In this document: in pieces, positions 1 through 64,000 of the stretch | How the letters are laid out: each line of letters begins with the position of its first letter | Numbering within the stretch: position 1 is the first letter of the stretch | UHGV virus genome: UHGV-0010228 | DNA: 64,000 nucleotides | Source of the DNA: a virus | Strand: one strand, 5' to 3' | Position numbers and translations under genes: made by a program | Notes under the pieces: generated by a model | What the model saw: only the letters and a program-made list of their open reading frames with translations | What the model was told of the DNA's origin: nothing | Database searches by the model: none

Positions 1-182
1 ATTATGCAACTCTATCGAATAGTAGAGCAAATCAATATAGTTTAACGTTATATATTGAAGAACCGACAAATGAATCTGCGACTAAATTTGTAAAGATATC
101 TGCACAAGATTGGAATTTTGATAGTCCGATTAAAACGTTCAAAATATCATATCTCGATGGTTATATTTTTGAATATGGTACA

Positions 183-782
183 TTGGAGAATTCCAAATAT
201 TTTTTACATGTAAATACAATTTGTGATTCGGACCTTGATGTATTTATTGTATCACCTAATAGCTCAACTGCAAAATATTTCATATCTGATATGAGACGTA
301 ATTTATCTCCAGATGCGGAGTCATCAGAGAATTATCAAATTTATTTAGGAAATATAGATGAAGATAATATTAAATCAGTCAATATGCTTGTATTTACAAC
401 ATTAGATGAAATATTATTATTGAATAATGAAACATTAATAAGTAAAAATTATAGTGTTGGATTATCTAATGGGGATATGTATATACTTAGTATTGAATAT
501 CCATATGTTAGTAATACTGTAGATACCGACATTAAACGTATGTGGGAAGTTGTGAATGAAATTGAAATTGATAATAAATATCTTAATCAAGTAGAAGTAT
601 ATGCTCATAATACTAAGAATTCGTCACTCAATCTATATTGGAGAAATTTAAAATTAAACGAATTAGGAATTAAATCTGTACAAAAAGTATGTGCTGGTAA
701 ATATAAATACTTAGCATTAATCACTGATTTAGAAGATCAAACTAAATTAATAATAAGTGATATGATATACTATGATATATAA
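183..782 (+). CDS. hypothetical protein (start uncertain; track start is TTG, no obvious RBS)
   Basis: 199-codon ORF in coding-dense + strand block; no recognisable motif; first in-frame ATG is ~35 codons in. Confidence 0.35.
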   Translation: MENSKYFLHVNTICDSDLDVFIVSPNSSTAKYFISDMRRNLSPDAESSENYQIYLGNIDEDNIKSVNMLVFTTLDEILLLNNETLISKNYSVGLSNGDMYILSIEYPYVSNTVDTDIKRMWEVVNEIEIDNKYLNQVEVYAHNTKNSSLNLYWRNLKLNELGIKSVQKVCAGKYKYLALITDLEDQTKLIISDMIYYDI

Positions 783-806
783 GAGAAAGGGGGGCTAATA
801 AAAAAT

Positions 807-1169
807 ATGGAAATGCAATTTTTACAGGGTATTATGGATACTCAAATATATGCATTAGCAGTTGCATTATATTTACTCGGAATCGGAATTAGAAAGATTA
901 GTACTGTAAAGAATAATCATATTCCAGTTATACTTGGTATTGTAGGTATAGTATTTGTAGCATTGCATATATTTGCAACTCAGAGTTTTGATACACCACA
1001 GCAGATAGCTGCGGCAATATTTGCCGCATTTGTTCAGGGTATATTGTGCGCAGCAGCAGCAGTATATGCTGATCAGATTTTTAAGCAGTATAAAAAATTA
1101 AAATCTGTAGTAACTACTAATGAGCCTGAAGAAGAAACTTCAGATCGAGTAGATGAGGATTATAACTAA
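807..1169 (+). CDS. small membrane protein, three predicted TM helices (holin-like topology)
   Basis: ATG preceded by AGAAAGGGGGG RBS; hydrophobic stretches IYALAVALYLLGIGI / VILGIVGIVFVALHIF / IAAAIFAAFVQGILCAAAAVY; charged C-terminal tail. Confidence 0.5.
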   Translation: MEMQFLQGIMDTQIYALAVALYLLGIGIRKISTVKNNHIPVILGIVGIVFVALHIFATQSFDTPQQIAAAIFAAFVQGILCAAAAVYADQIFKQYKKLKSVVTTNEPEEETSDRVDEDYN

Positions 1170-1200
1170 AAAAAGAAACCTCCGAAGAGGTTTCATAAAT

Positions 1201-1236
1201 AATCAGACTAGATTTATACTAGTCTGATTATTTTTA
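1201..1236. terminator. bidirectional rho-independent terminator between convergent genes
   Basis: aatcagactagatttatactagtctgatt hairpin followed by T-run; preceded by second hairpin gaaacctccgaagaggtttc (1175-1194). Confidence 0.7.
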
Positions 1237-1911
1237 CTTGAAAAGACCTTCTGATATCAGAAGGTCTTTTCTACACCATTCGTCAAGTGTGACGAGACAA
1301 TCATTTTCATCACGCATAGCACCGAGCGCAACTGATCTCATAAGTTCTTTCTCATGAGAGACGAACTTTGAGTATGCTTCACCAAAGTTTGGTGAGGTCA
1401 CCTCAGGAAGAAATGCGAGTTTAGGATTATTAAGAACCTCCTTACACCTGTAATCAAGATACACGTCCATCAACTTGCACTCTTCTGGGCTGAAAATTTC
1501 AGCATTGCTCTTTCTGAGCTTTAATACTAAATTGTTAAATCTTTCATCCCAATTCGCAATAAAAGATTTAATTTTTTCCTTACCATATTTAGTGAGGATC
1601 TTACCAGCTTTATAATCTGGCAAGAAAGTTTTTACAATATCATCGATGAATATGGTAATGAGTTCGATAACACCACCTTTTTCATGATTAAAGATGAATG
1701 TAAAATCAAACCCCTGACCATTATCATCATGAGCCTGGATTCCGTGAATAGCGTTTGCGGATTTACAAATCATTGCTCTAAATATCGGGTCCGAAATGAA
1801 TTTCACAACTTTAGCTGATTCCTCACTTAATTCGAGCTTTGATTCGGAATCGAAAATCAATCCAATATTAGCAATAGTTATAATTTCTTCGTTAGTTATA
1901 TTAATTCTCAT
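1234..1911 (-). CDS. hypothetical protein
   Basis: 225 aa ORF, ATG with AAAGGAGA RBS on minus strand; no recognisable family. Confidence 0.55.
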   Translation of the reverse strand: MRINITNEEIITIANIGLIFDSESKLELSEESAKVVKFISDPIFRAMICKSANAIHGIQAHDDNGQGFDFTFIFNHEKGGVIELITIFIDDIVKTFLPDYKAGKILTKYGKEKIKSFIANWDERFNNLVLKLRKSNAEIFSPEECKLMDVYLDYRCKEVLNNPKLAFLPEVTSPNFGEAYSKFVSHEKELMRSVALGAMRDENDCLVTLDEWCRKDLLISEGLFK

Positions 1912-2104
1912 AGTATATATCTCCTTTCTTTATATACAATTTTTTATTGTATATACTATGACTATAATTTATTCTCATCTTAATAATATACAAATAAAAA
2001 AAAAAGAAATTACGGTATTTAATTATTATTTTTCTATGAGCCTTGTGATAGATGAGCAACAAATATTATAATTATAAATCACATTACGAGGAGGCAAAGA
2101 GATT

Positions 2105-2593
2105 ATGGAGTCAAGTCTTCTTTTAGAAGGTTTCCAAATTGTGATGGCTTTCTTATCACCAATAATTGTTGCTGTGATTGGTTATAAGGCTACTCGATTA
2201 AATGAAGAAACCAAAAAAATAAACGAGGTGCAACAGGAGCTTAATAAAACTAAAGAACAGCAGGTTGCTGAAAGATTTGAAGAGATCGAAGAAAATATTG
2301 AAGAGTTGGCATCTGGTTTAACTGCCATTAAATCTAAATGTGCAGATATAGAAGATGATATCGATATCATAACTCATCAAGTAGAGTTTCAGTCTCAACT
2401 CCTTAGAGTTTACAATTCTTCAAGTAATAATGTTATAAATCTCTGCGATGCATTAACATCTTCGCTTGTCAAATATTATCAATCACAACCTGAAATATAT
2501 GAAGCTATAAAAGAATATGAAAATTCTAAAAAAGCTATCACGACAGATATTTTAAGTTTGATTCAATCATTTGGTAGTGAAAGGAGGCCATGA
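2105..2593 (+). CDS. N-terminally membrane-anchored coiled-coil protein
   Basis: GAGGAGG RBS; N-terminal hydrophobic helix FQIVMAFLSPIIVAVIGY followed by charged heptad-like region. Confidence 0.55.
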   Translation: MESSLLLEGFQIVMAFLSPIIVAVIGYKATRLNEETKKINEVQQELNKTKEQQVAERFEEIEENIEELASGLTAIKSKCADIEDDIDIITHQVEFQSQLLRVYNSSSNNVINLCDALTSSLVKYYQSQPEIYEAIKEYENSKKAITTDILSLIQSFGSERRP

Positions 2594-2928
2594 GATTTAT
2601 GGCTATGACTAATGAAGCTTTTCAGAGCATGATAGATGAATATGGAGATAGAATATTCTATATAAATCTTAATAATGAATATAAGATGTATATAGGATAC
2701 GAATCTTCACATATTATTTCTGTAAAGGATTTAAAATTGAAGAATGTTGGTGGGGTTGATATGTTTGGGGTTCCAAATGTACCACCTGATGCTAAACTTC
2801 GCAATCTGTCTAAGAAAAACAATAACGAACCAGTATATTATACATGGCATTGTACTGAATATATTGAGACGATTGGAGTTATGGAAGAGAAATATAACGA
2901 CTATAGACCAGATCCGATTGCAATGTAA
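2590..2928 (+). CDS. hypothetical protein, translationally coupled (ATGA overlap) to upstream gene
   Basis: ATGA stop/start overlap, AAAGGAGG RBS inside upstream 3' end. Confidence 0.5.
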   Translation: MRFMAMTNEAFQSMIDEYGDRIFYINLNNEYKMYIGYESSHIISVKDLKLKNVGGVDMFGVPNVPPDAKLRNLSKKNNNEPVYYTWHCTEYIETIGVMEEKYNDYRPDPIAM

Positions 2929-2946
2929 GAGAGTTTATAATTAATT

Positions 2947-2980
2947 AAGAAGAGTTATTTAATAACTCTTCTTTTTTATT
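2947..2980 (+). terminator. rho-independent terminator
   Basis: aagaagagttatttaataactcttctt + TTTTATT. Confidence 0.7.
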
Positions 2981-3130
2981 AACTCATTTTATCTTTATAT
3001 ATTATTTTTATGCAGGACAGGAATAATCGATTATAAAAATATATAATAATAAACTTTTATATTAATTTAGAACCGTATTAGATCATGTCTTGAAATAAAT
3101 TAATGTAAGAAAAAGAAAGGGAGAATTAAA

Positions 3131-3574
3131 ATGACAGACATCTCAAAATATGTTAAAGCGAAAAAAGAAGCTGGCAGAATTGCTGGTATAAAGGTAAAGC
3201 AGAATAATGCGGAACTTCAGTGCGAGTGCACACATACTGAAAAAGGAGGTCCAGCATTAGAATTTAACAAAAAGACACATGTTTGTGAATGTAAAATATG
3301 TGGTAAAGCTGTAAATCTTAATCCGATCTCTATTGAAGATCAGAATAAGGCAGTTACAGTAATTGACGACATGTGTGATCTGATCAAAATGCGTATAAAT
3401 CCTAACAATAAGAAAGAGATGGATTTGTATAAAAAGATCAAGAAGTTACAGTTAAGAGTTACTACATCATTAAGAGATTATTACCAGGCAGCACGTAGCA
3501 ATAATAAGAAGAATGGTAATAAGAAGAAGAATAACAACAATCACTCTGATTTCGGAAGAACAGTAACAAAATAG
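3131..3574 (+). CDS. Cys-cluster (zinc-ribbon-like) protein with very basic Lys/Asn-rich tail; possible nucleic-acid binding
   Basis: CxC...CxCxxC arrangement (QCECTH...HVCECKICGK); C-terminal KKNGNKKKNNNN; good RBS. Confidence 0.5.
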   Translation: MTDISKYVKAKKEAGRIAGIKVKQNNAELQCECTHTEKGGPALEFNKKTHVCECKICGKAVNLNPISIEDQNKAVTVIDDMCDLIKMRINPNNKKEMDLYKKIKKLQLRVTTSLRDYYQAARSNNKKNGNKKKNNNNHSDFGRTVTK

Positions 3575-3608
3575 AGTGAGTCAAATAATCTATTAACATA
3601 ATATTATT

Positions 3609-3646
3609 GGGATGAATATTATTATTCATCCCTTTATTTTTTTATA
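3609..3646 (+). terminator. rho-independent terminator
   Basis: gggatgaatattattattcatccc + T-run. Confidence 0.7.
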
Positions 3647-3656
3647 GGAGGTAATC

Positions 3657-4397
3657 ATGAATAAGGAAGATATCAAAGATTATATAAATGATAGCGAAGT
3701 TAGAAAATATATAAATTTTGAAGCTGAATATTCTAATGGAATTATAGATAAAACTTTAATTGAAATTGAAGCTGTAACAACAGATCACCCAGAAATTGAT
3801 AGTAATAATAAATATTATAGAAATCTGATAGATACTCTTACTAGTAGTAAAGATATTTTAAATCATGCCAGAGATATTGCTTTAAAAATATTAGATAAAT
3901 GTGATGAATATACTATTGGTGAATTCTATATGCTGGTAAATGGCATTCGATCTTTATTATATGGAACTCCAATATATGCATTATCTGGAAATGATGATGA
4001 ATGGGATGATTGCACAAAAGAAATAGATAAATTAACTAAGACTATCGAATTTTATAGTCCAAAGTTCAGTAAAGTTGAAGAATATACTTCAGAAATTAAT
4101 ATTGATTCTATTGAAGTCAATAAACGGTATTCTAACATATATAGAATAAATAAAGATAATTCATTAGCATTTAGACTAGATGCAATTACTATGGAAAATG
4201 AACGGGAAGATTTTGATCCTACTGATGGTATTAGATTTATTGAGTTTCCATGGTCATATAAAGATTCAATTATAATTCCTGATAGTGTAGAAAATCCACA
4301 TAAATATATTAATGAAATGGATTTTTATTTTGATGGTACACCTATCCCTAAAAAAGAATTAGAAAGTTTAATGGAAAATAATAAGAAAGAGGAATAA
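3657..4397 (+). CDS. hypothetical protein
   Basis: 246 aa, TAGGAGG RBS; acidic; no recognised motif. Confidence 0.55.
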   Translation: MNKEDIKDYINDSEVRKYINFEAEYSNGIIDKTLIEIEAVTTDHPEIDSNNKYYRNLIDTLTSSKDILNHARDIALKILDKCDEYTIGEFYMLVNGIRSLLYGTPIYALSGNDDEWDDCTKEIDKLTKTIEFYSPKFSKVEEYTSEINIDSIEVNKRYSNIYRINKDNSLAFRLDAITMENEREDFDPTDGIRFIEFPWSYKDSIIIPDSVENPHKYINEMDFYFDGTPIPKKELESLMENNKKEE

Positions 4398-4421
4398 AAA
4401 CTCCTCTTTCTTATTATTTTT
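4383..4421 (+). terminator. rho-independent terminator overlapping stop codon
   Basis: aagaaagaggaataaaaactcctctttctt + T-run. Confidence 0.65.
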
Positions 4422-4511
4422 GTATTTATCATAAGACAATATATTATTAATATGTAAGTATACTAACACTTATATTAAAATTATATTGATTTATAGAAAG
4501 GAGATAATACT

Positions 4512-4670
4512 ATGAGTATAGCAAATCAGACAAGTGGAGGAGCAAATTATCAGAATTCAAGTAGTGCAAATGATTTTAAATCTATAAAATTGAATCAAAC
4601 AAGTGCAATACATAATGAAACTATGAATTTCTCAGTTAAGGAGGAATTAAATGGGAAAGAAAACTGCTAA
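4512..4670 (+). CDS. possible small upstream ORF (52 aa) overlapping the topoisomerase start
   Basis: ATG with AAAGGAGA RBS (spacing 8); Ser/Asn-rich product MSIANQTSGGANYQNSS...; ends ~20 nt inside next gene in another frame; below the ORF-track size cut-off. Confidence 0.25.
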   Translation: MSIANQTSGGANYQNSSSANDFKSIKLNQTSAIHNETMNFSVKEELNGKENC

Positions 4671-7071
4671 AGAAGTAAATCTTGTAAGTAAAGACAATAT
4701 ATCATTTAAAGATGATAAGTTTGTATACTTACAAGATGAATTAGACGCGATTAGAGGCGCAATGCGAATGTACATCCCTAGAGGAGAAACTGATGGAGCA
4801 TTGCATTTATTCAAGGAAATTTTCAATAATGCATTAGATGAGTGTAATAATGAAAATTCTCCGGCTAATAAGATTATTGTAGAATTTCGTGAAAGTGAGT
4901 GTAAATTCTCAGTATCAGATGAAGGAAGAGGAATTCCTACAGATATATTAGTAGATGCAGTTATGAAGAAACATGTATCTACTAAATTAGTAGACTTATC
5001 CGAATCTCGTAATAAGAGACAGACTGGTATACATGGTGTAGGTATGACAGTAACCGCAGCATTGACTGATTATATGTCACTTACAACTTATAGAGAAGAT
5101 CATTGTAAAACTATAGAACTTATAGATGGTGTAATGAAAGAATATCCTATAAAGAAATTAAAGAAACCTAGACATGGATTAGAAGTTACTTTAGTACCAT
5201 CTGAGAAATATCTAGGTGAGATTAATCTTACTAACGATATTGTAGAGGATTTTATTAGACATATGGCATATATAGTACCAGATGGAATAATAATTGAATT
5301 CTATAAAGAAGGTCCTGATGGTAATATGGTATTTACAAAATATCATAATTTAGGATTGTCTGAAAATCTTCATTACTTATCATCATCATTAGAATTTCCA
5401 CCTATAGAATTAAAAATCATTACTGAAAATTTTGATTTATTTACAGCGTTTGCATACGATAAATCAACTGATGATATGATCTACGAATCGTATGCGAATT
5501 ATGTAATAACAACTGAAGGTGGAACCCATGAGCAGTTAGTAATTAGATCTCTATGTGAATATTTCACCAGAGAAGCAAAGAAAGCAGATGCTACATCTAA
5601 ATATGAAGTAGCATATGATGATTGTAAAAAAGGATTGTGTTTTGTAGTTAATATAGAGCATGTAAGACCTGAATTAGAAGGACAGCATAAATCTAAAATA
5701 TCAAATAAAGATATATTAGCAGATGGAAAGAAACCATTATTGGATGCGCTTCATACGTATTTTAGTAACAACCCTACTCAGTTGAAGAAAATAATTACTT
5801 ATCTTAGACAGATATCTAAAATAAGACAGGAAGCACATAAGATAAAAGGAGTTTCTAATAAGAAACCATCTACGTTCTTAGATGATGCTGAAATAAAAAT
5901 GTTTAAGAATGTGTCTGATAGAAAGTATAATGGATATAAAGAATTATATATAGCCGAAGGAGATTCTGCATTATCCGGTATAGATAGTGCAAGAAATCCA
6001 AAATATCAGGCAATATTTGGAGTTCAAGGTGTTATAGACAATACTCACGACTTAACATTAACTCAATTATTGCAGAAGAGAACTTTTAAGAATTTAGTTA
6101 AAATTCTTGGATGTGGTATTGGTAAAGATTTTGATATAACTAAATTGAGATTTAATAAGATCATAATAGCATGTGATAGTGATGTTGATGGATCTAATAT
6201 TACCTCTTTGATACTATGCTTCTTCTATATCTTTATGCCAGAACTAATTACACAGAATAAGGTATTTAGAGCAATGCCACCATTATATCTATTAGATAAG
6301 AAATCTCTTAAGAAGTTTTATAATGGCAGAGAATGGTTGTATGATAAACAGGAATATTATGATTTACTTAATACTATCATAGCTAATAATGCAACTATTG
6401 CTTTACCTAATAAATCTTCTAAAAAGAATGAAGTAAATATATTATCTAAGAAAGAAAAGAAAGAGTGGCTTAGTCTCAATTCTGAATATAATCTTGAATT
6501 ACTTAATCTTAGTAAGAAAGCAACATGTGATGAAACTATTCTAGAATATGTCTGCTGGTATTTACTAGAAGCCGATGGTAATGTGAAATTATTTAAGAAG
6601 CTCATTGAGAAAGAATTTAATGAAATGGAATTCGACCCATCAAATCAGGTTCTATTAGGTTCTTGGAATGGAAATTATTTCTCATTAATATGTGATAAGT
6701 TATTCTTAAAGAGTGCAAAGAGATTCATGAACTTATTATCACAGAATATTTCACTATTCGTATATTGTGGTGATAAGGACGAAAATGATATAGAGAAAAT
6801 GACTATAGGTCAATTCTTTAATCTCATGCACAGAAATTATAATGTTAAGATCGAGCAGAGGTTTAAGGGAATTGGAGAATCAGATGCAGATTTATTATTT
6901 GTAACTACAACCAATCCTAAACTTAGAACTCTCATAAAATTTGATCTTAATAGTATAGAAGCAACAAATGAGATGTTTGAATTGCTTCATGGTAAGTCCG
7001 AAAATATGAGAGAGCAGCGTAGGCAGTTACTTGAAAATGCTGAAATATCATATGCGGATATAGACAACTAA
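4651..7071 (+). CDS. type IIA DNA topoisomerase ATPase/TOPRIM subunit (GyrB/ParE / T4 gp39-like)
   Basis: GHKL ATPase N-box EIFNNALDE, G1 DEGRGIP, G2 GIHGVGMTV; TOPRIM ELYIAEGDSA and IIACDSDVDGSNI (DxD); AAGGAGG RBS. Confidence 0.9.
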   Translation: MGKKTAKEVNLVSKDNISFKDDKFVYLQDELDAIRGAMRMYIPRGETDGALHLFKEIFNNALDECNNENSPANKIIVEFRESECKFSVSDEGRGIPTDILVDAVMKKHVSTKLVDLSESRNKRQTGIHGVGMTVTAALTDYMSLTTYREDHCKTIELIDGVMKEYPIKKLKKPRHGLEVTLVPSEKYLGEINLTNDIVEDFIRHMAYIVPDGIIIEFYKEGPDGNMVFTKYHNLGLSENLHYLSSSLEFPPIELKIITENFDLFTAFAYDKSTDDMIYESYANYVITTEGGTHEQLVIRSLCEYFTREAKKADATSKYEVAYDDCKKGLCFVVNIEHVRPELEGQHKSKISNKDILADGKKPLLDALHTYFSNNPTQLKKIITYLRQISKIRQEAHKIKGVSNKKPSTFLDDAEIKMFKNVSDRKYNGYKELYIAEGDSALSGIDSARNPKYQAIFGVQGVIDNTHDLTLTQLLQKRTFKNLVKILGCGIGKDFDITKLRFNKIIIACDSDVDGSNITSLILCFFYIFMPELITQNKVFRAMPPLYLLDKKSLKKFYNGREWLYDKQEYYDLLNTIIANNATIALPNKSSKKNEVNILSKKEKKEWLSLNSEYNLELLNLSKKATCDETILEYVCWYLLEADGNVKLFKKLIEKEFNEMEFDPSNQVLLGSWNGNYFSLICDKLFLKSAKRFMNLLSQNISLFVYCGDKDENDIEKMTIGQFFNLMHRNYNVKIEQRFKGIGESDADLLFVTTTNPKLRTLIKFDLNSIEATNEMFELLHGKSENMREQRRQLLENAEISYADIDN

Positions 7072-7081
7072 AAGGAGATAT

Positions 7082-9556
7082 ATGGCAAAGAAAAAGAAAG
7101 ATTCCGGAATAGATACTAATTCTCTATGGTCCGGAATAGAAGATGATGCATTTATCAATGAATCAAATCTTAAAGAAGTTGATATTGCAGAATATAATCA
7201 AAAAGAAATGACAATATTTTCTGCGAATGTTAATTATTTTAGACAGATTATAAGATTATCTGATTCACTAAAACCTGTAGAAAGAAGAATACTCTATTCA
7301 ATGTTTAAGTCTGGGAATCGTCCTGGACTTAAACAGAAATCAAATCTCATAGTAGGTAATGCAGCATTGATACATAATCATGGTGATTGTTATCCAACAT
7401 TAGTATCGATGTCTCAAAGATGGAAAAAGATGGTGCCGTTGATTGATGGTAAAGGAGCATTTGGTTCTGAATCTGAAGAACGATATGCTGCTATGAGATA
7501 TACTGAAGCATCTATGAGTAAATATGCTTATGAATGTTTCTTTGAAGATTATGATGATGATTGTGTTGAGCAGTTATTCAATACAGCATCTGATAGTTAT
7601 GAACCTATGTCATTACCAGCTAAATTTCCGAATATTTTAGTTAATGGTGGATTGGGTTTTGCAGTTGGTAATAGTTTCTGTATTCCACCATTTAATATTG
7701 ATGATATAATAGCTAATTGTGAGAAAGTAATGAAGAATCCTAAAGCACCAGATGTATTTATGATTCCAGATTTTCCAACAGGTTGTTATATCGTAGATGA
7801 TGGTGAAACTTTAAAGACAATATGTGATACTGGTAAAGGAACTATAAAGATGAGAGGTGTTGTTGATGTAGTAGAAACTTCTAAGACTTGGGAGTTGAGA
7901 ATAACTGCATTACCATGGTTTGTAACATTATCATCTATAGAGACAAAGCTGGTTGATCTTCATAAAAATGGTACACTTCCTATTAAGGATTTACAGAATC
8001 ATTCACATCCAATAAAATTAGCTGATGGTAAAATAGGATCTAAAGTTGATTATCGAATTATAATAGATAAAACTCATGATCCATATGCTATATTAGAGAA
8101 GATATATAAGAATACAATGCTACAGAAATCCTTAGGTATAAACTTTAAAGTTGTGCTTGAAGAGCTAGCTATAAAGACTTTATCTCTAAGAGAGCTTATA
8201 TTATCTTGGATTGATGAAAGAAGATCATATAAAAGAAGATTATATAATAAGAAGATAACTAAGCTTAGTGCTAGAATTGACTTATTAGAAATTCTCTTAT
8301 ATTTATTGAAGGCTGAGAATATCGAGAAGACATTAAAGATAATTAAAGATTCTAATTCTGATGAAGTAGTAAAGAAACTCATGAAACATGGAAAGATGAA
8401 TTCTTATCAAGCATCTAAAATTGCTGATATGAAATTATCAGCATTTACTAAAGATGCTAGAAAGAAATATGCTGAAGAGAAAGCTGCTAAAGAAAAAGAA
8501 TTAGAAAAGGTATTATCAATAGTTAAATCTGAAAAGAAAATTGATAAGATTATTCTTGAAGAACTATATGATCTTAAGAAATACTCATCTCCAAGAAAAA
8601 CTCAGGTTATAACCGATGACACTGGAGAAAAGATTGCAGATATTGATTATAATATAATCATAACTAAAATGGGATTGATTAAAAAGATACCGTTTAATCC
8701 AGATCCAAATAAGAATTCTAACATGGGTTCATTTAAGAATTTTGATGCACCTATTAAAAGAATAACGTGTAATAATCTCAATAGTATTTTAATGTTTGAT
8801 AGTTTTGGTAGATATTCTGCAGTTCCAGTTTATAAGATAGACACAACTGAATTATCTCATCATGGTAATAATCTATATGATATTGCAGGTCTTAATGGTA
8901 GCGTAGTTACTGTAATGGATCAATTAGATGATAATTATATAGAGTATATGAGTAAGATCGGCGATTTATTTATGGTAACTTTAACTAGAAATGGGTATAT
9001 TAAGAAGACACCATTAGAAGCATATACTAAAATAAGGTCAACTAAGAATATTAAAGCATGTAAACTTAGAGATGATGATTCTCTTGTATGGGCTGGAGTT
9101 GTAGTTAGTAAAGAAGATATTATTATCTATTCAAAAAAAGGTAATTATGTTGCAATGAACATAGATGATATTTCTCCACAGGGAAAAGATTCTATGGGTG
9201 TAATTGGAATGAAGATGAAAGATCTTGATGAATGTGTTGGTATTGCATTTGTTGGAGATAAAGATCAGTATATTACAGTTATAACTGAAAAAGGTAATAT
9301 AAAGAAATGTGAGATTCAATATCTCACAACTGGTAAAGGTAAGAGATCATATCTTACATCATTAGATACAAATGATAATGTTGTATTTGTATCTGGTATG
9401 ATAGATAAGGAAAGTGTTATAGTCTTTACGAGGACAGATTATACAGAAATTGAAGCGACTATAATACCAACCCTATCTAGGAAAGCAAAATGTAAGAAGA
9501 TGATACCAGTGCCACAAGGTTCATCTATAATAAGATGTGACATAGTAAAGAGGTAG
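7082..9556 (+). CDS. type IIA DNA topoisomerase DNA breakage-reunion subunit (GyrA/ParC / T4 gp52-like)
   Basis: active-site tyrosine context AAMRYTEA identical to GyrA; follows B subunit by 10 nt; AAAGGAGA RBS. Confidence 0.9.
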   Translation: MAKKKKDSGIDTNSLWSGIEDDAFINESNLKEVDIAEYNQKEMTIFSANVNYFRQIIRLSDSLKPVERRILYSMFKSGNRPGLKQKSNLIVGNAALIHNHGDCYPTLVSMSQRWKKMVPLIDGKGAFGSESEERYAAMRYTEASMSKYAYECFFEDYDDDCVEQLFNTASDSYEPMSLPAKFPNILVNGGLGFAVGNSFCIPPFNIDDIIANCEKVMKNPKAPDVFMIPDFPTGCYIVDDGETLKTICDTGKGTIKMRGVVDVVETSKTWELRITALPWFVTLSSIETKLVDLHKNGTLPIKDLQNHSHPIKLADGKIGSKVDYRIIIDKTHDPYAILEKIYKNTMLQKSLGINFKVVLEELAIKTLSLRELILSWIDERRSYKRRLYNKKITKLSARIDLLEILLYLLKAENIEKTLKIIKDSNSDEVVKKLMKHGKMNSYQASKIADMKLSAFTKDARKKYAEEKAAKEKELEKVLSIVKSEKKIDKIILEELYDLKKYSSPRKTQVITDDTGEKIADIDYNIIITKMGLIKKIPFNPDPNKNSNMGSFKNFDAPIKRITCNNLNSILMFDSFGRYSAVPVYKIDTTELSHHGNNLYDIAGLNGSVVTVMDQLDDNYIEYMSKIGDLFMVTLTRNGYIKKTPLEAYTKIRSTKNIKACKLRDDDSLVWAGVVVSKEDIIIYSKKGNYVAMNIDDISPQGKDSMGVIGMKMKDLDECVGIAFVGDKDQYITVITEKGNIKKCEIQYLTTGKGKRSYLTSLDTNDNVVFVSGMIDKESVIVFTRTDYTEIEATIIPTLSRKAKCKKMIPVPQGSSIIRCDIVKR

Positions 9557-9573
9557 CAATTGCTACCTCTTTA
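9548..9573 (+). terminator. stem-loop after topoisomerase operon
   Basis: aagaggtagcaattgctacctcttt palindrome. Confidence 0.5.
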
Positions 9574-9593
9574 GGTTAAGGAGAAATATCGAT

Positions 9594-9806
9594 ATGAATA
9601 AACATTGGTGTATGACAGAATCTGAAGCTGGCGAAGTACTAAAATTTATCAATGAATTAGATCCTCAATCTAGACCTGAAGTTCATTATATTAAATATCC
9701 AAAGATAGCAACTCAATCTTTAGATGAATATTCGGCAATCACATTAATATATATTACGTGGGAATGGGTAGATCCAATTTATCCAGAATATTTATCTATA
9801 TTATAA
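9594..9806 (+). CDS. small hypothetical protein
   Basis: 70 aa, TAAGGAGA RBS. Confidence 0.4.
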   Translation: MNKHWCMTESEAGEVLKFINELDPQSRPEVHYIKYPKIATQSLDEYSAITLIYITWEWVDPIYPEYLSIL

Positions 9807-9857
9807 TCAACTTTTATATTAATTAAATTAAGAAATTTCCTAAGGAGGATTACGATA

Positions 9858-10607
9858 ATGGCAGATAATAAATATAATAATTCAATTACAACGAGCTTAA
9901 TAACATTATTTGATAGCTCAAGTGTACAGTTAAGAATATCAGGATTAGAAAATGGAATCTCAGTTGCATTTTGGATGCCTAATAGAGATCCGGTAACTGG
10001 TAAATTGACTTATCCTAAAGAATCCAGATATTCAACTATAATAACAACTGATAGAGTTGCTACATTAGATAAGATGATAAGTGAATTACTTATACCAGAA
10101 TTTGAAGCTGGTAGAGATAAATCAGTTGCTGTATTTACAAATAGGCAGAAATCCATGATTTTTGAAATTAGAGTTATTAATGGGGAATTCTTCGCATCAT
10201 TATATACAGATGTAGACCCTATGACTTTAATACCTAAGAATGGATTTAGATTCAAATTTGAAAAGACAACTGCGGCATCTGATTATAATAGTGAAACAGG
10301 TAATATGAATATTACTGAATATGATGGTAATTTCTATATCTTTACAGAATTACTTCATAACATAGTCACTATTGGAAATAATAAAGTTTCTGGTCATTCA
10401 GTAAGACAGGCAAATTCGTTTACAACATCTTCATTATTTGAATATATTAGAGCGATCGCTGCTAAGATGGGAGTAACTGTAGAAAATAGATCTTACAGTT
10501 CTATGAGTACCAGTCCCTCAACATCTTATGAAAACTCTACTACGAATACCAGTGATCCAATGCCTGAAATGAAAGAAATTACAGATATTACTCAGATGCT
10601 TCAGTAG
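9858..10607 (+). CDS. hypothetical protein
   Basis: 249 aa, TAAGGAGG RBS, Ser/Thr-rich C-terminus. Confidence 0.55.
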   Translation: MADNKYNNSITTSLITLFDSSSVQLRISGLENGISVAFWMPNRDPVTGKLTYPKESRYSTIITTDRVATLDKMISELLIPEFEAGRDKSVAVFTNRQKSMIFEIRVINGEFFASLYTDVDPMTLIPKNGFRFKFEKTTAASDYNSETGNMNITEYDGNFYIFTELLHNIVTIGNNKVSGHSVRQANSFTTSSLFEYIRAIAAKMGVTVENRSYSSMSTSPSTSYENSTTNTSDPMPEMKEITDITQMLQ

Positions 10608-10616
10608 GAGTATAAT

Positions 10617-11423
10617 ATGAGATTAAACGGTCAATTAGTTCCGGATCTATTATTTCCAAAAGATGAATATGGAAATCGGGATGAGATTCTGATCGTTGAT
10701 TTTGATACAGTGTGCCAATCCGAGTGTGAAAATATTGCACTCGGATTGTATCAAAATGATGAATATAAGAAACGATTTCCAAAATTAACTGAAATGATAA
10801 ATATTAGAGATCATTTCGACGTATTTTATAATACGGCACCATTTAATCAGTCTTCTTTTTTTGATTATATTTCTGATAATACATTATCAGATGAAGAAAA
10901 GAAAGCACTTGCTATTGAAGGATTTTCTACTGATACTTATACTATACAAAATAGTACAATGATGATGTTTGCATTAACAGAATTAGTAGATCAAAAATAT
11001 ATAAAGAAGATTATTTTTTATTTTAATAGACCAATATACGAACATGATATTGGTTATCTATTAGCAAACTTTAAAGATTATGCTGATAAAATAATTGTGA
11101 CTGATGAATCAATGCTATCTTTAGCTGAAGAAGATGTTGAAACTCAACAATATACGACATATATGACAACTAAAATTGATGATATAATAGAGATGATGCA
11201 AAATCCGGAGAAGTATAATACTGTAGGATTAGCTTTCTTTATACCTAAGACTTTAGATAATATGACTATTAAAATTGATGATGGTCACAAATATTATATC
11301 AATAGAGGAGCTGAAGAATTACGCGGATATGAAATGATAGGCCAGATTAGAGTTATACGCTATATATCTGAACCATGGGTGAAATATCCAGATATTTCTT
11401 TAGACGTTAATTTACCAATATAA
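10617..11423 (+). CDS. hypothetical protein
   Basis: 268 aa, AGGAG RBS; 9-nt spacer from upstream stop. Confidence 0.55.
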   Translation: MRLNGQLVPDLLFPKDEYGNRDEILIVDFDTVCQSECENIALGLYQNDEYKKRFPKLTEMINIRDHFDVFYNTAPFNQSSFFDYISDNTLSDEEKKALAIEGFSTDTYTIQNSTMMMFALTELVDQKYIKKIIFYFNRPIYEHDIGYLLANFKDYADKIIVTDESMLSLAEEDVETQQYTTYMTTKIDDIIEMMQNPEKYNTVGLAFFIPKTLDNMTIKIDDGHKYYINRGAEELRGYEMIGQIRVIRYISEPWVKYPDISLDVNLPI

Positions 11424-11437
11424 GAAAAGGAGATATT

Positions 11438-13474
11438 ATGAACAAATCAAGTTTATATGAAGACATTTATTCATCTACTAATATTATTAATGGTGATGAG
11501 TATCGTGAAATGATAACTACTATAGCAAATTTGGCTTCAGATATGGTAGTTAAGACATTAGGACCATATGGTGCTACAACAATCATTGATGATGGTAGTG
11601 GATATACATATCCTACTAAGGATGGTTGGTCAACATTAAATAGACTTAGATTTAATGATCCTATATATAATACATTATTTAATGTATTAAAACAGATTAG
11701 TTTTAATTCTGTAAGTACAGTTGGTGATGGTACAACAACTGCAATGGTTGGGGCTAGTCACTTCTTAAAGAATTTTGATGAGTATGAAAAACCAACTAAT
11801 TTTAGACAGGCAGACTTTATAGCAGCTATGAATAAAGTATCTGATGATATTGAGCATAGAATGCTCAATAGTTCTAGAGTTAAAGTTATTAACTCTGATA
11901 ATATTTCAGATGCTATATTCCCTATAGCATATACGGCAACTAACGGTAATGCCGAATTTGCAAATATTATTCAGGATATATATACACAGACTGAAAATCC
12001 TAATATTCATGTAGAAATGTCTAAAGGAGATAAGATATCGTATGTGATACAAGATGGATATAAATTTGATTCATCTGTATTAGATTTCAATGTATATATA
12101 AATGAAGACAATGGTACATACAAAAAAGACACTGTTACTAAGTGCGTGATATTTGATCATAACATCACATATCAGCAGCATAAGAATATTGTATTAGAAT
12201 TAACGAGATATGCTCAGACACATTCAACTGAAATAATAATAATGGCGCCATACTTTGATGATATTATTACAACTATGATATCTAATCAGATACAGCAGTT
12301 ATCTATGAAAGGTATGATTCCTAATATTATACTCATGCAGGTTCCTATTACAATGGATATCCATAAGCAAATACTTTCAGATATTTCTGTACTTATTAAT
12401 GCACCAATATTTGATACTGCAAGATTAAAGTTATTTAATATTCTTTATCACAATCAGACACATGATAAGGAAGAACAGATTGAAGATGATATTCTAGAAA
12501 TGGATCTTTTCAAAGAAAATAATCCTTCAGAATTATTATTTGCTTGCTTAGGTACTATAAGATCTATAGTAATTGATAAGAAGAATTCATATATTAAGAA
12601 TTATGATTCGATTATTGACCCTGTAAAGTATAATGCATTAATTAAGGATGCTACCGATAGATATCTTAAACTCAAAGAAGACGCCGATAAGACATTTAAT
12701 GGTCATCTTGATAAAGATTATATGTTTGCTAGAATGAGATATATAAAGCTTACTGGTAAGATGGGTACAATATATGTAGGTGGATTATCTGAATTACAGA
12801 AGAGATGTGATAAAGATGCTATTGACGATGCAGTTATGGTTTGTAAGTCAGCATATGAGCATGGTTATGTTAGAGGATTAACTCTCGAACTTATAACTTG
12901 CATTGCTGAAGCAATGACTGATATTAATGAAAATAATATAGAGATATCTGATTATGAAGCAATGGCATATAATTTATTATATAGAACTTTCTTAGATGTA
13001 TCACTTGATTGCCTTAAGAATAAATATGGTGATAGTGAAGTTGTATATGTTAAGGACTTACATGAGGATCCATCTAATGATGAATATCAGACAATAAGAA
13101 TTCAGGATATTGTACCATATTGTGCAGAGCATGATGCTGGATTTAATCTAGTTACCGATACAATTACAGATATTGAAACTACATCAGTTGTATCTTCGGT
13201 TGCCACTGATTTAGAGATTATGAAGGCAGTTATCAATATTCTTACAACTATTATAACATCTAACCAGTTCTTATCTATGGGTAAATCATATGATAGAAAG
13301 GTTAGTCATGATAGGGAATTAGACAGACTTGTTAGTGATAAGAGAGCAATCGCTCGTGCTCAGGCAGAAGAAGTAACCAATGTGCTTAAGACAAATGTGC
13401 TCGGTGACAAAGTTTTTTCACTTTTAAATCTTCCACAGAAAGCTGAGCAGATATCTATGAATTTAGAAGATTAA
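11438..13474 (+). CDS. phage-encoded GroEL-like chaperonin (Cpn60 family), enlarged (678 aa)
   Basis: TLGPYGATTIIDDGSGYTYPTKDGWS...VSTVGDGTTTAMVGA matches GroEL [26 protein letters not shown]...ANDAAGDGTTTATVLA including the invariant GDGTTT nucleotide-binding loop. Confidence 0.8.
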   Translation: MNKSSLYEDIYSSTNIINGDEYREMITTIANLASDMVVKTLGPYGATTIIDDGSGYTYPTKDGWSTLNRLRFNDPIYNTLFNVLKQISFNSVSTVGDGTTTAMVGASHFLKNFDEYEKPTNFRQADFIAAMNKVSDDIEHRMLNSSRVKVINSDNISDAIFPIAYTATNGNAEFANIIQDIYTQTENPNIHVEMSKGDKISYVIQDGYKFDSSVLDFNVYINEDNGTYKKDTVTKCVIFDHNITYQQHKNIVLELTRYAQTHSTEIIIMAPYFDDIITTMISNQIQQLSMKGMIPNIILMQVPITMDIHKQILSDISVLINAPIFDTARLKLFNILYHNQTHDKEEQIEDDILEMDLFKENNPSELLFACLGTIRSIVIDKKNSYIKNYDSIIDPVKYNALIKDATDRYLKLKEDADKTFNGHLDKDYMFARMRYIKLTGKMGTIYVGGLSELQKRCDKDAIDDAVMVCKSAYEHGYVRGLTLELITCIAEAMTDINENNIEISDYEAMAYNLLYRTFLDVSLDCLKNKYGDSEVVYVKDLHEDPSNDEYQTIRIQDIVPYCAEHDAGFNLVTDTITDIETTSVVSSVATDLEIMKAVINILTTIITSNQFLSMGKSYDRKVSHDRELDRLVSDKRAIARAQAEEVTNVLKTNVLGDKVFSLLNLPQKAEQISMNLED

Positions 13475-13482
13475 TTAAACAT

Positions 13483-13520
13483 AAGAAGATAAGACTAAAA
13501 AGTCTTATCTTCTTTTCATT
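13483..13520 (+). terminator. rho-independent terminator
   Basis: aagaagataagactaaaaagtcttatcttctt + T-rich. Confidence 0.7.
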
Positions 13521-13604
13521 TCTAAGCTTTAACGATCATAAAACAAGTTGTTAAATTAATAAAGATTATAAATCTCTTTAATTCTAATAAAGGAGGAAAT
13601 ATAG

Positions 13605-14966
13605 ATGTCAGATTTTTCGTTAAAAAATGTGTTTGATGGATCTAAAACTAGTCAGGGACCTAGCTTAGTTTCATATGTAATAAATGCGACGAATAATAAA
13701 ACTTTGTCTAGAATGGCAAAGGATTCTATCTTTCAGTTCTCAACTATCTGTAGTAGCTCTATAGACACTGATGAATTAGGTGTTATATGCAAATCAATAG
13801 AACAGACATATGCATCAATGCTTATGTCTGTATTATCATTAAACGCTACAGTTGATAGAAGAAAATATCCAACGCTTACTCAGTATCTTAAGTCATTTCA
13901 TAATTCGGGACTTATAGGCGGTAATGATCCGGGATCAATGTTTAGTATAGATAGTTATACTATAACATGTAATGGTCATCACGTTTCAACTCCAGTTATG
14001 GAATCATTATGGGAAACTCTTGAAGATGGGTTAGATATGTCTAGTGTAAACAATATTTACAAGCCATATACTAAGACAAAGAATATTCTCAAGAAGTCTT
14101 ACGAGTTAATCCAGGCAACTGAAGCTAATAATACTGATCCATTTAGAAATAAAGGTAAGTTAGGCAGCATATTAGACGGTAGACGCAGAAATCCTTATAC
14201 TATAGATGGTGAACATGGATTCAATGCGACATTTAGCGGCGATGCTAACAAATTAGCTAGTGATGCTGATAAAGATAACTATGGTAATGTTAAAAATAGT
14301 AGAACTAAAGTTATTAAACTTGATGGTAAGAATGAAATTACCAAGTCTGATAAATTAGCCAATATGGAACCTACTATGATTACAATTACATTCTCAAATG
14401 TAATGCCAGGTAAAGTTGCTGATGTTTGGACTCAGACAGTTACTCTTGGTGTTAAAACGATGCCTAGACTTGTAAAGACAAATCTTATGGTTCAGTCTAT
14501 AATAGATATGTGCAAGGATAGGCTTGTATTTAAGATCATAAAGTGGTCTAAGGGAGAAATTAAAGCTTCTCAGGCAATATCCGAACTTGCTCTTGGTCTT
14601 CAGAGTGCTAAAAAAGAAGCAATTGGTATGATTGACAAGAAGAAGAGTTGGGTAGCTGCACTCAAGCGTAGAAAATTTGCAGATAATATTCAGAAGCTTA
14701 TCGGCAAAAGATTGCTTCCTAATACTACAATCATAATTACTGAAGCTGAAGCTGAAATGGTTAGGTCTCAGTGCGGTATTGATATTATGGATTCTAGAGT
14801 CGTTAAGAAGGTAATGAATAAATACTTCTTATTAGGTTTTGGTGTTTATGATACTGAAGCTAAGGTATTAAATGTAATTTATGATTCAGATGAAGCATAT
14901 GCGTCATATGCTTTAAGTGGATTAATTGCACTTACTAAAAAAGAAATTAACGCATCATTAAGATAG
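13605..14966 (+). CDS. hypothetical protein
   Basis: 453 aa, AAAGGAGGAAA RBS. Confidence 0.55.
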   Translation: MSDFSLKNVFDGSKTSQGPSLVSYVINATNNKTLSRMAKDSIFQFSTICSSSIDTDELGVICKSIEQTYASMLMSVLSLNATVDRRKYPTLTQYLKSFHNSGLIGGNDPGSMFSIDSYTITCNGHHVSTPVMESLWETLEDGLDMSSVNNIYKPYTKTKNILKKSYELIQATEANNTDPFRNKGKLGSILDGRRRNPYTIDGEHGFNATFSGDANKLASDADKDNYGNVKNSRTKVIKLDGKNEITKSDKLANMEPTMITITFSNVMPGKVADVWTQTVTLGVKTMPRLVKTNLMVQSIIDMCKDRLVFKIIKWSKGEIKASQAISELALGLQSAKKEAIGMIDKKKSWVAALKRRKFADNIQKLIGKRLLPNTTIIITEAEAEMVRSQCGIDIMDSRVVKKVMNKYFLLGFGVYDTEAKVLNVIYDSDEAYASYALSGLIALTKKEINASLR

Positions 14967-14979
14967 GAGGTGTATTCTA

Positions 14980-16047
14980 ATGAGTGAAAGAGTTAAAGAT
15001 GAATCAGTATTTAGATCCAATTCATTTATTATGGAATCTTTACGTAAAATGGCATTAGATCAGCCTGTATCTGATAGAATGCATTATGTTGATAGTGCAA
15101 TAGAAGCTATGATAGATCAACCTACAAGCGGTAGACTTATTCAGTCTATGTATAAAGAAATAATGTCAATGGCTGATATTGATTTTGGCAAAGTTCCGGA
15201 TAGTAAGGGCGATCTTACTAAGTATGCTTATTATTCTCAGCTTGTAAAGTGTATTGAAATTTTAAATAATTTGGCAAAGAATGCTCCTAATAGTGACACT
15301 TCAACAATAACAACAATGAATAATTTCCATAACGTATTACTCGATGCTAGAGATGATTTTGTTTTTGGATATAGATTTGGAGTTGATTTATTAAAGCATA
15401 TATATCAGATAAACGTGTTAGTATTACACGAACTAGTAAATGCATGTATTATAGAAGTTACTGACGCATTAAAGACTGCTGCTAGTGGAACTAATACTCC
15501 AATAATGGGTAATGCAAGATCTAGATCTAATTTATTTGTAGATATTGCTAATAATTTTATTAATATCTACAATAAAGGTGATTGGGCAACATTTATGAAA
15601 GCTTATAGAAAAAATAGCTCTAATCTTTTTGGTACTAGAGGTGAGGTATTTATTGCTGAAGTTATTGGTAACTCTACACTTATTGCTGGCTCATTAGCAA
15701 TACCGGGATTAAGATGGGTTGCTATAGTTGTTGGTGTATTTATTGTGGCTAGAATTGCAACTAGAGCATTCTATGCTGCTAAGTATAAGATGGGAGATTA
15801 TGCTAAGTATCAGGCAGAGTTAATAAAGGCTAATATGGCTGCAGAATATGCATCTGGAGATGACACTACTAAACAGACAGAATTAGTCGAAAGACTTGAA
15901 GATCTCTCAGCTAAATTACTTGGTAAATATAATAAGACTGAAAGAAAAGCAACTGCAGATATTAAAGTATCTAATGCTCAGAATTATAATAAGACTGAAC
16001 TTAATAACGCGGAAACTTTCTCAGGTTTGGATTTTGAATTAGTATAG
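14980..16047 (+). CDS. hypothetical protein with internal hydrophobic segment
   Basis: 355 aa, TAGGAGG RBS; LIAGSLAIPGLRWVAIVVGVFIVARIA hydrophobic stretch. Confidence 0.55.
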   Translation: MSERVKDESVFRSNSFIMESLRKMALDQPVSDRMHYVDSAIEAMIDQPTSGRLIQSMYKEIMSMADIDFGKVPDSKGDLTKYAYYSQLVKCIEILNNLAKNAPNSDTSTITTMNNFHNVLLDARDDFVFGYRFGVDLLKHIYQINVLVLHELVNACIIEVTDALKTAASGTNTPIMGNARSRSNLFVDIANNFINIYNKGDWATFMKAYRKNSSNLFGTRGEVFIAEVIGNSTLIAGSLAIPGLRWVAIVVGVFIVARIATRAFYAAKYKMGDYAKYQAELIKANMAAEYASGDDTTKQTELVERLEDLSAKLLGKYNKTERKATADIKVSNAQNYNKTELNNAETFSGLDFELV

Positions 16048-16054
16048 ATTTAAT

Positions 16055-16095
16055 ATAAATATGGTATAGACTTTAAAGTCTATACCATATTTATT
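16055..16095. terminator. bidirectional terminator between convergent genes
   Basis: aatatggtatagactttaaagtctataccatatt perfect 14-bp stem. Confidence 0.7.
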
Positions 16096-19000
16096 ATTTA
16101 CAAAATTCGTCTAGTAAGTCATTTTCTAATGCACCTATTTTAGTATCATATATATCAAAATCTCTAATAGGAGATTTGATAATAACTCTTTTAGGTGTAT
16201 ATAAGCCATCAAATCTTTTTAGTATTGTAGTCTGAACTGTTTCTTTTATATAATGAAGAATATTGGATGTTTTATGAATGTATGGTTGTTCCACAGGGAC
16301 TCTATATCCATCTACAAATATTCTAGCAAACTTAAAGTTTATATTATCAGTATATTTTACAAATGTTGTATATGATGTATTATCTCCCCAAGTTAAGTTT
16401 TTATTATAAGAATCGGTCAAGAAGTTACTGTTATATTTATTATCGCTATACCAATCAAATTCTATAGTATCATAATCAATTGGTGTATGAACTAATACTA
16501 TACTATCAAGAGGATTTATCTTTGATGATATATTAGGGTCATTAGATCCTGCTCCTAAATTGGTTATTTTAAGAGTTACATTATCATTTGCATTTGTTGG
16601 CATTACTAATGTATATTCATCATTAGATAATAATCTTCCATTAATATACAATTCATATTTATTAGAATTAATTGATGCTCCATTTAATGGAATTAATATA
16701 CTATTAGTCTTTGATAATTTTTCGGCATTTATTATTGTTGTATTAGTTAAACTACCACCATTTGTTACTGTAATTCTACGATTCAATAAAGCATCATTCT
16801 TTAATTTAATTGAGAGATCTTTTAGACTTATATCTTTATGGGAAAGATCACCATCTGCGTAAGTTGGTATATCTGAAATATCATCAGATGATATTTCTAC
16901 ACCAGATTCTTTAAGAATGATTGGGATTGTATCTTTAGTTGCATACATTTCTTGTAACGATGTAAGTAAATATATAATATCTCGTTGGGTAGCAATAACT
17001 TCACGATATTCGCTAGTTGCAGGATCTTTATATTTATATTTATTAGCAGTTATTATGAATTCAAAATTACTCTTATCATAGATTTCGCCAGTAATTGAAT
17101 CGATAAACATAAGATCTTCTATTTTTATCTCATCAAGTTCACTATCTGAGAATATAAATTGATAGTCATTTTTCATTGTAAATTTAATATCGTCACTAAG
17201 CATATATTCTGATGATGATGTGCTTTTATTATAAATATCCGCAGTGATATCATCACCATTATGAACGTTTTCATATTCGCTAATTACTGTATTAGGATGA
17301 TATATTTTATCATATATGATTTTTTCTTTTATTTTCTTTACAGTATTATCACTAGATGCTGTATAAATATACTGGTTATATTGATCTGGTACTACTTCAT
17401 TTATTTCATCACTATGAGCTTCGAAACTCCAAAGCACTTTACCATTAGATGCTTTTAATTTATATAGTTTATGATCTGTAGATGCTACAAATACATATTT
17501 TTCATTTGCTGATAATGCAACTTTCCATATATTCTGTCCAATAGGAGATTCCCATATTAATGAACCATCACCAGAATTAAGCTTACGAACTATTCCATCT
17601 TCGCCACCACTATATAGTATAGTATTAGAAGAATCTATTATAAGTGAATATGTTGGTTTGGATGAATACGTTTTTTGCCATAATCTCCTAGAATCTTTAA
17701 CTCTAATTTTTGATATTGAATAATCATCGTCCGTTTCACCACTCACATATTTATATGTATAATAATCATCAATGCACAATGCATAAGTTCTATTTACTGC
17801 GGTTTTATAAACTGATTCATCTTTTCTAGTTTCAACGTCTATTATATAAACATTATTATCACTAGATGCAATATACAGATTATCACCATATATATCAGTT
17901 GCAACTGAATAAGGATATCCTACCGGTACTTTATATGTCCATTCAAGTTTACCTGTTTCACTCGATAATTTTCTTACAGTACCAATTTTATCTGCAGTAT
18001 ATATATCATCATCAATAAGTAATAAATCCAATACATCATCACTATTAGTATTTGTCCACACAACTTCCTGAGTATATATTTTACCAGAAGAACTATCAAT
18101 AGATTCTGATGCTAACATACGTTTTACTGGTAATTGATATCTACCATTTATATACGTTAAATTACCACCCATCTTAGTTTCTGTAAGGTATCTCAAAATA
18201 TAGTTAGTATTTTCTTTAATATTCTTTGCCTTAAATGATTTATTTATTGTATGAATTTCAAGATTATCAATAAAATTATACAATTTTACATATATATATG
18301 GATCACTATTTGCTAATATTAGTAATTTATCAAGCATATACCCTCGAATATCGCCTTTATAATCACTATCGATAAAATCATAATGGCCATAATCTGGAAT
18401 TATAGGATTATAATTCTTGATAGATAATATTTTATTATTACCAACCAATGTATTATATTCTGTACGGCCTGTTAAGTTATTCATAAATTCAATAGCATGA
18501 TTATCATATACATAATTAATATGTGACTGATTATATTCGTATAATTCAATATATATCGAATTATGATTTCCTTCATGTACAACTATACGTTTTATATCTC
18601 CTTGAGAATCTATAATGTAATTATACTTACCATTACTATCCATCATAGATTTTATAACTGGATATTGTGGATCATTAACCAATTCACTTATTATGGCTCC
18701 AGTTTCAGCATCATATTTGTCTAAATGACCATTCTGTTTACCAACTAATATAAACTTCTTATCTAATGACATATCAATACTATTGATCATTGATAAACAA
18801 CTACTATTTCTCCATGTGATAGTAAAAGTACTTGTATTATAACACAATAACTCACCAAGATAATTTCCAGTATATAATCTAGTATTATCAGAAGATAATA
18901 CAAAGTTATATAATCCACCAGAACCAGTTACAAATACCGTTGATAATATCGGATCACCTGTGCTTGCTAAATGCGAGCTAAAATATGTTTGAGTTATAGG

Positions 19001-20503
19001 ATCTGGCCCTACTCTACCACAGAATAAAGTTATATCATCATTAGAAATTTCTAATTTATATGCATCATTAGTTACTGAATTGATTGTGTTAGTCCATTCC
19101 ATTGCACCTTTATCAGTTGTATATGAATTAATTTCACCTGTAGATCTAGCAGTAAATACAGAGAAATTAGTTTTATTAACACAGACATCATTTATGCAAT
19201 GTTTATTATATGATATCGTCCATAATACTAATCCTAAAGAAGCCTCAATCTTAAGTAATGCACCATCACTACAACCTACATATAGGTATTTTTCATCGTA
19301 TGTAAGGGTATTACATGTGAATTCGCAATCATAATCATTTGTCCATAGAGTAATATTGTTATCAATACTGAAATATGATAATTTACTCTTTCCGTCTTTT
19401 GTAGATGATATATATACAAATTTATTATCTTTAGTAACTATAAAATTAGCATCACTTCCGAATTCAATATTTGCTAATGTTGTTACAATAACTTCGCTAT
19501 ATGATAATGAATTTGAGAAGTTATATAAATCAGGAAAAGCAAATTCTGAATATATATCACTAGGAACTCTACCTGCATGAACTTCCATATCTCTATTATA
19601 GTCATATACTCGAATATTCTTAATACTAGTAGTATACTCAGAATAGTTAGTTGATATAATAGGTAACGTTTCATCAGATGCCTGATGAGTGATGATATTA
19701 GTTCTATGAGGTCTATTTATTATGTAAATATCCGATACTGATGATATAACACTCTTATCATTAAATATTTTTGAATATGTAAAACTTATATTTGATTGAG
19801 AAATACCATTACATACAGCTGGAGTTACATAATATAATTTAGAAGTTCTCCCCATGGGCACATACAAATCCCAACTATTTGACTCAATTATTCCTGATCT
19901 CATTAATGATGATCTAGGTATTGTTATCTGTGATTTATCACCCGAAGATCCAATAGTCTTAGTAGTAACTTTATATACAGATGCGTATTCTTCATACCAT
20001 AAATTAATAAATACATTATCAATTATGTAATCGGATATAGTTTCATCAGACAATATGTCTTTAGATATAAACATTATAGTCTTATTATATTTAGTAATTA
20101 CAAATGATATATCTAATATAGAATATTTTCCGAATTCACACATTATTTTATAACTAAATATATGATTAGTATCTTTAAATATGTCCATTAATGATATTGA
20201 CATATCATATAATTTATTATATGCTCTAATAAATTTATACCTATCTCTGATAGGTATAATATTATCATCAAATATATAAGAATAAGTACCAACTGCATAT
20301 CCATATTTAGCATTAATATCTTTTCTGATTTTAAAATCATCTATAGATATAGTGCATTCGAAATTTGGAATTAATGAAGCTTCCATTATTCTTGATCTAG
20401 AATAATTCTCATGCATGGCCTGATGCCAAAAATATGCAATCAATTTATCATCATATCTACTATTGAAATAATATGATGCATTACAAAAATAAGGGTTTTT
20501 CAT
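16094..20503 (-). CDS. large (1469 aa) protein with two PQQ-type beta-propeller repeat regions; candidate virion/tail-fibre or adhesin protein
   Basis: repeated ~40-aa units of the PQQ/BamB beta-propeller type (KLYKLKASNGKVLWSF, VRKLNSGDGSLIWESPIG, LDKYDAETGAIISEL, LLKIEASLGLVLWTISY, VYIIDVETRKDESVYK); AGGAGG RBS. Confidence 0.75.
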   Translation of the reverse strand: MKNPYFCNASYYFNSRYDDKLIAYFWHQAMHENYSRSRIMEASLIPNFECTISIDDFKIRKDINAKYGYAVGTYSYIFDDNIIPIRDRYKFIRAYNKLYDMSISLMDIFKDTNHIFSYKIMCEFGKYSILDISFVITKYNKTIMFISKDILSDETISDYIIDNVFINLWYEEYASVYKVTTKTIGSSGDKSQITIPRSSLMRSGIIESNSWDLYVPMGRTSKLYYVTPAVCNGISQSNISFTYSKIFNDKSVISSVSDIYIINRPHRTNIITHQASDETLPIISTNYSEYTTSIKNIRVYDYNRDMEVHAGRVPSDIYSEFAFPDLYNFSNSLSYSEVIVTTLANIEFGSDANFIVTKDNKFVYISSTKDGKSKLSYFSIDNNITLWTNDYDCEFTCNTLTYDEKYLYVGCSDGALLKIEASLGLVLWTISYNKHCINDVCVNKTNFSVFTARSTGEINSYTTDKGAMEWTNTINSVTNDAYKLEISNDDITLFCGRVGPDPITQTYFSSHLASTGDPILSTVFVTGSGGLYNFVLSSDNTRLYTGNYLGELLCYNTSTFTITWRNSSCLSMINSIDMSLDKKFILVGKQNGHLDKYDAETGAIISELVNDPQYPVIKSMMDSNGKYNYIIDSQGDIKRIVVHEGNHNSIYIELYEYNQSHINYVYDNHAIEFMNNLTGRTEYNTLVGNNKILSIKNYNPIIPDYGHYDFIDSDYKGDIRGYMLDKLLILANSDPYIYVKLYNFIDNLEIHTINKSFKAKNIKENTNYILRYLTETKMGGNLTYINGRYQLPVKRMLASESIDSSSGKIYTQEVVWTNTNSDDVLDLLLIDDDIYTADKIGTVRKLSSETGKLEWTYKVPVGYPYSVATDIYGDNLYIASSDNNVYIIDVETRKDESVYKTAVNRTYALCIDDYYTYKYVSGETDDDYSISKIRVKDSRRLWQKTYSSKPTYSLIIDSSNTILYSGGEDGIVRKLNSGDGSLIWESPIGQNIWKVALSANEKYVFVASTDHKLYKLKASNGKVLWSFEAHSDEINEVVPDQYNQYIYTASSDNTVKKIKEKIIYDKIYHPNTVISEYENVHNGDDITADIYNKSTSSSEYMLSDDIKFTMKNDYQFIFSDSELDEIKIEDLMFIDSITGEIYDKSNFEFIITANKYKYKDPATSEYREVIATQRDIIYLLTSLQEMYATKDTIPIILKESGVEISSDDISDIPTYADGDLSHKDISLKDLSIKLKNDALLNRRITVTNGGSLTNTTIINAEKLSKTNSILIPLNGASINSNKYELYINGRLLSNDEYTLVMPTNANDNVTLKITNLGAGSNDPNISSKINPLDSIVLVHTPIDYDTIEFDWYSDNKYNSNFLTDSYNKNLTWGDNTSYTTFVKYTDNINFKFARIFVDGYRVPVEQPYIHKTSNILHYIKETVQTTILKRFDGLYTPKRVIIKSPIRDFDIYDTKIGALENDLLDEFCK

Positions 20504-20512
20504 AAAAACCTC

Positions 20513-21784
20513 CTATCTATTAGAAGCTATACAATATACAAAATATTCATATATTGCCCTTCTAAATCTATTTAAGGTATCTGCTCTATTAGTAGTTCTA
20601 TAGGTTTTACTACCGGCAAGTAACCATTTATCTATATATTTTTTAACGATAGCAATATTTGGGTCATTAGAATTACCTTTTTTATAAACTTCATTCATAG
20701 ATACTATAAATCTTTTAGATTTAATTTCTCTAACAGTTCTTTTTTCCGTGATTAAGAATAAATAGAACATTGCTTGAAAGAATTCATTTAATTCATCATG
20801 ACTTTGCCCATTGTCATCATTTAGTACGATTTCAATAGAATTACGCATATCATCAGCAGATACTCCACGGTTTTGAGCCACAAACTTTATCCATCGTTCA
20901 TCGGGTCTATTTGATAAGAATTTTGTCGTATACTTATCAGCTAATCTACTAACATCACCAAGATTTGATTCATCTTCATATGATTCGCCTTCTTCGTTTA
21001 TAGAGTTAGCAGTAAATATCGCATTCTTATTCTCATTATTCTTATATGCAACTTCTGCATATCCTGTCATATAACCTTTAAATTTTGTAGTTATTCTATC
21101 CGCAACCCATAAGAGGGATTTGTAATCAGAATACTCTTTAATATCATCCTCATATGTTGCTATGGCGTTGAATATTCCATATTCGATCCATTTCTGAACT
21201 GAACCTAATGTTTTTAATCTAAATCTATTAGACAGATTATTTACAGTATATTCATGAATAACCTTAGGAAGATTATATCTAGGAAATGATATCTTATATG
21301 CCTGCCAATAATAATTGTATCCCATATAATAAATGAATCCATTTATAAATTTAGGATCTGCTTTTATTTTCCATAAGGCATTAAGAATCATCAATTCAAT
21401 TACATGGTCAAATTTACCTACAACAAATGCCTTCTTCATCGTATATGAAGAAGGCACTTCTATTTTACTGATAGATTCTTTTATGTCTTCTTCACTAACA
21501 TTAGCACAGTCAAAATATATTCCTCTATCCTTATTATTAAATCTATTATAATCATATGGATATGGAGTTTCAAATATTTTAATATACCGCTGACGGTAAA
21601 GCGCAATATATTTATAAAGCTTTTTTACATTGACAAAATTATCCTTCTTAAGGCTTTCCTCAATAGTTTTAGCATACGTATCTCTCATCGTATATTTCTT
21701 TTCAAAAGTATCTGCAAGACGACGCTGCTCATCTGTTGTTACCTTATCAGAAGTATCAATTTCAACTTTTGGAAGCTTTTGCAT
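20513..21784 (-). CDS. hypothetical protein
   Basis: 423 aa, AAGGAGG RBS on minus strand. Confidence 0.6.
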   Translation of the reverse strand: MQKLPKVEIDTSDKVTTDEQRRLADTFEKKYTMRDTYAKTIEESLKKDNFVNVKKLYKYIALYRQRYIKIFETPYPYDYNRFNNKDRGIYFDCANVSEEDIKESISKIEVPSSYTMKKAFVVGKFDHVIELMILNALWKIKADPKFINGFIYYMGYNYYWQAYKISFPRYNLPKVIHEYTVNNLSNRFRLKTLGSVQKWIEYGIFNAIATYEDDIKEYSDYKSLLWVADRITTKFKGYMTGYAEVAYKNNENKNAIFTANSINEEGESYEDESNLGDVSRLADKYTTKFLSNRPDERWIKFVAQNRGVSADDMRNSIEIVLNDDNGQSHDELNEFFQAMFYLFLITEKRTVREIKSKRFIVSMNEVYKKGNSNDPNIAIVKKYIDKWLLAGSKTYRTTNRADTLNRFRRAIYEYFVYCIASNR

Positions 21785-21838
21785 TATAATTAACCTCCTT
21801 CTAGATTTTATTAAGGTGGTGTTTTGGAAAATGGATTA

Positions 21839-21872
21839 TAAAAAAAGGAAGCTTAGAGCTTCCTTTTTTTTA
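21839..21872. terminator. stem-loop flanked by A-run and T-run (bidirectional)
   Basis: aaaaaaaaggaagcttagagcttccttttttttt. Confidence 0.65.
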
Positions 21873-23414
21873 AACTATACTTAAGAATTCTAAGAATTCA
21901 TTTGTAATATCATCGTTATCTACACTTGTTAGTACAAATCCATTTATATTAGGATTAAAATCTATAAATTCAAATGTGCAATTTATAATTGCTGACAGCA
22001 TTTTTAATATTGGATCATCTTTACTATCAATTTCTGCTATATATTTGAATTTTTCCGATATTATACTTTTATATATTGGAGATTGTGTTATACCTTCAAT
22101 GAATTTTGTATTCTTAATTATATTCTCTTTATATTTACTTGTAATAGTTGCTGTAGTTATCTGTGATAATAGTGGCATATTTGATAATTGAAATATTTTT
22201 TTCATGTATAATAGTAATAATATTGTAGTTTCGCGATTTAAACTATATATTGCATATGTATCATGAAACATTTTGCTATAGAATGAATGCATTAAGAATT
22301 CGGTAATTGAATTTAATACTACATGCTCATTATAGAACTCTAATTCATGATCTTTAAATTCAATAGCATGATAATTCTGCTTAATCTCTTCTATAACATT
22401 TTGAATATTAACATCACTTATCAACACATTAGACTCATCAATCTTATATGCCTGCATATCCAATGCTTCTGCTCTGGATAAATAATCATCAGAATCATTT
22501 GATGAATCATTAGAATCTATTTCGTATGGCTTATTATTATAATTCTCTCTGCCATAATTAGTGTTATATTTATTAATAACTCCATCAATAAATGATACAC
22601 AACTCATTCTATAATCAAGTTTATAAAGAGATTTAACGATGATAACTCTATGGATTAATTCATCAGTATATAAAGCTAAAGAGTCTCCTCTAAGTTGTTT
22701 TTTCTGATAGTGTATATGCCTATTATTATTGTAAGACTTTTCAGCTCTATAATCAATAAATTTGCATAATGGAATATACACTTCAACATCATTCTCTTCA
22801 AATCTTGATATTATCTTTGTGAATATCTTACAATATGCATCTAAGTAATATGTCTTCTCTTTATATTTAAATGAAGTTCCAATATTCTTATAGTGAATGC
22901 ATAATGGTAAAATGATTCTAAATGCAAAAGATAATGCAATAATTTGTTGAGCTTGAGCATTTGTAATCTTAGGTGTATTCTTATATTTACCAGAAGAATC
23001 TGTATTGATATTTATGGTATACAGATCTTTAGACATTTGCTTGCATTTTCTTATAAAGTCATCAGTTATTATTCGTTCTAAAACTAAATTCCTGAATGCT
23101 TTTTGTGATATACCTGGATTCTGATCAATAATAAATTTAATTGATAATGTTGCTAAAAATGATGATTTGTCAGTGTCATAAAACGCTAAGAAATAATTAA
23201 TATGATGGACTATATCTGCCATCTTCTTTTTATAATGATTCATATTTATATAATAGATCGATAATGGACTTTCATTCATTCCGATCTTATCATATTGGGC
23301 AACAACAACTTCATTCTCATACTTATAGTATAAGTCTGCTTCGGTTGGTTCCCATTTTGCTAATTCAGGTCTGATAATTGTGTTGTCTTCATTCATTTTG
23401 TCTAAATCCTCCAT
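21870..23414 (-). CDS. hypothetical protein
   Basis: 514 aa ORF; weak RBS; start could be at second Met (MNEDNT). Confidence 0.55.
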   Translation of the reverse strand: MEDLDKMNEDNTIIRPELAKWEPTEADLYYKYENEVVVAQYDKIGMNESPLSIYYINMNHYKKKMADIVHHINYFLAFYDTDKSSFLATLSIKFIIDQNPGISQKAFRNLVLERIITDDFIRKCKQMSKDLYTININTDSSGKYKNTPKITNAQAQQIIALSFAFRIILPLCIHYKNIGTSFKYKEKTYYLDAYCKIFTKIISRFEENDVEVYIPLCKFIDYRAEKSYNNNRHIHYQKKQLRGDSLALYTDELIHRVIIVKSLYKLDYRMSCVSFIDGVINKYNTNYGRENYNNKPYEIDSNDSSNDSDDYLSRAEALDMQAYKIDESNVLISDVNIQNVIEEIKQNYHAIEFKDHELEFYNEHVVLNSITEFLMHSFYSKMFHDTYAIYSLNRETTILLLLYMKKIFQLSNMPLLSQITTATITSKYKENIIKNTKFIEGITQSPIYKSIISEKFKYIAEIDSKDDPILKMLSAIINCTFEFIDFNPNINGFVLTSVDNDDITNEFLEFLSIV

Positions 23415-23465
23415 TTATTCTCATTAACTATTCACTTATACAATATATGAATATAATTAAAGAAA

Positions 23466-24206
23466 CTAAAATTTCTTCGTTTTAATTGTGACACTACTTC
23501 GTTTCATTCTTTTAGATGCTGTACTAACTTTAGATACTTTTTTAACCTTTTTAGAACCCTGATCGATCTGTTCTTTTATTGGTCGCTTATTTGCTGCAAT
23601 TTTAGCCTCATTTTTAGTAACTCTTTTACCATCGATCTTGTCCTTTTTATAAGCATTCATGATCTCATCCTGAGATCTAACGTATCTAGCAATACTATTA
23701 TATGTTGATTTAATAGCAATATTATTTATATGACTAACTCTACTTATAATATTTTGACGTATAAATAATAGTGCTAAATATAAGCTACGTTCAGCACCAA
23801 TAACATCAAATCTGTTTCGTTGAGTTGCTAATCGTTTTTTAACTTCAGGATTATATTTATTTAATAACCATTTACATAGCATTTTTTCTCTATAAAAAAT
23901 ATTAGCATATGTAAAGATAAAAGATGGACAATTACTAAATACTGTAAAATCTAAATTATATATGTCAACTTCTTCAGGTTTAAGTTTATCAAGATCAAAT
24001 TCAAGTACTACATCATAATTATAATTCTCATTAGATTTGGATGGTACTACAATATGAAATATAGCATGATTCTGATTTTTATACACTTTATACTCAAACT
24101 TAGTTACTAATTTTGAGTATTGATCCTTGTAATCTTCAATAATTTGCTTAGACGCAAATGCCGCACCTTTACCATAAGGATTTTGTAAATACTCTAGCAT
24201 ATTCAT
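23466..24206 (-). CDS. hypothetical protein with strongly basic Lys-rich C-terminal tail
   Basis: 246 aa, CAGGAGG RBS; C-terminus KRPIKEQIDQGSKKVKKVSKVSTASKRMKRSSVTIKTKKF. Confidence 0.55.
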   Translation of the reverse strand: MNMLEYLQNPYGKGAAFASKQIIEDYKDQYSKLVTKFEYKVYKNQNHAIFHIVVPSKSNENYNYDVVLEFDLDKLKPEEVDIYNLDFTVFSNCPSFIFTYANIFYREKMLCKWLLNKYNPEVKKRLATQRNRFDVIGAERSLYLALLFIRQNIISRVSHINNIAIKSTYNSIARYVRSQDEIMNAYKKDKIDGKRVTKNEAKIAANKRPIKEQIDQGSKKVKKVSKVSTASKRMKRSSVTIKTKKF

Positions 24207-24294
24207 AATCTAAAATCCTCCTGTTAATATTAATTATACGTTAAACAGTTACATATATGTTAGATCGATATTGAATAATTAAAGGAGGTATACT

Positions 24295-24843
24295 ATGCAT
24301 CAGTATAGCCCATGTGATATTTATCTATCAGGTGGTTCGATTAATAATGCTGAAAATAGACAGGAATTTAAAGAATCTATAGCATTAAAATCCTTAGGTT
24401 TGTCTATTACTGAAATGACGAATAATCAAAATAATAAGCCTGAAACTAATGACTGTATGGCATCTATGAGATTATATTCTAAATATAATGTCTTTATTAT
24501 TGCGCCACCAATAAGTAATGAATATGATTATAGTGTATTAATGCAGGATTTAGTTCAGATAATGGAAATCGCATCTACAAGAGGAAGGGATCATCTTATT
24601 CCAATATTTTTAAGATCTTCTAAATCTGGAACTATATCTGAAGTAATATGGAACACATTACAAACGATAATATATCAGCTATCAGAATATTTTCACATTC
24701 CAATATTCTATAATATTAAATCTGCAGTTGATCATATAGAAAGATTAGAACATGCAACTACCATAGATGAGTATATTGCAGCAATGAATTATCGCGATTA
24801 TGATGAATTAATATATTATCATGAAAATGAATTAAATAAGTAA
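24295..24843 (+). CDS. hypothetical protein
   Basis: 182 aa, AAAGGAGG RBS; lone + strand gene inside a minus block. Confidence 0.5.
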   Translation: MHQYSPCDIYLSGGSINNAENRQEFKESIALKSLGLSITEMTNNQNNKPETNDCMASMRLYSKYNVFIIAPPISNEYDYSVLMQDLVQIMEIASTRGRDHLIPIFLRSSKSGTISEVIWNTLQTIIYQLSEYFHIPIFYNIKSAVDHIERLEHATTIDEYIAAMNYRDYDELIYYHENELNK

Positions 24844-24850
24844 CAAAAAA

Positions 24851-24966
24851 ATAAAACGATGATCCGGTGGGGAGCCATCATCATCGTTTTATTTTACCTT
24901 CTGTTTAGTTACACGAACATCACGAGTAAATAAGATAACCGCTTTGGTTATCTTATTTATTTTTTA
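24851..24966 (+). terminator. two tandem stem-loop terminators
   Basis: aaaacgatgatccggtggggagccatcatcatcgtttt then aataagataaccgctttggttatcttatt + T-run. Confidence 0.65.
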
Positions 24967-26169
24967 TACCTGACCGTTCATATATATTGCATGATGTATA
25001 TCCTGACAGTCAGTGAAGAAATTATTGTCAACTGTTGGACGATATTTATTCCAACAGTTTTTAAGTTCTTCTGGAGAAGCCTCATCTGAGAATTTCATTT
25101 GATCATATAATGGATCGAAGCAGTTCAACCAATGTGGATGTTCCCTCTTCCATTTTTCGTATATTTCACCAAAGTCTTTCTTTGCATGATAATCAAATCT
25201 CAACTTATCAGCTTCATAGCGATTTCGTATTTTAAAGTTCTTAAAATACTCTTTACCTTCATCTCGCTCAAGGAAGCAATTTATCTGATTTTCGTTATAA
25301 GTTTTTAACTTGGCAAGTTTCTCACTAAAGATCTTGCTTCGTTCATTTGGATGAATAGAATAAAATTCTAATCTATTTTCCAAATCAGATATTGCCATTC
25401 TACGATATGAAAGCTCAGCACAGACCTGATCATGAGAATCTATTATTACATCAGGTGCAACGACAAGTTTCCGCTTACTCATCATTCTACGCTCTAACGC
25501 TTCGATATCTTCTCCGATTCTATCTGCCCAATACTTTCTAATATGCCATGCAGCTCCGGCTTGACTTTCAGGAGATCTTGGCATAATAATTTCGATTCCC
25601 ATTTCTTTACCCTTACGAGCATATTTAGGAATCTCCAGCTGAGAAGCATCAAGATAATCAGCTGGCTTATAATATGGAGAGAAATTATCAACTAAATATT
25701 TTTCAGCTTCTTCCGGAGTCATATTTAAAAGATCTCCTGAAACTGCTAATGCGAAGAATTTCTCTCTTAATTCCTGAGGCCAATGAGTATAGATACTAGC
25801 CCAATGTTTTTCCCACTTATGCCTATATCTAGCTTTGGTATCAGGAGAAGGATTGTCGTGTAAATAATCTGCACGAATATCATTATTCTCTTCGCGATCA
25901 TATCTAATATTTTCAACAATTCTTCTTACATCCCTTAACTGAGTTGGCATTTCAGGATCAACATACGGTGAATTATGTGCTGACCATTCAGGATCCCTAT
26001 CATACCAACTCTCCGGATCACCTAATACACCATCTTGAAGAATGGGGTCGAGATCATCGATCTCTTTCTGGCTCATAGGTTTATACTTCGGATATTCGGG
26101 ATTAATCGGGGAGTTAATATAGTCAGTATCTTCAATTTCGAACTGACCTAATAATCTACGCCCTTCCAC
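24964..26169 (-). CDS. hypothetical protein (track start is GTG overlapping upstream stop by 22 nt; start uncertain)
   Basis: 401 aa ORF, Trp/acidic-rich; no motif recognised. Confidence 0.5.
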   Translation of the reverse strand: MEGRRLLGQFEIEDTDYINSPINPEYPKYKPMSQKEIDDLDPILQDGVLGDPESWYDRDPEWSAHNSPYVDPEMPTQLRDVRRIVENIRYDREENNDIRADYLHDNPSPDTKARYRHKWEKHWASIYTHWPQELREKFFALAVSGDLLNMTPEEAEKYLVDNFSPYYKPADYLDASQLEIPKYARKGKEMGIEIIMPRSPESQAGAAWHIRKYWADRIGEDIEALERRMMSKRKLVVAPDVIIDSHDQVCAELSYRRMAISDLENRLEFYSIHPNERSKIFSEKLAKLKTYNENQINCFLERDEGKEYFKNFKIRNRYEADKLRFDYHAKKDFGEIYEKWKREHPHWLNCFDPLYDQMKFSDEASPEELKNCWNKYRPTVDNNFFTDCQDIHHAIYMNGQV

Positions 26170-26978
26170 AGGTTTTTGTTCTTTTCTGGATTCTTTGACT
26201 TCTTCTTTGACTTCTTCTTCTTGTCTCTGTCCAGACCTACGGTTTTTAATTTTTTCTTTTTTTTTTCACGCTCAATGCGTTCATCTTCTTCTCTAATCTG
26301 TCTAAGAATTTCTTCTTCTTCAGCTTCGAGATCTCTATTTCTTCTAGCAACTTTGTCTTCTCTCTGCATAGCTGCTAATTCTGATCTAGTTAAAGATGAT
26401 AATCTTTTCATATAATCATCAAATTCATCATCTTCACTATCATCAACCTCCCATATAAAATCTGAAAGAGGTCTTTCCATTATGTCAACATCCTCGTCGT
26501 CATCATAGAAATAATAACCCATAGGATCTCCTTCTTCATCCAGTAAATCTGGATCTTCGAAATCCTCCTCTGGTGCTATATTTTTCCAGTGAGCACGTTT
26601 ATAGAGATGTCTTTTCTTTTCCCCCTTACGAACGTCTTTTAAACCACTGTCGATTCTATCATATTTATGCTTTTTAGCATATCTAATTCTTTCAAGCTTC
26701 TGATTAAGACGCTGAGCCTTTTTAGGATCACGCTTCTTCTTAATCACTTCAGTTGCAATTATGTCATCAGGATCTTCATATTCTTCACTAGTAGATCCAA
26801 AAGGATTTAAACCTCTGAAAATCTTATTGAACCATCCTGATACAAATAAGTATACAGTGCCAATGATTGCACTTAAATTAGCAACGATATTTGCTAATTC
26901 TTTAATGTTATTATTCTTAAAGAAGTTAATAACAGACTTAACAATCAATGCTACAAAATTTGTATTTGCAAATGTCAT
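26148..26978 (-). CDS. N-terminally membrane-anchored, highly charged protein with alternating acidic and Lys-rich blocks
   Basis: AAAGGAGAA RBS; N-terminal TM (IIGTVYLFVSGWF); EEEEILRQIREEDERIEREKKKKKLK...KKKKSKKKSK. Confidence 0.55.
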   Translation of the reverse strand: MTFANTNFVALIVKSVINFFKNNNIKELANIVANLSAIIGTVYLFVSGWFNKIFRGLNPFGSTSEEYEDPDDIIATEVIKKKRDPKKAQRLNQKLERIRYAKKHKYDRIDSGLKDVRKGEKKRHLYKRAHWKNIAPEEDFEDPDLLDEEGDPMGYYFYDDDEDVDIMERPLSDFIWEVDDSEDDEFDDYMKRLSSLTRSELAAMQREDKVARRNRDLEAEEEEILRQIREEDERIEREKKKKKLKTVGLDRDKKKKSKKKSKNPEKNKNLWKGVDY

Positions 26979-27150
26979 TTTTCTTTTCTCCTTTCTAATA
27001 TATTAATTATATAATAATCACGGGGCCATCTATTTTAATATATAATCACAAAAATAATATATTTATAAAAAATAAATAATATTCACATATTTTTATAAAT
27101 ATCAATTAAATATAGATTAACAGTGGAATAAATCAAGGGGGTGTTATATA

Positions 27151-28464
27151 ATGTCTAAACTTGAACTGTCTAAAATAAGTAGTAATAGTCCTGCTAGTGG
27201 AGTATTTTTTAATTATTCTACAGATAAATATGGTAAGTCTATTGATTATAGAAATGTAGATAATCGTCTTAATACTATTGGAGTTGATAAAAGTGAACAA
27301 AACACTGATCGTGAAAGCTTGTATTGGGTTGAGCCTAAAGTAATGCCACGCGGACAAAGTAATATAGTATTACAGGCAATGAATGATGGATTTAGAAGTC
27401 CACATGAAGATTATTTTAATTTTAATAGATTTTATAATGTAAATTTAACAGATGGAATACCATCTAATAGACACTATGTTTTTATGTGCCGGCCAGATTT
27501 ATATTTACTTCAATTATATAACCCATCATCACCATCTCAAAGATATGGTTTAAGTAGCGAAAGTAGAGTTGCGGGTGATCCATTATTTAGAAAATTGTGG
27601 TATGAAAATCCTCTATTAATAGAATCGTTAACGGCAGAGTTTGATGTATATAATATAAATAATCAAATCAAAGATTCTATGGTTGCAGTTAATAGATCTG
27701 GGTATGGTAACTCATTGCATGTTGACCCTATGACTGATAAAGCTGGTAACCATTTAACAACACATTCACTATTGCCATTTTTAACAGGAAGGGTTCAATC
27801 AATACAAATTCCTGATTTTGCTATTAAAACATATCAGATGACTCAGCCATATACCAAATACGGATTGCCTATGTCATTAACAGCAATCGAATCAACTACA
27901 GGTGGTTCATTTGATATTACTTTTAGAGAAGATGCACAATATAGTGTAACTAAATTATTCTATGCGTGGGTATATTATATGGATGGAGTTATGAGAAATA
28001 AATTCTCTCCTAAATTAAAATATATGAGATTTAATGCATTAGATTATGCCACATCTATATATGATATAATAGTTGGTGATGATGGCGAAGAGATTGTGTG
28101 GTTTGGTAAATATACAGGTTGCATTCCAACAAATGTACCAGTATCAGATTTAGGATTTAATAAAGGTGGAAGTCCTATTGATTCTGTAAGTATAACATTT
28201 AATTACTTTAATTATGAAGCTATGAATCCTGAGATATTGCTAGATCTTAACTATAATTCATTAGGATATAATTATATGGAGAAATATGGTACTAAAATAT
28301 TTGACGAATCTGACTGTCTATTAGATCATATGAGTACGTATAACCCAGATTTAGTTGGACCTGCGAGTGGTTATGTTGGAAGACCATTTGTGGTATCATA
28401 TCATCCTTTAAGAGAAACTGAAAAGACAAAACATAAACTATGGTGGGCAAGACCAAGTTATTAA
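27151..28464 (+). CDS. hypothetical protein (possibly structural)
   Basis: 437 aa, AAGGGGG RBS; no motif recognised. Confidence 0.55.
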   Translation: MSKLELSKISSNSPASGVFFNYSTDKYGKSIDYRNVDNRLNTIGVDKSEQNTDRESLYWVEPKVMPRGQSNIVLQAMNDGFRSPHEDYFNFNRFYNVNLTDGIPSNRHYVFMCRPDLYLLQLYNPSSPSQRYGLSSESRVAGDPLFRKLWYENPLLIESLTAEFDVYNINNQIKDSMVAVNRSGYGNSLHVDPMTDKAGNHLTTHSLLPFLTGRVQSIQIPDFAIKTYQMTQPYTKYGLPMSLTAIESTTGGSFDITFREDAQYSVTKLFYAWVYYMDGVMRNKFSPKLKYMRFNALDYATSIYDIIVGDDGEEIVWFGKYTGCIPTNVPVSDLGFNKGGSPIDSVSITFNYFNYEAMNPEILLDLNYNSLGYNYMEKYGTKIFDESDCLLDHMSTYNPDLVGPASGYVGRPFVVSYHPLRETEKTKHKLWWARPSY

Positions 28465-28510
28465 AATAAGAAAAGAATGAGAGATAACATATGTTATCTC
28501 TCATATTTAA

Positions 28511-29029
28511 TTACTTTCTTGCTTTACCGGCACTAGCCTGTGAATTAATTTCACGATCAATCTTTTCATTGATTGACTTGCCAGACTTAGATTCTAAGTT
28601 AGTTGCTTTTCTCTTAGAATTCATCATAATTCTCTTAGCTTCAGTCTTAGCTCTTGCACCATACTTAGCATTGATCTTACTCTTAGCATCAAGCATAAGA
28701 TCTCTATACTTCTTATACTTAGTAAAGAGAGAATCTCCGGCTTTCTTAGCAAGTGCAATCGCAACTCTACCCTGAATTCTATTAAGATCGGCAGCCTTAG
28801 AATCCTTAATAAGGATTCTTCTAGATGCTTCCATTGCAGAATCTGCATCATCAATTATGCCATATATAGCCATTTCAACTGCAGCATCATTAATCAGATC
28901 GTTAAATTCTTCATCTGTAGAGCAATTCTCTCTAATAGCTGCGAGGACAATTGAAGATTCAGTTGCAGGATCATCAATAGTGAGCTCGTCAATAGACGTT
29001 GGCATGTTTAAGTCAGAAAGAAGTCCCAT
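28511..29029 (-). CDS. hypothetical helical/charged protein, member of MG[IL]LSD-leader family (start revised to Met with AAAGGAGG RBS)
   Basis: revised start MGLLSDLNMPTS... directly preceded on minus strand by AAAAGGAGGTAATTATACA; track ORF 28511..29071 begins at GTG upstream; contains AIYGIIDD and SAMEA motifs related to the family motif. Confidence 0.5.
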   Translation of the reverse strand: MGLLSDLNMPTSIDELTIDDPATESSIVLAAIRENCSTDEEFNDLINDAAVEMAIYGIIDDADSAMEASRRILIKDSKAADLNRIQGRVAIALAKKAGDSLFTKYKKYRDLMLDAKSKINAKYGARAKTEAKRIMMNSKRKATNLESKSGKSINEKIDREINSQASAGKARK

Positions 29030-29194
29030 TGTATAATTACCTCCTTTTAGGATTTTATTCATATTAAACACTTATTATCATAAATTTATTGTATTTGTTT
29101 ATATTGGTGTTAATTAAATTCCTGCAACTTCGATAATTATAAATAAAAAATATGAAATATATATTATTAAATTGAACTGAGAAGGAGGATTACA

Positions 29195-31219
29195 ATGGAA
29201 GCAAAATTTATTACTCATTGGAAAGATGAAATGAAAAGATCTATTAGATTGAAATATTATGATAAAGAATTATCAGAAGTTAAATTAGATCAATATCTTA
29301 ATAAGATTATTGAAAAAAGAATAAATAATCGGGGTATAGCATTAGTAAATAACTATACTAATACAGTTGCTAAATCTAATATATTATCTATAATCGATAT
29401 TATAGAAGAGAATAATTTAATTACTGCCGCAGGTGGATGCTTATTCTTACAACATGGTGTTAGAAGAAATTTATTATATGAATTTATCCAATATCTAAAG
29501 GCAGAAAGAAATGCCGCTAAAAAAAGACGTAAAAAATATGACAAAGGAACTCTCGAGTGGTTAATGGAAGATATAACTCAGTTAAATGTAAAATTAATCA
29601 TGAATTCTCTATATGGATGCATGGGATATCCGGGATTTATTCTATTCAACTTATTCTTAGCTGAAGCCATTACAAATCAAGGTAGACATATTATTACATC
29701 ATGCACTGCTGCTATTGAAAATTATATGGGTAGCGCATTTAGTTTAACATCTGAAGGCGAAGCCATTACATATATTAATAATATAGATAGAGAATTTTAT
29801 CTTAATGATTATGATAAATTAATTGATACTTCAATATTTGATGATACTAGTAATGTGTATGACTTATGTTATAAGCATATGATTAAGCATTGTCATTTTA
29901 ATATATCTGAATCGTTTAATTATGTTTTACATGATATCATATATAAGATGCCTTTAAAAGAGGTTATTGTCTTATATTATAAGAATAATCTGATCAGATT
30001 TAATAATAATCAATTTATGAAAGATAATATAAAATATATAATCGACAATAATGGTAATCTTGTATTTGGATCGATTGATTATCTTAGTAATGATAAGATG
30101 AAAGAATGTGCTACCCGTTTATTAGATATATATAACATATTCGTTATATATAACTATCCTATATATGATAAAGTAAGAAAAGCAATGTATCAGCCTAAGA
30201 CGAAAACATTGTATACTGATACTGATTCAGTATTTATATCATTTGATGAATTAGTTAGATATACTATGAATATTTACAATAATGAAGCAGCTCCTAATCT
30301 ATCTATAGATGAAACTAAAACTACAGCTGCATTCTTACATTTTATATATGTAGATTTAATGCTAGATATGGCATTGAAGACATTATGTAAGACTAACAAC
30401 ATTGCTGAAGAGCATTCAAAGTTACTAATAATAAAAAATGAATTCTTTTATTCTCGTATAGTTTTCATGAACGCTAAGAAAAGATATATTGCATATGCAT
30501 TATTCCAAGAGGGTCAGTTTATTAAAGATCCTAATGAAGCATTAGATATAAAGGGATTAGATTTTAAGAAAGCATCTACGAATCCATATCTAAAAGAGTT
30601 CTTTACAACTATATCAATGAATGATATCATGTTGGCAGATAATATTAATCCTAGATTATTATTTAAAAAGATGATAGATTTGAAAAAGACTATTGAGGAA
30701 GGTATTCGGCATGGTGATAGACGATTCTTTAAACAGAGTAATTGTAAAACTCTTGATAATTATAAGAATCCATATAGTACCCAGCAAGTTGTGGCTACAA
30801 TATTATGGAATACATTAGTTCCCGAAAGTGCACTGGAGTTACCAGCAGAAGTATATGTAGTTCCTATTAAATCAATGAAGTTTGATAAACCACCTGAAGG
30901 AAAAATGTCATTAAAGACCCCATTAGATTATCCTAATATAAGAAAATTTGCAGAAGATTTTCCGGAAGAATATGAACGACTTCATAGAGAGATATATATG
31001 AATGAGAATATTCTTATTAGGCATATGAGTTTAAACTCTATAGCATTACCTAGAAATAATGATGTTAAAATTCCTGATTATATAGTCTCATTAATAAACT
31101 TTAATCAGATCACAAAAGATGCATTAGCTTTATTCTTACCAGTATTGAATTCAATAGGATTGAAGAGTTTACCAACTACAACGACAGATGAGCATATGAG
31201 TAACATTGTAGAATTATAA
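29195..31219 (+). CDS. family B DNA polymerase, C-terminal (palm/fingers/thumb) fragment lacking motif A and exonuclease domain
   Basis: motif B KLIMNSLYG (KxxxNSxYG), motif C LYTDTDSVF (YGDTDS), KKRY motif NAKKRYIAY in canonical order; own GAAGGAGG RBS and Met; nothing polymerase-like upstream. Confidence 0.8.
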   Translation: MEAKFITHWKDEMKRSIRLKYYDKELSEVKLDQYLNKIIEKRINNRGIALVNNYTNTVAKSNILSIIDIIEENNLITAAGGCLFLQHGVRRNLLYEFIQYLKAERNAAKKRRKKYDKGTLEWLMEDITQLNVKLIMNSLYGCMGYPGFILFNLFLAEAITNQGRHIITSCTAAIENYMGSAFSLTSEGEAITYINNIDREFYLNDYDKLIDTSIFDDTSNVYDLCYKHMIKHCHFNISESFNYVLHDIIYKMPLKEVIVLYYKNNLIRFNNNQFMKDNIKYIIDNNGNLVFGSIDYLSNDKMKECATRLLDIYNIFVIYNYPIYDKVRKAMYQPKTKTLYTDTDSVFISFDELVRYTMNIYNNEAAPNLSIDETKTTAAFLHFIYVDLMLDMALKTLCKTNNIAEEHSKLLIIKNEFFYSRIVFMNAKKRYIAYALFQEGQFIKDPNEALDIKGLDFKKASTNPYLKEFFTTISMNDIMLADNINPRLLFKKMIDLKKTIEEGIRHGDRRFFKQSNCKTLDNYKNPYSTQQVVATILWNTLVPESALELPAEVYVVPIKSMKFDKPPEGKMSLKTPLDYPNIRKFAEDFPEEYERLHREIYMNENILIRHMSLNSIALPRNNDVKIPDYIVSLINFNQITKDALALFLPVLNSIGLKSLPTTTTDEHMSNIVEL

Positions 31220-31224
31220 AAAAA

Positions 31225-31290
31225 ATAAAGAATGACGATTGGAGTATACGTCAATCTGTGCGCCATTACAGATTTACAAGTACTCCAATC
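31225..31290. terminator. compound (nested) stem-loop downstream of polymerase gene
   Basis: gattggagtat...acgtc aatctgt gcgccatt acagatt tacaagt actccaatc. Confidence 0.45.
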
Positions 31291-31427
31291 GTCTAACAAA
31301 TTAGATAATAACTATAAAGAGGGGCGGATATTTATATCCGATAGATATTAACACCTTAATAATATATAGATGAAAAATTAATATATTACGATGAAATAAT
31401 AATAGAGTAGAATGATATCATTCTACT

Positions 31428-32663
31428 CTATTTTATAAACATTGCACTAGTTATTGGTAAAAAGTATTCGCCTTCTGCAGATAAATTCATTACGTATTTA
31501 CTGATTCTATACTGACCATTCACATTTGTCATATTTACTTTAGTATTTGAAATTGATACAGTAAATGTTTTGTTTGGTGTTAATGCAGACATTATAAGTG
31601 AATTGCTATTAAGTGTTAAAATACTCTGATTTTCATTTATTTTTTTAGCAATTTGTGAAGCCGTATTAGCACCACCATTGTAAACATAGGTTACAGTATT
31701 AGAACCGAATTTACCTCCTGTAGTAGTACTAATACTACCAGATGCTGCATCGATTACTTGTATATTACTAACAGTTGTATCATTACTTTTATTCTCAAAT
31801 TTGTATGACCCCTCAGGGATTATTACATTATAAGTCTTATTTTTTCCGTCTATATACATTCCTGATATCGCAGACGTTTTTTCATTATCGCCAGATAGTG
31901 ATAACAGATTAATTGTACGATATTCATTAGTATAATATGCTGTGCATTTAGTCTGTTTATCTATTATATAGCCGCGGTTTAGATCGAAAAATATTATAGT
32001 CCCATTAGGATGTAGATTGTATTCAAAACAAATTCTTTTTATTTGATCTATTAATGGAATAGGAACTAATTTAAAATCTGAATAAGATCTATTCTGAGTA
32101 GGTGGGGATAATAGAATATTATTATATCCACCCTGATTTAACACATATGTCAATGCATCTACGGGGGTACAACTAGAAAATATGGCATTAATAGTTTTAT
32201 TTAAATTGAGATAATAAGTTTCATTTAATAGTAAAAGATCAATCATAGCATATTCGTTATACATATATCCTTTACCATATGTCTTATCAGCTTTTTCTAC
32301 ATTGATCTGAATATCTTCATTGCCACTAATACTTGAATTTGGCATTAATACATAGTATTTACCGGTAATATCAGTATTCCATACAACTGTACTTGCAGAT
32401 ACCTGCTCATCGAATAATCCATATTTCAATGTTAATGACATTCGGATATTTGTTGGATTTCGTTGCATATTCCGATACAACCAATTTGGTACGTTTAATG
32501 TCACTTGGAAATATGGTAATACTGTATTATCATAATCCTTTTCAACATAAATATTACTTACCATTGGAGAAGCAACTTCAAACGGTGTTTCATTTCCTAC
32601 ATATATAAATACGTTTTCAAGAAGATATCTAACTTTCTTAAAATAAGCATTCTTAAGATCCAT
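31428..32663 (-). CDS. hypothetical protein (Asn/Ser/Thr-rich; possibly structural)
   Basis: 411 aa, AGGAGGTATA RBS. Confidence 0.55.
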   Translation of the reverse strand: MDLKNAYFKKVRYLLENVFIYVGNETPFEVASPMVSNIYVEKDYDNTVLPYFQVTLNVPNWLYRNMQRNPTNIRMSLTLKYGLFDEQVSASTVVWNTDITGKYYVLMPNSSISGNEDIQINVEKADKTYGKGYMYNEYAMIDLLLLNETYYLNLNKTINAIFSSCTPVDALTYVLNQGGYNNILLSPPTQNRSYSDFKLVPIPLIDQIKRICFEYNLHPNGTIIFFDLNRGYIIDKQTKCTAYYTNEYRTINLLSLSGDNEKTSAISGMYIDGKNKTYNVIIPEGSYKFENKSNDTTVSNIQVIDAASGSISTTTGGKFGSNTVTYVYNGGANTASQIAKKINENQSILTLNSNSLIMSALTPNKTFTVSISNTKVNMTNVNGQYRISKYVMNLSAEGEYFLPITSAMFIK

Positions 32664-32768
32664 TATAATATACCTCCTATTATAATAAGATTATCGTAAA
32701 GTTCTAATATCTATACAAAACAACGAGTTAAATCATTATTATACTACTATAAAAAGGAGGTTTTAATA

Positions 32769-33968
32769 ATGAATATAAACACTGATCAAATGAATTCACA
32801 TTTGATAAATGAATTGGATCGATATCATGTATTTGATGATCCAAGATCAAGAGCAGTTCCATCTGGTTTCATTTATAAATATGCCCCTTATATGATAATG
32901 AGTGATAACTTTAAATCAGTTAAAGATGTATTATCGAGATTTTATCAACCAGCTAATATCTTTTTAATAAATTCTAAGTTTTTTAAAACTAAAGGAACTT
33001 GTAAAGATGTGAAAGATTCTATTCGTAATATTGTAAAAGAATCATGCGATATTAAAGATCCATCTTTTAAAGATATTATATCTGAAAAAGCAAAAACACT
33101 AATAGATTATCTTAGAACTTATCAGAAAGATAACAATCTTATGGAAAGTGCTATGGTTAATATGTCTCCAATAGTACCTTATGATAGTGCAACTATAAAG
33201 AAAGCGCCATTTGATGAAGGTGCATCATTTAGAGAAACATCAGTTCCATCTCTATCATACATAAATAAGCTCAAGTCTGAATTGAAGGCTAATCCTAACA
33301 TTGAAGATAATATTCGTAGACATATGCATGGAGGCTTATATAGTATACTCCAAAATGCACCAATATTTACTTCAATCTTTAATAATAATTTAGAATTATT
33401 GAAAGATAGAGGAGAAGATATGTATGATGCAATTGCATATTATTTTATGGCAAATCTTCTTCATTTCAATATTCCAACTGAAAAAGCTTTATCATTTTTA
33501 GATTATGCAGCAAAATTATCAAGTGGTAATATCACTGCACAAGAAATGACTGAGCTAACTACTCTGATGGATCCAGATTCATATTATGATATTGATATGG
33601 CAACAGAATATTGGCAAAATATGACCACAACGGAATTAGATGGCGAAAAAATTGATGAGCTTATAAGTACATCATTATATAGTGAATCTAAACCATCATA
33701 TGATATTCAGATATTACTGTCATATATATATAATCATACATATATGATATGTGATGAATATACGAATAATACATTTATGGATATGATCGCTAATAAAGCA
33801 ACCGTAACAAATGTATCTTATTATGATAAAGATATAATGAGTTGTGAAATAAATGGAAAATATACCGTTATTCCTTATTTAGATCTATCTAAAGATTATA
33901 AGATGGGAATGCTATGTATGAATAAAGATGGTGAAGTTGAACTGAAAAATGATTTTAATTTTGAGTAG
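32769..33968 (+). CDS. hypothetical protein
   Basis: 399 aa, AAAGGAGG RBS. Confidence 0.55.
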   Translation: MNINTDQMNSHLINELDRYHVFDDPRSRAVPSGFIYKYAPYMIMSDNFKSVKDVLSRFYQPANIFLINSKFFKTKGTCKDVKDSIRNIVKESCDIKDPSFKDIISEKAKTLIDYLRTYQKDNNLMESAMVNMSPIVPYDSATIKKAPFDEGASFRETSVPSLSYINKLKSELKANPNIEDNIRRHMHGGLYSILQNAPIFTSIFNNNLELLKDRGEDMYDAIAYYFMANLLHFNIPTEKALSFLDYAAKLSSGNITAQEMTELTTLMDPDSYYDIDMATEYWQNMTTTELDGEKIDELISTSLYSESKPSYDIQILLSYIYNHTYMICDEYTNNTFMDMIANKATVTNVSYYDKDIMSCEINGKYTVIPYLDLSKDYKMGMLCMNKDGEVELKNDFNFE

Positions 33969-33997
33969 TAATGACCTATATTACAATATAGAAATTT

Positions 33998-34040
33998 AAA
34001 TACCTGATAGCTTTTATTATAGCTATCAGGTATTTAAATA
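33998..34040 (+). terminator. rho-independent terminator
   Basis: atacctgatagcttttattatagctatcaggtat. Confidence 0.7.
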
Positions 34041-34343
34041 TTATACTTTATGTGTAGAAATGAGAAGCAATAATGGGGTAATGATAGACCAAAAAAAAAA
34101 ACAAAGGATAACATGAAAGTAGGTTTGTCATACATAGCATACAGCAATGGAGTAGTTGAAACGTAGCTATTTTTAACACCGGATTAGTAAACCTTTAACG
34201 GGGAGTAAAAGGTTTTATTGTGAGACTTTTTTGTACTTTCTCTATTAGAATGATCTATCATTCCTTCCCATTATATTATGTGTTATATCTGGAATATAAA
34301 AACACACAGATAAATTTTTACTAGTTTGAAAGGAGGAGCTGAA

Positions 34344-35815
34344 ATGATTGATATTAGTATGGAAGCGGTTATTAATCCTGAACCAGAAGATGGATCAGAA
34401 CCAATTCCTATGCAAATTGAATTAATAACTGATGCTATGATCACTAAAGCTAAATTAAAACCGGTTACTAATCCGATCTCATTTGTTCGTGGATCAGAAC
34501 CAACTCCTGATGGAATATTTTCAGAAGAAATATTTGGTAGTGATACCGCTAGTAGATCTAGACAGTTTGCATATATAGATCTACATCAGAAATTTTTCCA
34601 ACCATATGTATATGAAGTAATAAAAACCCTTGATCGTAAAATCGATAAGGTTGCATCTGGTAAAGGATATTGGCACATCAATGGTAGAGGTGAATTGATT
34701 GAGATTAAAGATCCGAAAGATTCACGATATGATGAGATGGCTACTGGATTAAATTGGGTTATTGAAAATTTTGATAAGATTAAATTTAAGACATCAGATG
34801 CAATAACTCGACAGGATAAACTTAGGTTCCTTAAGAATATTTCGGATGAAGAAAAGTTTGTATCTAAATGGATCGTTATACCAGTTACTTATAGAAATTT
34901 TATTGAAAAGAATGGTAGAATGGCAGTAACTGATATAGATGATATTTATACAAAATTAATATCCTATACCAATGGTATAGGTAATGATCCATTTGATTAC
35001 ATGAATAATCAATTATTATATAATATCCAGATGGAATTAGTAAAACTCCGTAAGTTAGGCGGAGATCTTATTAGAGGTAAGCATGGTTTTATGCATAAAG
35101 CTATGCTAGGTAAATCTACAGATTTAGGAGTCAGAGATGTTATATCTCAGATGTCTCTAAATCATTGTGAACGTCCGGAGGATAATCCTGTGGATATATT
35201 TCATAGTGGAGTACCATTAAGTAAATGCCTAGTATTAGGATATAACTTTATACTGAAATGGTGCTTAGATTTCTTCGAAAATAATTTCAAAGATAAAAAA
35301 GAACTTATAGTTTTTAAAGAAAAAGATGGTGTAAGAACTGAAAAACAAAAAATACCTATAAAGGATCAAACTATAATTTATACTAAATCGTTTTTAGATA
35401 AAAAGATTAAGCAATATCAGAACACACCAGCTATAAGATTCGATCCTATCGTGTTATATACAATAGATGGGAATGAACTCCCATTAACATTTGTAGGGTC
35501 ATTCGGTTCTATTAATAGTAGGGATATTGATGCAGCATCAATATCTAGAAGAAATATGACATGGACAGATTTGTTTTATATGGCTGCAATGGATACAATT
35601 TCGGATAAATATATATATTCAACTAGATTCCCAATAACGAGTTATAGTTCAATATTTCCGTCACTTTGTACTCCATTAACAACTATAAAAACGATACCTG
35701 CAATAATAAATAATCGAGTATATCCGAATTATCCATATGTAGAATTAGATATTGATAAAGGTGATATAGTTACTAGATTTATAGATACATTATGCATCAG
35801 TGATTTATTCCTTGA
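34344..35815 (+). CDS. multisubunit RNA polymerase beta-prime homologue, N-terminal half, exon 1 (ends inside catalytic DxDGD motif)
   Basis: ATG 34344 after AAGGAGGAG (track start 34326 is TTG); DGIFSEEIFGS ~ beta-prime DGLFCxRIFGP; QFAYIDLHQKFFQPYVY ~ RMGHIELAAPVAHIWF; MLGKSTDLGVRDVI ~ LLGKRVDYSGRSVI; TRFPITSYSSIFP ~ NRAPTLHRLGIQAFEP; homology stops at ...CISDLFLD. Confidence 0.8.
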
Positions 35816-36217
35816 TGCAATAGGCGGCGACTGGACTGCCATCATGGTCGCCTACAGTAGTAATACTGTACAAGAAAAGTCAGGTGAACTCCTAACCAGA
35901 GGTGTCTATCAGATGATAGGCTAACGGTCGAAGTTAGATAAGTATGTATACATATCCTAGCCAGATATGGTCCTGTTATATTATAACAGTATATAACGAA
36001 TACGCTTCTTAAGAGAGTCTAAGGTCCAGTTTATATTGGATAGCTTTGAGAATACCGTGCCAAGACTTGATATTATTCAAGTAAGGTGTAGAGACTAATA
36101 GTAGAATATGAGATGGAAAAGCTCATATACGAAGTGCCAGACCACCCCCACTATTTTATATAATAGAGGGTGAATGAGATAGTCCACATAGAGTTTTCTC
36201 TCGAGAATCCTCGAAAG
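35816..36217 (+). ncRNA. group I self-splicing intron (ORF-less, 402 nt) inside the beta-prime gene; boundaries +/- a few nt
   Basis: GC-richer segment with in-frame stop (35922); matches to group I core elements R (GAGACTA, 36091-36097) and S (GATAGTCC, 36178-36185) able to form P7, P8-like hairpin atatgag...ctcatat between them; ends in G36217; flanking exons are collinear with beta-prime. Confidence 0.75.
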
Positions 36218-36395
36218 TAATGACGGCGATACGATGAGTAGTAAGTTAGTTTTTTCATTAGAAGCTAATGAAGAAGCTAGGGCACTTGCTGAATCATTAT
36301 CTAATTTTGTATCAGCAGACGGATCGTTAATTAGGAATGTAAAAAATGAAGCTTTCTTATGTTTCTATAATATGACCAGAACTGATAGAGCATAG
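36218..36395 (+). CDS. RNA polymerase beta-prime homologue, exon 2 (restores DxDGD and following conserved segment)
   Basis: same frame as exon 1; (D)NDGDTMSSKLVFSLEANEEARALAESLSNFVSADGSLIRNVKNEAFLCFYNMTR ~ E. coli beta-prime (NADF)[54 protein letters not shown]; spliced product reads LFLD-NDGD. Confidence 0.7.
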
Positions 36396-36404
36396 GAGGT
36401 TAAT

Positions 36405-36824
36405 ATGCATAATGATATTGAAGCTATGGAAGGGCTTATTAAAAAATTTAAAGAAAATAAGCAAATCCTTAAAGAGGCAAGAAAATATTATCGCAATAAA
36501 AATGATAAAACGATAATAAAAATGTTTATAGATGCCAATGGTGGACCAGATAATTATAATAAAACTCCACAGAAAATAATAAAAGCCTCAATTAGAAATC
36601 AATATATTATTGGTGGGGCAATGATTGCTGTTGCTGGAGCTGGAACGATGTTTATTTCTGATGTTGACTTTATTGACGTGTCCGGAATACCTGTGGGTGT
36701 TTTTATCTATGCATCACAAAAATTCTATTATCTAGTTCCTATTCGTGAGGGTAAGCGCGATAAAGCTAGATCATATACTCGAGATTCTATGATTACTTTT
36801 TTATATAATCATATGAATAATTAA
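36405..36824 (+). CDS. hypothetical protein, MEGLI-leader family member (MHNDIEAMEGLIKK)
   Basis: TAGGAGG RBS; N-terminus shares xDIxxMEGLI(S/K)K with 54911 and 55457; internal hydrophobic stretch. Confidence 0.55.
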   Translation: MHNDIEAMEGLIKKFKENKQILKEARKYYRNKNDKTIIKMFIDANGGPDNYNKTPQKIIKASIRNQYIIGGAMIAVAGAGTMFISDVDFIDVSGIPVGVFIYASQKFYYLVPIREGKRDKARSYTRDSMITFLYNHMNN

Positions 36825-36858
36825 AATCATATTTATTTCTGAACTATATATTATTGAT

Positions 36859-37242
36859 ATGGAAAGGAAAAATAAAATGGATCAGCCTAAATACAATAAA
36901 CAGCAGTTTGATGCATTTATTAGAAGTATGGGAGAATCATTATATAAAGAAGGATTAAGTTATAATGATATCCAGGGAAATTCTGATGCACAAAACTTTA
37001 TAAAGAATTATGTTGAAGATATATTATCTGCAGATAATATAGCTAAAGATGCTATATTAGGATATGTAAGAAAATTATCTATAATGAAAGTTGATGTTTC
37101 TAAGATAGATATAAGAGAATATCCTGTAATAAATAAGTATAAAGGTCATTATTTAGAAGACAGTACATATTTTAAGAAGACTGAAACTGGATATGAAGCT
37201 GTTGTACTTCCTGTTACAACATCAACTATAATATTACCTTAA
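36859..37242 (+). CDS. hypothetical protein (true start may be second Met at 36877 after AAAGGAAAA)
   Basis: 127 aa ORF followed by terminator. Confidence 0.5.
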   Translation: MERKNKMDQPKYNKQQFDAFIRSMGESLYKEGLSYNDIQGNSDAQNFIKNYVEDILSADNIAKDAILGYVRKLSIMKVDVSKIDIREYPVINKYKGHYLEDSTYFKKTETGYEAVVLPVTTSTIILP

Positions 37243-37253
37243 TACGAGTATAT

Positions 37254-37296
37254 AAACTCATTGTAGGAAATCACATCCTACAATGAGTTTATTTTA
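37254..37296 (+). terminator. rho-independent terminator
   Basis: aaactcattgtaggaaatcacatcctacaatgagttt + T-run. Confidence 0.7.
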
Positions 37297-37409
37297 AATA
37301 GATTTTAATTTTATCAATCTGATATATGATTGTATTGTAGCCCATTATTCATATATCGGTTCACATAGATATTCGTTATTTCTACACTTACTAAAAGAGA
37401 GGTGCAAGA

Positions 37410-38237
37410 ATGAAAGAAATTATTACATTACTTAAATCAGCACGACGAACTGTGGTTTCTGCCATCGTAGTTAGTTGCATCATATTATCATCAGTTGGTA
37501 TCAGTTACAGTGCAGATACGGTTGATAATAATGAACAGACTAATCCTGAGATTAACACTATAGAGTGCAGCGGTATGGTGAATATTGCTAAGGCAATACA
37601 TTCAGCATCATCCTGTTATAGGGACATCTTAGTTTCAGCTAAGAATGACCTTAAAAAGCAGGCTATAGCTACTGATGAGCAGAAACAGGCAGAAAGGGGA
37701 CTGCCAGAGAGGACTGTAGTTATTCATGAGCTGGAAGCTGATGAATGTGATCTGGAACCTGCAGTTGAAGAAGAGCCAGCACCAGTTGTAGTTATTAATA
37801 CAACAGATATCACTAAACCTTCAGGTTTAACAGCTGACCAGTTAAATACTCTAATAAATAACGTTTTAACTAAGATGGGGAAGAAGAGTTCTCAGTTATA
37901 TAATCAGGGGCAAGCATTATATAATATGGAACAAAATCATGGCACTAATGCATTATTAGCATTAGCAGTTGCATCGTGGGAGTCAGGTTGGGGAACTTCC
38001 AAAGTTGCTTGGAATAAGAATAATCTATTCGGGATTTATGGCAAAGGAACCAGTAGATCGTTTAGTACAGTAGGGGAATGTATAGATTATTTTGGAAAAC
38101 TTATGGCAACTAAATACTTCCCAAAAGGACGTACATCAATTTCTTCTATAGGAAAGATATATTGTACTACTCCTACATGGGCAAGTAAAATACAATATAC
38201 TTATTCAGTATATAAAGATGCTGTTAATTATATATAA
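37410..38237 (+). CDS. peptidoglycan hydrolase, N-acetylglucosaminidase (FlgJ/AcmA glucosaminidase family) with N-terminal signal peptide
   Basis: LALAVASWESGWGTSKVAWNKNNLFGIYG matches the glucosaminidase ALLESGWG...NNLFGIK core; N-terminus MKEIITLLKSARRTVVSAIVVSCIILSSVGISYSA looks like a Sec signal/signal-anchor. Confidence 0.75.
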   Translation: MKEIITLLKSARRTVVSAIVVSCIILSSVGISYSADTVDNNEQTNPEINTIECSGMVNIAKAIHSASSCYRDILVSAKNDLKKQAIATDEQKQAERGLPERTVVIHELEADECDLEPAVEEEPAPVVVINTTDITKPSGLTADQLNTLINNVLTKMGKKSSQLYNQGQALYNMEQNHGTNALLALAVASWESGWGTSKVAWNKNNLFGIYGKGTSRSFSTVGECIDYFGKLMATKYFPKGRTSISSIGKIYCTTPTWASKIQYTYSVYKDAVNYI

Positions 38238-38326
38238 ATCTAATATTTCGTAAAAAATAATATAATCAATATATTATTTTCGTGAAGTTATTACTCTAAT
38301 ATAAATCAAGAAAAAGGAGAATTAAA

Positions 38327-38971
38327 ATGTCAAACGAAAAGGATAACGGCGATATCTTAAAGGATATGGTAACACCAGTTACATTTAATATCTTAGGAAA
38401 ATCACCATCAATGGCGGTTTGGGAAGTGCCAACCGACATGTTAGAAAAGAAAATTCTGGAACTTTGTAAAGAAGAACTCCCAGAAGCACAGTTTGTATCT
38501 TTCTACATAGATAGAAAGGGTTATGTAACTTGTGCTGTTTGGATGTCTGGCTCATGCAGACATTTCATTAACAAGTCAACAGTTAATACAGTTCTTGGTC
38601 AGCCATTACGTGAGTATTCTAATGAATTAAAACAGTTTGTATCAAAATTTGGTGATAATAACGGTAATGGTAATAAGGCCACTATTGGTAATTGTATTGT
38701 ATATCCACGAGATGATAATAGAGATCTTGTAGGTATAAGAATCAGATCAATAAAGTTTATTGATTTATTATTTGATAGAAGCGGAGAGGGATATAATAAC
38801 GCTTTTAATGAAACTAGAAAGATCACTAAGATTATTGAAGCAATTCCTCATGCAAGATCATATAAGGATAATCCATATGACTCAATTGAATTCTTCGAAA
38901 TTCGAGTTCGTGAAAAGAGTCCAGGACGTGTAGGTAAAGCACCTAGAGCGATCAGAAATGGAAAGTTTTAA
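38327..38971 (+). CDS. hypothetical protein
   Basis: 214 aa, AAAGGAGAA RBS. Confidence 0.5.
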   Translation: MSNEKDNGDILKDMVTPVTFNILGKSPSMAVWEVPTDMLEKKILELCKEELPEAQFVSFYIDRKGYVTCAVWMSGSCRHFINKSTVNTVLGQPLREYSNELKQFVSKFGDNNGNGNKATIGNCIVYPRDDNRDLVGIRIRSIKFIDLLFDRSGEGYNNAFNETRKITKIIEAIPHARSYKDNPYDSIEFFEIRVREKSPGRVGKAPRAIRNGKF

Positions 38972-38988
38972 GTTTAATTAATGTATTG

Positions 38989-39035
38989 AATGAGGAAATA
39001 GTACATCATTTCCTCATTCATCTTTTATTTTTATA
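38989..39035 (+). terminator. rho-independent terminator
   Basis: gaatgaggaaatagtacatcatttcctcattc + T-run. Confidence 0.7.
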
Positions 39036-39049
39036 GGAGGATCTATAAT

Positions 39050-39589
39050 ATGGACTTTACAAAAGGAAAATCAACAATAGTTGATGTTAAGGATATAAAA
39101 CATGCTAATTTGTGTGATGGATTTCCAAGAGTTATTAATTTACCAATGGATGAATTCTTGATATATAATAAAGATGCTAAAATAATCGGTGATCTATCAG
39201 ATGGTGATCATAGCTTCAGCGAATTATATCACCATAGAGCATTACTATTTTCAATAATATGTAAACTTATATCAATGATAGATGATAATATATGCTGGAA
39301 ATCTAAAAACCACTATGATGGGTCAATGTATGATGGATATTTCATTGTTGGTATTGGTGGGTTAGGAGATCCGATATTTGGAGATAAATATTTTTCATAT
39401 CATTATTCAATAGATGATTGGGATTCATTCCGAGTTAAAGAACTTAGAAATGCTCCGAAATATACTAAAGAAAATGATATAGATATTGATCATTTATCTG
39501 AATATATTAGTAAAGTTATATCTAATAATAATGGTATTGATAATGTAAAACGCCTCAAAGATTTTCCACTATCACCATTATTGAAATAG
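39050..39589 (+). CDS. hypothetical protein
   Basis: 179 aa, TAGGAGG RBS. Confidence 0.5.
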   Translation: MDFTKGKSTIVDVKDIKHANLCDGFPRVINLPMDEFLIYNKDAKIIGDLSDGDHSFSELYHHRALLFSIICKLISMIDDNICWKSKNHYDGSMYDGYFIVGIGGLGDPIFGDKYFSYHYSIDDWDSFRVKELRNAPKYTKENDIDIDHLSEYISKVISNNNGIDNVKRLKDFPLSPLLK

Positions 39590-39605
39590 ATTGGAGAATT
39601 AAACT

Positions 39606-39878
39606 GTGATAAAATATTTTTCTCATTGGAGTACAATATTCAGTACATTTGTAATAATATGCATAGCACTATTAGCTTTCTGGGTATTATTTAAGATAAT
39701 AAGGGAGAGTTATAATAGATATGTATTATATAAGAAAGAATTTCCTTTAAAATTTGCACGAAAGCAATTATTTACATTAATACATGACATATTAATGTCT
39801 CTAGTAGCAATTATATGTTTATCATTCTTTACTGGAATGACTATTTATAATTGCTTAGTTGAGATATTTGGAGGATAA
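39606..39878 (+). CDS. small two-TM membrane protein (candidate holin/antiholin); GTG start
   Basis: 90 aa; hydrophobic segments IFSTFVIICIALLAFWVLF and MSLVAIICLSFFTGMTIY; GGAG RBS. Confidence 0.45.
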   Translation: MIKYFSHWSTIFSTFVIICIALLAFWVLFKIIRESYNRYVLYKKEFPLKFARKQLFTLIHDILMSLVAIICLSFFTGMTIYNCLVEIFGG

Positions 39879-39883
39879 CATAT

Positions 39884-40087
39884 ATGATTTTTACATTCAT
39901 TTCAAAATTATTAATTTTCGCAATGATGTGTATATTGACGATGATTAGTGTCTATTATATGTTTATAATATATGCTGATTGGGATGAATATGAAGATTCA
40001 ATGATATTGATGTATATTAAAATTGTGGGAGTATTTTTAATAACGATTGCTATACAAGTCTTCCTAGGAAGATATCTATTATCATAA
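39884..40087 (+). CDS. small two-TM membrane protein (candidate holin)
   Basis: 67 aa; LLIFAMMCILTMISVYYMFIIY and IVGVFLITIAIQVFLG; GGAGGATAA RBS; 5 nt after previous gene. Confidence 0.45.
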   Translation: MIFTFISKLLIFAMMCILTMISVYYMFIIYADWDEYEDSMILMYIKIVGVFLITIAIQVFLGRYLLS

Positions 40088-40097
40088 GAGGGAAAAT

Positions 40098-41171
40098 ATG
40101 GACATACATTTCAATGGATATAAAGTTAAATATCCTTTCTTAAATTATGGTATGCAGAGTATTCGGCAATCACAAAATATAAGGTCAATAAATATATTTA
40201 TTGACCTTGATGATTTATTCCACACTTTGCACAGACCATTAATTAATAACGAATTTCAAGTTGCTGGTAAGAATGCTAGTAAGCAGTTTGTATCTAATAT
40301 ATTTAATATTGCTGGTCACTATAGAAATTGGGCAATTAAAGAACATCTAATCCCAACAGTATGGCTATTTTATACATCATCTAAAAAGACATTTAAAAAT
40401 TCTCTATATGTACCATCATATAGAGAAAGATTTTTAGATATCAATTCGGATCTTAATACAAATACGTATTATATTAATGCTGCAATAAAAGAATCGTATA
40501 GTATAATGCATGTTATATCAAAATATATACCAGGAGTATATATTATAGACTCTAAATACTTAGAACCAAGTATAATCCCTAATGTAATAGTTAATTTAGG
40601 ACATAATAAAGATTGGAATCTTGTAGTATCCAGAGATATCTATATGCTACAATATTCATATATGGATAAAACAACTATGGTATCACCTAAGGGTGATAAT
40701 TCTATATTTATAAATAAAGGAAATTTATGGGATTATATAATTGGTAGAGAAAGAGTTTATAAAGATGATATTCCACATATATATTACAATCCAGAATTAT
40801 TTATATATGCAAAAGCTCTTATTGGAGATAAATATAGATCAATCCCAAGATTAAAGAAAATAGGATGGAAAACCTTATTTAATTATCTAAATAAAGCTAT
40901 AGAAGATTCTGAAATCCCTTTAGATCTACAAATAGAGAAACTTGTAGATTTATTAAACTCTAAGAAAGTAAATATAGAAGAATATAATTCAAATTTATAT
41001 TGCAGCAATGTTGAATTACAAACTGATAGTTTATTAGAATCAGATAAGAATATTATATTAGATCAGATTGAAGATATGGAGGATTATATCGCACTGAATA
41101 ATGTGAATAATTCTATATTTACAAGATTTCCAATTAATCTAAATTTCTTGTGTAATAAGGTGGTGATATAA
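40098..41171 (+). CDS. hypothetical protein; weak resemblance to T4 RNase H / FEN-type 5'-3' exonuclease
   Basis: INIFIDLDDLFH resembles the N-terminal acidic FEN motif (T4 RNase H CLIDFSQIAL); VVSRDIYMLQY resembles IISSDGDFTQL; similarity is weak. Confidence 0.3.
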   Translation: MDIHFNGYKVKYPFLNYGMQSIRQSQNIRSINIFIDLDDLFHTLHRPLINNEFQVAGKNASKQFVSNIFNIAGHYRNWAIKEHLIPTVWLFYTSSKKTFKNSLYVPSYRERFLDINSDLNTNTYYINAAIKESYSIMHVISKYIPGVYIIDSKYLEPSIIPNVIVNLGHNKDWNLVVSRDIYMLQYSYMDKTTMVSPKGDNSIFINKGNLWDYIIGRERVYKDDIPHIYYNPELFIYAKALIGDKYRSIPRLKKIGWKTLFNYLNKAIEDSEIPLDLQIEKLVDLLNSKKVNIEEYNSNLYCSNVELQTDSLLESDKNIILDQIEDMEDYIALNNVNNSIFTRFPINLNFLCNKVVI

Positions 41172-41216
41172 TTATGGAAATAATATTTATTGGGATCGGA
41201 GTTTTATTTTGTATAG

Positions 41217-41690
41217 GTGTTATTATGCACGATTGGTTTAAGAAGTGATGGGGGATGTAAAAGCGTGTTTGAAATTTTATTTACATTGGTCGCATTCATT
41301 ATATTATTCATGATTTATGTTATCATCTTTAACATATGTGATGATTATAAAAGCTATATAAAATTGCGAAATAATAAGATAAATCCAAAATCAACATCAT
41401 ATGATATACGTATCATTGATGAGAATATTGTAATAATGCAATATAAGTCTATTAAGTCAATTATTAATCAACATAAGAATATGATATATATTGATGATAA
41501 TTTTATAAGGGTTATAGATGAAAATAAACCACTTAAAGCATCATTTATTCTAATTCCTAAAAATTATCTGGGGTGGATACGGTATAATTGCTTTATACAT
41601 AAAAATAAACATGCATTAAATATAATTAATATACACAATATGCGAGATCTTAATAATATGCTTAATAAAATAAATAACGAAGAGCTTTAA
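41217..41690 (+). CDS. hypothetical membrane-anchored protein (start uncertain; likely GTG at ~41266 after GGGGGATG RBS)
   Basis: track start GTG; hydrophobic N-terminus FEILFTLVAFIILFMIYVIIF. Confidence 0.45.
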   Translation: MLLCTIGLRSDGGCKSVFEILFTLVAFIILFMIYVIIFNICDDYKSYIKLRNNKINPKSTSYDIRIIDENIVIMQYKSIKSIINQHKNMIYIDDNFIRVIDENKPLKASFILIPKNYLGWIRYNCFIHKNKHALNIINIHNMRDLNNMLNKINNEEL

Positions 41691-41706
41691 AGCTCTTCGT
41701 TATTTT
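41680..41706. terminator. bidirectional stem-loop between convergent genes
   Basis: aacgaagagctttaaagctcttcgtt. Confidence 0.65.
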
Positions 41707-42115
41707 CAGTTTCTTTTTTAGATAATTCTTCCGCTTCTAATTCCGCATAGAATTCTCTTTCCTCATCAGTTAATCCATCATCTTCCTGAAGATTATTATA
41801 GATATCACTAGGGGTAGAATTTTCCACTGTTATTTCTACTCCGGGATCTTCTTCTGGAATTACAGGATTTTCAACCATATTTGCAATAATATCGTCATCA
41901 TCACCCCATCTATTCTTATCTGCTAAGGTATGAATATCAATAGGCATCGATCTTCCAGTGTATGGATCATATTCAACTAAATTTAATCCACGCATAAGCA
42001 TACTCATTGCCGTTTTATGGTGAACTTTTATAGGCTGATATACTGGGCCATCCATCACCAATTCAGGTATGTATGTTTTAGTATCAGTAGTTATCAATAC
42101 AAACTCGTGTTTCAT
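41687..42115 (-). CDS. hypothetical protein with acidic C-terminal tail
   Basis: 142 aa, AGGAGGTAT RBS on minus strand. Confidence 0.5.
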   Translation of the reverse strand: MKHEFVLITTDTKTYIPELVMDGPVYQPIKVHHKTAMSMLMRGLNLVEYDPYTGRSMPIDIHTLADKNRWGDDDDIIANMVENPVIPEEDPGVEITVENSTPSDIYNNLQEDDGLTDEEREFYAELEAEELSKKETENNEEL

Positions 42116-42160
42116 TTTTAATATACCTCCTTGAGGGAATAATTACACTGATGTTTTATC

Positions 42161-42228
42161 GTAATTTCTTTTTTTTTTATTAGTATATTATTAAAGTGAA
42201 TAAATACAACTCATATAGTATATAATAT
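42161..42228 (+). promoter_or_regulatory. repeated promoter/leader block, copy 1 (second copy at 43565-43630)
   Basis: gtaatttc-T(n)-ATTAGTATATTATTAAAGTGAATAAATACAACTCATATAGTATA nearly identical in both copies, each followed by AAGGAGG and an ORF starting MRNIE. Confidence 0.5.
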
Positions 42229-42242
42229 AAGGAGGTAATACT

Positions 42243-42533
42243 ATGAGAAACATCGAAGAGATAAATTATGATACTAAACGTTTATACAGAACAGGAAAAA
42301 ATGACGCTTCTGTTGATTTAACAGCTTTAAAAGCTGCTGCAAAAGATCCAGCTTTTGTATCAGTGCGCCATCAGATTAGGCGCACACTCTTAAAACTAAA
42401 GGATCCGAGAAAAAACGGATCCCGACCAGAAATGCTTCGAGATACAAAACTCATTAACGAATTTTGTGTAACTAGAGGATATGAACCTCTAGTTACAGAT
42501 ATAATGCTTTCTAGCATTATATATGCATATTAA
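42243..42533 (+). CDS. small basic hypothetical protein (MRNIE... paralogue 1)
   Basis: 96 aa, AAGGAGG RBS; shares upstream block and first 5 residues with 43646. Confidence 0.5.
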   Translation: MRNIEEINYDTKRLYRTGKNDASVDLTALKAAAKDPAFVSVRHQIRRTLLKLKDPRKNGSRPEMLRDTKLINEFCVTRGYEPLVTDIMLSSIIYAY

Positions 42534-42535
42534 AA

Positions 42536-42567
42536 AATAAGAGATTTTAAATCTCTTATTTTTTTAA
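42536..42567 (+). terminator. rho-independent terminator
   Basis: aataagagattttaaatctcttatt + TTTTTT. Confidence 0.7.
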
Positions 42568-42633
42568 TATTTTTTATAAAAATATATTATTATAGTGATA
42601 ATTTACTATAATCAATTCAAGGAGGAAAATACT

Positions 42634-43125
42634 ATGAAAAAAAATTTGGTATCATTCATTGAAATGATGCTAGAGTCTATAATTATGCATTATAGACACA
42701 GTCATCCAAATCCAGAATTAGAAATGGATCAGATAACGTATGATGAGTTGTCGGATATGTTAAAAGACATTCGTGATATGGTTGATGAGAAATATCCACA
42801 TATGTCTGAAAAGATCAGAATATATGCTGATTCGCCAGTTATTAAAGACTCAATAACCAAATGGATTCTTCATGAGATTGAAGAATCTGGAGTTGACATT
42901 GAGCCATCCATTAAGAATATTGCTTTCTTAATGGATATATTTGAATTCGGATTGCACAATGGTGCAGTTCCGATAATAGGATTTAATACATATCTTAATA
43001 TGACTGATGAAGATATCGAAGATATGATTGATGAGTTTAATAATAATATGAATTCATCATACAATTGTAAAGAATGCAAAGAGAATAAAGGTAAAGTAAT
43101 ACCTTTATTCCCAGATAAAGAATAG
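42634..43125 (+). CDS. hypothetical acidic protein (start revised to ATG after AAGGAGGAAAA)
   Basis: track ORF 42595 starts 13 codons upstream without RBS; MKKNL... start has canonical RBS; C-terminal CxxC (CKECKENKG). Confidence 0.5.
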   Translation: MKKNLVSFIEMMLESIIMHYRHSHPNPELEMDQITYDELSDMLKDIRDMVDEKYPHMSEKIRIYADSPVIKDSITKWILHEIEESGVDIEPSIKNIAFLMDIFEFGLHNGAVPIIGFNTYLNMTDEDIEDMIDEFNNNMNSSYNCKECKENKGKVIPLFPDKE

Positions 43126-43138
43126 GAGGATAATTAAA

Positions 43139-43516
43139 ATGGAACTTAAGATGAATAAAGAAGAATTTAACTCGTTAGCTGGAATAATTAACGCAATTGG
43201 TGATAATGAAATTACTGATTGCTTCAATTCAATATTTGGTTCAGATCATATTCCAGAATGTGATCCACAGATAATAAAAGATGCTTCTGGAGAAAATATT
43301 GGTATGAACCTTGTTATTAAACCTGAAAATACGGTTAAATTATTTAAAACTATAGGTAGTCATGGTGATGATTTATCATCAATTGTTTCAATTATAAATA
43401 AACCAGAGGCTAAATCATCAATTAAATACCTAGGAGGTCTTGTGAGCCATGGACCTCAATTACTATCATCGTTTTCTAATATAGGTAAAGATATAAAAAA
43501 TCTTTTTAGAAAATAA
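43139..43516 (+). CDS. hypothetical protein
   Basis: 125 aa, TAGGAGGATAA RBS. Confidence 0.5.
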   Translation: MELKMNKEEFNSLAGIINAIGDNEITDCFNSIFGSDHIPECDPQIIKDASGENIGMNLVIKPENTVKLFKTIGSHGDDLSSIVSIINKPEAKSSIKYLGGLVSHGPQLLSSFSNIGKDIKNLFRK

Positions 43517-43533
43517 TAATTTCATTATATTAA

Positions 43534-43585
43534 TTACGGTATATTCTATATATAGAATATACCGTAATTTCTTTTTTTTTTTTTA
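43534..43585 (+). terminator. rho-independent terminator with long T-run
   Basis: attacggtatattctatatatagaatataccgtaat + T13. Confidence 0.7.
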
Positions 43586-43645
43586 TTAGTATATTATTAA
43601 AGTGAATAAATACAACTCATATAGTATAATAAGGAGGAAAATACT

Positions 43646-43843
43646 ATGAGAAATATTGAAGTCCCTAATAAAGAAAGAGCAACAATCTTAGTCAATATGA
43701 TAGATGCCATTGAATTTCAGGCATCAAATGGTTGGACAAAAGAAATGCTGACTGTTTATCTCGGATTGTGTGGAGAACTCCGTGTAATAATGGATGAATG
43801 GGAGCAAATCGAAAAAGATGAAGACTTAATTTTAATAAATTAA
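43646..43843 (+). CDS. small hypothetical protein (MRNIE... paralogue 2)
   Basis: 65 aa, AAGGAGGAAAA RBS, duplicated upstream block. Confidence 0.45.
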   Translation: MRNIEVPNKERATILVNMIDAIEFQASNGWTKEMLTVYLGLCGELRVIMDEWEQIEKDEDLILIN

Positions 43844-43851
43844 GTCTTCAA

Positions 43852-43888
43852 AAATAAACAGGATAATGTCCTGTTTATTTTTTTTTTC
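43852..43888 (+). terminator. rho-independent terminator
   Basis: aaataaacaggataatgtcctgtttattt + T-run. Confidence 0.7.
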
Positions 43889-43935
43889 TAAACTCTTTTA
43901 TAAATAAAATACAATAGAAAGGAACATAATGTGAT

Positions 43936-44817
43936 ATGGGAATATTATCTGATTTTGAATATGAAGTATATGAAGCTGAGGAATCTTCAGTGGTAATATC
44001 TGGAATGAATGCTAAATTTGCTAATAAAATAGCTCATAGAATGCCAGAATTAACTAATGGGGATAAGCTTAAGAAAGAAGCTAAAAAGCTTTATAAAGAT
44101 GATCCAGAAGGTGCAATTGCTAAAATGGAAGAAGCACTTGGCTTGTATAGTAAATTATTAGCTAGAATTAATAAACACGATCAGGATCATCCTAATGCTG
44201 CTAAATCGTCATCAAAAGCATATATTGAATACTGTGTTGATTCATGTAGAGCATATTTAATTAAATGGAAAAATCATGATGAAAGAAAAATAAAAGCGAT
44301 CATTAATGATTTAAGAAATGAAAGAGAATCAATTGGTAAATCAACTGAAAGTTGGTACTCTGATTATGGCTATTTAGATACAGAAGCAACAGAAGGACTA
44401 AAAAATAAGATTCTTACAACGACAGATGATTTTAAGAATAAATTTGCGAAACGCCCATCAGGATTCCGTAGTGATGAAGATGCAGTATGGGCATTCTTAC
44501 TTAGTTCTATAGATCAGCATTCTGTTGATAGTAAAGATCTTCAAACAACATTAGATAGTCTTGATAGAGACATTAATTATTTTTGCTATAAAAAGCAGTT
44601 AACCTGTGCTATGAAAAGATATTCAAATTTAATCGACTCTTCAAATAAACCAACCGGTAAAGTTGTACCATATGCAATACTAAATAAGCATGAAAAACCA
44701 TATATGGTAGTATGTATGTGTAATGGTAAATCTGGCGGATTTGCAATATCATATGTATATTCAGTAATTAATGAGGAGCCTCGTAAATCTCAGCTGTTAA
44801 AATTTTTATATGAATAA
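43936..44817 (+). CDS. hypothetical protein, MGILSDFE-leader family
   Basis: 293 aa; N-terminus MGILSDFEYEV shared with 44864(-), 28511(-) and 59779; internal AKMEEALGLYSK related to the MEGLISK motif. Confidence 0.55.
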   Translation: MGILSDFEYEVYEAEESSVVISGMNAKFANKIAHRMPELTNGDKLKKEAKKLYKDDPEGAIAKMEEALGLYSKLLARINKHDQDHPNAAKSSSKAYIEYCVDSCRAYLIKWKNHDERKIKAIINDLRNERESIGKSTESWYSDYGYLDTEATEGLKNKILTTTDDFKNKFAKRPSGFRSDEDAVWAFLLSSIDQHSVDSKDLQTTLDSLDRDINYFCYKKQLTCAMKRYSNLIDSSNKPTGKVVPYAILNKHEKPYMVVCMCNGKSGGFAISYVYSVINEEPRKSQLLKFLYE

Positions 44818-44821
44818 TTAA

Positions 44822-44863
44822 TAATAAACGTGTAATAGGATTAATCCTATTACACGTTTATTA
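44822..44863. terminator. bidirectional terminator
   Basis: taataaacgtgtaataggattaatcctattacacgtttatta. Confidence 0.7.
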
Positions 44864-45454
44864 TTAATTAATTTCTGGTCGTTCATATTCTAATAAATAC
44901 TTAACTAATCCAGATTTATTATACCTGAGAACTCTAGGTTTTCCATATTCTTTCTTTGGTTTCAATACAAATAAATATTTTGTTTCATTCTCATACATAT
45001 CTGATGATGTTATAACCCCAACAAGTACATCATTTACTGTGATATAATTTAATTTAAATGATTTTCTATCAAGATCTCTATTTTTCTTCTTTTCTGGATC
45101 GTAATTTAATTTTTTATTTTCATCATCATATGATAAAGCAGCATTCATATCTGCGATTTTTTCATCTTTAATCAATCCACGAACATAATCTTCCATATAT
45201 TTTTTAGCATTTGGATAGAACCTGTCTACTCCTACACATTTAATGTATCTACTAATTATCTCCTCATTATCTAATTCATAAATTTCATCGAATTTGGCTC
45301 TTTTAGCAGCATTCATTTTACGGTGATTATTGATTTTTTCTTTAAATTTACTAATTAATCCTTCCATAGCATCAATTTCTGAATATTTATTATCATATGA
45401 TTCTTTAGCATCTTTGATCAATTCATTATTTTCAAAATCAGATAATATTCCCAT
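44864..45454 (-). CDS. hypothetical protein carrying both MGILSDFE leader and EIDAMEGLISK motif
   Basis: 196 aa, AGGAGGTAATT RBS; MGILSDFENNELIKDAKESYDNKYSEIDAMEGLISKFKEK. Confidence 0.55.
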   Translation of the reverse strand: MGILSDFENNELIKDAKESYDNKYSEIDAMEGLISKFKEKINNHRKMNAAKRAKFDEIYELDNEEIISRYIKCVGVDRFYPNAKKYMEDYVRGLIKDEKIADMNAALSYDDENKKLNYDPEKKKNRDLDRKSFKLNYITVNDVLVGVITSSDMYENETKYLFVLKPKKEYGKPRVLRYNKSGLVKYLLEYERPEIN

Positions 45455-45469
45455 AAGTTAATTACCTCC

Positions 45470-46756
45470 TTATTTACGCTTTTCTAATTGGTTCATAATT
45501 CTAGCAACATTTCTGTCACTAATTTTTTTATCATAGTTTTTAAGACTAGAACCTTGATTCACTAAATATACATCTTTCATTTTCGTTAAGTCAACAGGTT
45601 TAGTCATTGCTGCACGATCATTAGTCCTTTGATGATCTGAATTCAATATCATCGCAATAAATTCAGAGCAGAAAAGTTTACCTTTAGATTCAGGATTCAT
45701 TCCCATAGCATATTTCACTAATCCTCTAAGATTATATTTTAATTCTTTATCGTTTTTCATGATATTATATAAATTCTTTTTCATTTTAAGATATTCATCA
45801 TGTGGTACAAAAACTGCATATAATGCGTACTTTATGTCTCGTTCCTTAAAGAAAGCGTCTCGAATATCTTCCCTAGTAAACCCATTTGCAAATGGCTTAT
45901 TAGAATATTTAGTACCAAATGAAAATAGTGAATTTAGTGATGTATCAAATGATAATGATGAGTGTGAATATTCATCTTTAGTATACTTCTGTATAGCATT
46001 ACTAAGAGGTGTACCAGTGTGCATAACCAAAACATATACAGGATATAATTTTTCTTTGTAAATTTCATTTTTCGAAGATTCTATAGAATCTTTCTTATAT
46101 GATTTAAGCTTATTTTCAAATTTATTAAGAGCATTATACATATCCCTATACCATGTTGATCTCCAATTTGATCTTGGCTGACCAACATCTTCGAAGAATC
46201 TTTTTAAGCGATTGCTTCCTTCACGAATATTTGCTCTCTTATTTGATGTATATTTAGAAGTCTCTTTAACTATAATAGGATAGTTCTTTACAATATCAAA
46301 TAGTGCAGGATTCATGAATATATCAATGCTTTCAATAACCATTCGCTGATGATTCGAATTTAAAATAAAATGCATAAATTCACGTATAGCAGCAGATCTT
46401 TTAAATATCACTGTATATCTATTAATATCTTTATTATATTTACAGTATTTTGATCCTGGGCCTTTTATCCATGCAACTAAATATTTCGCAATCGGATTCT
46501 TCTTTGATCCTTCATTATCTGTCTTATTTAAATATCTCATAATATCTTCAGCACTAAACCAATCTAAATTAATATGATCACATTTAAATTTATTAGCAAT
46601 TCTTGAAGCAGTTGTACTTTTACCTGATCCAGATAATCCAGTTATAATAAGAACTTTTGCTTCACCACTAACCCATCTATCGTAATCTACATACATATCA
46701 GTTTCAGAGAATAATTGTCGTACCTCTAACGCAGGATCGTAAATCTTATTTTCCAT
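45470..46756 (-). CDS. P-loop NTPase/kinase-like protein (N-terminal Walker A) with C-terminal domain containing a His...Cys-Ser-x-Phe motif (possible permuted papain-like hydrolase)
   Basis: KVLIITGLSGSGKSTTASRIANKF Walker A resembling T4 Pnk/AAA_33 kinases; C-terminal VLVMHTGT ... GKLFCSEFIAMIL; AGGAGGTATAATT RBS. Confidence 0.6.
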   Translation of the reverse strand: MENKIYDPALEVRQLFSETDMYVDYDRWVSGEAKVLIITGLSGSGKSTTASRIANKFKCDHINLDWFSAEDIMRYLNKTDNEGSKKNPIAKYLVAWIKGPGSKYCKYNKDINRYTVIFKRSAAIREFMHFILNSNHQRMVIESIDIFMNPALFDIVKNYPIIVKETSKYTSNKRANIREGSNRLKRFFEDVGQPRSNWRSTWYRDMYNALNKFENKLKSYKKDSIESSKNEIYKEKLYPVYVLVMHTGTPLSNAIQKYTKDEYSHSSLSFDTSLNSLFSFGTKYSNKPFANGFTREDIRDAFFKERDIKYALYAVFVPHDEYLKMKKNLYNIMKNDKELKYNLRGLVKYAMGMNPESKGKLFCSEFIAMILNSDHQRTNDRAAMTKPVDLTKMKDVYLVNQGSSLKNYDKKISDRNVARIMNQLEKRK

Positions 46757-46840
46757 GAATTATACCTCCTCAATTAATAATAAGTTTAAACATTTGAGTA
46801 AAATATCAGATAATATCTCGAAGATAGGAGGTTAAAATAG

Positions 46841-48202
46841 ATGGAAGAAAAAATATTAGAAATGATGGATTCTGCATTTTTTGATTATAGTGTTGGAAAA
46901 TACTCACGTGATACTTTTGAAGAAAGGTTTGCTAAGATTATTTCATCACTACCATTAAAGAAAAAGAAGAATTTCACAGTTTCTATAATAAATGAAAAAA
47001 ATCGTGAACCATTTTTTGGTTTTAGAATATTTCCAATATCATCATCAATGGATGAAATTGCTAATATAATGGCAGATGAAAAGATTTCATTTAAAGAGTT
47101 ATATAAGCGATGGAGTAATATTGATTCATGGTATATGGAAATAGATGCTAACGTATTTAATCGAACTGTGTGTAATTTCACTCCTAAAGAATTAACAGCA
47201 ATGACTTTACACGAAATAGGTCATACTATATATTCAGATAAATTTTTAGTTACATTATATAATGCATTTAAAGAAGCTAGAGTAAGAATGAAGATTGCGG
47301 ATAAATCTTCATTAAAAGTTTTGTATTCATTATATATGGTACCATTATCTATAGGATGTATGCAGAGAGCATTTGTTAACTCTAAAAATGAAGTAGAGAT
47401 CGAATATTACGCGGATAAAGTATTATCAAAATATGGATATACTGATAGTTTATTATCTGCTTTAGATAAAGTAATTAAAGCATATGGATCTCAGAATCAG
47501 AGTAATGCATCAAAAATGAACGATATTATACAGTCAATTCAGTGGTGTGATCTTAATATAACAGATCTTAATAGACGTAAAGAAAAACTTAAGGATGAGT
47601 TATATTATCAATCTTTAAAGAATGAATCTCATTATTTTAAGGCAATATGCTTCCAAATCTTAAATAAGTTTGGAGTAAGATTGAGAGAAAGATACACAGG
47701 AACTGTAGTTGAGTGTACTTTAGATATTATGTATCCGGATTCTAGATATGGTAACGATAAAGTTCCATGTATGGAATATTATAAATTAATATTAGATCCT
47801 GTTGAAAATGGTAAAATACTTAAGGCGTGGGATTTAAATAGATCTCATTATGGAGTAAGCGAAGCTATCGAAGGTATATTTGGTAGTAGAAATAGAAAAA
47901 ATAAAAAGATCAAATTGCCTTCAACTAGACAATTTGATGAAATTGAAGTTCAGATAAATTACAATATAACTAATTATCATGATAAGTTATTCATATTAGA
48001 TCAGATATATGATTTATCTGATCAGATCGATCTTTATGAAGAAATTTATCAGAATGATCCAGTTGTTATGAAACGTGATAGTGGTAAGATATCTGAATAT
48101 CGAAAGAAATTAGCCAAATTAAGAGCTGCGGTATTACAACAGCCATTACCAGATAATGAATTGAAGTTATTTGTAAAATATCCTAAAGGATATGAAGGAT
48201 AG
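46841..48202 (+). CDS. putative zinc metallopeptidase-like protein (HExxH)
   Basis: LTAMTLHEIGHTIYSDKF contains the zincin HExxH signature; TAGGAGG RBS; no other family assignment possible by eye. Confidence 0.55.
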   Translation: MEEKILEMMDSAFFDYSVGKYSRDTFEERFAKIISSLPLKKKKNFTVSIINEKNREPFFGFRIFPISSSMDEIANIMADEKISFKELYKRWSNIDSWYMEIDANVFNRTVCNFTPKELTAMTLHEIGHTIYSDKFLVTLYNAFKEARVRMKIADKSSLKVLYSLYMVPLSIGCMQRAFVNSKNEVEIEYYADKVLSKYGYTDSLLSALDKVIKAYGSQNQSNASKMNDIIQSIQWCDLNITDLNRRKEKLKDELYYQSLKNESHYFKAICFQILNKFGVRLRERYTGTVVECTLDIMYPDSRYGNDKVPCMEYYKLILDPVENGKILKAWDLNRSHYGVSEAIEGIFGSRNRKNKKIKLPSTRQFDEIEVQINYNITNYHDKLFILDQIYDLSDQIDLYEEIYQNDPVVMKRDSGKISEYRKKLAKLRAAVLQQPLPDNELKLFVKYPKGYEG

Positions 48203-48213
48203 TCATTCATTTG

Positions 48214-48267
48214 TTTTTTTTTTGTTATACATTATATTAATATTATATAATATAAGGAGGTATTATA
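48214..48267 (+). promoter_or_regulatory. conserved leader/promoter block of the MFDLYNTLESYNI family (copies also at 54269-54326 +, 50291-50350 -, 56033-56087 -)
   Basis: T-run then TATACATTATATTAATATTATATAATATAAGGAGGTATTATA immediately before ATG; four near-identical copies. Confidence 0.5.
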
Positions 48268-49386
48268 ATGTTTGATTTATATAATACATTAGAATCATAT
48301 AATATAATAGATAATGATTATGCATATGAAGGTATTATAGATAAAGTAAAAAATGTAGGTAGTACTATATGGGGATGGTTAAAGAAAATATGGGAAACTA
48401 TAACGAATAAATTAGGAGAATTAGGTAAAAAGATAAAGAAAGCGTGGGAATCTGTTAAAAACTTTATTAAAAATAGAGGAAATAAATCAATAGAAGAAGA
48501 AGATGAAGAAGAACCATATCCAGAAGAAAATGATGAAGATAATTTATCTACTTCTACATCTAATAAATTTGCTAAAGGTAGAGGTAAGAATATAAATAGA
48601 AGAAGATTAAAAAGTGATGATAAAGAAGAAGATAAGTCAGTAGTTAAAAGTTTACCAGAGCCTGAAAAGACTAGTAGATATAAAAGTCCTAAATTAAAAG
48701 GCGGCAAAGTCACAGTAAATCCAGATCCAACCTCAGATGGAAATAAACCTAGAACTCGTATAGTGCGAGCTGGAAACGGTACAAATTATAATGCAATATT
48801 TCATCCAGATGGGAGTTTGAATAGAGAGTTAAATATAGCTATGAAGTTACTTTTAGAAGTGGCAACTCAGATTAATGTTAAATCTAAATGGTACAAAGAA
48901 TTATTATCAGTATATAGTGCTGAAGCAAAAATTGGTGATAAAGTTGGCGATGCAGAAGATCTTGAAGAAAAAACCAACAAAATGCTGCAAAATTCACCCA
49001 TAAATAATGAAGATATTGACGATTATTTAAATGATCTTGAAAATAAAATTTCAAATAAAGGTTATATTAGATTAACATCTAAAATTCCAGGAGTTGAAAA
49101 ATATTATCAAATGATATATACATCAATTTCGAAATTACAACAGTCAACTGGAGTTATATTGAATCAAATAAATAAAAAACTTGGTGAATTTAAAAGTAAA
49201 CATAGTAAATATGAATTTACGGCTAAGAATAGTAATGGCATAAATATGGAGTATATTCGCTTTAAAGGTAGTAAAAGTGGTTCTGATATTCATAAGAGTA
49301 TCCTTGATAATACTAAAAAACTTTCATCATTATATAGTCGTATCATAAGCATTACTTCTAAAATGATAATATCACCAAGCAAATAG
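48268..49386 (+). CDS. hypothetical protein, MFDLYNTLESYNI-leader family member 1
   Basis: 372 aa; N-terminus MFDLYNTLESYNIIDNDYAYEGIIDKVKNVG shared with 49442, 50388, 54327, 56128; Lys/Glu-rich middle. Confidence 0.6.
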   Translation: MFDLYNTLESYNIIDNDYAYEGIIDKVKNVGSTIWGWLKKIWETITNKLGELGKKIKKAWESVKNFIKNRGNKSIEEEDEEEPYPEENDEDNLSTSTSNKFAKGRGKNINRRRLKSDDKEEDKSVVKSLPEPEKTSRYKSPKLKGGKVTVNPDPTSDGNKPRTRIVRAGNGTNYNAIFHPDGSLNRELNIAMKLLLEVATQINVKSKWYKELLSVYSAEAKIGDKVGDAEDLEEKTNKMLQNSPINNEDIDDYLNDLENKISNKGYIRLTSKIPGVEKYYQMIYTSISKLQQSTGVILNQINKKLGEFKSKHSKYEFTAKNSNGINMEYIRFKGSKSGSDIHKSILDNTKKLSSLYSRIISITSKMIISPSK

Positions 49387-49397
49387 ATTAATAATAT

Positions 49398-49435
49398 AAT
49401 AAATAGAATTACCTATATAGGTAATTCTATTTATT
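49398..49435. terminator. bidirectional terminator
   Basis: aataaatagaattacctatataggtaattctatttatt. Confidence 0.7.
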
Positions 49436-49441
49436 ATATTA

Positions 49442-50293
49442 TTAATCTACAACTTCAGCTTTGACATCAATTGGTTCATCACTAGTTACTTCTGCTCCAG
49501 ATAGATATTTTACAATATTAACAATTATCTGATAAGATTTTTTTAAATTATTTGAAATATTATTTATATGCTCAGTAGCATATTTATTGAATGCAGCATT
49601 GTAATCTTTAGAATTCTCAACTGTTTTATTGAAGTTAATTGATTGGACTACTTTCATATGAGCATCGCACACAGTATATTGATTGTGTAATACAGTACCA
49701 ATACTTTTTAAATTGTGTTCAGATAGCATATAATCATGTGGGGCCAATTTCAATTGCTCACTAACAACACTATACGCATGATCACATCTATCCTTATATT
49801 TACGAATATCTAACACAATATTTTTACTAGATGATTCACGAAGAGCATCCGATTCAACTTTATTGATAGGTACTTCCCCACCCGTGGATGGGTCTGATGT
49901 TTTTGTGATATATTTACAAATCCCTGCTAAATATTTATCTCCCCCAACTACAATTTTTAAATATTTAGCACTGAGATTAACCAATTTTATTATTTTCTTA
50001 CCAGCGTGAATCTTGTTCATCTGTGTACTAGCAATCTTTCTACCTATTTTAGTATTACTAAGTTTAGATTTTAGCGTGGTAATTCCAGTTTTTAATACAC
50101 TCATAATCTTTTTTATAATACCAGCAATAAAACCAACTGCTCTATCTATTATTTTAGCAATTTTTGATGATGCGATCTTAGTTAATTTACCACTTGCAGC
50201 TCTAGCATCGTTATCAATTTCTAAATACCTTTCATATGCATAATCATTATCTATTATATTATATGATTCTAATGTATTATATAAATCAAACAT
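49442..50293 (-). CDS. hypothetical protein, MFDLYNTLESYNI-leader family member 2
   Basis: 283 aa; MFDLYNTLESYNIIDNDYAYERY...; conserved leader block upstream on minus strand. Confidence 0.6.
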   Translation of the reverse strand: MFDLYNTLESYNIIDNDYAYERYLEIDNDARAASGKLTKIASSKIAKIIDRAVGFIAGIIKKIMSVLKTGITTLKSKLSNTKIGRKIASTQMNKIHAGKKIIKLVNLSAKYLKIVVGGDKYLAGICKYITKTSDPSTGGEVPINKVESDALRESSSKNIVLDIRKYKDRCDHAYSVVSEQLKLAPHDYMLSEHNLKSIGTVLHNQYTVCDAHMKVVQSINFNKTVENSKDYNAAFNKYATEHINNISNNLKKSYQIIVNIVKYLSGAEVTSDEPIDVKAEVVD

Positions 50294-50349
50294 TATAATA
50301 CCTCCTTATATTATATATAATATTAATATAATGTATAATAAAAAAAAAA

Positions 50350-50375
50350 CAAATGGTCTATTAATAGACCATTTG
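50350..50375 (-). terminator. rho-independent terminator for minus-strand gene
   Basis: caaatggtctattaatagaccatttg preceded on + strand by A10 (T-run on minus strand). Confidence 0.7.
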
Positions 50376-50387
50376 TTTAAATTTACT

Positions 50388-51086
50388 CTAAGCTAATAAC
50401 CTAGAAGGATCCTTAGTACCACCAGTTATAATAACCATTGACTTACTAAGGAATGAAATTCCGGCAGTAATTGATTTTTTAATATATCCGATATATGCAG
50501 TTAAGTTATGACTATCATTTGACTCATTGTATGAACGCTTAGCCTGAACAGCTTTTGTTAAAGTACTTTCAATTGTAGAATCTAAGCTACTAAGAGTCTG
50601 GATACCACTTGAAATTGCAGCTGCAAACTTATCTAAACGTGCAGGTGAATATACATTATTAGCAGTTCTCTTACCAACTTTTTCTCCTAATTCATTCATT
50701 GAGGTTATGTAATTAGAAATTTTATCTCCATAATCTTTTGCATTATCCGCAAAATTCTTACCAGACTTTAATCTACCACTAACAGCCTTAATAGAACCAG
50801 AAATTAACTTTACACCTTTAAGTGACATCTCAACATACTTAATTGGTGCTTTATCATTAATCTTTTCCTGAATCTTAGTTCCGATCTTAGTACTCTTAAG
50901 CTTATTGCTTAATTTGCTAAATTTTTCCTTTAATCCGTTAATTCTGTCTCTGAACCATTTCATTACTGCGGCAACAACTTTATTACTTTTAATTGCAGAA
51001 CCTGCATTAGAAAGTTTATCTTTAATTCCTTCTTCTGCAAGATCGATCTTATAAGATTCTAAAGTTTCAATTACATCGAACATCAT
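50388..51086 (-). CDS. hypothetical protein, divergent member of MFDLYNTLESYNI family (MMFDVIETLESYKIDLAEEGIKDK)
   Basis: 232 aa, AAAGGAGG RBS. Confidence 0.55.
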   Translation of the reverse strand: MMFDVIETLESYKIDLAEEGIKDKLSNAGSAIKSNKVVAAVMKWFRDRINGLKEKFSKLSNKLKSTKIGTKIQEKINDKAPIKYVEMSLKGVKLISGSIKAVSGRLKSGKNFADNAKDYGDKISNYITSMNELGEKVGKRTANNVYSPARLDKFAAAISSGIQTLSSLDSTIESTLTKAVQAKRSYNESNDSHNLTAYIGYIKKSITAGISFLSKSMVIITGGTKDPSRLLA

Positions 51087-51098
51087 AATACCTCCTTT

Positions 51099-51908
51099 CT
51101 ACCACTCAAAATCGTCATCGAAATCATCATACTCTTCAAATGCAGAATCGAAGTCGTCATCAAAATCAAACCATGACTCTTCAGCATCTTCATCATCGAG
51201 ATCTTCATCGTCGTCATCTTTCTTCTTTTTTCTACCAAAAAGCTTCTTTCTCTTTTTAGACTTCTTATTATCTTCATCATCCGATTCATCAGAATCTACA
51301 TCTTCATCGAGATCTTCATCTTCATCATCGCCCTTTTTCTTTTTCTTGAGCTTTTCCTTAGCCTTACTAATGATACCTTCCATTGCAAGAAGCATAACTT
51401 CTTCATCATCAAGACCTGTAGATTCACCAGCAGCATGAACTAAAGTTCCTGCCTTACCCCAACTGCCATCTCCAGGGAAATCAGTAAGTTCCTGATATCT
51501 TTCTTCAGCAAGAGTTTTACAACCAGCAAGAAGTTCTTTAATAGCAGCTAATTCTTCATACTCAATATCATCACTGTCGCTAACAACTCCAGCAGGCATA
51601 AGCTTAAGAGCTTTACACTGAGCCTTTAACTTAGCTGCACCATTTGATATGATAGCGTGAGCATCTTCCTTACTAATAAGGCCTGAATTACATTCTCCAT
51701 AAGCATTCTGAATTTCGGTGATTAATTCATTAAATTCAACAATCTCGTGAGATATATCATCTAAGAAATTCTTTGCCTGTTCAGGAGTTGTAAGACTAGA
51801 AGCAATATTACTTCTAATGATCTTTAACAGATCGCTAACTCTCGTTTCTGCATGACAGAAGAAACCTTCATCAGCGATATCAAAATCATTGAAATCGTCG
51901 TAATACAT
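51099..51908 (-). CDS. hyper-acidic protein with alternating poly-Lys and poly-Asp/Glu blocks and internal LLAMEGIISK motif
   Basis: 269 aa, AAAGGAGGAATAAA RBS; C-terminal KKKKKGDDEDEDLDEDVDSDESDDEDNKKSKKRKKLFGRKKKKDDDDEDLDDEDAEESWFDFDDDFDSAFEEYDDFDDDFEW. Confidence 0.6.
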   Translation of the reverse strand: MYYDDFNDFDIADEGFFCHAETRVSDLLKIIRSNIASSLTTPEQAKNFLDDISHEIVEFNELITEIQNAYGECNSGLISKEDAHAIISNGAAKLKAQCKALKLMPAGVVSDSDDIEYEELAAIKELLAGCKTLAEERYQELTDFPGDGSWGKAGTLVHAAGESTGLDDEEVMLLAMEGIISKAKEKLKKKKKGDDEDEDLDEDVDSDESDDEDNKKSKKRKKLFGRKKKKDDDDEDLDDEDAEESWFDFDDDFDSAFEEYDDFDDDFEW

Positions 51909-52131
51909 TAATTTATTCCTCCTTTTTAATAGGATATTTAACTTTTAAAATTTATATTCTTTTAAATTTTTATTTATATGTTTTAGCATATAAAACCAAT
52001 TAATATTTAGTTCTAGAGTAATTCTTACATCTATAAATATGAGCAAATTATAAATCGTACTATAAATAAATATATTTATATATTTATTTATAGCAACTTA
52101 TTGTGTTGTCTATAGAAAGGAGATTTATAAT

Positions 52132-54222
52132 ATGGCTTTTTATAGATGTGATAGAGGATTAGGATTTGATACTAGTAATAGTACAGGAAATAGTAGTGAT
52201 GTATTGTATCCAATTAAATATAATGAATATTCAACGGGACAAATTCGCAATATAATCTTAACTACATTACAATCAAATTTCGCTTTTGAATCAACTTTCT
52301 GTTATAACTGTTATAATAAGAATGATTTTAATTTTAAATTAGATTGTAATGAAACCGACATTAGAAAAGATGTGAGCATATATGATATTGTAGGATCACG
52401 CAAATTTGTACCTAGAGTAAATTTTAAAGAATTTAGATCTAGTAAATATTCCGAAATATTTAACGGCATTAATGATACATGTGATATTATTAGTGATATA
52501 TATGAAGATTCTATATTTATATTTATAGCTCTAAATACAACAATAATTTTAGTGATTACTGATATGAATTTAAACATCATTTCAAGAGAAAAGTTTGATA
52601 TCTCAAATCTATTTATAAATTTGATATCTGAGAATTATAAAAATGAAATTGATAACATTTGGTCAGAAATTAAAAAATATATTAAAAATCCGATATCATA
52701 TGCTTTTAATGATTGTGATGATGCTGAAGTTCCAACATTAATCGAGTCTCTATTTAAAATAAAAAAATCGGATTGTTCTTATTTTAAATATCTGCCAATA
52801 ATTGACAAATTTGATATTGATCTTAATGATAAATTTTCTGATAGCTTTATACACTCAGATTTGGTCGATATGCGTATAGGTACAGGTCAAAACGAAATAA
52901 TTGACAATCTCATATTCATTGACGATAAGATTATATTTAAAGGATTTATCTACGTAATACTCCGCACTGAAGATGATATCCCTATAAAATTGGAATATAA
53001 GTTTAAAAATGCTGATCAGACATATTTAAATACATCTATTAAATATTCAAGGAGATCATCTAGTATTATATCATATACATATATCCTCGATGTACTATAT
53101 GAATATGATATAATATCAAAAAAAATAACTATCAAAAAACATAATCGTCTAAACCCAAATACAGATTCTATTAATGATATTTATGCTATGGAACCATATA
53201 TTACACAATATCAAACACTAAGATCATACGACCCTAACAGATTTTCTAAATATGTCAATTCAACGGGTAAATACATACAATCTTCTCAATTGTATTATTT
53301 TTATTCTCCAGACAAGTGTCAATTAATACAATATGACATTGCAAGCTGTTCTATAATTTCTACTACAAAAGATGATAAGGTAAGTAATCCAACATATGAT
53401 AGTTTTTATTATGATACGAAATCTAATATAATATATATCGTTGATACATATTATGATTCTTCGATACAGGTCAGCCGTTTCACGAATAATTTAGATAAGA
53501 TATCATCGTTTTCTGTATCAATGAACGGAATCGAGTTGGATTCTCCTTTTTTAAAAATAAACGACCCTAATTTGACAAACACGGCATATAGAAAAATATA
53601 TTTACGAAATGCCAGTACTAATAATACTGCTAAATCATATGGTATATTCGTAGAGAATGACATAATTAACTTTTTTGTAACTATAGATCGAGTATGTCAG
53701 AATCCTATTAAAATTGTTGGAAATTCATGTCATATTGCCAATCTTAGAATTTCGTGCGATACAGGCAATCTAATCGATATACAATCTCCAAATACTCAAC
53801 AGTTTAACTCGAACTTTAAAAATGTTCAATGTCTCAAGACATTGAACACCGAGATAATGTCAACTAATGACATTATTGATCATATATTTAGAGTATCGGT
53901 ATATCGTATTTCTAATGAATACGTAGGACGTTTACACTATCGATTAGGGAAGATGAGTGACACATATAAATTAAATATTGATTATATATTTACCGGTGTA
54001 TATAACACGATATGTCATATAATTATTCGAAATAATGGATTGTATTTCACATTACTAATAAAAAATCAATATTCGAATCTAACCGATTATGAAAATATCA
54101 ATTCTTATAATGTCATAATTAATCCATCTACTCTTTATCTTCTTAATGATTATGATACTAACTATAATGGTTATAATATAGATTCTTCTAATTCTAATTA
54201 TACAGATTACTATTTTAATTAA
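52132..54222 (+). CDS. large Asn/Tyr/Ile-rich hypothetical protein (possibly structural)
   Basis: 696 aa, AAAGGAGA RBS; low-complexity composition; no motif. Confidence 0.55.
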   Translation: MAFYRCDRGLGFDTSNSTGNSSDVLYPIKYNEYSTGQIRNIILTTLQSNFAFESTFCYNCYNKNDFNFKLDCNETDIRKDVSIYDIVGSRKFVPRVNFKEFRSSKYSEIFNGINDTCDIISDIYEDSIFIFIALNTTIILVITDMNLNIISREKFDISNLFINLISENYKNEIDNIWSEIKKYIKNPISYAFNDCDDAEVPTLIESLFKIKKSDCSYFKYLPIIDKFDIDLNDKFSDSFIHSDLVDMRIGTGQNEIIDNLIFIDDKIIFKGFIYVILRTEDDIPIKLEYKFKNADQTYLNTSIKYSRRSSSIISYTYILDVLYEYDIISKKITIKKHNRLNPNTDSINDIYAMEPYITQYQTLRSYDPNRFSKYVNSTGKYIQSSQLYYFYSPDKCQLIQYDIASCSIISTTKDDKVSNPTYDSFYYDTKSNIIYIVDTYYDSSIQVSRFTNNLDKISSFSVSMNGIELDSPFLKINDPNLTNTAYRKIYLRNASTNNTAKSYGIFVENDIINFFVTIDRVCQNPIKIVGNSCHIANLRISCDTGNLIDIQSPNTQQFNSNFKNVQCLKTLNTEIMSTNDIIDHIFRVSVYRISNEYVGRLHYRLGKMSDTYKLNIDYIFTGVYNTICHIIIRNNGLYFTLLIKNQYSNLTDYENINSYNVIINPSTLYLLNDYDTNYNGYNIDSSNSNYTDYYFN

Positions 54223-54227
54223 TAAAA

Positions 54228-54278
54228 AATACATACTATCTATAATAGATAGTATGTATTTAGTTTAGTTTTTTTTTT
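54228..54278 (+). terminator. rho-independent terminator
   Basis: aatacatactatctataatagatagtatgtatt ... T10. Confidence 0.7.
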
Positions 54279-54326
54279 CATATACATTATATTAATTATA
54301 ATTTATAGAAAGGAGTATATTATATA

Positions 54327-54896
54327 ATGTTTGATCTATATAATACACTTGTTGCATATGAGGGATTATTAAAGAATGCATATAATAGTTATAAAACTAA
54401 TATAAACAATGCAAATCTTATGCGAAAAATCGAGAAAACTATTGAAAAGTCATCTGAGTTTTATTTGAAGTTTATTGGTGAGGGTGATGATAAAACTAAA
54501 GAGGAAGCTGCTAATTTTTTTGAAAAGTGGGCACAATTATGTTACTCCAATACGATTAAATTTAATAAATCAATATTTTTAAAAGGATATGTAAATAAAT
54601 ATGAGTATTTACTAAAGGGTGGATATGCTGAACGATATGGATTAACATCTGAAACCCAATTAAATCCGGATAATCCCATGATGCAAGATATATTAAATGA
54701 TGCTTATCTTGGAATTATTGAAAAGCTATCATATAAAGGTCAACTTGTATATCTCATGGGCACTCCAGATAACTATATTTATTACTTTACTGATGATAAA
54801 GGAAATTTTGTCATGAAATATAATGATGAAATGTTGGATGAAATTATAAAGTACTATCAGAATAATATTGATGAGTATAATGCAAAGTTCAAATAA
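54327..54896 (+). CDS. hypothetical protein, MFDLYNTL-leader family member (MFDLYNTLVAYEGLLKN)
   Basis: 189 aa; conserved leader block upstream. Confidence 0.55.
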   Translation: MFDLYNTLVAYEGLLKNAYNSYKTNINNANLMRKIEKTIEKSSEFYLKFIGEGDDKTKEEAANFFEKWAQLCYSNTIKFNKSIFLKGYVNKYEYLLKGGYAERYGLTSETQLNPDNPMMQDILNDAYLGIIEKLSYKGQLVYLMGTPDNYIYYFTDDKGNFVMKYNDEMLDEIIKYYQNNIDEYNAKFK

Positions 54897-54910
54897 AGGA
54901 GGTATTATAT

Positions 54911-55405
54911 ATGAATGATATAATAGTAATGGAAGGATTAATTTCTAAAATGAGAAATCGTTTAAAATTGAAAAAGATTAAAAAGAATTCTGCACCTTAT
55001 AAAGAAATAACTCATGATGAATTTATAAAAAATTATTTAAATAAAATTAAAAAATGCCAAAATTTAATGTGGACAAATATGATGAAATTAAAATCGAAGT
55101 ATCCTATGATAACTAAAATGATTTCTAAGCGTAGTGATAATGAAATGATAGTTCCGGTAAATGATGTTCATATAAACACTTATGTGTATTTAATAGATTA
55201 TGATGGATCAAATGTTGAATCACATGAGAAGCAATATTCAAATTTTGATAGATCTGAATTAGAACCAGCTCTATCAGAAATTGCTAAGGAATGTGTTGAT
55301 AAAATATTTGGTAATGATTCAAATATTGGTTATGATGAAGGTGGAGATTATAAAGAAGTCTGCTATGGAATTGTATTTAGAGATACTTTTATACATGTAA
55401 ATTAA
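54911..55405 (+). CDS. hypothetical protein, MEGLI-leader family (MNDIIVMEGLISK)
   Basis: 164 aa, AAGGAGGTATTAT RBS 14 nt after previous stop. Confidence 0.55.
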   Translation: MNDIIVMEGLISKMRNRLKLKKIKKNSAPYKEITHDEFIKNYLNKIKKCQNLMWTNMMKLKSKYPMITKMISKRSDNEMIVPVNDVHINTYVYLIDYDGSNVESHEKQYSNFDRSELEPALSEIAKECVDKIFGNDSNIGYDEGGDYKEVCYGIVFRDTFIHVN

Positions 55406-55410
55406 TAATA

Positions 55411-55448
55411 TATAACGTTTAGTGATATTTATCACTAAACGTTATATA
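55411..55448. terminator. bidirectional terminator
   Basis: atataacgtttagtgatatttatcactaaacgttatat. Confidence 0.7.
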
Positions 55449-55456
55449 TTATTAAT

Positions 55457-56032
55457 TTAGTTTCTTTTTCCATATAAGATCTCGGACAATTCATCTGAAC
55501 CCATATTCGGAATTTGAATCACAAGAGGGCCACCATCCCAATCTCCACCATATTCGTATTTCATATTATCGATACCATATTTATCAATTGCCGATTCAAT
55601 AATCATATCAATTGCTTTCCACGTCTGATTATATCTAGGATCATCGCCCCATTCTCGAACATTTATAGATTTATCATATTTTAGTATTTCATAAATGTCA
55701 TAATCTATAATGGTATATTCAATATTATTGTCATATGTTGATAATACATTTTCGTTTTCGACATATCCAACTAATTTAAATATATATTTAGCTTCTGGGT
55801 ATTTCTTTATAAGATTATTATATTCTCTTTTAACTTCATTATATATCTTAATAAATATAGGTTTATATTTAGATCTAAATTCATCTAAAGATATATTTTT
55901 AATATTATTAGATTTAGAATTATTATTAATATATCTAGATTTAGTCTGATTATTAGTAGCGTAAGCCTTATTTTTATTTATTTTATCTCTTAATCTCTTT
56001 ATTAATCCTTCCATTACTATTATATCATTCAT
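55457..56032 (-). CDS. hypothetical protein, MEGLI-leader family (MNDIIVMEGLIKR)
   Basis: 191 aa; first 10 residues identical to 54911 product; conserved leader block upstream. Confidence 0.55.
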   Translation of the reverse strand: MNDIIVMEGLIKRLRDKINKNKAYATNNQTKSRYINNNSKSNNIKNISLDEFRSKYKPIFIKIYNEVKREYNNLIKKYPEAKYIFKLVGYVENENVLSTYDNNIEYTIIDYDIYEILKYDKSINVREWGDDPRYNQTWKAIDMIIESAIDKYGIDNMKYEYGGDWDGGPLVIQIPNMGSDELSEILYGKRN

Positions 56033-56087
56033 ATATAATACCTCCTTATATTATATATAATATTAATATAATGTATAATAAAAAAAC

Positions 56088-56116
56088 AAGTGAATGACTA
56101 ATATTAGTCATTCACT
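56088..56116 (-). terminator. rho-independent terminator for minus-strand gene
   Basis: aagtgaatgactaatattagtcattcact preceded by A-run on + strand. Confidence 0.65.
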
Positions 56117-56127
56117 ATTATTAACTA

Positions 56128-56979
56128 TTATATTGCCATCATCTTTGCAATTTCATCTGGGTTAAGAATTTTAATTTTAGTCATAGTCGTAAGTGTCCAT
56201 TTACATAAATTTGAAATTTGTGCGGTTATATTTTTTAGCGCTTTAGTATATTCATCCGTTAATTCATGAATATTCTCAAATTTAGTTACTCGATTTTCAA
56301 TCACTTTAAATTCATATACACATTTCATTATATTTGTATATACAGCTTTATACTCATCGAGTGAATCGACTAAATCCACCTCAAGAGTAAAAGTGTCAAC
56401 TTCATCAAGAGCATTATTAAGTCTGTTAATAATTACTGGAGCTGACTTTGTATCATAATGAATAAGATAGTCTCTTACATCAGCTTCAAACTTTCCAGTT
56501 TTATATAATTCATTGGGATTATCTAAAAATTTTACATAATTTCGGGTATATTGAAGAGTTTCTCTTAGCCATTTATTTGTCTGTTTAAGTTCATACTTTA
56601 TTTTATCAGTCAAAGTTTTAATTTTTTCTTTCTCTTCTTTTCGAGTTCTTTCCACTTCATCAACTATATTACGTCTCTTTCTGTTATTTACTCTTTTTTG
56701 TTCATTCGGTTTATTATCTTCATTACCTCTAGTTTCACTCTCATTCATTTTTTCATTCGTCTTACCTTTCATATTCTTTATCATTAAATATACTTTCTTT
56801 ATCTTTCTACCTAATAATATAAATCCATTCTTTATTCCTTCCCATATCTTCTTTATAACAGACCATATACCTTTACCTACATTCTTTACTTTATCTATGA
56901 TACCTTCATAAGAGGGTTCTAATTCTCCCCCCCCCCCAATTATATTATATGATTCTAATGTATTATATAAATCAAACAT
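56128..56979 (-). CDS. hypothetical protein, MFDLYNTLESYNI-leader family member with homopolymeric Gly-encoding G11 tract
   Basis: 283 aa; MFDLYNTLESYNIIGGGGELEPSYEGIIDKVKNVGKGIW; the GGGG is encoded by an 11-nt C run on + strand (56927-56937). Confidence 0.55.
   Translation of the reverse strand: MFDLYNTLESYNIIGGGGELEPSYEGIIDKVKNVGKGIWSVIKKIWEGIKNGFILLGRKIKKVYLMIKNMKGKTNEKMNESETRGNEDNKPNEQKRVNNRKRRNIVDEVERTRKEEKEKIKTLTDKIKYELKQTNKWLRETLQYTRNYVKFLDNPNELYKTGKFEADVRDYLIHYDTKSAPVIINRLNNALDEVDTFTLEVDLVDSLDEYKAVYTNIMKCVYEFKVIENRVTKFENIHELTDEYTKALKNITAQISNLCKWTLTTMTKIKILNPDEIAKMMAI
56927..56937. repeat. 11-nt homopolymeric C/G tract inside coding sequence
   Basis: ctccccccccccccaat; the only long G/C homopolymer in the AT-rich window. 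Confidence 0.9.
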
Positions 56980-56991
56980 TATAATACCTCC

Positions 56992-57849
56992 TTAGAGATT
57001 CTTCATGAAGTCCATAATTTCACGATTATATTTTAATTCTGGCTTTACAAAGATTCTACCTTCATCAGTTCTCATTGTAATCATATTAGAAGATCTATCA
57101 TATGCAACAGATTCTAGAGCTGGATTCATCTCATCAATAACCCTATTAACTCTTTCAGACTTACTTAATACTATATCAGTAAATGATTCCATGACAGTTT
57201 CGAATTTATTTTTAGATACAATATTCTTAACTGGAATATCCATGTCCATATATGCATTAGAATGTGATGGTAAGTATACTCTATCGTAGCAAACCAATCT
57301 ACCAGGACCCATAACATCTATTGTGCCATCAGGGTTTTTTCTCTGAGGTACTAACGATCTAGCAGAAAATGCTCCTCTAATGCCTTGTAATATATTTCTC
57401 ATAAATTTATATCCAGGAGATCCAACACCTTCATCAAGCGTCTCTACAACACCATGGAGTTCTTTACCTCTCCACTCTAATGATTTAATAATATGAGAGC
57501 AATTATTAGGATCTATATTAGCAATTCTCTCCAATGAAACTTCACCAGTTGTTGGAATTGGATGTCCTGCTTCGCCTGGCCATCCACCTGCTTTAGTTAA
57601 GAATTCCTGTACGAATTCCTGAGCTAACATAGTTCTTACATGATCTGCATTCCAAAGTCTTCTATTTCTATTTCTTCCATAGAAATCCTGTAAGCAAGTT
57701 GAGAATCTTAAGTAATTAAGTCCATTTTCATTTTCAACATGTTTGAGTATTTCTATATTATCATTCTGTGGCATAGCAGCTTCCATTACCACATAATAAT
57801 CTAAATAACGTTCATCATTAGGATTAAATTTCGGCATAATGATAAACAC
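56992..57849 (-). CDS. prohead core protease (T4 gp21-like serine protease)
   Basis: WPGEAGHPIPTTGE ~ T4 gp21 LLGELDHPAD (catalytic His); FSARSLVPQRKNPDGTIDVMGPGRLVCYDRV ~ gp21 GFSLRGIGKEVRNEDGTINKQLIQMVCYDAV (catalytic Ser region); start codon uncertain (track start GTG). Confidence 0.75.
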   Translation of the reverse strand: MFIIMPKFNPNDERYLDYYVVMEAAMPQNDNIEILKHVENENGLNYLRFSTCLQDFYGRNRNRRLWNADHVRTMLAQEFVQEFLTKAGGWPGEAGHPIPTTGEVSLERIANIDPNNCSHIIKSLEWRGKELHGVVETLDEGVGSPGYKFMRNILQGIRGAFSARSLVPQRKNPDGTIDVMGPGRLVCYDRVYLPSHSNAYMDMDIPVKNIVSKNKFETVMESFTDIVLSKSERVNRVIDEMNPALESVAYDRSSNMITMRTDEGRIFVKPELKYNREIMDFMKNL

Positions 57850-57952
57850 CGTCCTTTCTTTTTTGAATTATAGCATTGTTAATCCATAAGAATATAGAGA
57901 TTTAAACCATTAAATAAATCTAAAATAATAAAGAAAGGTGGGATAAAATCGA

Positions 57953-59761
57953 ATGACACCTTATAATAAACAACCAGAATTTTCTCTGGATGATAGTGAT
58001 GTGTTAGATAAATTAATAGATTATTGTACGAAGGATACCTCTAACCTAAATTTAAAAAATGATTTCTTTAATAGGGTTTATGATATTCTTCTTAAAGCAA
58101 CGCCATCATATAATTCATCTATATGCTCTTCCAGAAATATAGATTTTATATTATGGCTATATCGATTTGAAAAGGTTGGTAATCCCAATAGTACTCCGAA
58201 TTTATTAAATTTATATTTTAATAAAATTTACGAATTTCATTTAGACTATGGATTACAAAAATCAGTAGATTTAATAAATTCATTTTGTAGACGTTCAATA
58301 GATGAAACATCTAATCTTAAAAGTGAAGAGATAAGATTTTATGCACTGCTTTTCATACTATATTATATATATTCATTATATGATGAGCAGGAAAATAATT
58401 TATACATAGAAACTTTAATAAAAACTTTTATGGATAATCCACATACGCAAGATGTTATGTTTATATATATTGAGGATATATATATCCCGAATGATCGCAT
58501 TATTAATTATACTAATTTAAATCAGTACTTATTCCATAATGGTATCATATTTAAATCAGTAGAGAATTTAACAATAGAAAATCTTATGAAAAACACATTA
58601 GACGGATCTATTAATAATATAGATCCAGAGTATAATAAAATATATACTTTATTATGTATGAAAATTTGTGATATATTTAATTCTCGAAATCATATTCTTA
58701 AATTCATTGATGATGCAATAGATAATTTTTTAATATATCGATCTAGGATTAAGATTAATAATGCTAAATATGAAAATTTTACAACATCTGATTATGCAAC
58801 TGGATATCTTGCAAGTACTATGGATGCTAGAATTGCCAGTTATTTGAAAACTGCAAATATGTATAATGATGATATCTATAAAAAATCTTCATTAGAAAGT
58901 TTCATATCAGATTTTCATTATAACATAATTCCAGAATTTAAATCATATATAAAAGATGATTATAAAGATAAGGAAAATTATATCATAACATCTTTCATAT
59001 ATGAAAATTTAAAAGCTTTTGATTTGAGAGATAATTCAGAAATTAAAGAATTTTTTGATGAATATCTGCCATCAATGGAGTGTACCATTCCATTACCAGC
59101 ATATGAAGCAACTAATGATGATATAGATCCAGAACCAAGTAGTGAGGCCCCGGTTGATGAAGATGATTTAGAAACTCCAACATCAAATGGTAATTATAGA
59201 AGAAAGAAATTTAAAAAGGATAAATTGAAAAAATCAGTTGCTAGTAAAACAATGGGTGCAGAAAAGAAAATATATAGTGCTTATCGTCAGTATAAAGAGA
59301 AAGAAACTGCTGTAGATAATCAGTTAGTGAAAATGACTAATGTTATGAAAGATAAGTTTAAGGGTAATGTTAGAGAAGAAATCATTGGTGGTAAAGTATG
59401 GACACCAATAACTATACTTAAAAAAGCTCTAGGAACTGCAGCGATATTTTCCTTTTCAAAGATAGGTGGTATATTAGCATTTATAGTTGGGCATTATACT
59501 AAGAGAAAAGTAAAGAATAAAGAACGAAAAAAGATAATTCTTGAATTGGAATTAGAAATTAAAATGTTAGAAGAAAAAATAGAAGATGCTAAAGGCGATG
59601 GAAACCGTCAGGCTAAATATGCAATGATGCGCACTAAAGCTGAATTGGAAAATGCTGTTGAAAAGATTAAATTTGGTCTAGAAGCTGATGATAAAGCTAT
59701 ACAGGCAGGAAAGAATGTAATAAAAGGTGGAGTAAATGCTGCACTTTCAAATTTAAAATAA
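57953..59761 (+). CDS. hypothetical protein with C-terminal coiled-coil and hydrophobic segment (possible head assembly/scaffold-associated)
   Basis: 602 aa, AAAGGTGGG RBS; C-terminal KAELENAVEKIKFGLEADDKAIQAGK; GTAAIFSFSKIGGILAFIVG hydrophobic stretch. Confidence 0.55.
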   Translation: MTPYNKQPEFSLDDSDVLDKLIDYCTKDTSNLNLKNDFFNRVYDILLKATPSYNSSICSSRNIDFILWLYRFEKVGNPNSTPNLLNLYFNKIYEFHLDYGLQKSVDLINSFCRRSIDETSNLKSEEIRFYALLFILYYIYSLYDEQENNLYIETLIKTFMDNPHTQDVMFIYIEDIYIPNDRIINYTNLNQYLFHNGIIFKSVENLTIENLMKNTLDGSINNIDPEYNKIYTLLCMKICDIFNSRNHILKFIDDAIDNFLIYRSRIKINNAKYENFTTSDYATGYLASTMDARIASYLKTANMYNDDIYKKSSLESFISDFHYNIIPEFKSYIKDDYKDKENYIITSFIYENLKAFDLRDNSEIKEFFDEYLPSMECTIPLPAYEATNDDIDPEPSSEAPVDEDDLETPTSNGNYRRKKFKKDKLKKSVASKTMGAEKKIYSAYRQYKEKETAVDNQLVKMTNVMKDKFKGNVREEIIGGKVWTPITILKKALGTAAIFSFSKIGGILAFIVGHYTKRKVKNKERKKIILELELEIKMLEEKIEDAKGDGNRQAKYAMMRTKAELENAVEKIKFGLEADDKAIQAGKNVIKGGVNAALSNLK

Positions 59762-59778
59762 GAAAGGAGAAAATATAA

Positions 59779-60495
59779 ATGGGTTTAGTTAATGATTTTC
59801 TCTTTACTTACGCATTAGAAGCTGATGATATTACAGGAGAAGCTCAGGCTGGTGCTAGACAAATTGCCGGTGGACCAAATCCTGCCGGTGGACCAGGTGC
59901 TAATGCAAATGTTGGAGATGAACCAGATGACATATCTAAAACAGATGATATATTTGGTACTGCAGGATCAGATGATGATCCAATAAATGGAAATACTAAT
60001 AATGCTCAGAATTTAAATCAGAATCCACAAAATAATATGAATAATAATGATCCATTTGGTAATGATTCTAATAATATGGGAAATAATGATCCCAATGATG
60101 GTGGATTTGGTGATACAAATAATTCTTCGATGGATGATGGATTTGGAGAAAATAATGAGCAGGATAAATCCGATCCTCCATATTATGATAAGAATAAGTT
60201 AAAAAATAATATGCTGTATTTATACAATTTAACAAATTCATCAAATGATGCTATTGTAGAATTAAGATCAAAATTGAACGATCCTAGTAGTATCAAAGTA
60301 TGTAATATGGTAAATTCTAATTTAACTGCTCTTAGCGATTGTATATATGAAACAATTACTGATAAAATAGCTAATGCTACATATCAAGATATGCTTAGAG
60401 AGTATATATCATTTAAACGTATATATGACCTATGTACGGAAATAATGAATAAACATTTTGATAATGCGATTAAAGATAAGAAAAAGAAAAAATAA
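59779..60495 (+). CDS. low-complexity Asn/Gly/Asp-rich (disordered) protein with MGLVNDF leader
   Basis: 238 aa, AAAGGAGAAAA RBS; MGLVNDFLFTYALEADDITGEA...; NNMNNNDPFGNDSNNMGNNDPNDGGFG. Confidence 0.5.
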   Translation: MGLVNDFLFTYALEADDITGEAQAGARQIAGGPNPAGGPGANANVGDEPDDISKTDDIFGTAGSDDDPINGNTNNAQNLNQNPQNNMNNNDPFGNDSNNMGNNDPNDGGFGDTNNSSMDDGFGENNEQDKSDPPYYDKNKLKNNMLYLYNLTNSSNDAIVELRSKLNDPSSIKVCNMVNSNLTALSDCIYETITDKIANATYQDMLREYISFKRIYDLCTEIMNKHFDNAIKDKKKKK

Positions 60496-60502
60496 CGCAT
60501 CG

Positions 60503-60535
60503 TTAATCCACGTTATTTTAAAACGTGGATTAATA
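60503..60535 (+). terminator. rho-independent terminator
   Basis: ttaatccacgttattttaaaacgtggattaa. Confidence 0.6.
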
Positions 60536-60600
60536 CTATTAACAATAAAATAAAATTATTTAGCAAATTAATAGTTAAAAATAAAAGGAGGAAACTCTCA

Positions 60601-62358
60601 ATGTTAGATAAGACAATTTATAATGACGTTGTAGGTAATGCTCAGTATGCAGATTCAGATGCTGGGTTTAAGTCAGAAGTTAGATCAATCTTCGAAGCAT
60701 ATGCTAATGAAGGTGTTAACCTGACTGACAATATCGGATCTGTAATTTCAGATGCACATCTTAGAGAAGACTTCATAGGTTCTATCTGCGAATCACTCGC
60801 AGCTTCACCTCTCTTCACTAATGCTGATGCTGCAAATGCACCTTTCTATAACAACTATGGTGCAAGAGTTGAGCAGTTACTTAGCAACACACTTAAGTCT
60901 GTAGCTGCAGAATCTGTAATGTATGGTTATGCTCCTATCGTTGCATACAACCCATTCTTCCTCAAGAAGCAGTGGATCGATTGTATCTTCAAGGATGTCC
61001 TCATGACAGAAATTCCTAAGACTCCAGTTATCAATCTCGGTTTCGAGAGAAGATATCTTAAGGATCTTGATGGTGAAAGATATCCACTTCCAGAAGCTCT
61101 CTATGATGATGAAATCGTAAAGAAGCTCATGGATGCATCAACTGGTCTTAACCTTACAGAAGAAGCAATTGATATTAATGATTGTAAGCAGCTTTATCTT
61201 ATAGATCAGAAGTATATCCCAGGCGTTAATGTAAATGATAAGTCAGTAGAAATCACTCCAAATATTTGTGTTTGGAAGGTTATGCTTGCTGGTGCAGATG
61301 GCGAAATCGAACTTCCGGTAAACATGACAGTTGATGTTACTACTCATAACTTCATTAATACTTCAATCAAGTTTGATGTAAAGGATGAAACTACTGGTGA
61401 AGTTAAGGAAACAATTGAAGATCAGCTCGTTGGTCATATGAACTTCAGAGATGCTAAGCTCACTCTTATGTCAACAACTGGTAAGGTTACAAAGGTATTC
61501 CTTAGAGGTAAAATTGCAAATAGATGGAACCAGAGATCACTGGATGTAGAAAGAACTGTAGAACACATTCAGAAGACAATGCCAGAATCTGGTCCAAGAC
61601 TGAACTCTTCAATCACTGTTGAAGATGCTGCAGATGCACTTGCTCTTCAGAATATTGACCAGATCTCAGATAACATCAATATCATGGGTGCTACTCTGGC
61701 TAACCTGGAAGATGCTGAAATTAATATGTTCCTTAAGAACTCATTTGAAGCTCAGAAGAAGGTTGCTGAAACAGGCGTTCTTTACAATGAACTTGGTGAT
61801 AATGTAATGATCGCTGAAGGTAACTTCAATACTCTTCCATATGAAACATTCAATGGTAGAATTTCTGAATGGCAGAAGGATGCAAGAGAATACTTCGAAA
61901 GAATGCTCTCTGCTCTTAAGATTAAGCTCCGTTCTCAGAATATGCTCTTCGTTGCAGTTTCACATCCAAATACTGTTAGATATCTCCAGGATGGTATCAA
62001 CTGGGTATTCTCAGATGACACTCAGATCGGCGGTGTAAGACTTAACTATAACTTTGGTATTTACACAACTGCACAGGATAGAGTTCATATCGTAACAACT
62101 CAGAGAATGGCTGAATCTGAAGGTATTAGATTCATTGGTATCCCTCTGACTCAGGAACTCATCACATTCAAGCACTATAAGTACAATGTAATTATTGATA
62201 GAGGATACAGAAACCCTCTGACTCCTCTCACTCCAAATATTATGGCTACTCAGAGAACTCTCACATTTGAAATATTCCCAGTTCAGGGTGTAATGACAAT
62301 TGAGGGTAGAGAACTCTTCTCACCTGATAGCCTTAAGAGAAAGACTGTTACGCCCTAA
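60601..62358 (+). CDS. major capsid protein candidate (T4 gp23-like), with predicted N-terminal propeptide
   Basis: AAAAGGAGGAAA RBS; elevated GC3/codon bias typical of a highly expressed gene; KYNVIIDRGYRNPLTPLTP ~ T4 gp23 KYRVYIDQYA...ALTPL and VMYGYAPIVAYNPFFL ~ gp23 VMGMVRRAIPNLIAF; AYANE|GVN fits protease site. Confidence 0.6.
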   Translation: MLDKTIYNDVVGNAQYADSDAGFKSEVRSIFEAYANEGVNLTDNIGSVISDAHLREDFIGSICESLAASPLFTNADAANAPFYNNYGARVEQLLSNTLKSVAAESVMYGYAPIVAYNPFFLKKQWIDCIFKDVLMTEIPKTPVINLGFERRYLKDLDGERYPLPEALYDDEIVKKLMDASTGLNLTEEAIDINDCKQLYLIDQKYIPGVNVNDKSVEITPNICVWKVMLAGADGEIELPVNMTVDVTTHNFINTSIKFDVKDETTGEVKETIEDQLVGHMNFRDAKLTLMSTTGKVTKVFLRGKIANRWNQRSLDVERTVEHIQKTMPESGPRLNSSITVEDAADALALQNIDQISDNINIMGATLANLEDAEINMFLKNSFEAQKKVAETGVLYNELGDNVMIAEGNFNTLPYETFNGRISEWQKDAREYFERMLSALKIKLRSQNMLFVAVSHPNTVRYLQDGINWVFSDDTQIGGVRLNYNFGIYTTAQDRVHIVTTQRMAESEGIRFIGIPLTQELITFKHYKYNVIIDRGYRNPLTPLTPNIMATQRTLTFEIFPVQGVMTIEGRELFSPDSLKRKTVTP

Positions 62359-62359
62359 C
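62353..62359 (+). promoter_or_regulatory. candidate programmed +1 ribosomal frameshift site CCC_UAA_C
   Basis: last sense codon CCC (Pro) followed by UAA; +1 frame reads CCU AAC and is open for 364 codons beginning with a Pro/Thr linker. Confidence 0.5.
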
Positions 62360-63448
62360 CCGCCAGTAGACCCAGATCCAACGCCAAGCAACCCAGATAC
62401 TTCTGCAATGGTTGATGGTACAGAATACGGTACTGTACAGGAGGCGTTAGATGCAGTGGAAGCTGGCAAACCAGTAACCGTAAAGCTCTTCAAGGATACT
62501 GAAACTCCAGTTACAGTAAAGAAGGGTACAAATGTAACACTTGATCTCAATGATACTCTTATGACTGGTACTACAGATGCTGCTATTACAGTAGAAGATG
62601 GTGCCGAATTAACAATTAAGGGTACAGGTATAATTGATGCTGGTACAGCACCTAAGAAAGCGGCAATTGTAAACAAGGGTACAATGTCTATTCTCGGTGG
62701 TACAATTACTAGATCAGAAGAAACTGGTACTGCTTCAAACGTATCAGGAAAGAATAGCTACTATGCTATATATAATACAGGTACTATCAAAGAAATTGGT
62801 AAGGATGCCGTAATCACAAATACTTCAGGTTATTCTTCACTCATTTGCTGTATAGGTACAGCAGATAAGCCTGCTAGAATTGATAAGATTACTGGCGGTA
62901 GATTTACTAATAACTTCGTAGTACTTAAGATGGATGATTATTCATCTCTCGGAGAAATTAGTGGCGGTACATTCATTAATAACCAGGATGACTTTAATAA
63001 GGGTCCATCTGCTACAATCTTAGCATATGGTCCAATTGATAAGATCAGTGGTGGTACATTTGAATGTAAGGCTGAAACACCTGTAAAGGTATTTGGTTAC
63101 TATGACACATCTGCAAAGGTTTGTCAGACAGGTGTAATTAAGGAAATAACTGGTGGTACATTCAAGACTGGTCTCATGGAAACATGTGGATCATTATCTG
63201 CATCAGTACATCCGGTTAGCATTAATGATATTGATAAGTTTACAGACTTACCATCTGTTAAATCAATTACTGGTGGTACATTCATTGGTAATGTATTTAC
63301 AGAAAACGGTGGTGTTATTGAAGGTATTGCTGGAGGTTCATTCACTCTTAGAGATGCTGAGTCTGAAAAGGCTATGGAAGCATTCTTAAAGGACGGATGT
63401 AAACTTTCAGGTGGTAACGACAATAAGTGGACTGTTGCTCTCGGATAA
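62354..63448 (+). CDS. +1-frame C-terminal extension of the capsid protein: Pro/Thr-rich linker plus GGTF-repeat (beta-helix-like) domain
   Basis: frame +1 relative to 60601 ORF; no ATG/RBS of its own (track start is TTG inside upstream gene); begins NPPVDPDPTPSNPDTS; six repeats of [IS]-[TSA]-GG-[TRS]-F (KITGGRF, EISGGTF, KISGGTF, EITGGTF, SITGGTF, GIAGGSF). Confidence 0.5.
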   Translation, partial: PNPPVDPDPTPSNPDTSAMVDGTEYGTVQEALDAVEAGKPVTVKLFKDTETPVTVKKGTNVTLDLNDTLMTGTTDAAITVEDGAELTIKGTGIIDAGTAPKKAAIVNKGTMSILGGTITRSEETGTASNVSGKNSYYAIYNTGTIKEIGKDAVITNTSGYSSLICCIGTADKPARIDKITGGRFTNNFVVLKMDDYSSLGEISGGTFINNQDDFNKGPSATILAYGPIDKISGGTFECKAETPVKVFGYYDTSAKVCQTGVIKEITGGTFKTGLMETCGSLSASVHPVSINDIDKFTDLPSVKSITGGTFIGNVFTENGGVIEGIAGGSFTLRDAESEKAMEAFLKDGCKLSGGNDNKWTVALG

Positions 63449-63457
63449 ATAAAAAAT

Positions 63458-63495
63458 AAAGATAGAATGAGGAAATCCTCATTCTATCTTTTTAT
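63458..63495. terminator. bidirectional terminator
   Basis: aaagatagaatgaggaaatcctcattctatcttt flanked by A-run and T-run. Confidence 0.7.
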
Positions 63496-63504
63496 CTTAT
63501 AGAT

Positions 63505-63723
63505 TTACAGCAAATAGCATATTCCTAATAATATACAAAATGCTGTACAGAAAATATACCATCCATTACAATAATACAATTTAGGATTATTAGCTATATT
63601 TTCTTTATCTACAAATTTTATAAGTATAATAGATGTTAACCATCTAAATGACTTATAAAATGATATAAATACGATCACTGCAATTATTAAATAGCAAGTT
63701 AATACTATTAATAGAGATGCCAT
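63505..63723 (-). CDS. small two-TM membrane protein
   Basis: 72 aa; GGAGGGG RBS on minus strand; LLIVLTCYLIIAVIVFISF and IFCTAFCILLGICYLL. Confidence 0.45.
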   Translation of the reverse strand: MASLLIVLTCYLIIAVIVFISFYKSFRWLTSIILIKFVDKENIANNPKLYYCNGWYIFCTAFCILLGICYLL

Positions 63724-63989
63724 TACTCTTCCCCTCCATTGATCATTTCAGAAATAGCCTCAGCTAATTTATTTACCTCATGCATATATCTATCAGTTTC
63801 TCTAGGCATATGTATTGATGGTAATGACGAATCCAATGGTATTACAGAATAGTGATCATATTCTGCAACCACAGTAAAGAATTTACCACCAACACTAATG
63901 TTGAAGGTAGATCCTGGTGCGTTGGCAATACCAACCTTTAATGAACTAAGTGCTGCGCCGTACATTCCATCTTTAGATGACTTACTCAT
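63723..63989 (-). CDS. hypothetical protein
   Basis: 88 aa ORF adjacent to window end; upstream region outside window. Confidence 0.4.
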   Translation of the reverse strand: MSKSSKDGMYGAALSSLKVGIANAPGSTFNISVGGKFFTVVAEYDHYSVIPLDSSLPSIHMPRETDRYMHEVNKLAEAISEMINGGEE

Positions 63990-64000
63990 AATTTAATTCC

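Follow-up and report, generated by a model that had tools for sequence, protein, structure and literature searches.

The question raised by this locus is whether an uninterrupted run of eleven G residues, lying close to the start of a gene in an otherwise AT-rich phage genome, acts as a mutational switch for the gene that carries it. The locus lies in a stretch of 64,000 nucleotides (hereafter the window, by which we mean the whole stretch that was analysed), which belongs to an uncultured gut jumbo phage; the exact 283-aa protein encoded by the tract-bearing gene was found on contigs of up to 256.5 kb. A preliminary description had suggested that the run might be a slipped-strand contingency switch. 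Weighing the composition of the tract, its setting and its counterparts in related phages, we lean towards reading G11 as a slippage-prone site at which mutation switches a single accessory protein, one probably packaged in the capsid, ON or OFF.

The tract is a compositional outlier whose length sets the reading frame

The tract, its gene and the ribosome-binding site of that gene are located as follows.

56128..56979 (- strand), accessory gene of 283 aa, with a body predicted to be all-helical
56927..56937 (- strand), G11 homopolymer forming codons 15-18 (GGG GGG GGG GGa) of the 283-aa gene
56987..56991 (- strand), ribosome-binding site GGAGG of the tract gene, 7 nt before its ATG

The preliminary description had placed an 11-nt C run at 56927-56937 of the + strand, in a genome of roughly 30% GC, and had read it as GGGG in the gene on the opposite strand. 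These statements are exact: C11 on the + strand is G11 on the coding strand of the 283-aa ORF, whose codons 14-19 are ATT GGG GGG GGG GGA GAA (I-G-G-G-G-E), and the GC content of the 64-kb window is 29.4%. The flanks on the + strand (56920-56940) are TAATTCT-C11-AATT, and the wider context is TTCTCCCCCCCCCCCAATT.

Throughout the window this is the only run of G or C longer than 6, the runners-up being a C run of 5 and a G run of 6. In dinucleotide-preserving shuffles the pattern G9 is expected 0.02 times, and the observed count was reached in none of 100 shuffles, which puts this uninterrupted repeat within an ORF far above compositional expectation. GGG is moreover the rarest glycine codon in the window (43 of 878, or 4.9%), with three of the 43 inside the tract itself, and the preferred glycine codons of the phage, GGT and GGA, together account for 87%. 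Apart from the tract and one A10, the homopolymers of at least 10 nt in the window are intergenic T or A runs adjoining terminator hairpins. The A10, at 26257-26266, is another candidate for slippage, a shift to the -1 frame there leading into the ORF that follows. A structural role of the tract, as a G-quadruplex or a hairpin, was also considered and set aside, a single G11 not providing four separate G tracts and allowing just GGG/CCC pairing.

When the tract length was varied in silico, lengths of 5, 8, 11 and 14 gave proteins of 281-284 aa and every other length gave a product of 18-25 aa; the alternative frames past the tract close within 4-9 codons. Gain or loss of repeat units thus toggles, in silico, between a full-length and a truncated product, and the earlier claim that a change of a single nucleotide would frameshift the protein at once is borne out by both neighbours of the present length, G10 giving a 19-aa and G12 a 24-aa product. 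The identical 283-aa protein was found on three contigs (NCBI and ENA) and is in frame in all of them, which shows that this length does not stem from a single assembly.

The gene lies in a head module, beside a prohead protease

Three further features define the surroundings of the tract gene.

56992..57849 (- strand), prohead (head maturation) protease, directly upstream of the tract gene (PHROG 3014, E=1e-10)
56089..56116 (- strand), intrinsic-terminator-like hairpin, a 12-bp stem followed by TGTTTTTTT, directly 3' of the 283-aa gene
60601..62358, major capsid protein (PHROG 20655, 4.6e-39), matching the capsid proteins of AR9, PBS1 and phiR1-37 at 20-25% identity

A gap of 12 nt separates the stop codon of the protease from the start of the tract gene, and the latter lacks a promoter motif; for both reasons the tract gene is likely to be co-transcribed with the protease, on a shared transcript. 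The protease just upstream and the major capsid gene together place it in a head module. The matches of the protease to Pfam S77 and S80 were both below threshold. The 283-aa protein itself gave no significant match in Pfam, in PHROG or in a sequence search of the PDB, and its AlphaFold model is a low-confidence, all-helical one (pLDDT 47.5).

The tract sits in the variable linker of a leader shared by unrelated proteins

The N-terminus of the 283-aa protein recurs, in whole or in looser form, at several other genes of the window. In the motifs below an arrow marks the putative cut.

56905..56979 (- strand), 25-codon leader MFDLYNTLESYNII-GGGGELEPS-YE, made of a conserved N-terminal motif, then a variable linker in which the tract lies, then a putative protease site, S-Y-E↓G
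48268..49386 (+ strand), paralogue with the same leader and a DNDYA linker; its orthologue in four related contigs (L002, L003, L031 and L032) bears an out-of-frame G9 tract
49442..50293 (- strand), paralogue with a DNDYA linker; its orthologue in a relative at 85% ANI (L037) bears an in-frame G11
50388..51086 (- strand), more distant leader-bearing paralogue, leader MMFDVIETLESYKIDLAEE↓G
54327..54896 (+ strand), paralogue with a short leader, MFDLYNTLVAYE↓G

Alignment gives the layout MFDLYNTLESYNII-linker-SYE↓G, and the tract sits in the linker, which is the part that varies in length. The motif MFDLYNTLESYNII is common to the genes starting at 48268 (+), 50293 (-) and 56979 (-), with looser forms at 54327 (+) and 51086 (-), and the consensus of the whole leader is M-F-D-x-x-x-T-L-E-S-Y-x-I, a linker of 0-9 residues and [A/S]-x-E↓G. 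Distant homologues recovered by an exhaustive profile search keep M-[FY]-[DN]-x3-TLESY-x-I, a linker of 0-9 residues and [A/S]-x-E-G; a profile search with the leader only returned a single match. The first 42 nt of the leader (14 codons) and the ribosome-binding site are identical at the DNA level in every close copy, and the bodies that follow are unalignable, meaning that a short conserved N-terminus is borne by otherwise unrelated proteins. Upstream of most leader copies stand a terminator hairpin, a T-run and the motif TTATACATTATATTAATA.

Within the linker the preliminary description had the G tract standing exactly where the sister gene at 48268 has DNDYA, and the alignment agrees, with GGGGELEPS in its place. 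The sister leaders carry DNDYA or no spacer whatever between the motif and the site, and the DND linker also varies through in-frame indels, giving DNDYA, DNNDYA, DNDDYA and DNNEYA.

The prohead proteases of SPN3US and phiKZ have an A-x-E cleavage motif, and N-terminal propeptides of 20-24 residues are removed from some head proteins of these phages (PMC10052503); in T4, capsid-targeting sequences (CTS) are borne by diverse, poorly conserved internal proteins (PMC9026906). When the family was searched for the A/S/G-x-E motif of phiKZ-like phages (taken from PMC10052503), all members were found to carry AYE↓G, SYE↓G, AEE↓G, AIE↓G or ASE↓G at residues 12-25, as sequence matches only. Since one short leader occurs on diverse, poorly conserved proteins near a protease, as with the T4 CTS, we read it as most likely a capsid-targeting propeptide that would be cut at an [A/S]-x-E site of the phiKZ/SPN3US type. 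The Pfam family phiKZ_IP (PF12699), with a gathering threshold of 27 bits, was not reached by the 283-aa protein (14.5) or by the product of 50388..51086 (20.7), and such sub-threshold matches were confined to two of the nine family members.

Related phages carry G tracts of several lengths at the same site

Megablast and tblastn searches of GenBank phages with the region and with the 283-aa protein gave no match, the capsid protein alone matching the AR9/PBS1/phiR1-37 group, and exact-pattern scans for the leader DNA in IMG/VR, JGI metagenomes and GTDB genomes gave nothing or chance matches. Relatives were obtained through protein look-ups in ENA and in Logan assemblies, and come from metagenomes of the human gut, of which several were sampled from the Hadza. 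The set holds a strain group at ~99% ANI (contigs L002, L003, L031 and L032, and L004-7), a relative at ~85% ANI (L037) and smaller contigs (L001, L008, L030 and L033-35). A Logan contig of run ERR7738254, found through the protease look-up, is 100% identical to the window over 56965-62837 and ends inside the leader. The leader-site alleles are these.

Window, gene starting at 56979: ATT-G11-AGAATTAGAACCC, in frame, 283-aa body
L037: AT-G11-AATTAGAACCC, in frame, orthologue of the window gene starting at 50293 (P0012)
L008: ATA-G7-AATTAGAACCC, in frame, P0007 body
L004-7: ATA-GGGGGTG-AATTAGAACCC (an interrupted G5), in frame, P0006 body
L002, L003, L031 and L032: ATT-G9-ATTAGAACCC, out of frame, orthologue of the window gene at 48268

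The preliminary description had proposed looking for tract-length polymorphism in relatives, and had allowed that the run could prove absent from all of them, as a recent neutral insertion. The survey finds G5(T)G, G7, G9 and G11 at the same site of the leader module, and the tracts in the relatives contradict a one-off insertion. The G9 allele comes from assemblies ERZ27287442, ERZ27287438, ERZ28614144 and ERZ4559413, and the G11 on the 50293-type gene from ERZ27270443. In ~100 kb of related loci the leader-site tracts are the only G or C runs of at least 7.

One of these alleles is a natural OFF state. With nine G the frame opened by the leader closes after 22 codons; a tract of G8 or G11 would put the body back in frame. 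For the 346-aa body of this allele, gene callers choose as start a TTG within the run itself (MGGGLEPSYEG..., P0005 and P0008); a leaderless product starting at this TTG was considered and is unlikely, there being no preceding Shine-Dalgarno sequence. A search for an ON form of the G9 gene, with G8 or G11, brought up none. The polymorphism is spread over several paralogues, and each lineage has a single consensus length, with G11 in the three contigs that encode the window protein, G11 in three P0012 alleles and G9 in four contigs, which are 99.9-99.97% identical and thus nearly one strain. The proposal of a contingency switch is therefore upheld in part: length polymorphism exists and an OFF allele occurs in four assemblies, but the consensus length is invariant within each lineage and the OFF allele may reflect gene decay.

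The long tract also differs in its host gene from genome to genome. In each of the three genomes sampled there is one, located on the gene of 283-aa type in the window, on that of 48268 type in L002 and on that of 50293 type in L037. The G/ELEPS linker module was found on five different cargo bodies, four of which occur elsewhere with the DND(D/N)YA module, and the pairing of cargo types with either module implies that the leader segment has been exchanged between paralogues. Moreover, the 48268-type gene of L002 forms an island of divergence (pS 0.0375) flanked by genes that match those of the window exactly, which is consistent with recombinational import.

Leader-tagged genes are accessory and often inactivated

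Leader-tagged genes are accessory, fast-evolving and often inactivated. The 283-aa gene is a cassette inserted between the stop codon of the protease and the protease terminator, and it is missing in L002, L031 and L037; in L002 and L031 the terminator lies directly 3' of the protease, and in L037 a family-B gene follows the protease instead. L001 and L030 hold an orthologue of 96% identity with a DNNDYA leader, frameshifted at an A6 (A5 would be in frame), the frameshift being the same in two samples. The family-B gene of L037 is broken at an A7 (A6 would be in frame), a gene of P0003 type is split into P0020 and P0022 at a G5 (G4 would be in frame), and the 48268 type is also represented by 207-aa C-terminal fragments (P0013, P0025 and P0026), found on contigs 235 kb and 74 kb in length. 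The pN/pS of the 48268-type gene, when the window is compared with L002, is ~0.87, pointing to weak constraint, and the neighbouring genes have values of 0.03-0.5.

Since these breaks fall at ordinary short A or G runs, the OFF alleles may be products of gene decay rather than of a selected switch. This leads to an account that we regard as less likely, yet as a serious rival, namely that the tract is a neutral microsatellite, a runaway expansion of glycine codons in a linker that can have any length, in redundant paralogues undergoing gain, exchange and loss, with OFF alleles being ordinary pseudogenes and with no selection for switching. Such an account is favoured by the variable linker length in all homologues, by the breaks at unremarkable runs (the A6, A7 and G5 above) and the 207-aa fragments, by the pN/pS of ~0.87, by the fixation of the G9 OFF state in four of four assemblies of that strain, and by the dispensability of the 283-aa gene. 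It fits less well with the persistence of tracts of at least nine G at a single position on three genes, across three lineages whose divergence reaches 15%, in AT-rich loci that otherwise lack G or C runs of at least 7, or with the fact that every uninterrupted tract but one of the four keeps the frame, as do four of five leader alleles once the interrupted G5 is included. The two accounts differ just in selective maintenance, and ON/OFF heterogeneity would arise under either.

A slippage model for the tract

If the tract is an ON/OFF site, as we are inclined to think, it could have arisen and could work in the following way. The leader would tag many unrelated cargo genes around the prohead protease, directing their products to the capsid, and the neighbouring protease would cut it off, so that the mature 283-aa gene product would begin at G26 (GIIDKVK...). 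A linker that is discarded and that tolerates changes in length would have let glycine codons build up, and the run would have grown by replication slippage together with flanking A-to-G changes, from GGGGGTG through G7 and G8/9 to G11. At lengths of 5, 8, 11 and 14 the full protein would be made, and the surplus glycines would leave with the leader, so that these changes would be phenotypically silent; at other lengths translation would terminate after 18-25 residues and no cargo would be produced. By analogy with the Fletchervirus polyG tracts and the T-even contingency loci (PMC12633550), slippage at the tract would presumably be frequent and reversible, and the benefit to the phage would be one of bet-hedging. 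OFF variants would spare the downstream gene because a terminator and a promoter follow the tract gene. A polar effect on that gene and an internal restart were both considered; the terminator and the promoter separate the two genes.

Gene conversion through the identical promoter, ribosome-binding site and leader could then shift the G-bearing module between paralogues. A more ambitious version of the model, which we think unlikely, is that this genus of gut jumbo phages maintains a portable switch cassette, comprising a late promoter, a ribosome-binding site, a capsid-targeting leader and a long poly-G linker, that would move by gene conversion between packaged or ejected cargo genes and would let the virion population hedge as to which injected accessory protein it carries.

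Recoding, a glycine spacer and assembly error

Programmed slippage is known in two forms, dnaX-type -1 frameshifting on A AAA AAG and transcriptional slippage on homopolymers, and both resemble the present case in that a homopolymer lies in an ORF and a change of frame decides the product. Applied to this locus, stuttering of the phage RNA polymerase, or ribosomes slipping by +1 at the G run, would set the dose of the full-length protein, and the G9 gene would still be expressed at a low level. The G9 allele is indeed identical in four assemblies and two protein alleles, with its 346-codon body ORF intact, and the window contains another candidate slippery site, the A10 at 26257-26266. Programmed sites, however, conserve an out-of-frame arrangement, whereas here most alleles are in frame: G9 alone is out of frame, and G5(T)G, G7 and both G11 are in frame, or four of the five leader alleles and three of the four uninterrupted ones. 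In addition, a stimulatory element was not identified, the body ORF of G9 is near-neutral relative to the window allele, and to our knowledge transcriptional slippage on G runs has not been described for this phage group, which also counts against recoding. We consider recoding very improbable.

There is slightly less reason still to think that the glycine run matters as protein, a flexible spacer tuning the access of the protease to S-Y-E↓G or tuning packaging, with the homopolymer as a by-product. The tract does lie five residues upstream of the putative cleavage site, and the in-frame alleles encode GG, GGG or GGGG. Selection for glycine needs no pure G run, however, and the run uses GGG (4.9% of glycine codons) despite the preference for GGT and GGA; the sister leaders, moreover, make do with DNDYA or with no spacer. 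This makes the spacer a highly improbable explanation of the tract.

Finally, a sequencing or assembly artefact, such as a two-colour poly-G or homopolymer miscall, is barely credible even though the shared leader is a frequent break point of assemblies (it holds the start of L001 and the end of L036, the latter stopping ~50 nt before the tract) and the three-contig support for the tract of the window consists of protein records, the tract itself being seen in the window sequence only, because both flanks are homologous coding sequence, G11 keeps a 283-codon ORF open, the same protein is found on three contigs from NCBI and ENA, and G tracts stand at the same site in independent assemblies from different assemblers and studies.

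Comparison with known homopolymer switches

Homopolymer frameshift switches are already known in bacteria and in some phages, and the mechanism proposed here is the same. The closest phage parallel is offered by the receptor-binding genes of Campylobacter Fletchervirus phages, described as having polyG tracts of 7-11 (Sorensen et al. 2021, Cell Rep 35:109214, as reported in PMC12633550 and PMC10877375). According to these reports, an uninterrupted G run of 7-11 nt lies there too in the ORF of a phage structural gene, in an AT-rich genome, and changes in its length shift the frame and give rise to subpopulations. The differences are that our tract belongs to a jumbo-phage gene that is accessory, bears a leader and sits in the head module, not to a gene for a receptor-binding protein, and that it lies in a leader that is presumably removed, so that in-frame changes should be silent. 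Hypermutation of the Fletchervirus tracts is reported as an experimental result, whereas for the tract of the window we infer it.

Homopolymer contingency loci have also been described in T2 and T4, for example in agt and rIIA (Gomez, Barrick and Waters 2025, preprint, PMC12633550). As is proposed here, the homopolymer lies in a non-essential host-interaction gene and changes of one nucleotide produce reversible null alleles, for which the authors of the preprint propose a role in bet-hedging against host defences (PMC12633550). The T2 and T4 loci are, however, A runs of 6-9, which are common in the AT-rich T-even genomes, whereas the lone G11 is a gross compositional outlier.

In bacteria, contingency loci include the polyG and polyC tracts in surface genes of Campylobacter, Haemophilus and Neisseria. 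Bacterial loci of this simple-sequence kind are treated in PMC8437040 and PMC6625227. Like our tract they lie close to the 5' end, yield shortened products when OFF and occur in genomes of low GC content that otherwise avoid G runs; the present case differs in having a viral genome, a phage polymerase and one locus instead of a set of phase-variable genes.

The leader has its own parallels in the CTS of T4 (IPI-III) and in the propeptides of phiKZ and SPN3US, where a short conserved leader likewise stands on unrelated, poorly conserved proteins near the prohead protease (PMC9026906, PMC10052503). In these systems, too, the last residues of the leader are x-E, with a small residue following, and close relatives differ in their set of cargo proteins. 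The T4 CTS differs in having no detectable sequence homology to the putative targeting leader of the window. We know of no homopolymer switch described in the leaders of T4 or of phiKZ and SPN3US.

What sets the present case apart is the combination of an internal-head-type accessory gene of a jumbo phage, a linker within a putatively removable propeptide, and a tract-bearing leader that is evidently mobile among paralogues. If the tract is truly hypermutable, phage contingency loci would extend to jumbo phages, and also to a repertoire of proteins that are packaged in the capsid and probably co-injected with the DNA. The T4 anti-restriction protein IPI* belongs to this packaged and injected class, and the leader-tagged cargo family may be regarded as a source of candidate ejected host-takeover or anti-defence proteins of an uncultured gut phage. 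A switch placed in a discarded leader would be one in which frame matters and length does not, and the shared leader would allow it to be transplanted between genes by recombination. The model predicts length heterogeneity at one defined site in existing metagenomic reads.

Two other short leaders were seen in the window, each at two genes: MNDIIVMEG at 54911 (+) and 56032 (-), and MGILSDFE at 43936 (+) and 45454 (-).

Frameshifts in relatives and homopolymers in the window

In related phages, +1 changes at short runs of an ordinary kind split leader-tagged genes, which carry unrelated bodies behind a common short N-terminal leader. On two smaller related contigs (L001 1-360 and L030 5512-5700), from two samples with the identical change, the 283-aa gene has an orthologue with A6, the in-frame length being A5. 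A family-B gene adjoining the prohead protease in the ~85% ANI relative (L037 4223-4796) has A7 for an in-frame A6, and a P0003-type gene, the pieces of which are the gut-metagenome phage proteins P0020 and P0022, has G5 at TGGGGATGG for an in-frame G4.

Besides the G11 tract, the sole intragenic homopolymer of at least 10 in the window is an A10 at 26257-26266, where the coding strand reads GAA AAA AAA AAG AAA and thereby includes A AAA AAG, a slippery heptamer of the dnaX type. Two ORFs are concerned, neither having a Pfam or PHROG match:

26148..26978, minus strand: 276-aa ORF
24964..26169, minus strand: 401-aa ORF

The -1 frame is open from exactly the A10 run and is stop-free into the adjoining 401-aa ORF, which together with the slippery heptamer makes the run a candidate site of programmed -1 frameshifting or transcriptional slippage that would fuse the two ORFs.

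Mosaicism and a cassette hot spot

The strains are mosaic. When the window was compared with the 99% ANI strain (L002), two divergent islands stood out from otherwise identical or near-identical genes, one being the 48268-type gene (48268-49386; pS 0.0375, pN/pS 0.87), a leader-bearing paralogue, and the other the protease (56992-57837; pS 0.14, pN/pS 0.03). Such islands in near-identical surroundings indicate that the strains have recently recombined with more distant lineages.

The stretch from the 696-aa gene to the protease (window 54283-56992, L002 15938-16612, L037 4210-6100) is a cassette hot spot. Four genes, of 189, 164, 191 and 283 aa, occupy it in the window, and a single gene stands in their place in the 99% ANI strain. 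The 283-aa gene has its insertion point exactly between the stop codon of the protease and the protease terminator.

Other leaders, possible effectors and putative signals

Two additional shared-leader families are present in the window:

54911, plus strand: MNDIIVME|G leader, 164-aa protein
56032, minus strand: MNDIIVME|G leader, 191-aa protein
43936, plus strand: MGILSDFE leader, 293-aa protein
45454, minus strand: MGILSDFE leader, 196-aa protein

Upstream of the capsid gene, a 238-aa protein at 59779 (plus strand) begins with MGLVNDF, which resembles MGILSDFE; this start and the two families suggest that protease-processed or capsid-targeted leaders come in several classes.

Also located amid the leader-tagged genes are those of two proteins that could be packaged effectors: a 453-aa protein (46841-48202, plus strand) with a zinc-metalloprotease-like HExxH motif, HEIGH, and a 428-aa protein (45470-46756, minus strand) with an N-terminal P-loop, GLSGSGKST, and weak kinase/AAA matches.

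The motif TTATACATTATATTAATA, possibly the late promoter of the phage, lies ~25-30 nt 5' of start codons of leader-tagged genes, always preceded by a hairpin and T-run, and has seven matches at up to two mismatches versus 0.33 expected. Its positions include:

48225-48242, plus strand: TTATACATTATATTAATA motif
50321-50338, minus strand: TTATACATTATATTAATA motif
54280-54297, plus strand: TTATACATTATATTAATA motif
56061-56078, minus strand: TTATACATTATATTAATA motif

Finally, a perfect palindrome with a 20-bp stem (55405-55452), likely a bidirectional terminator, separates the convergent genes 54911..55405 (plus strand) and 55457..56032 (minus strand).

Follow-up and report, generated by a model that had tools for sequence, protein, structure and literature searches.

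A share of the capsid subunits of this virus probably carries a large surface domain that is added by ribosomal frameshifting. The gene for the major capsid protein (MCP) ends on a slippery rare proline codon followed by a stop codon, and an open reading frame without a ribosome-binding site lies one base out of frame behind it, so a surface domain would be added to some MCP subunits. We assign a probability of roughly 0.6 to the mechanism in which the P-site tRNA-Pro slips +1 at CCC_UAA to give an MCP-beta-helix fusion of roughly 104 kDa. An open +1 frame taken alone is little proof; several other features of the locus are unlikely together. The window refers throughout to the whole 64,000-nt (64-kb) stretch of viral DNA that was analysed. 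The features of the locus are as follows.

60585..60591, plus strand: Shine-Dalgarno (SD) sequence AAGGAGG of the MCP gene, 9 nt 5' of the ATG, of a strength typical for the window
60601..62358, plus strand: MCP gene, zero frame, 585 aa, 66.0 kDa
62300..62302, plus strand: TTG in the +1 frame, the gene callers' start of a 382-aa ORF, judged unlikely to be the true start
62353..62359, plus strand: candidate shift site CCC_TAA_C, at which the P-site tRNA-Pro would move from CCC to CCU and AAC would be read next
62357..62407, plus strand: linker NPPVDPDPTPSNPDTSA in the +1 frame, 17 residues rich in Pro/Thr/Asp
62408..62410, plus strand: ATG at the start of the folded domain, a rival start, with no SD
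62408..63448, plus strand: predicted right-handed parallel beta-helix domain, 346 aa, with GGTF-type rungs, stop codon included
63458..63491, both strands: bidirectional intrinsic terminator, a 15-bp stem followed by a T-run, which closes the MCP-extension unit

The capsid gene ends on its only CCC codon, next to a stop

The upstream gene was recognised by homology. A PHROG search placed its product in phrog_20655 ('major head protein', E=4.6e-39), it is 22-25% identical to the MCPs of AR9, PBS1 and similar jumbo phages (E=8e-26 for AR9/PBS1), and it matches PDB 7x30 ('Major structural protein ORF12', E=3.9e-23). More than 500 relatives have a length of about 580-640 aa. The homology runs across the body of the MCP and suggests an HK97-fold capsid protein of the jumbo-phage type (AR9/PBS1-like, phrog_20655).

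The 3' end of the gene reads ...ACT GTT ACG CCC TAA C; CCC occupies 62353-62355 and TAA 62356-62358. In the +1 frame the same letters read CCT AAC CCG ..., and this frame is open for 363 codons past the slip, up to a stop at 63446-63448; the -1 frame is closed after 4 codons. This confirmed the CCC UAA C end and the open +1 frame that a sequence-only reading of this DNA had described. CCC is the rarest Pro codon, making up 15 of 567 Pro codons (2.6%) across the 54 ORFs of the window, and the MCP gene uses it once among 22 Pro codons, as its last codon. When the frames of eight CCCTAA sites were worked out, an in-frame CCC_TAA proved unique to the MCP in the window. On a +1 slip, CCC re-pairs perfectly as CCU. 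Two other routes past the stop were rejected: read-through of TAA would meet a zero-frame stop after 18 codons, and transcriptional slippage finds no homopolymer run at the shift site.

The same 585-aa MCP, CCC_TAA and +1 ORF were found, with no indel, in four assemblies, namely the window and three sister contigs (L001 from ERR2144984, L002 from SRR19415678 and L003 from SRR19415660). These sharers are close strains only (92-99% identity; 92-97% by aa). CCC_TAA is identical in all three sisters, and the base after the stop is changed from C to T in L002 and L003, which is synonymous in the +1 frame (AAC>AAT, Asn); the +4 C is therefore not conserved. Since the arrangement is common to four independent assemblies, it is not an assembly error, a concern that the sequence-only reading had raised.

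Selection and codon usage mark the downstream frame as coding

The downstream +1 frame is a real coding sequence under purifying selection. Its dN/dS was 0.057 in the comparison with L001 and 0.176 with L002, at a dS of about 0.24, and the other two frames gave ratios above 1.9. At 38.2%, the GC content of the extension is close to that of the MCP (38.6%), and the window as a whole has 29%; its codon adaptation index relative to the MCP (0.648; median 0.409) ranks first among the 54 ORFs. The elevated GC and MCP-like codon bias claimed earlier were thus both borne out, and such a codon adaptation is hard to reconcile with a gene that has no ribosome-binding site.

These data bear on the view that the locus is an artefact or a dead gene, either an indel that breaks an in-frame fusion or an unexpressed, decaying remnant. 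One base difference would indeed restore an in-frame fusion, and relatives do have in-frame C-terminal domains. However, the frame relation is identical in assemblies from different runs, 363 codons have stayed free of stops and indels under strong purifying selection at this dS, and codon adaptation is the highest of all ORFs, which leaves an artefact or dead gene scarcely credible.

The extension is predicted to fold as a beta-helix

The sequence-only reading had counted six GGTF-type repeats in the extension; seven GG[TSR][FI] motifs were found (ILGGTI, ITGGRF, ISGGTF twice, ITGGTF twice and IAGGSF). An AF2 model of the extension (mean pLDDT 85, pTM 0.87) is nearly all-beta, with short strands repeated, and is read as stacked three-strand rungs that form a right-handed beta-helix. 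The top Foldseek matches were all beta-helix proteins (PL6 lyases, CBA120 TSP2 and pectin methylesterases), at weak scores (E 3e-3 or worse, TM 0.3-0.5), and the BFVD structure A0A8S5PP02 matched with E=1.3e-13. The predicted fold class is that of CBA120 TSP2, PL6 lyases, pectin methylesterase, PfbA and UpaB. No Pfam or PHROG family matched the extension. With a beta-helix in the AF2 model and no Pfam match, the extension does not appear to be of the Ig-like/Big/FN3 type.

In sequence the domain resembles signal-peptide-bearing bacterial surface proteins, at 30-38% identity. A signal peptide is present in these bacterial homologs, and a separate N-terminal region of 45 aa in the homolog from jumbo phage L101; the extension domain has neither a signal peptide nor a virion-attachment N-terminus.

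The spacer resembles a translated linker

The earlier claim of a Pro/Thr linker directly after the shift site held, as the +1 frame encodes the 17-residue Pro/Thr/Asp linker there. The 49 nt after the stop (62359-62407) have a GC content of 57%, whereas intergenic 49-nt windows average 25% and reach at most 49%, and only 0.06% of all 49-nt windows attain 57%. Read in the +1 frame, the linker had a codon-usage log-likelihood of +1.9 to +2.9, which exceeded that of 97.5% of intergenic windows; the two remaining frames scored -24 and -32. In the AF2 model the first 10-residue block has a mean pLDDT of 68 and the following blocks at least 95, and DSSP assigned no secondary structure to residues 1-16 of the extension model. 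The stretch after the MCP stop thus looks like a translated linker. As a coding test, conservation of the linker did not set it apart from true intergenic DNA, where these strains likewise share about 96% identity.

The MCP and the extension share one transcription unit. No terminator lies between them, and a strong bidirectional terminator follows the extension. In the extension-less relatives inspected, an inverted repeat and T-run (seen by eye, with no tool scan) come close after the MCP stop.

Start codons before the domain cap lack Shine-Dalgarno sequences

An SD core match of at least 6 nt was found for 38 of the 54 ORFs in the window, and several of the weak-SD ORFs have an SD-led ATG slightly downstream of the listed start. 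The sequence-only reading had stated that the +1 frame holds no start codon or ribosome-binding site of its own. Start codons do exist, TTG at 62300 and ATG at 62408, but an SD-led start upstream of the domain cap is absent. GTG at 62456, which has AGGAGG-N11 upstream, was rejected as a start because it would remove the conserved and confidently modelled N-terminal cap.

Automatic annotation takes TTG 62300 as the start of a gene of its own, which encodes 382 aa and overlaps the last 59 nt of the MCP gene. It is the longest ORF, gene callers gave the 382-aa proteins P0001 and P0002, and a weak GGGTG lies 9 nt upstream. This GGGTG is the only such motif nearby, and an acceptable SD is absent. 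The longest-ORF list contains two TTG 'starts'; each follows a poor SD, and in one case an SD-led ATG stands 6 codons further on, which makes both appear mis-assigned. Furthermore, the 19 overlap codons, which encode MRVENSSHLIALRERLLRP, have no counterpart in homologs, and the sole substitution in the 59-nt overlap (62346 T>G) leaves the MCP residue unchanged and replaces Leu by Arg in the +1 frame. A gene starting at this TTG is very improbable.

A separate gene starting at ATG 62408 deserves more weight, although we still consider it unlikely. Translation would begin independently of an SD, or by re-initiation, in which 70S ribosomes finish at the heavily translated MCP stop 50 nt upstream, scan onward and start again, and would yield a free 346-aa beta-helix, with the linker as an untranslated relic of the bacterial donor gene. 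Aligned with bacterial homologs, this ATG falls on the first residues of their mature domain, exactly where the domain starts, and a protein translated independently from it would likewise have the whole domain. Other phages carry homologs as stand-alone genes, such as the 340-aa protein in L101, and a clade with a -1 extension (below) has a large downstream beta-helix protein with its own SD and ATG. Ser/Thr/Pro/Gly-rich stretches precede the domain in bacterial homologs, so the GC-rich spacer could be inherited, and folding and Rfam searches found no frameshift stimulator. Against these points, the 22 nt upstream of the ATG, aagcaacccagatacttctgca, hold no SD in a genome where SDs are near-universal, and the codon adaptation of the extension is the highest of the 54 ORFs. 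The spacer is coding-like in composition in the +1 frame only, and a protein made separately would lack any region for anchoring or targeting. A start at 62408 would also leave unexplained why the only CCC of the MCP gene is the one adjacent to its stop.

Related capsid loci carry other C-terminal extensions

No more distant relative with this extension on its MCP was found. None of 79 IMG/VR MCP loci had a long +1 ORF after the MCP, and none of 17 IMG/VR loci with extension homologs had one adjoining an MCP. An in-frame MCP-beta-helix fusion was found neither among 5.8 billion proteins, in a word-indexed search with a junction-spanning query, nor among 1.84 billion representatives in an exhaustive phmmer search. 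Two candidates were rejected: P0320, an apparent junction-spanning match, is a bacterial surface protein, and the in-frame 140-aa domain of the MCP P0332 is unrelated.

Other C-terminal additions do occur in the family. In-frame C-terminal MCP domains include the Ig-like CHB_HEX_C_1 in the distant relatives L018, L021 and L034 and the 140-aa domain, which P0332 shares with L010 and L011. In the clade of L083, L089 and L084, an extension of 58-64 codons follows C_CCT_TAA in the -1 frame. The extension of L083 contains no ATG, GTG or TTG, the shift window of L089 is restricted to AAC_CCT_TAA, and between L083 and L089 the -1 frame is the only open frame (dN/dS 0.36). An exact-pattern scan of IMG/VR for the -1 site gave no match. 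In both the +1 and the -1 clade, the bases flanking the Pro codon fit re-pairing in the direction of the downstream frame.

Many MCP relatives end in Pro and a stop, often after long P/T/G tails, and are followed by a terminator and no open frame. A terminal Pro alone is therefore not diagnostic of recoding, and an MCP ending in Pro was rejected as a family-wide recoding marker.

We tentatively suggest that the MCP stop codon is a reusable recoding hotspot in this family of about 240-290-kb gut jumbo phages. Peptidyl-tRNA-Pro would slip +1 at CCC_UAA in the clade of the window and -1 at C_CCU_UAA in L083/L089/L084, and interchangeable beta-helix modules of bacterial derivation would be grafted onto a fraction of capsid subunits.

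Proposed mechanism and its signals

In the favoured frameshift reading, ribosomes would arrive at ACG_CCC_UAA with peptidyl-tRNA-Pro on the rare CCC and the stop codon in the A site. UAA is usually efficient as a stop codon, and a C-terminal proline slows termination. In a fraction of ribosomes the tRNA-Pro would re-pair on CCU one base downstream, and these would go on with AAC CCG CCA ... for 363 codons. One mRNA would thus give two proteins. The major one would be the 585-aa (66 kDa) MCP and the minor one a fusion of 948 aa (103.7 kDa before any prohead processing), made of the MCP, the 17-aa linker and the 346-aa beta-helix. We infer that the fusion would enter the capsid lattice together with the MCP, at low stoichiometry, and that its beta-helix would be exposed on the outside of the capsid as a putative glycan-binding adhesin or polysaccharide-degrading domain.

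The fusion proposed by the sequence-only reading is thus supported in part. The site, the selected SD-less frame, the linker, the shared transcription unit and the relatives argue for it, but a stimulatory RNA structure was not seen. The UAA stop, the variable +4 base, the lack of an in-frame MCP fusion to this beta-helix family in the sets searched and the unusual length of the extension count against it as well. The MFE fold of 62340-62460 was no better than that of shuffled sequences (z=-0.55), Rfam gave no match at E<=1 around the shift site, and inspection by eye showed no convincing SD-like stimulator upstream of it. A tRNA scan of the window gave no tRNA and hence no frameshift-suppressor tRNA-Pro. 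The locus differs in this from the structure-stimulated class of capsid frameshifts (PSA cps, T7 10A/10B and A2), in that MFE folding and Rfam revealed no downstream structure and inspection no upstream SD-like stimulator. The stop-adjacent type needs no downstream structure (PMC5009743).

Comparison with known systems

CCC_UGA is the proven +1 site in the tail-shaft gene tsh of the Listeria phages PSA, A118 and A500, where CCC is rare, and CCC_UGA at E. coli pheL supports 15% shifting that is regarded as incidental (PMC5009743). The present site shares with tsh and pheL a rare P-site CCC directly before the stop (ACG CCC TAA C at 62350-62359) and a +1 slip onto CCU. CCC makes up 2.6% of Pro codons here and 5% in Listeria, and the +1 frame of the extension is likewise open, selected and without initiation signals of its own. 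As with tsh, an AT-rich host or phage rarely uses CCC, and long and short forms of a major virion protein would result. The Listeria parallel drawn in the sequence-only reading is therefore real as regards the CCC-stop +1 context, but CCC_UGA belongs to tsh, and its attribution to a capsid gene was wrong. Unlike tsh, the present case has UAA instead of UGA, a capsid instead of a tail-shaft gene and a candidate 363-aa extension with a predicted beta-helix. The phage itself, a myovirus-like jumbo phage with AR9 and PBS1 as distant relatives, is also of another kind than the Listeria tsh phages.

As a C-terminal MCP extension that would derive from frameshifting, the locus resembles PSA cps, A118/A500 cps (-1), T7/T3 10A/10B and Lactobacillus phage A2, all of which make two capsid species at a set ratio. 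PSA cps shifts +1 at ACA_CCC_(UCC) with a pseudoknot, and A118 cps shifts -1 (PMC5009743). The sites in this group are internal slippery sequences with RNA structures, mostly -1, whereas the present one would be stop-adjacent and no structure was detected.

Known frameshift capsid extensions are roughly 50-90 aa or Ig-like. To our knowledge, 363 aa would be far above any reported frameshift-derived capsid extension, and this would be the largest frameshift-borne capsid appendage described. Phage structural proteins can acquire Ig-like domains either in frame or through a frameshift, with some members of a family in frame and others shifted by +1 or -1 (Fraser et al. 2006, summarised in PMC5009743). 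Similarly, the C-terminal end of a virion protein would here have received a mobile accessory surface domain, in an MCP family with in-frame, +1 and -1 members. In contrast to the Ig-like case, the cargo is a predicted right-handed beta-helix of the pectate-lyase type, from a bacterial cell-surface protein family. Unlike beta-helix tailspikes and depolymerases, it would have the capsid, rather than the tail, as its point of attachment, if it is attached at all.

Implications

The stop-adjacent +1 type of site was already known from tsh; the cargo and the jumbo-phage setting are new. If the proposal is true, a virion protein of 104 kDa escapes annotation pipelines, which wrongly call two genes here, as the public gene calls of the three sister contigs show. 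Stop-adjacent +1 frameshifting by tRNA-Pro would then reach beyond small siphophages of Listeria into uncultivated jumbo phages, and would include UAA stops, at a shift site that is short and portable. The paired +1 and -1 clades would offer a natural system for studying how one or two bases near a Pro codon determine the direction in which the P-site tRNA slips. Capsids, and not tails alone, would be able to display large beta-helix modules of a kind that bacteria use as surface adhesins or glycan-active enzymes, which would bear on ideas of how phages adhere to mucus or host surfaces.

A capsid gene ending in CCC_TAA precedes a long open +1 frame

The window is AT-rich large-phage DNA with a GC content of about 29%. 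Its major capsid protein (MCP) matched the MCPs of the jumbo phages AR9, PBS1, vB_BpuM-BpSp and Staphylococcus phage S6 at 22-25% identity over >80% of its length, as well as 'Major structural protein ORF12' of PDB 7x30, in which 27 chains have that sequence. More than 500 closer relatives (63-73% identity) were found on metagenomic contigs of 210-290 kb. Immediately 5' of the MCP gene lies a 238-aa ORF (59779-60495), Asn/Asp/Gly-rich and of low complexity in its N-terminal two-thirds, which gave no significant Pfam match and no PHROG match; judged by its position, it may encode a scaffold or prohead core protein. The most GC-rich 49-nt stretch of the region, around 59842, lies inside this ORF.

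Features of the MCP gene and its extension (window coordinates)
60601-62358, MCP ORF, 585 aa, PHROG 20655 'major head protein', E=4.6e-39
62353-62355, CCC, and 62356-62358, TAA, in the MCP 3' end ACT GTT ACG CCC TAA C
Extension residues 1-17, low-complexity linker NPPVDPDPTPSNPDTSA
62439-62458, segment with a perfect internal AGGAGG (codes for the conserved Q-E-A of the cap), ATG 62451 and GTG 62456
63458-63491, bidirectional terminator with a 15-bp stem, 3' of the extension

After the MCP, the +1 frame is open for 363 further codons up to a stop at 63446-63448; the -1 frame is shut 4 codons after the MCP stop and the zero frame after 18. The coordinates and description given in the sequence-only reading were correct. 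CCC is the rarest proline codon (15/567, 2.6%), and the sole CCC among the 22 proline codons of the MCP is the one adjacent to the stop. The CCCTAA hexamer occurs 8 times in the 64-kb window versus 18.7 times expected from dinucleotide shuffles (100/100 shuffles had at least 8), and by our own frame arithmetic only the MCP copy stands in frame at a gene end in the window. TGA serves as the stop in 1 of 54 window ORFs.

The extension is a genuine, selected gene

The same 585-aa MCP, CCC_TAA and +1 ORF were found without an indel in three further assemblies from different sequencing runs (L001, ERR2144984; L002, SRR19415678; L003, SRR19415660). With dS at about 0.24, comparison with the sister assemblies gave dN/dS values of 0.057 and 0.176 in the +1 frame, and ratios >1.9 when the extension was read in the other two frames. 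Codon adaptation to MCP usage was 0.648, the highest of the 54 window ORFs (median 0.409), and the GC content of 38% agrees with that of the MCP (39%), not with the window average. Given the same frame relation in all four assemblies and the low +1-frame dN/dS, the extension counts as a real gene, and an assembly artefact or a pseudogene is unlikely. The arrangement is restricted to a shallow clade.

At the junction, the substitution 62346 T>G leaves the MCP residue unchanged and turns Leu into Arg in the +1 frame, and 62359 C>T is silent there (Asn). The +4 base, C in two assemblies and T in two, is not conserved. Both substitutions would fit the expectation for frameshift entry and point that way, as two data points only.

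A coding-like linker leads into a predicted beta-helix

The rest of the extension is predicted to form a right-handed parallel beta-helix with GGTF-type motifs on its rungs (mean pLDDT 85, pTM 0.87). Foldseek searches of the PDB returned weak matches only, all to beta-helix enzymes or tailspikes (PL6 alginate and chondroitin lyases, CBA120 TSP2, pectin methylesterases), and the one good viral structure match was A0A8S5PP02 (E=1.3e-13). The extension had no Pfam or PHROG match. Its sequence homologs, at 30-38% identity, are bacterial cell-surface proteins that carry a signal peptide, the module in single or multiple copies, and either a membrane anchor or wall-binding domains such as SLH; several are thousands of residues long. 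The mature domain of these homologs opens with an 'x-G-x-x-Y-x-T-L-Q-x-A' cap, and because the phage counterpart of this cap begins at MVDGTEYGTVQEAL, the folded domain begins at ~62408 and the stretch from the MCP stop to that point is linker.

The linker looks like coding DNA. Its 49 nt after the MCP stop have 57% GC, compared with a mean of 22% for 37 intergenic regions and of 25% for their 49-nt windows, none of which exceeded 49%. Its codon-usage log-likelihood was +1.9 to +2.9 in the +1 frame and -24 and -32 in the others, the +1-frame value topping 97.5% of intergenic and 99.3% of off-frame windows. Conservation of the linker was uninformative, as true intergenic DNA is also about 96% identical.

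In another jumbo phage, on the unrelated 250-kb viral contig L101 (2869-3891), an extension homolog (36% identity over residues 23-170) stands alone as a gene of 340 aa and brings an N-terminal region of 45 residues of its own; the module appears to serve there as a tail-associated protein. The homolog is adjoined by a 630-aa low-complexity, repeat-rich protein, taken as fibre-like. The beta-helix of the extension itself lacks both a signal peptide and a region for attachment to the virion.

A +1 frameshift is the probable route into the extension

Only TTG 62300 and ATG 62408 are start candidates 5' of the conserved cap, and both lack a Shine-Dalgarno (SD) sequence. An SD core match of at least 6 nt was found for 38 of the 54 window ORFs, typically AAGGAGG 4-10 nt from ATG, and for several ORFs that seem to lack one, an ATG with an SD lies a few codons 3' of the longest-ORF start. 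Annotation of TTG 62300 as the start is unlikely, as it has no SD. The main rival is SD-less translation or re-initiation from ATG 62408, which sits at the domain boundary and could draw on ribosomes leaving the heavily translated MCP; it too is without an SD, and we consider it improbable, though not negligible. Downstream of the internal AGGAGG come an out-of-frame ATG at 62451 (8-codon ORF) and then the in-frame GTG 62456. The AGGAGG could make ribosomes pause as at an SD, or serve a minor internal start; it cannot mark the main start, because the conserved cap is upstream. GTG 62456, with AGGAGG 11 nt upstream, was rejected as a start: it would remove the conserved cap, modelled at pLDDT 96-97.

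No terminator was found between the MCP and the extension. In extension-less relatives whose downstream sequence was read by eye, a hairpin and T-run stand near the MCP stop. Elsewhere in the window, an identical 22-nt cassette, TATAATATAAGGAGGTATTATA, lies directly 5' of the start codon in at least three genes (4 matches versus 0.02 expected); it may combine promoter and SD in a conserved module shared by genes of one temporal class.

Copies of TATAATATAAGGAGGTATTATA
48246-48267, plus strand
50294-50315, minus strand
56034-56055, minus strand
42221-42242, plus strand, 3 mismatches

Release factors act slowly after a C-terminal proline, and tRNA-Pro paired with CCC has an inherent tendency to slip +1; together, slow termination and a slippery CCC would favour a shift without further stimulators. 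At the shift site, a minimum-free-energy fold of 62340-62460 was no better than expected by chance (z=-0.55), and Rfam gave no match. Full re-pairing after a +1 slip requires exactly CCC-U. Entry from the MCP frame would give the fusion junction TVTP-NPPVDPDPTPSNPDTSAMVDGTEYG and a protein of about 104 kDa before any MCP N-terminal processing, adding a 38-kDa appendage to the MCP, with a predicted tryptic peptide of about 47 residues, TVTPNPPVDPDPTPSNPDTSAMVDGTEYGTVQEALDAVEAGKPVTVK, across the junction. No in-frame MCP fusion to the beta-helix family of the extension was found among database proteins. The shift codon, linker, transcription unit, missing anchor and junction substitutions point to entry from the MCP frame, and a +1 frameshift, proposed from sequence, is the best-supported interpretation, with a probability of roughly 60%. 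Counting against it are the negative fold, Rfam and fusion searches, the variable +4 base, the position of ATG 62408, the shallow clade and the uninformative linker conservation.

The MCP C-terminus and the slot behind it vary among relatives

The C-terminus of the MCP family clearly tolerates added domains, as judged from sequence. Distant relatives carry in-frame C-terminal Ig-like domains, and L010, L011 and P0332 (about 50% identity) carry an unrelated in-frame domain of 140-150 aa. Many other relatives have P/T/G/S-rich tails. The predicted domains mark the MCP C-terminus as a recurrent site for decoration domains.

In-frame CHB_HEX_C_1/Fn3_assoc Ig-like domains (E down to 1.6e-19)
L018:5376-5876
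L021:5375-5875
L034:5402-5932

Among MCP relatives P0121-P0312 and loci L005, L008, L009, L012, L090, L091, L092 and L110, 78 of 192 inspected homologs end in proline, often after a low-complexity stretch rich in Pro/Thr/Gly/Ser that can reach about 40 aa. In many of these Pro-ending homologs a terminator-like hairpin stands near the stop and no frame is open beyond it, and three loci have a +1-competent site with only 5-8 open codons (CCC_TGA in L005; CCC_TAA in L091 and L110). Proline alone is therefore no evidence of recoding, since it is common at the terminus even where nothing follows. Such ends may be relics of lost extensions or have a separate cause. Where relatives have no open frame downstream, their last codon is mostly CCG or CCA, preceded by a base other than C.

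The slot between the MCP and the Phage_H_T_join_2 gene (L083-L090, L110; window 63449-64000) is highly variable in content. Such variability suggests a hotspot for recombination or mobile elements, and this may account for the arrival of the bacterial beta-helix module.

Contents of the post-MCP slot
HNH endonuclease (L085)
phrog_5043-type unknowns, either strand (L087, L088)
Large terminase subunit (L090)
Beta-helix genes (L083, L084)

A sister clade has an open -1 frame

The MCPs of L083, L089 and L084 are 64-66% identical to that of the window, and their genes end in AAC_CCT_TAA or ACC_CCT_TAA, followed by -1 as the sole open frame.

-1-frame ORFs after the MCP (58-64 open codons)
L083:5752-5934
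L089:3774-3956
L084:5791-5997

Their product is a Ser/Thr/Gly linker and then a beta-helix-cap-like segment; the L083 stretch is without ATG, GTG or TTG, and dN/dS between L083 and L089 was 0.36. L083 and L089 share the site GAA_AAC_CCT_TAA_G, and any shift in L089 is confined to AAC_CCT_TAA, because the -1 frame is shut two codons 5' of the stop. The ORF ends in ...NF[DK]QEV*, where CAGGAGGT is also the SD of the next gene, which encodes 245-306 aa and starts 1-3 codons on in the frame of the ORF. The ORF could be a -1 frameshift extension docking or coupling with the downstream protein. Since C precedes CCT in this clade, a -1 slip would let tRNA-Pro pair again on CCC; since T follows CCC in the window, a +1 slip would let it pair again on CCT. 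In both clades, the sequence at the terminal proline thus agrees with the direction in which the downstream frame lies, and the sister clade appears to use a mirror-image -1 slip.

Relation to known recoding in phage structural genes

In Listeria phages PSA, A118 and A500, tsh is read through a +1 shift at (AAA)CCC_UGA, and PSA cps at ACA_CCC_(UCC) with a pseudoknot; -1 shifts occur in capsid genes of A118, A500, T3, T7 and Lactobacillus phage A2 (Atkins et al. 2016, PMC5009743). CCC makes up just 5% of Listeria proline codons, CCC_UGA in E. coli pheL gives 15% shifting, and whether accessory Ig-like domains land in frame, +1 or -1 seems to be a matter of chance (PMC5009743). The analogy to Listeria phages drawn in the sequence-only reading holds, although its citation was partly misattributed, as CCC_UGA is the tail-gene site (PMC5009743). 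The window resembles Listeria tsh in mechanism, a stop-adjacent CCC, but its stop is UAA. It resembles the capsid-extension systems in outcome; however, its cargo is a 346-aa beta-helix, neither short nor Ig-like, and the phage is a jumbo phage. The window thus probably joins a known class, in which a stop-adjacent tRNA-Pro +1 shift would extend a phage structural protein into a longer version, here with an unusual cargo.
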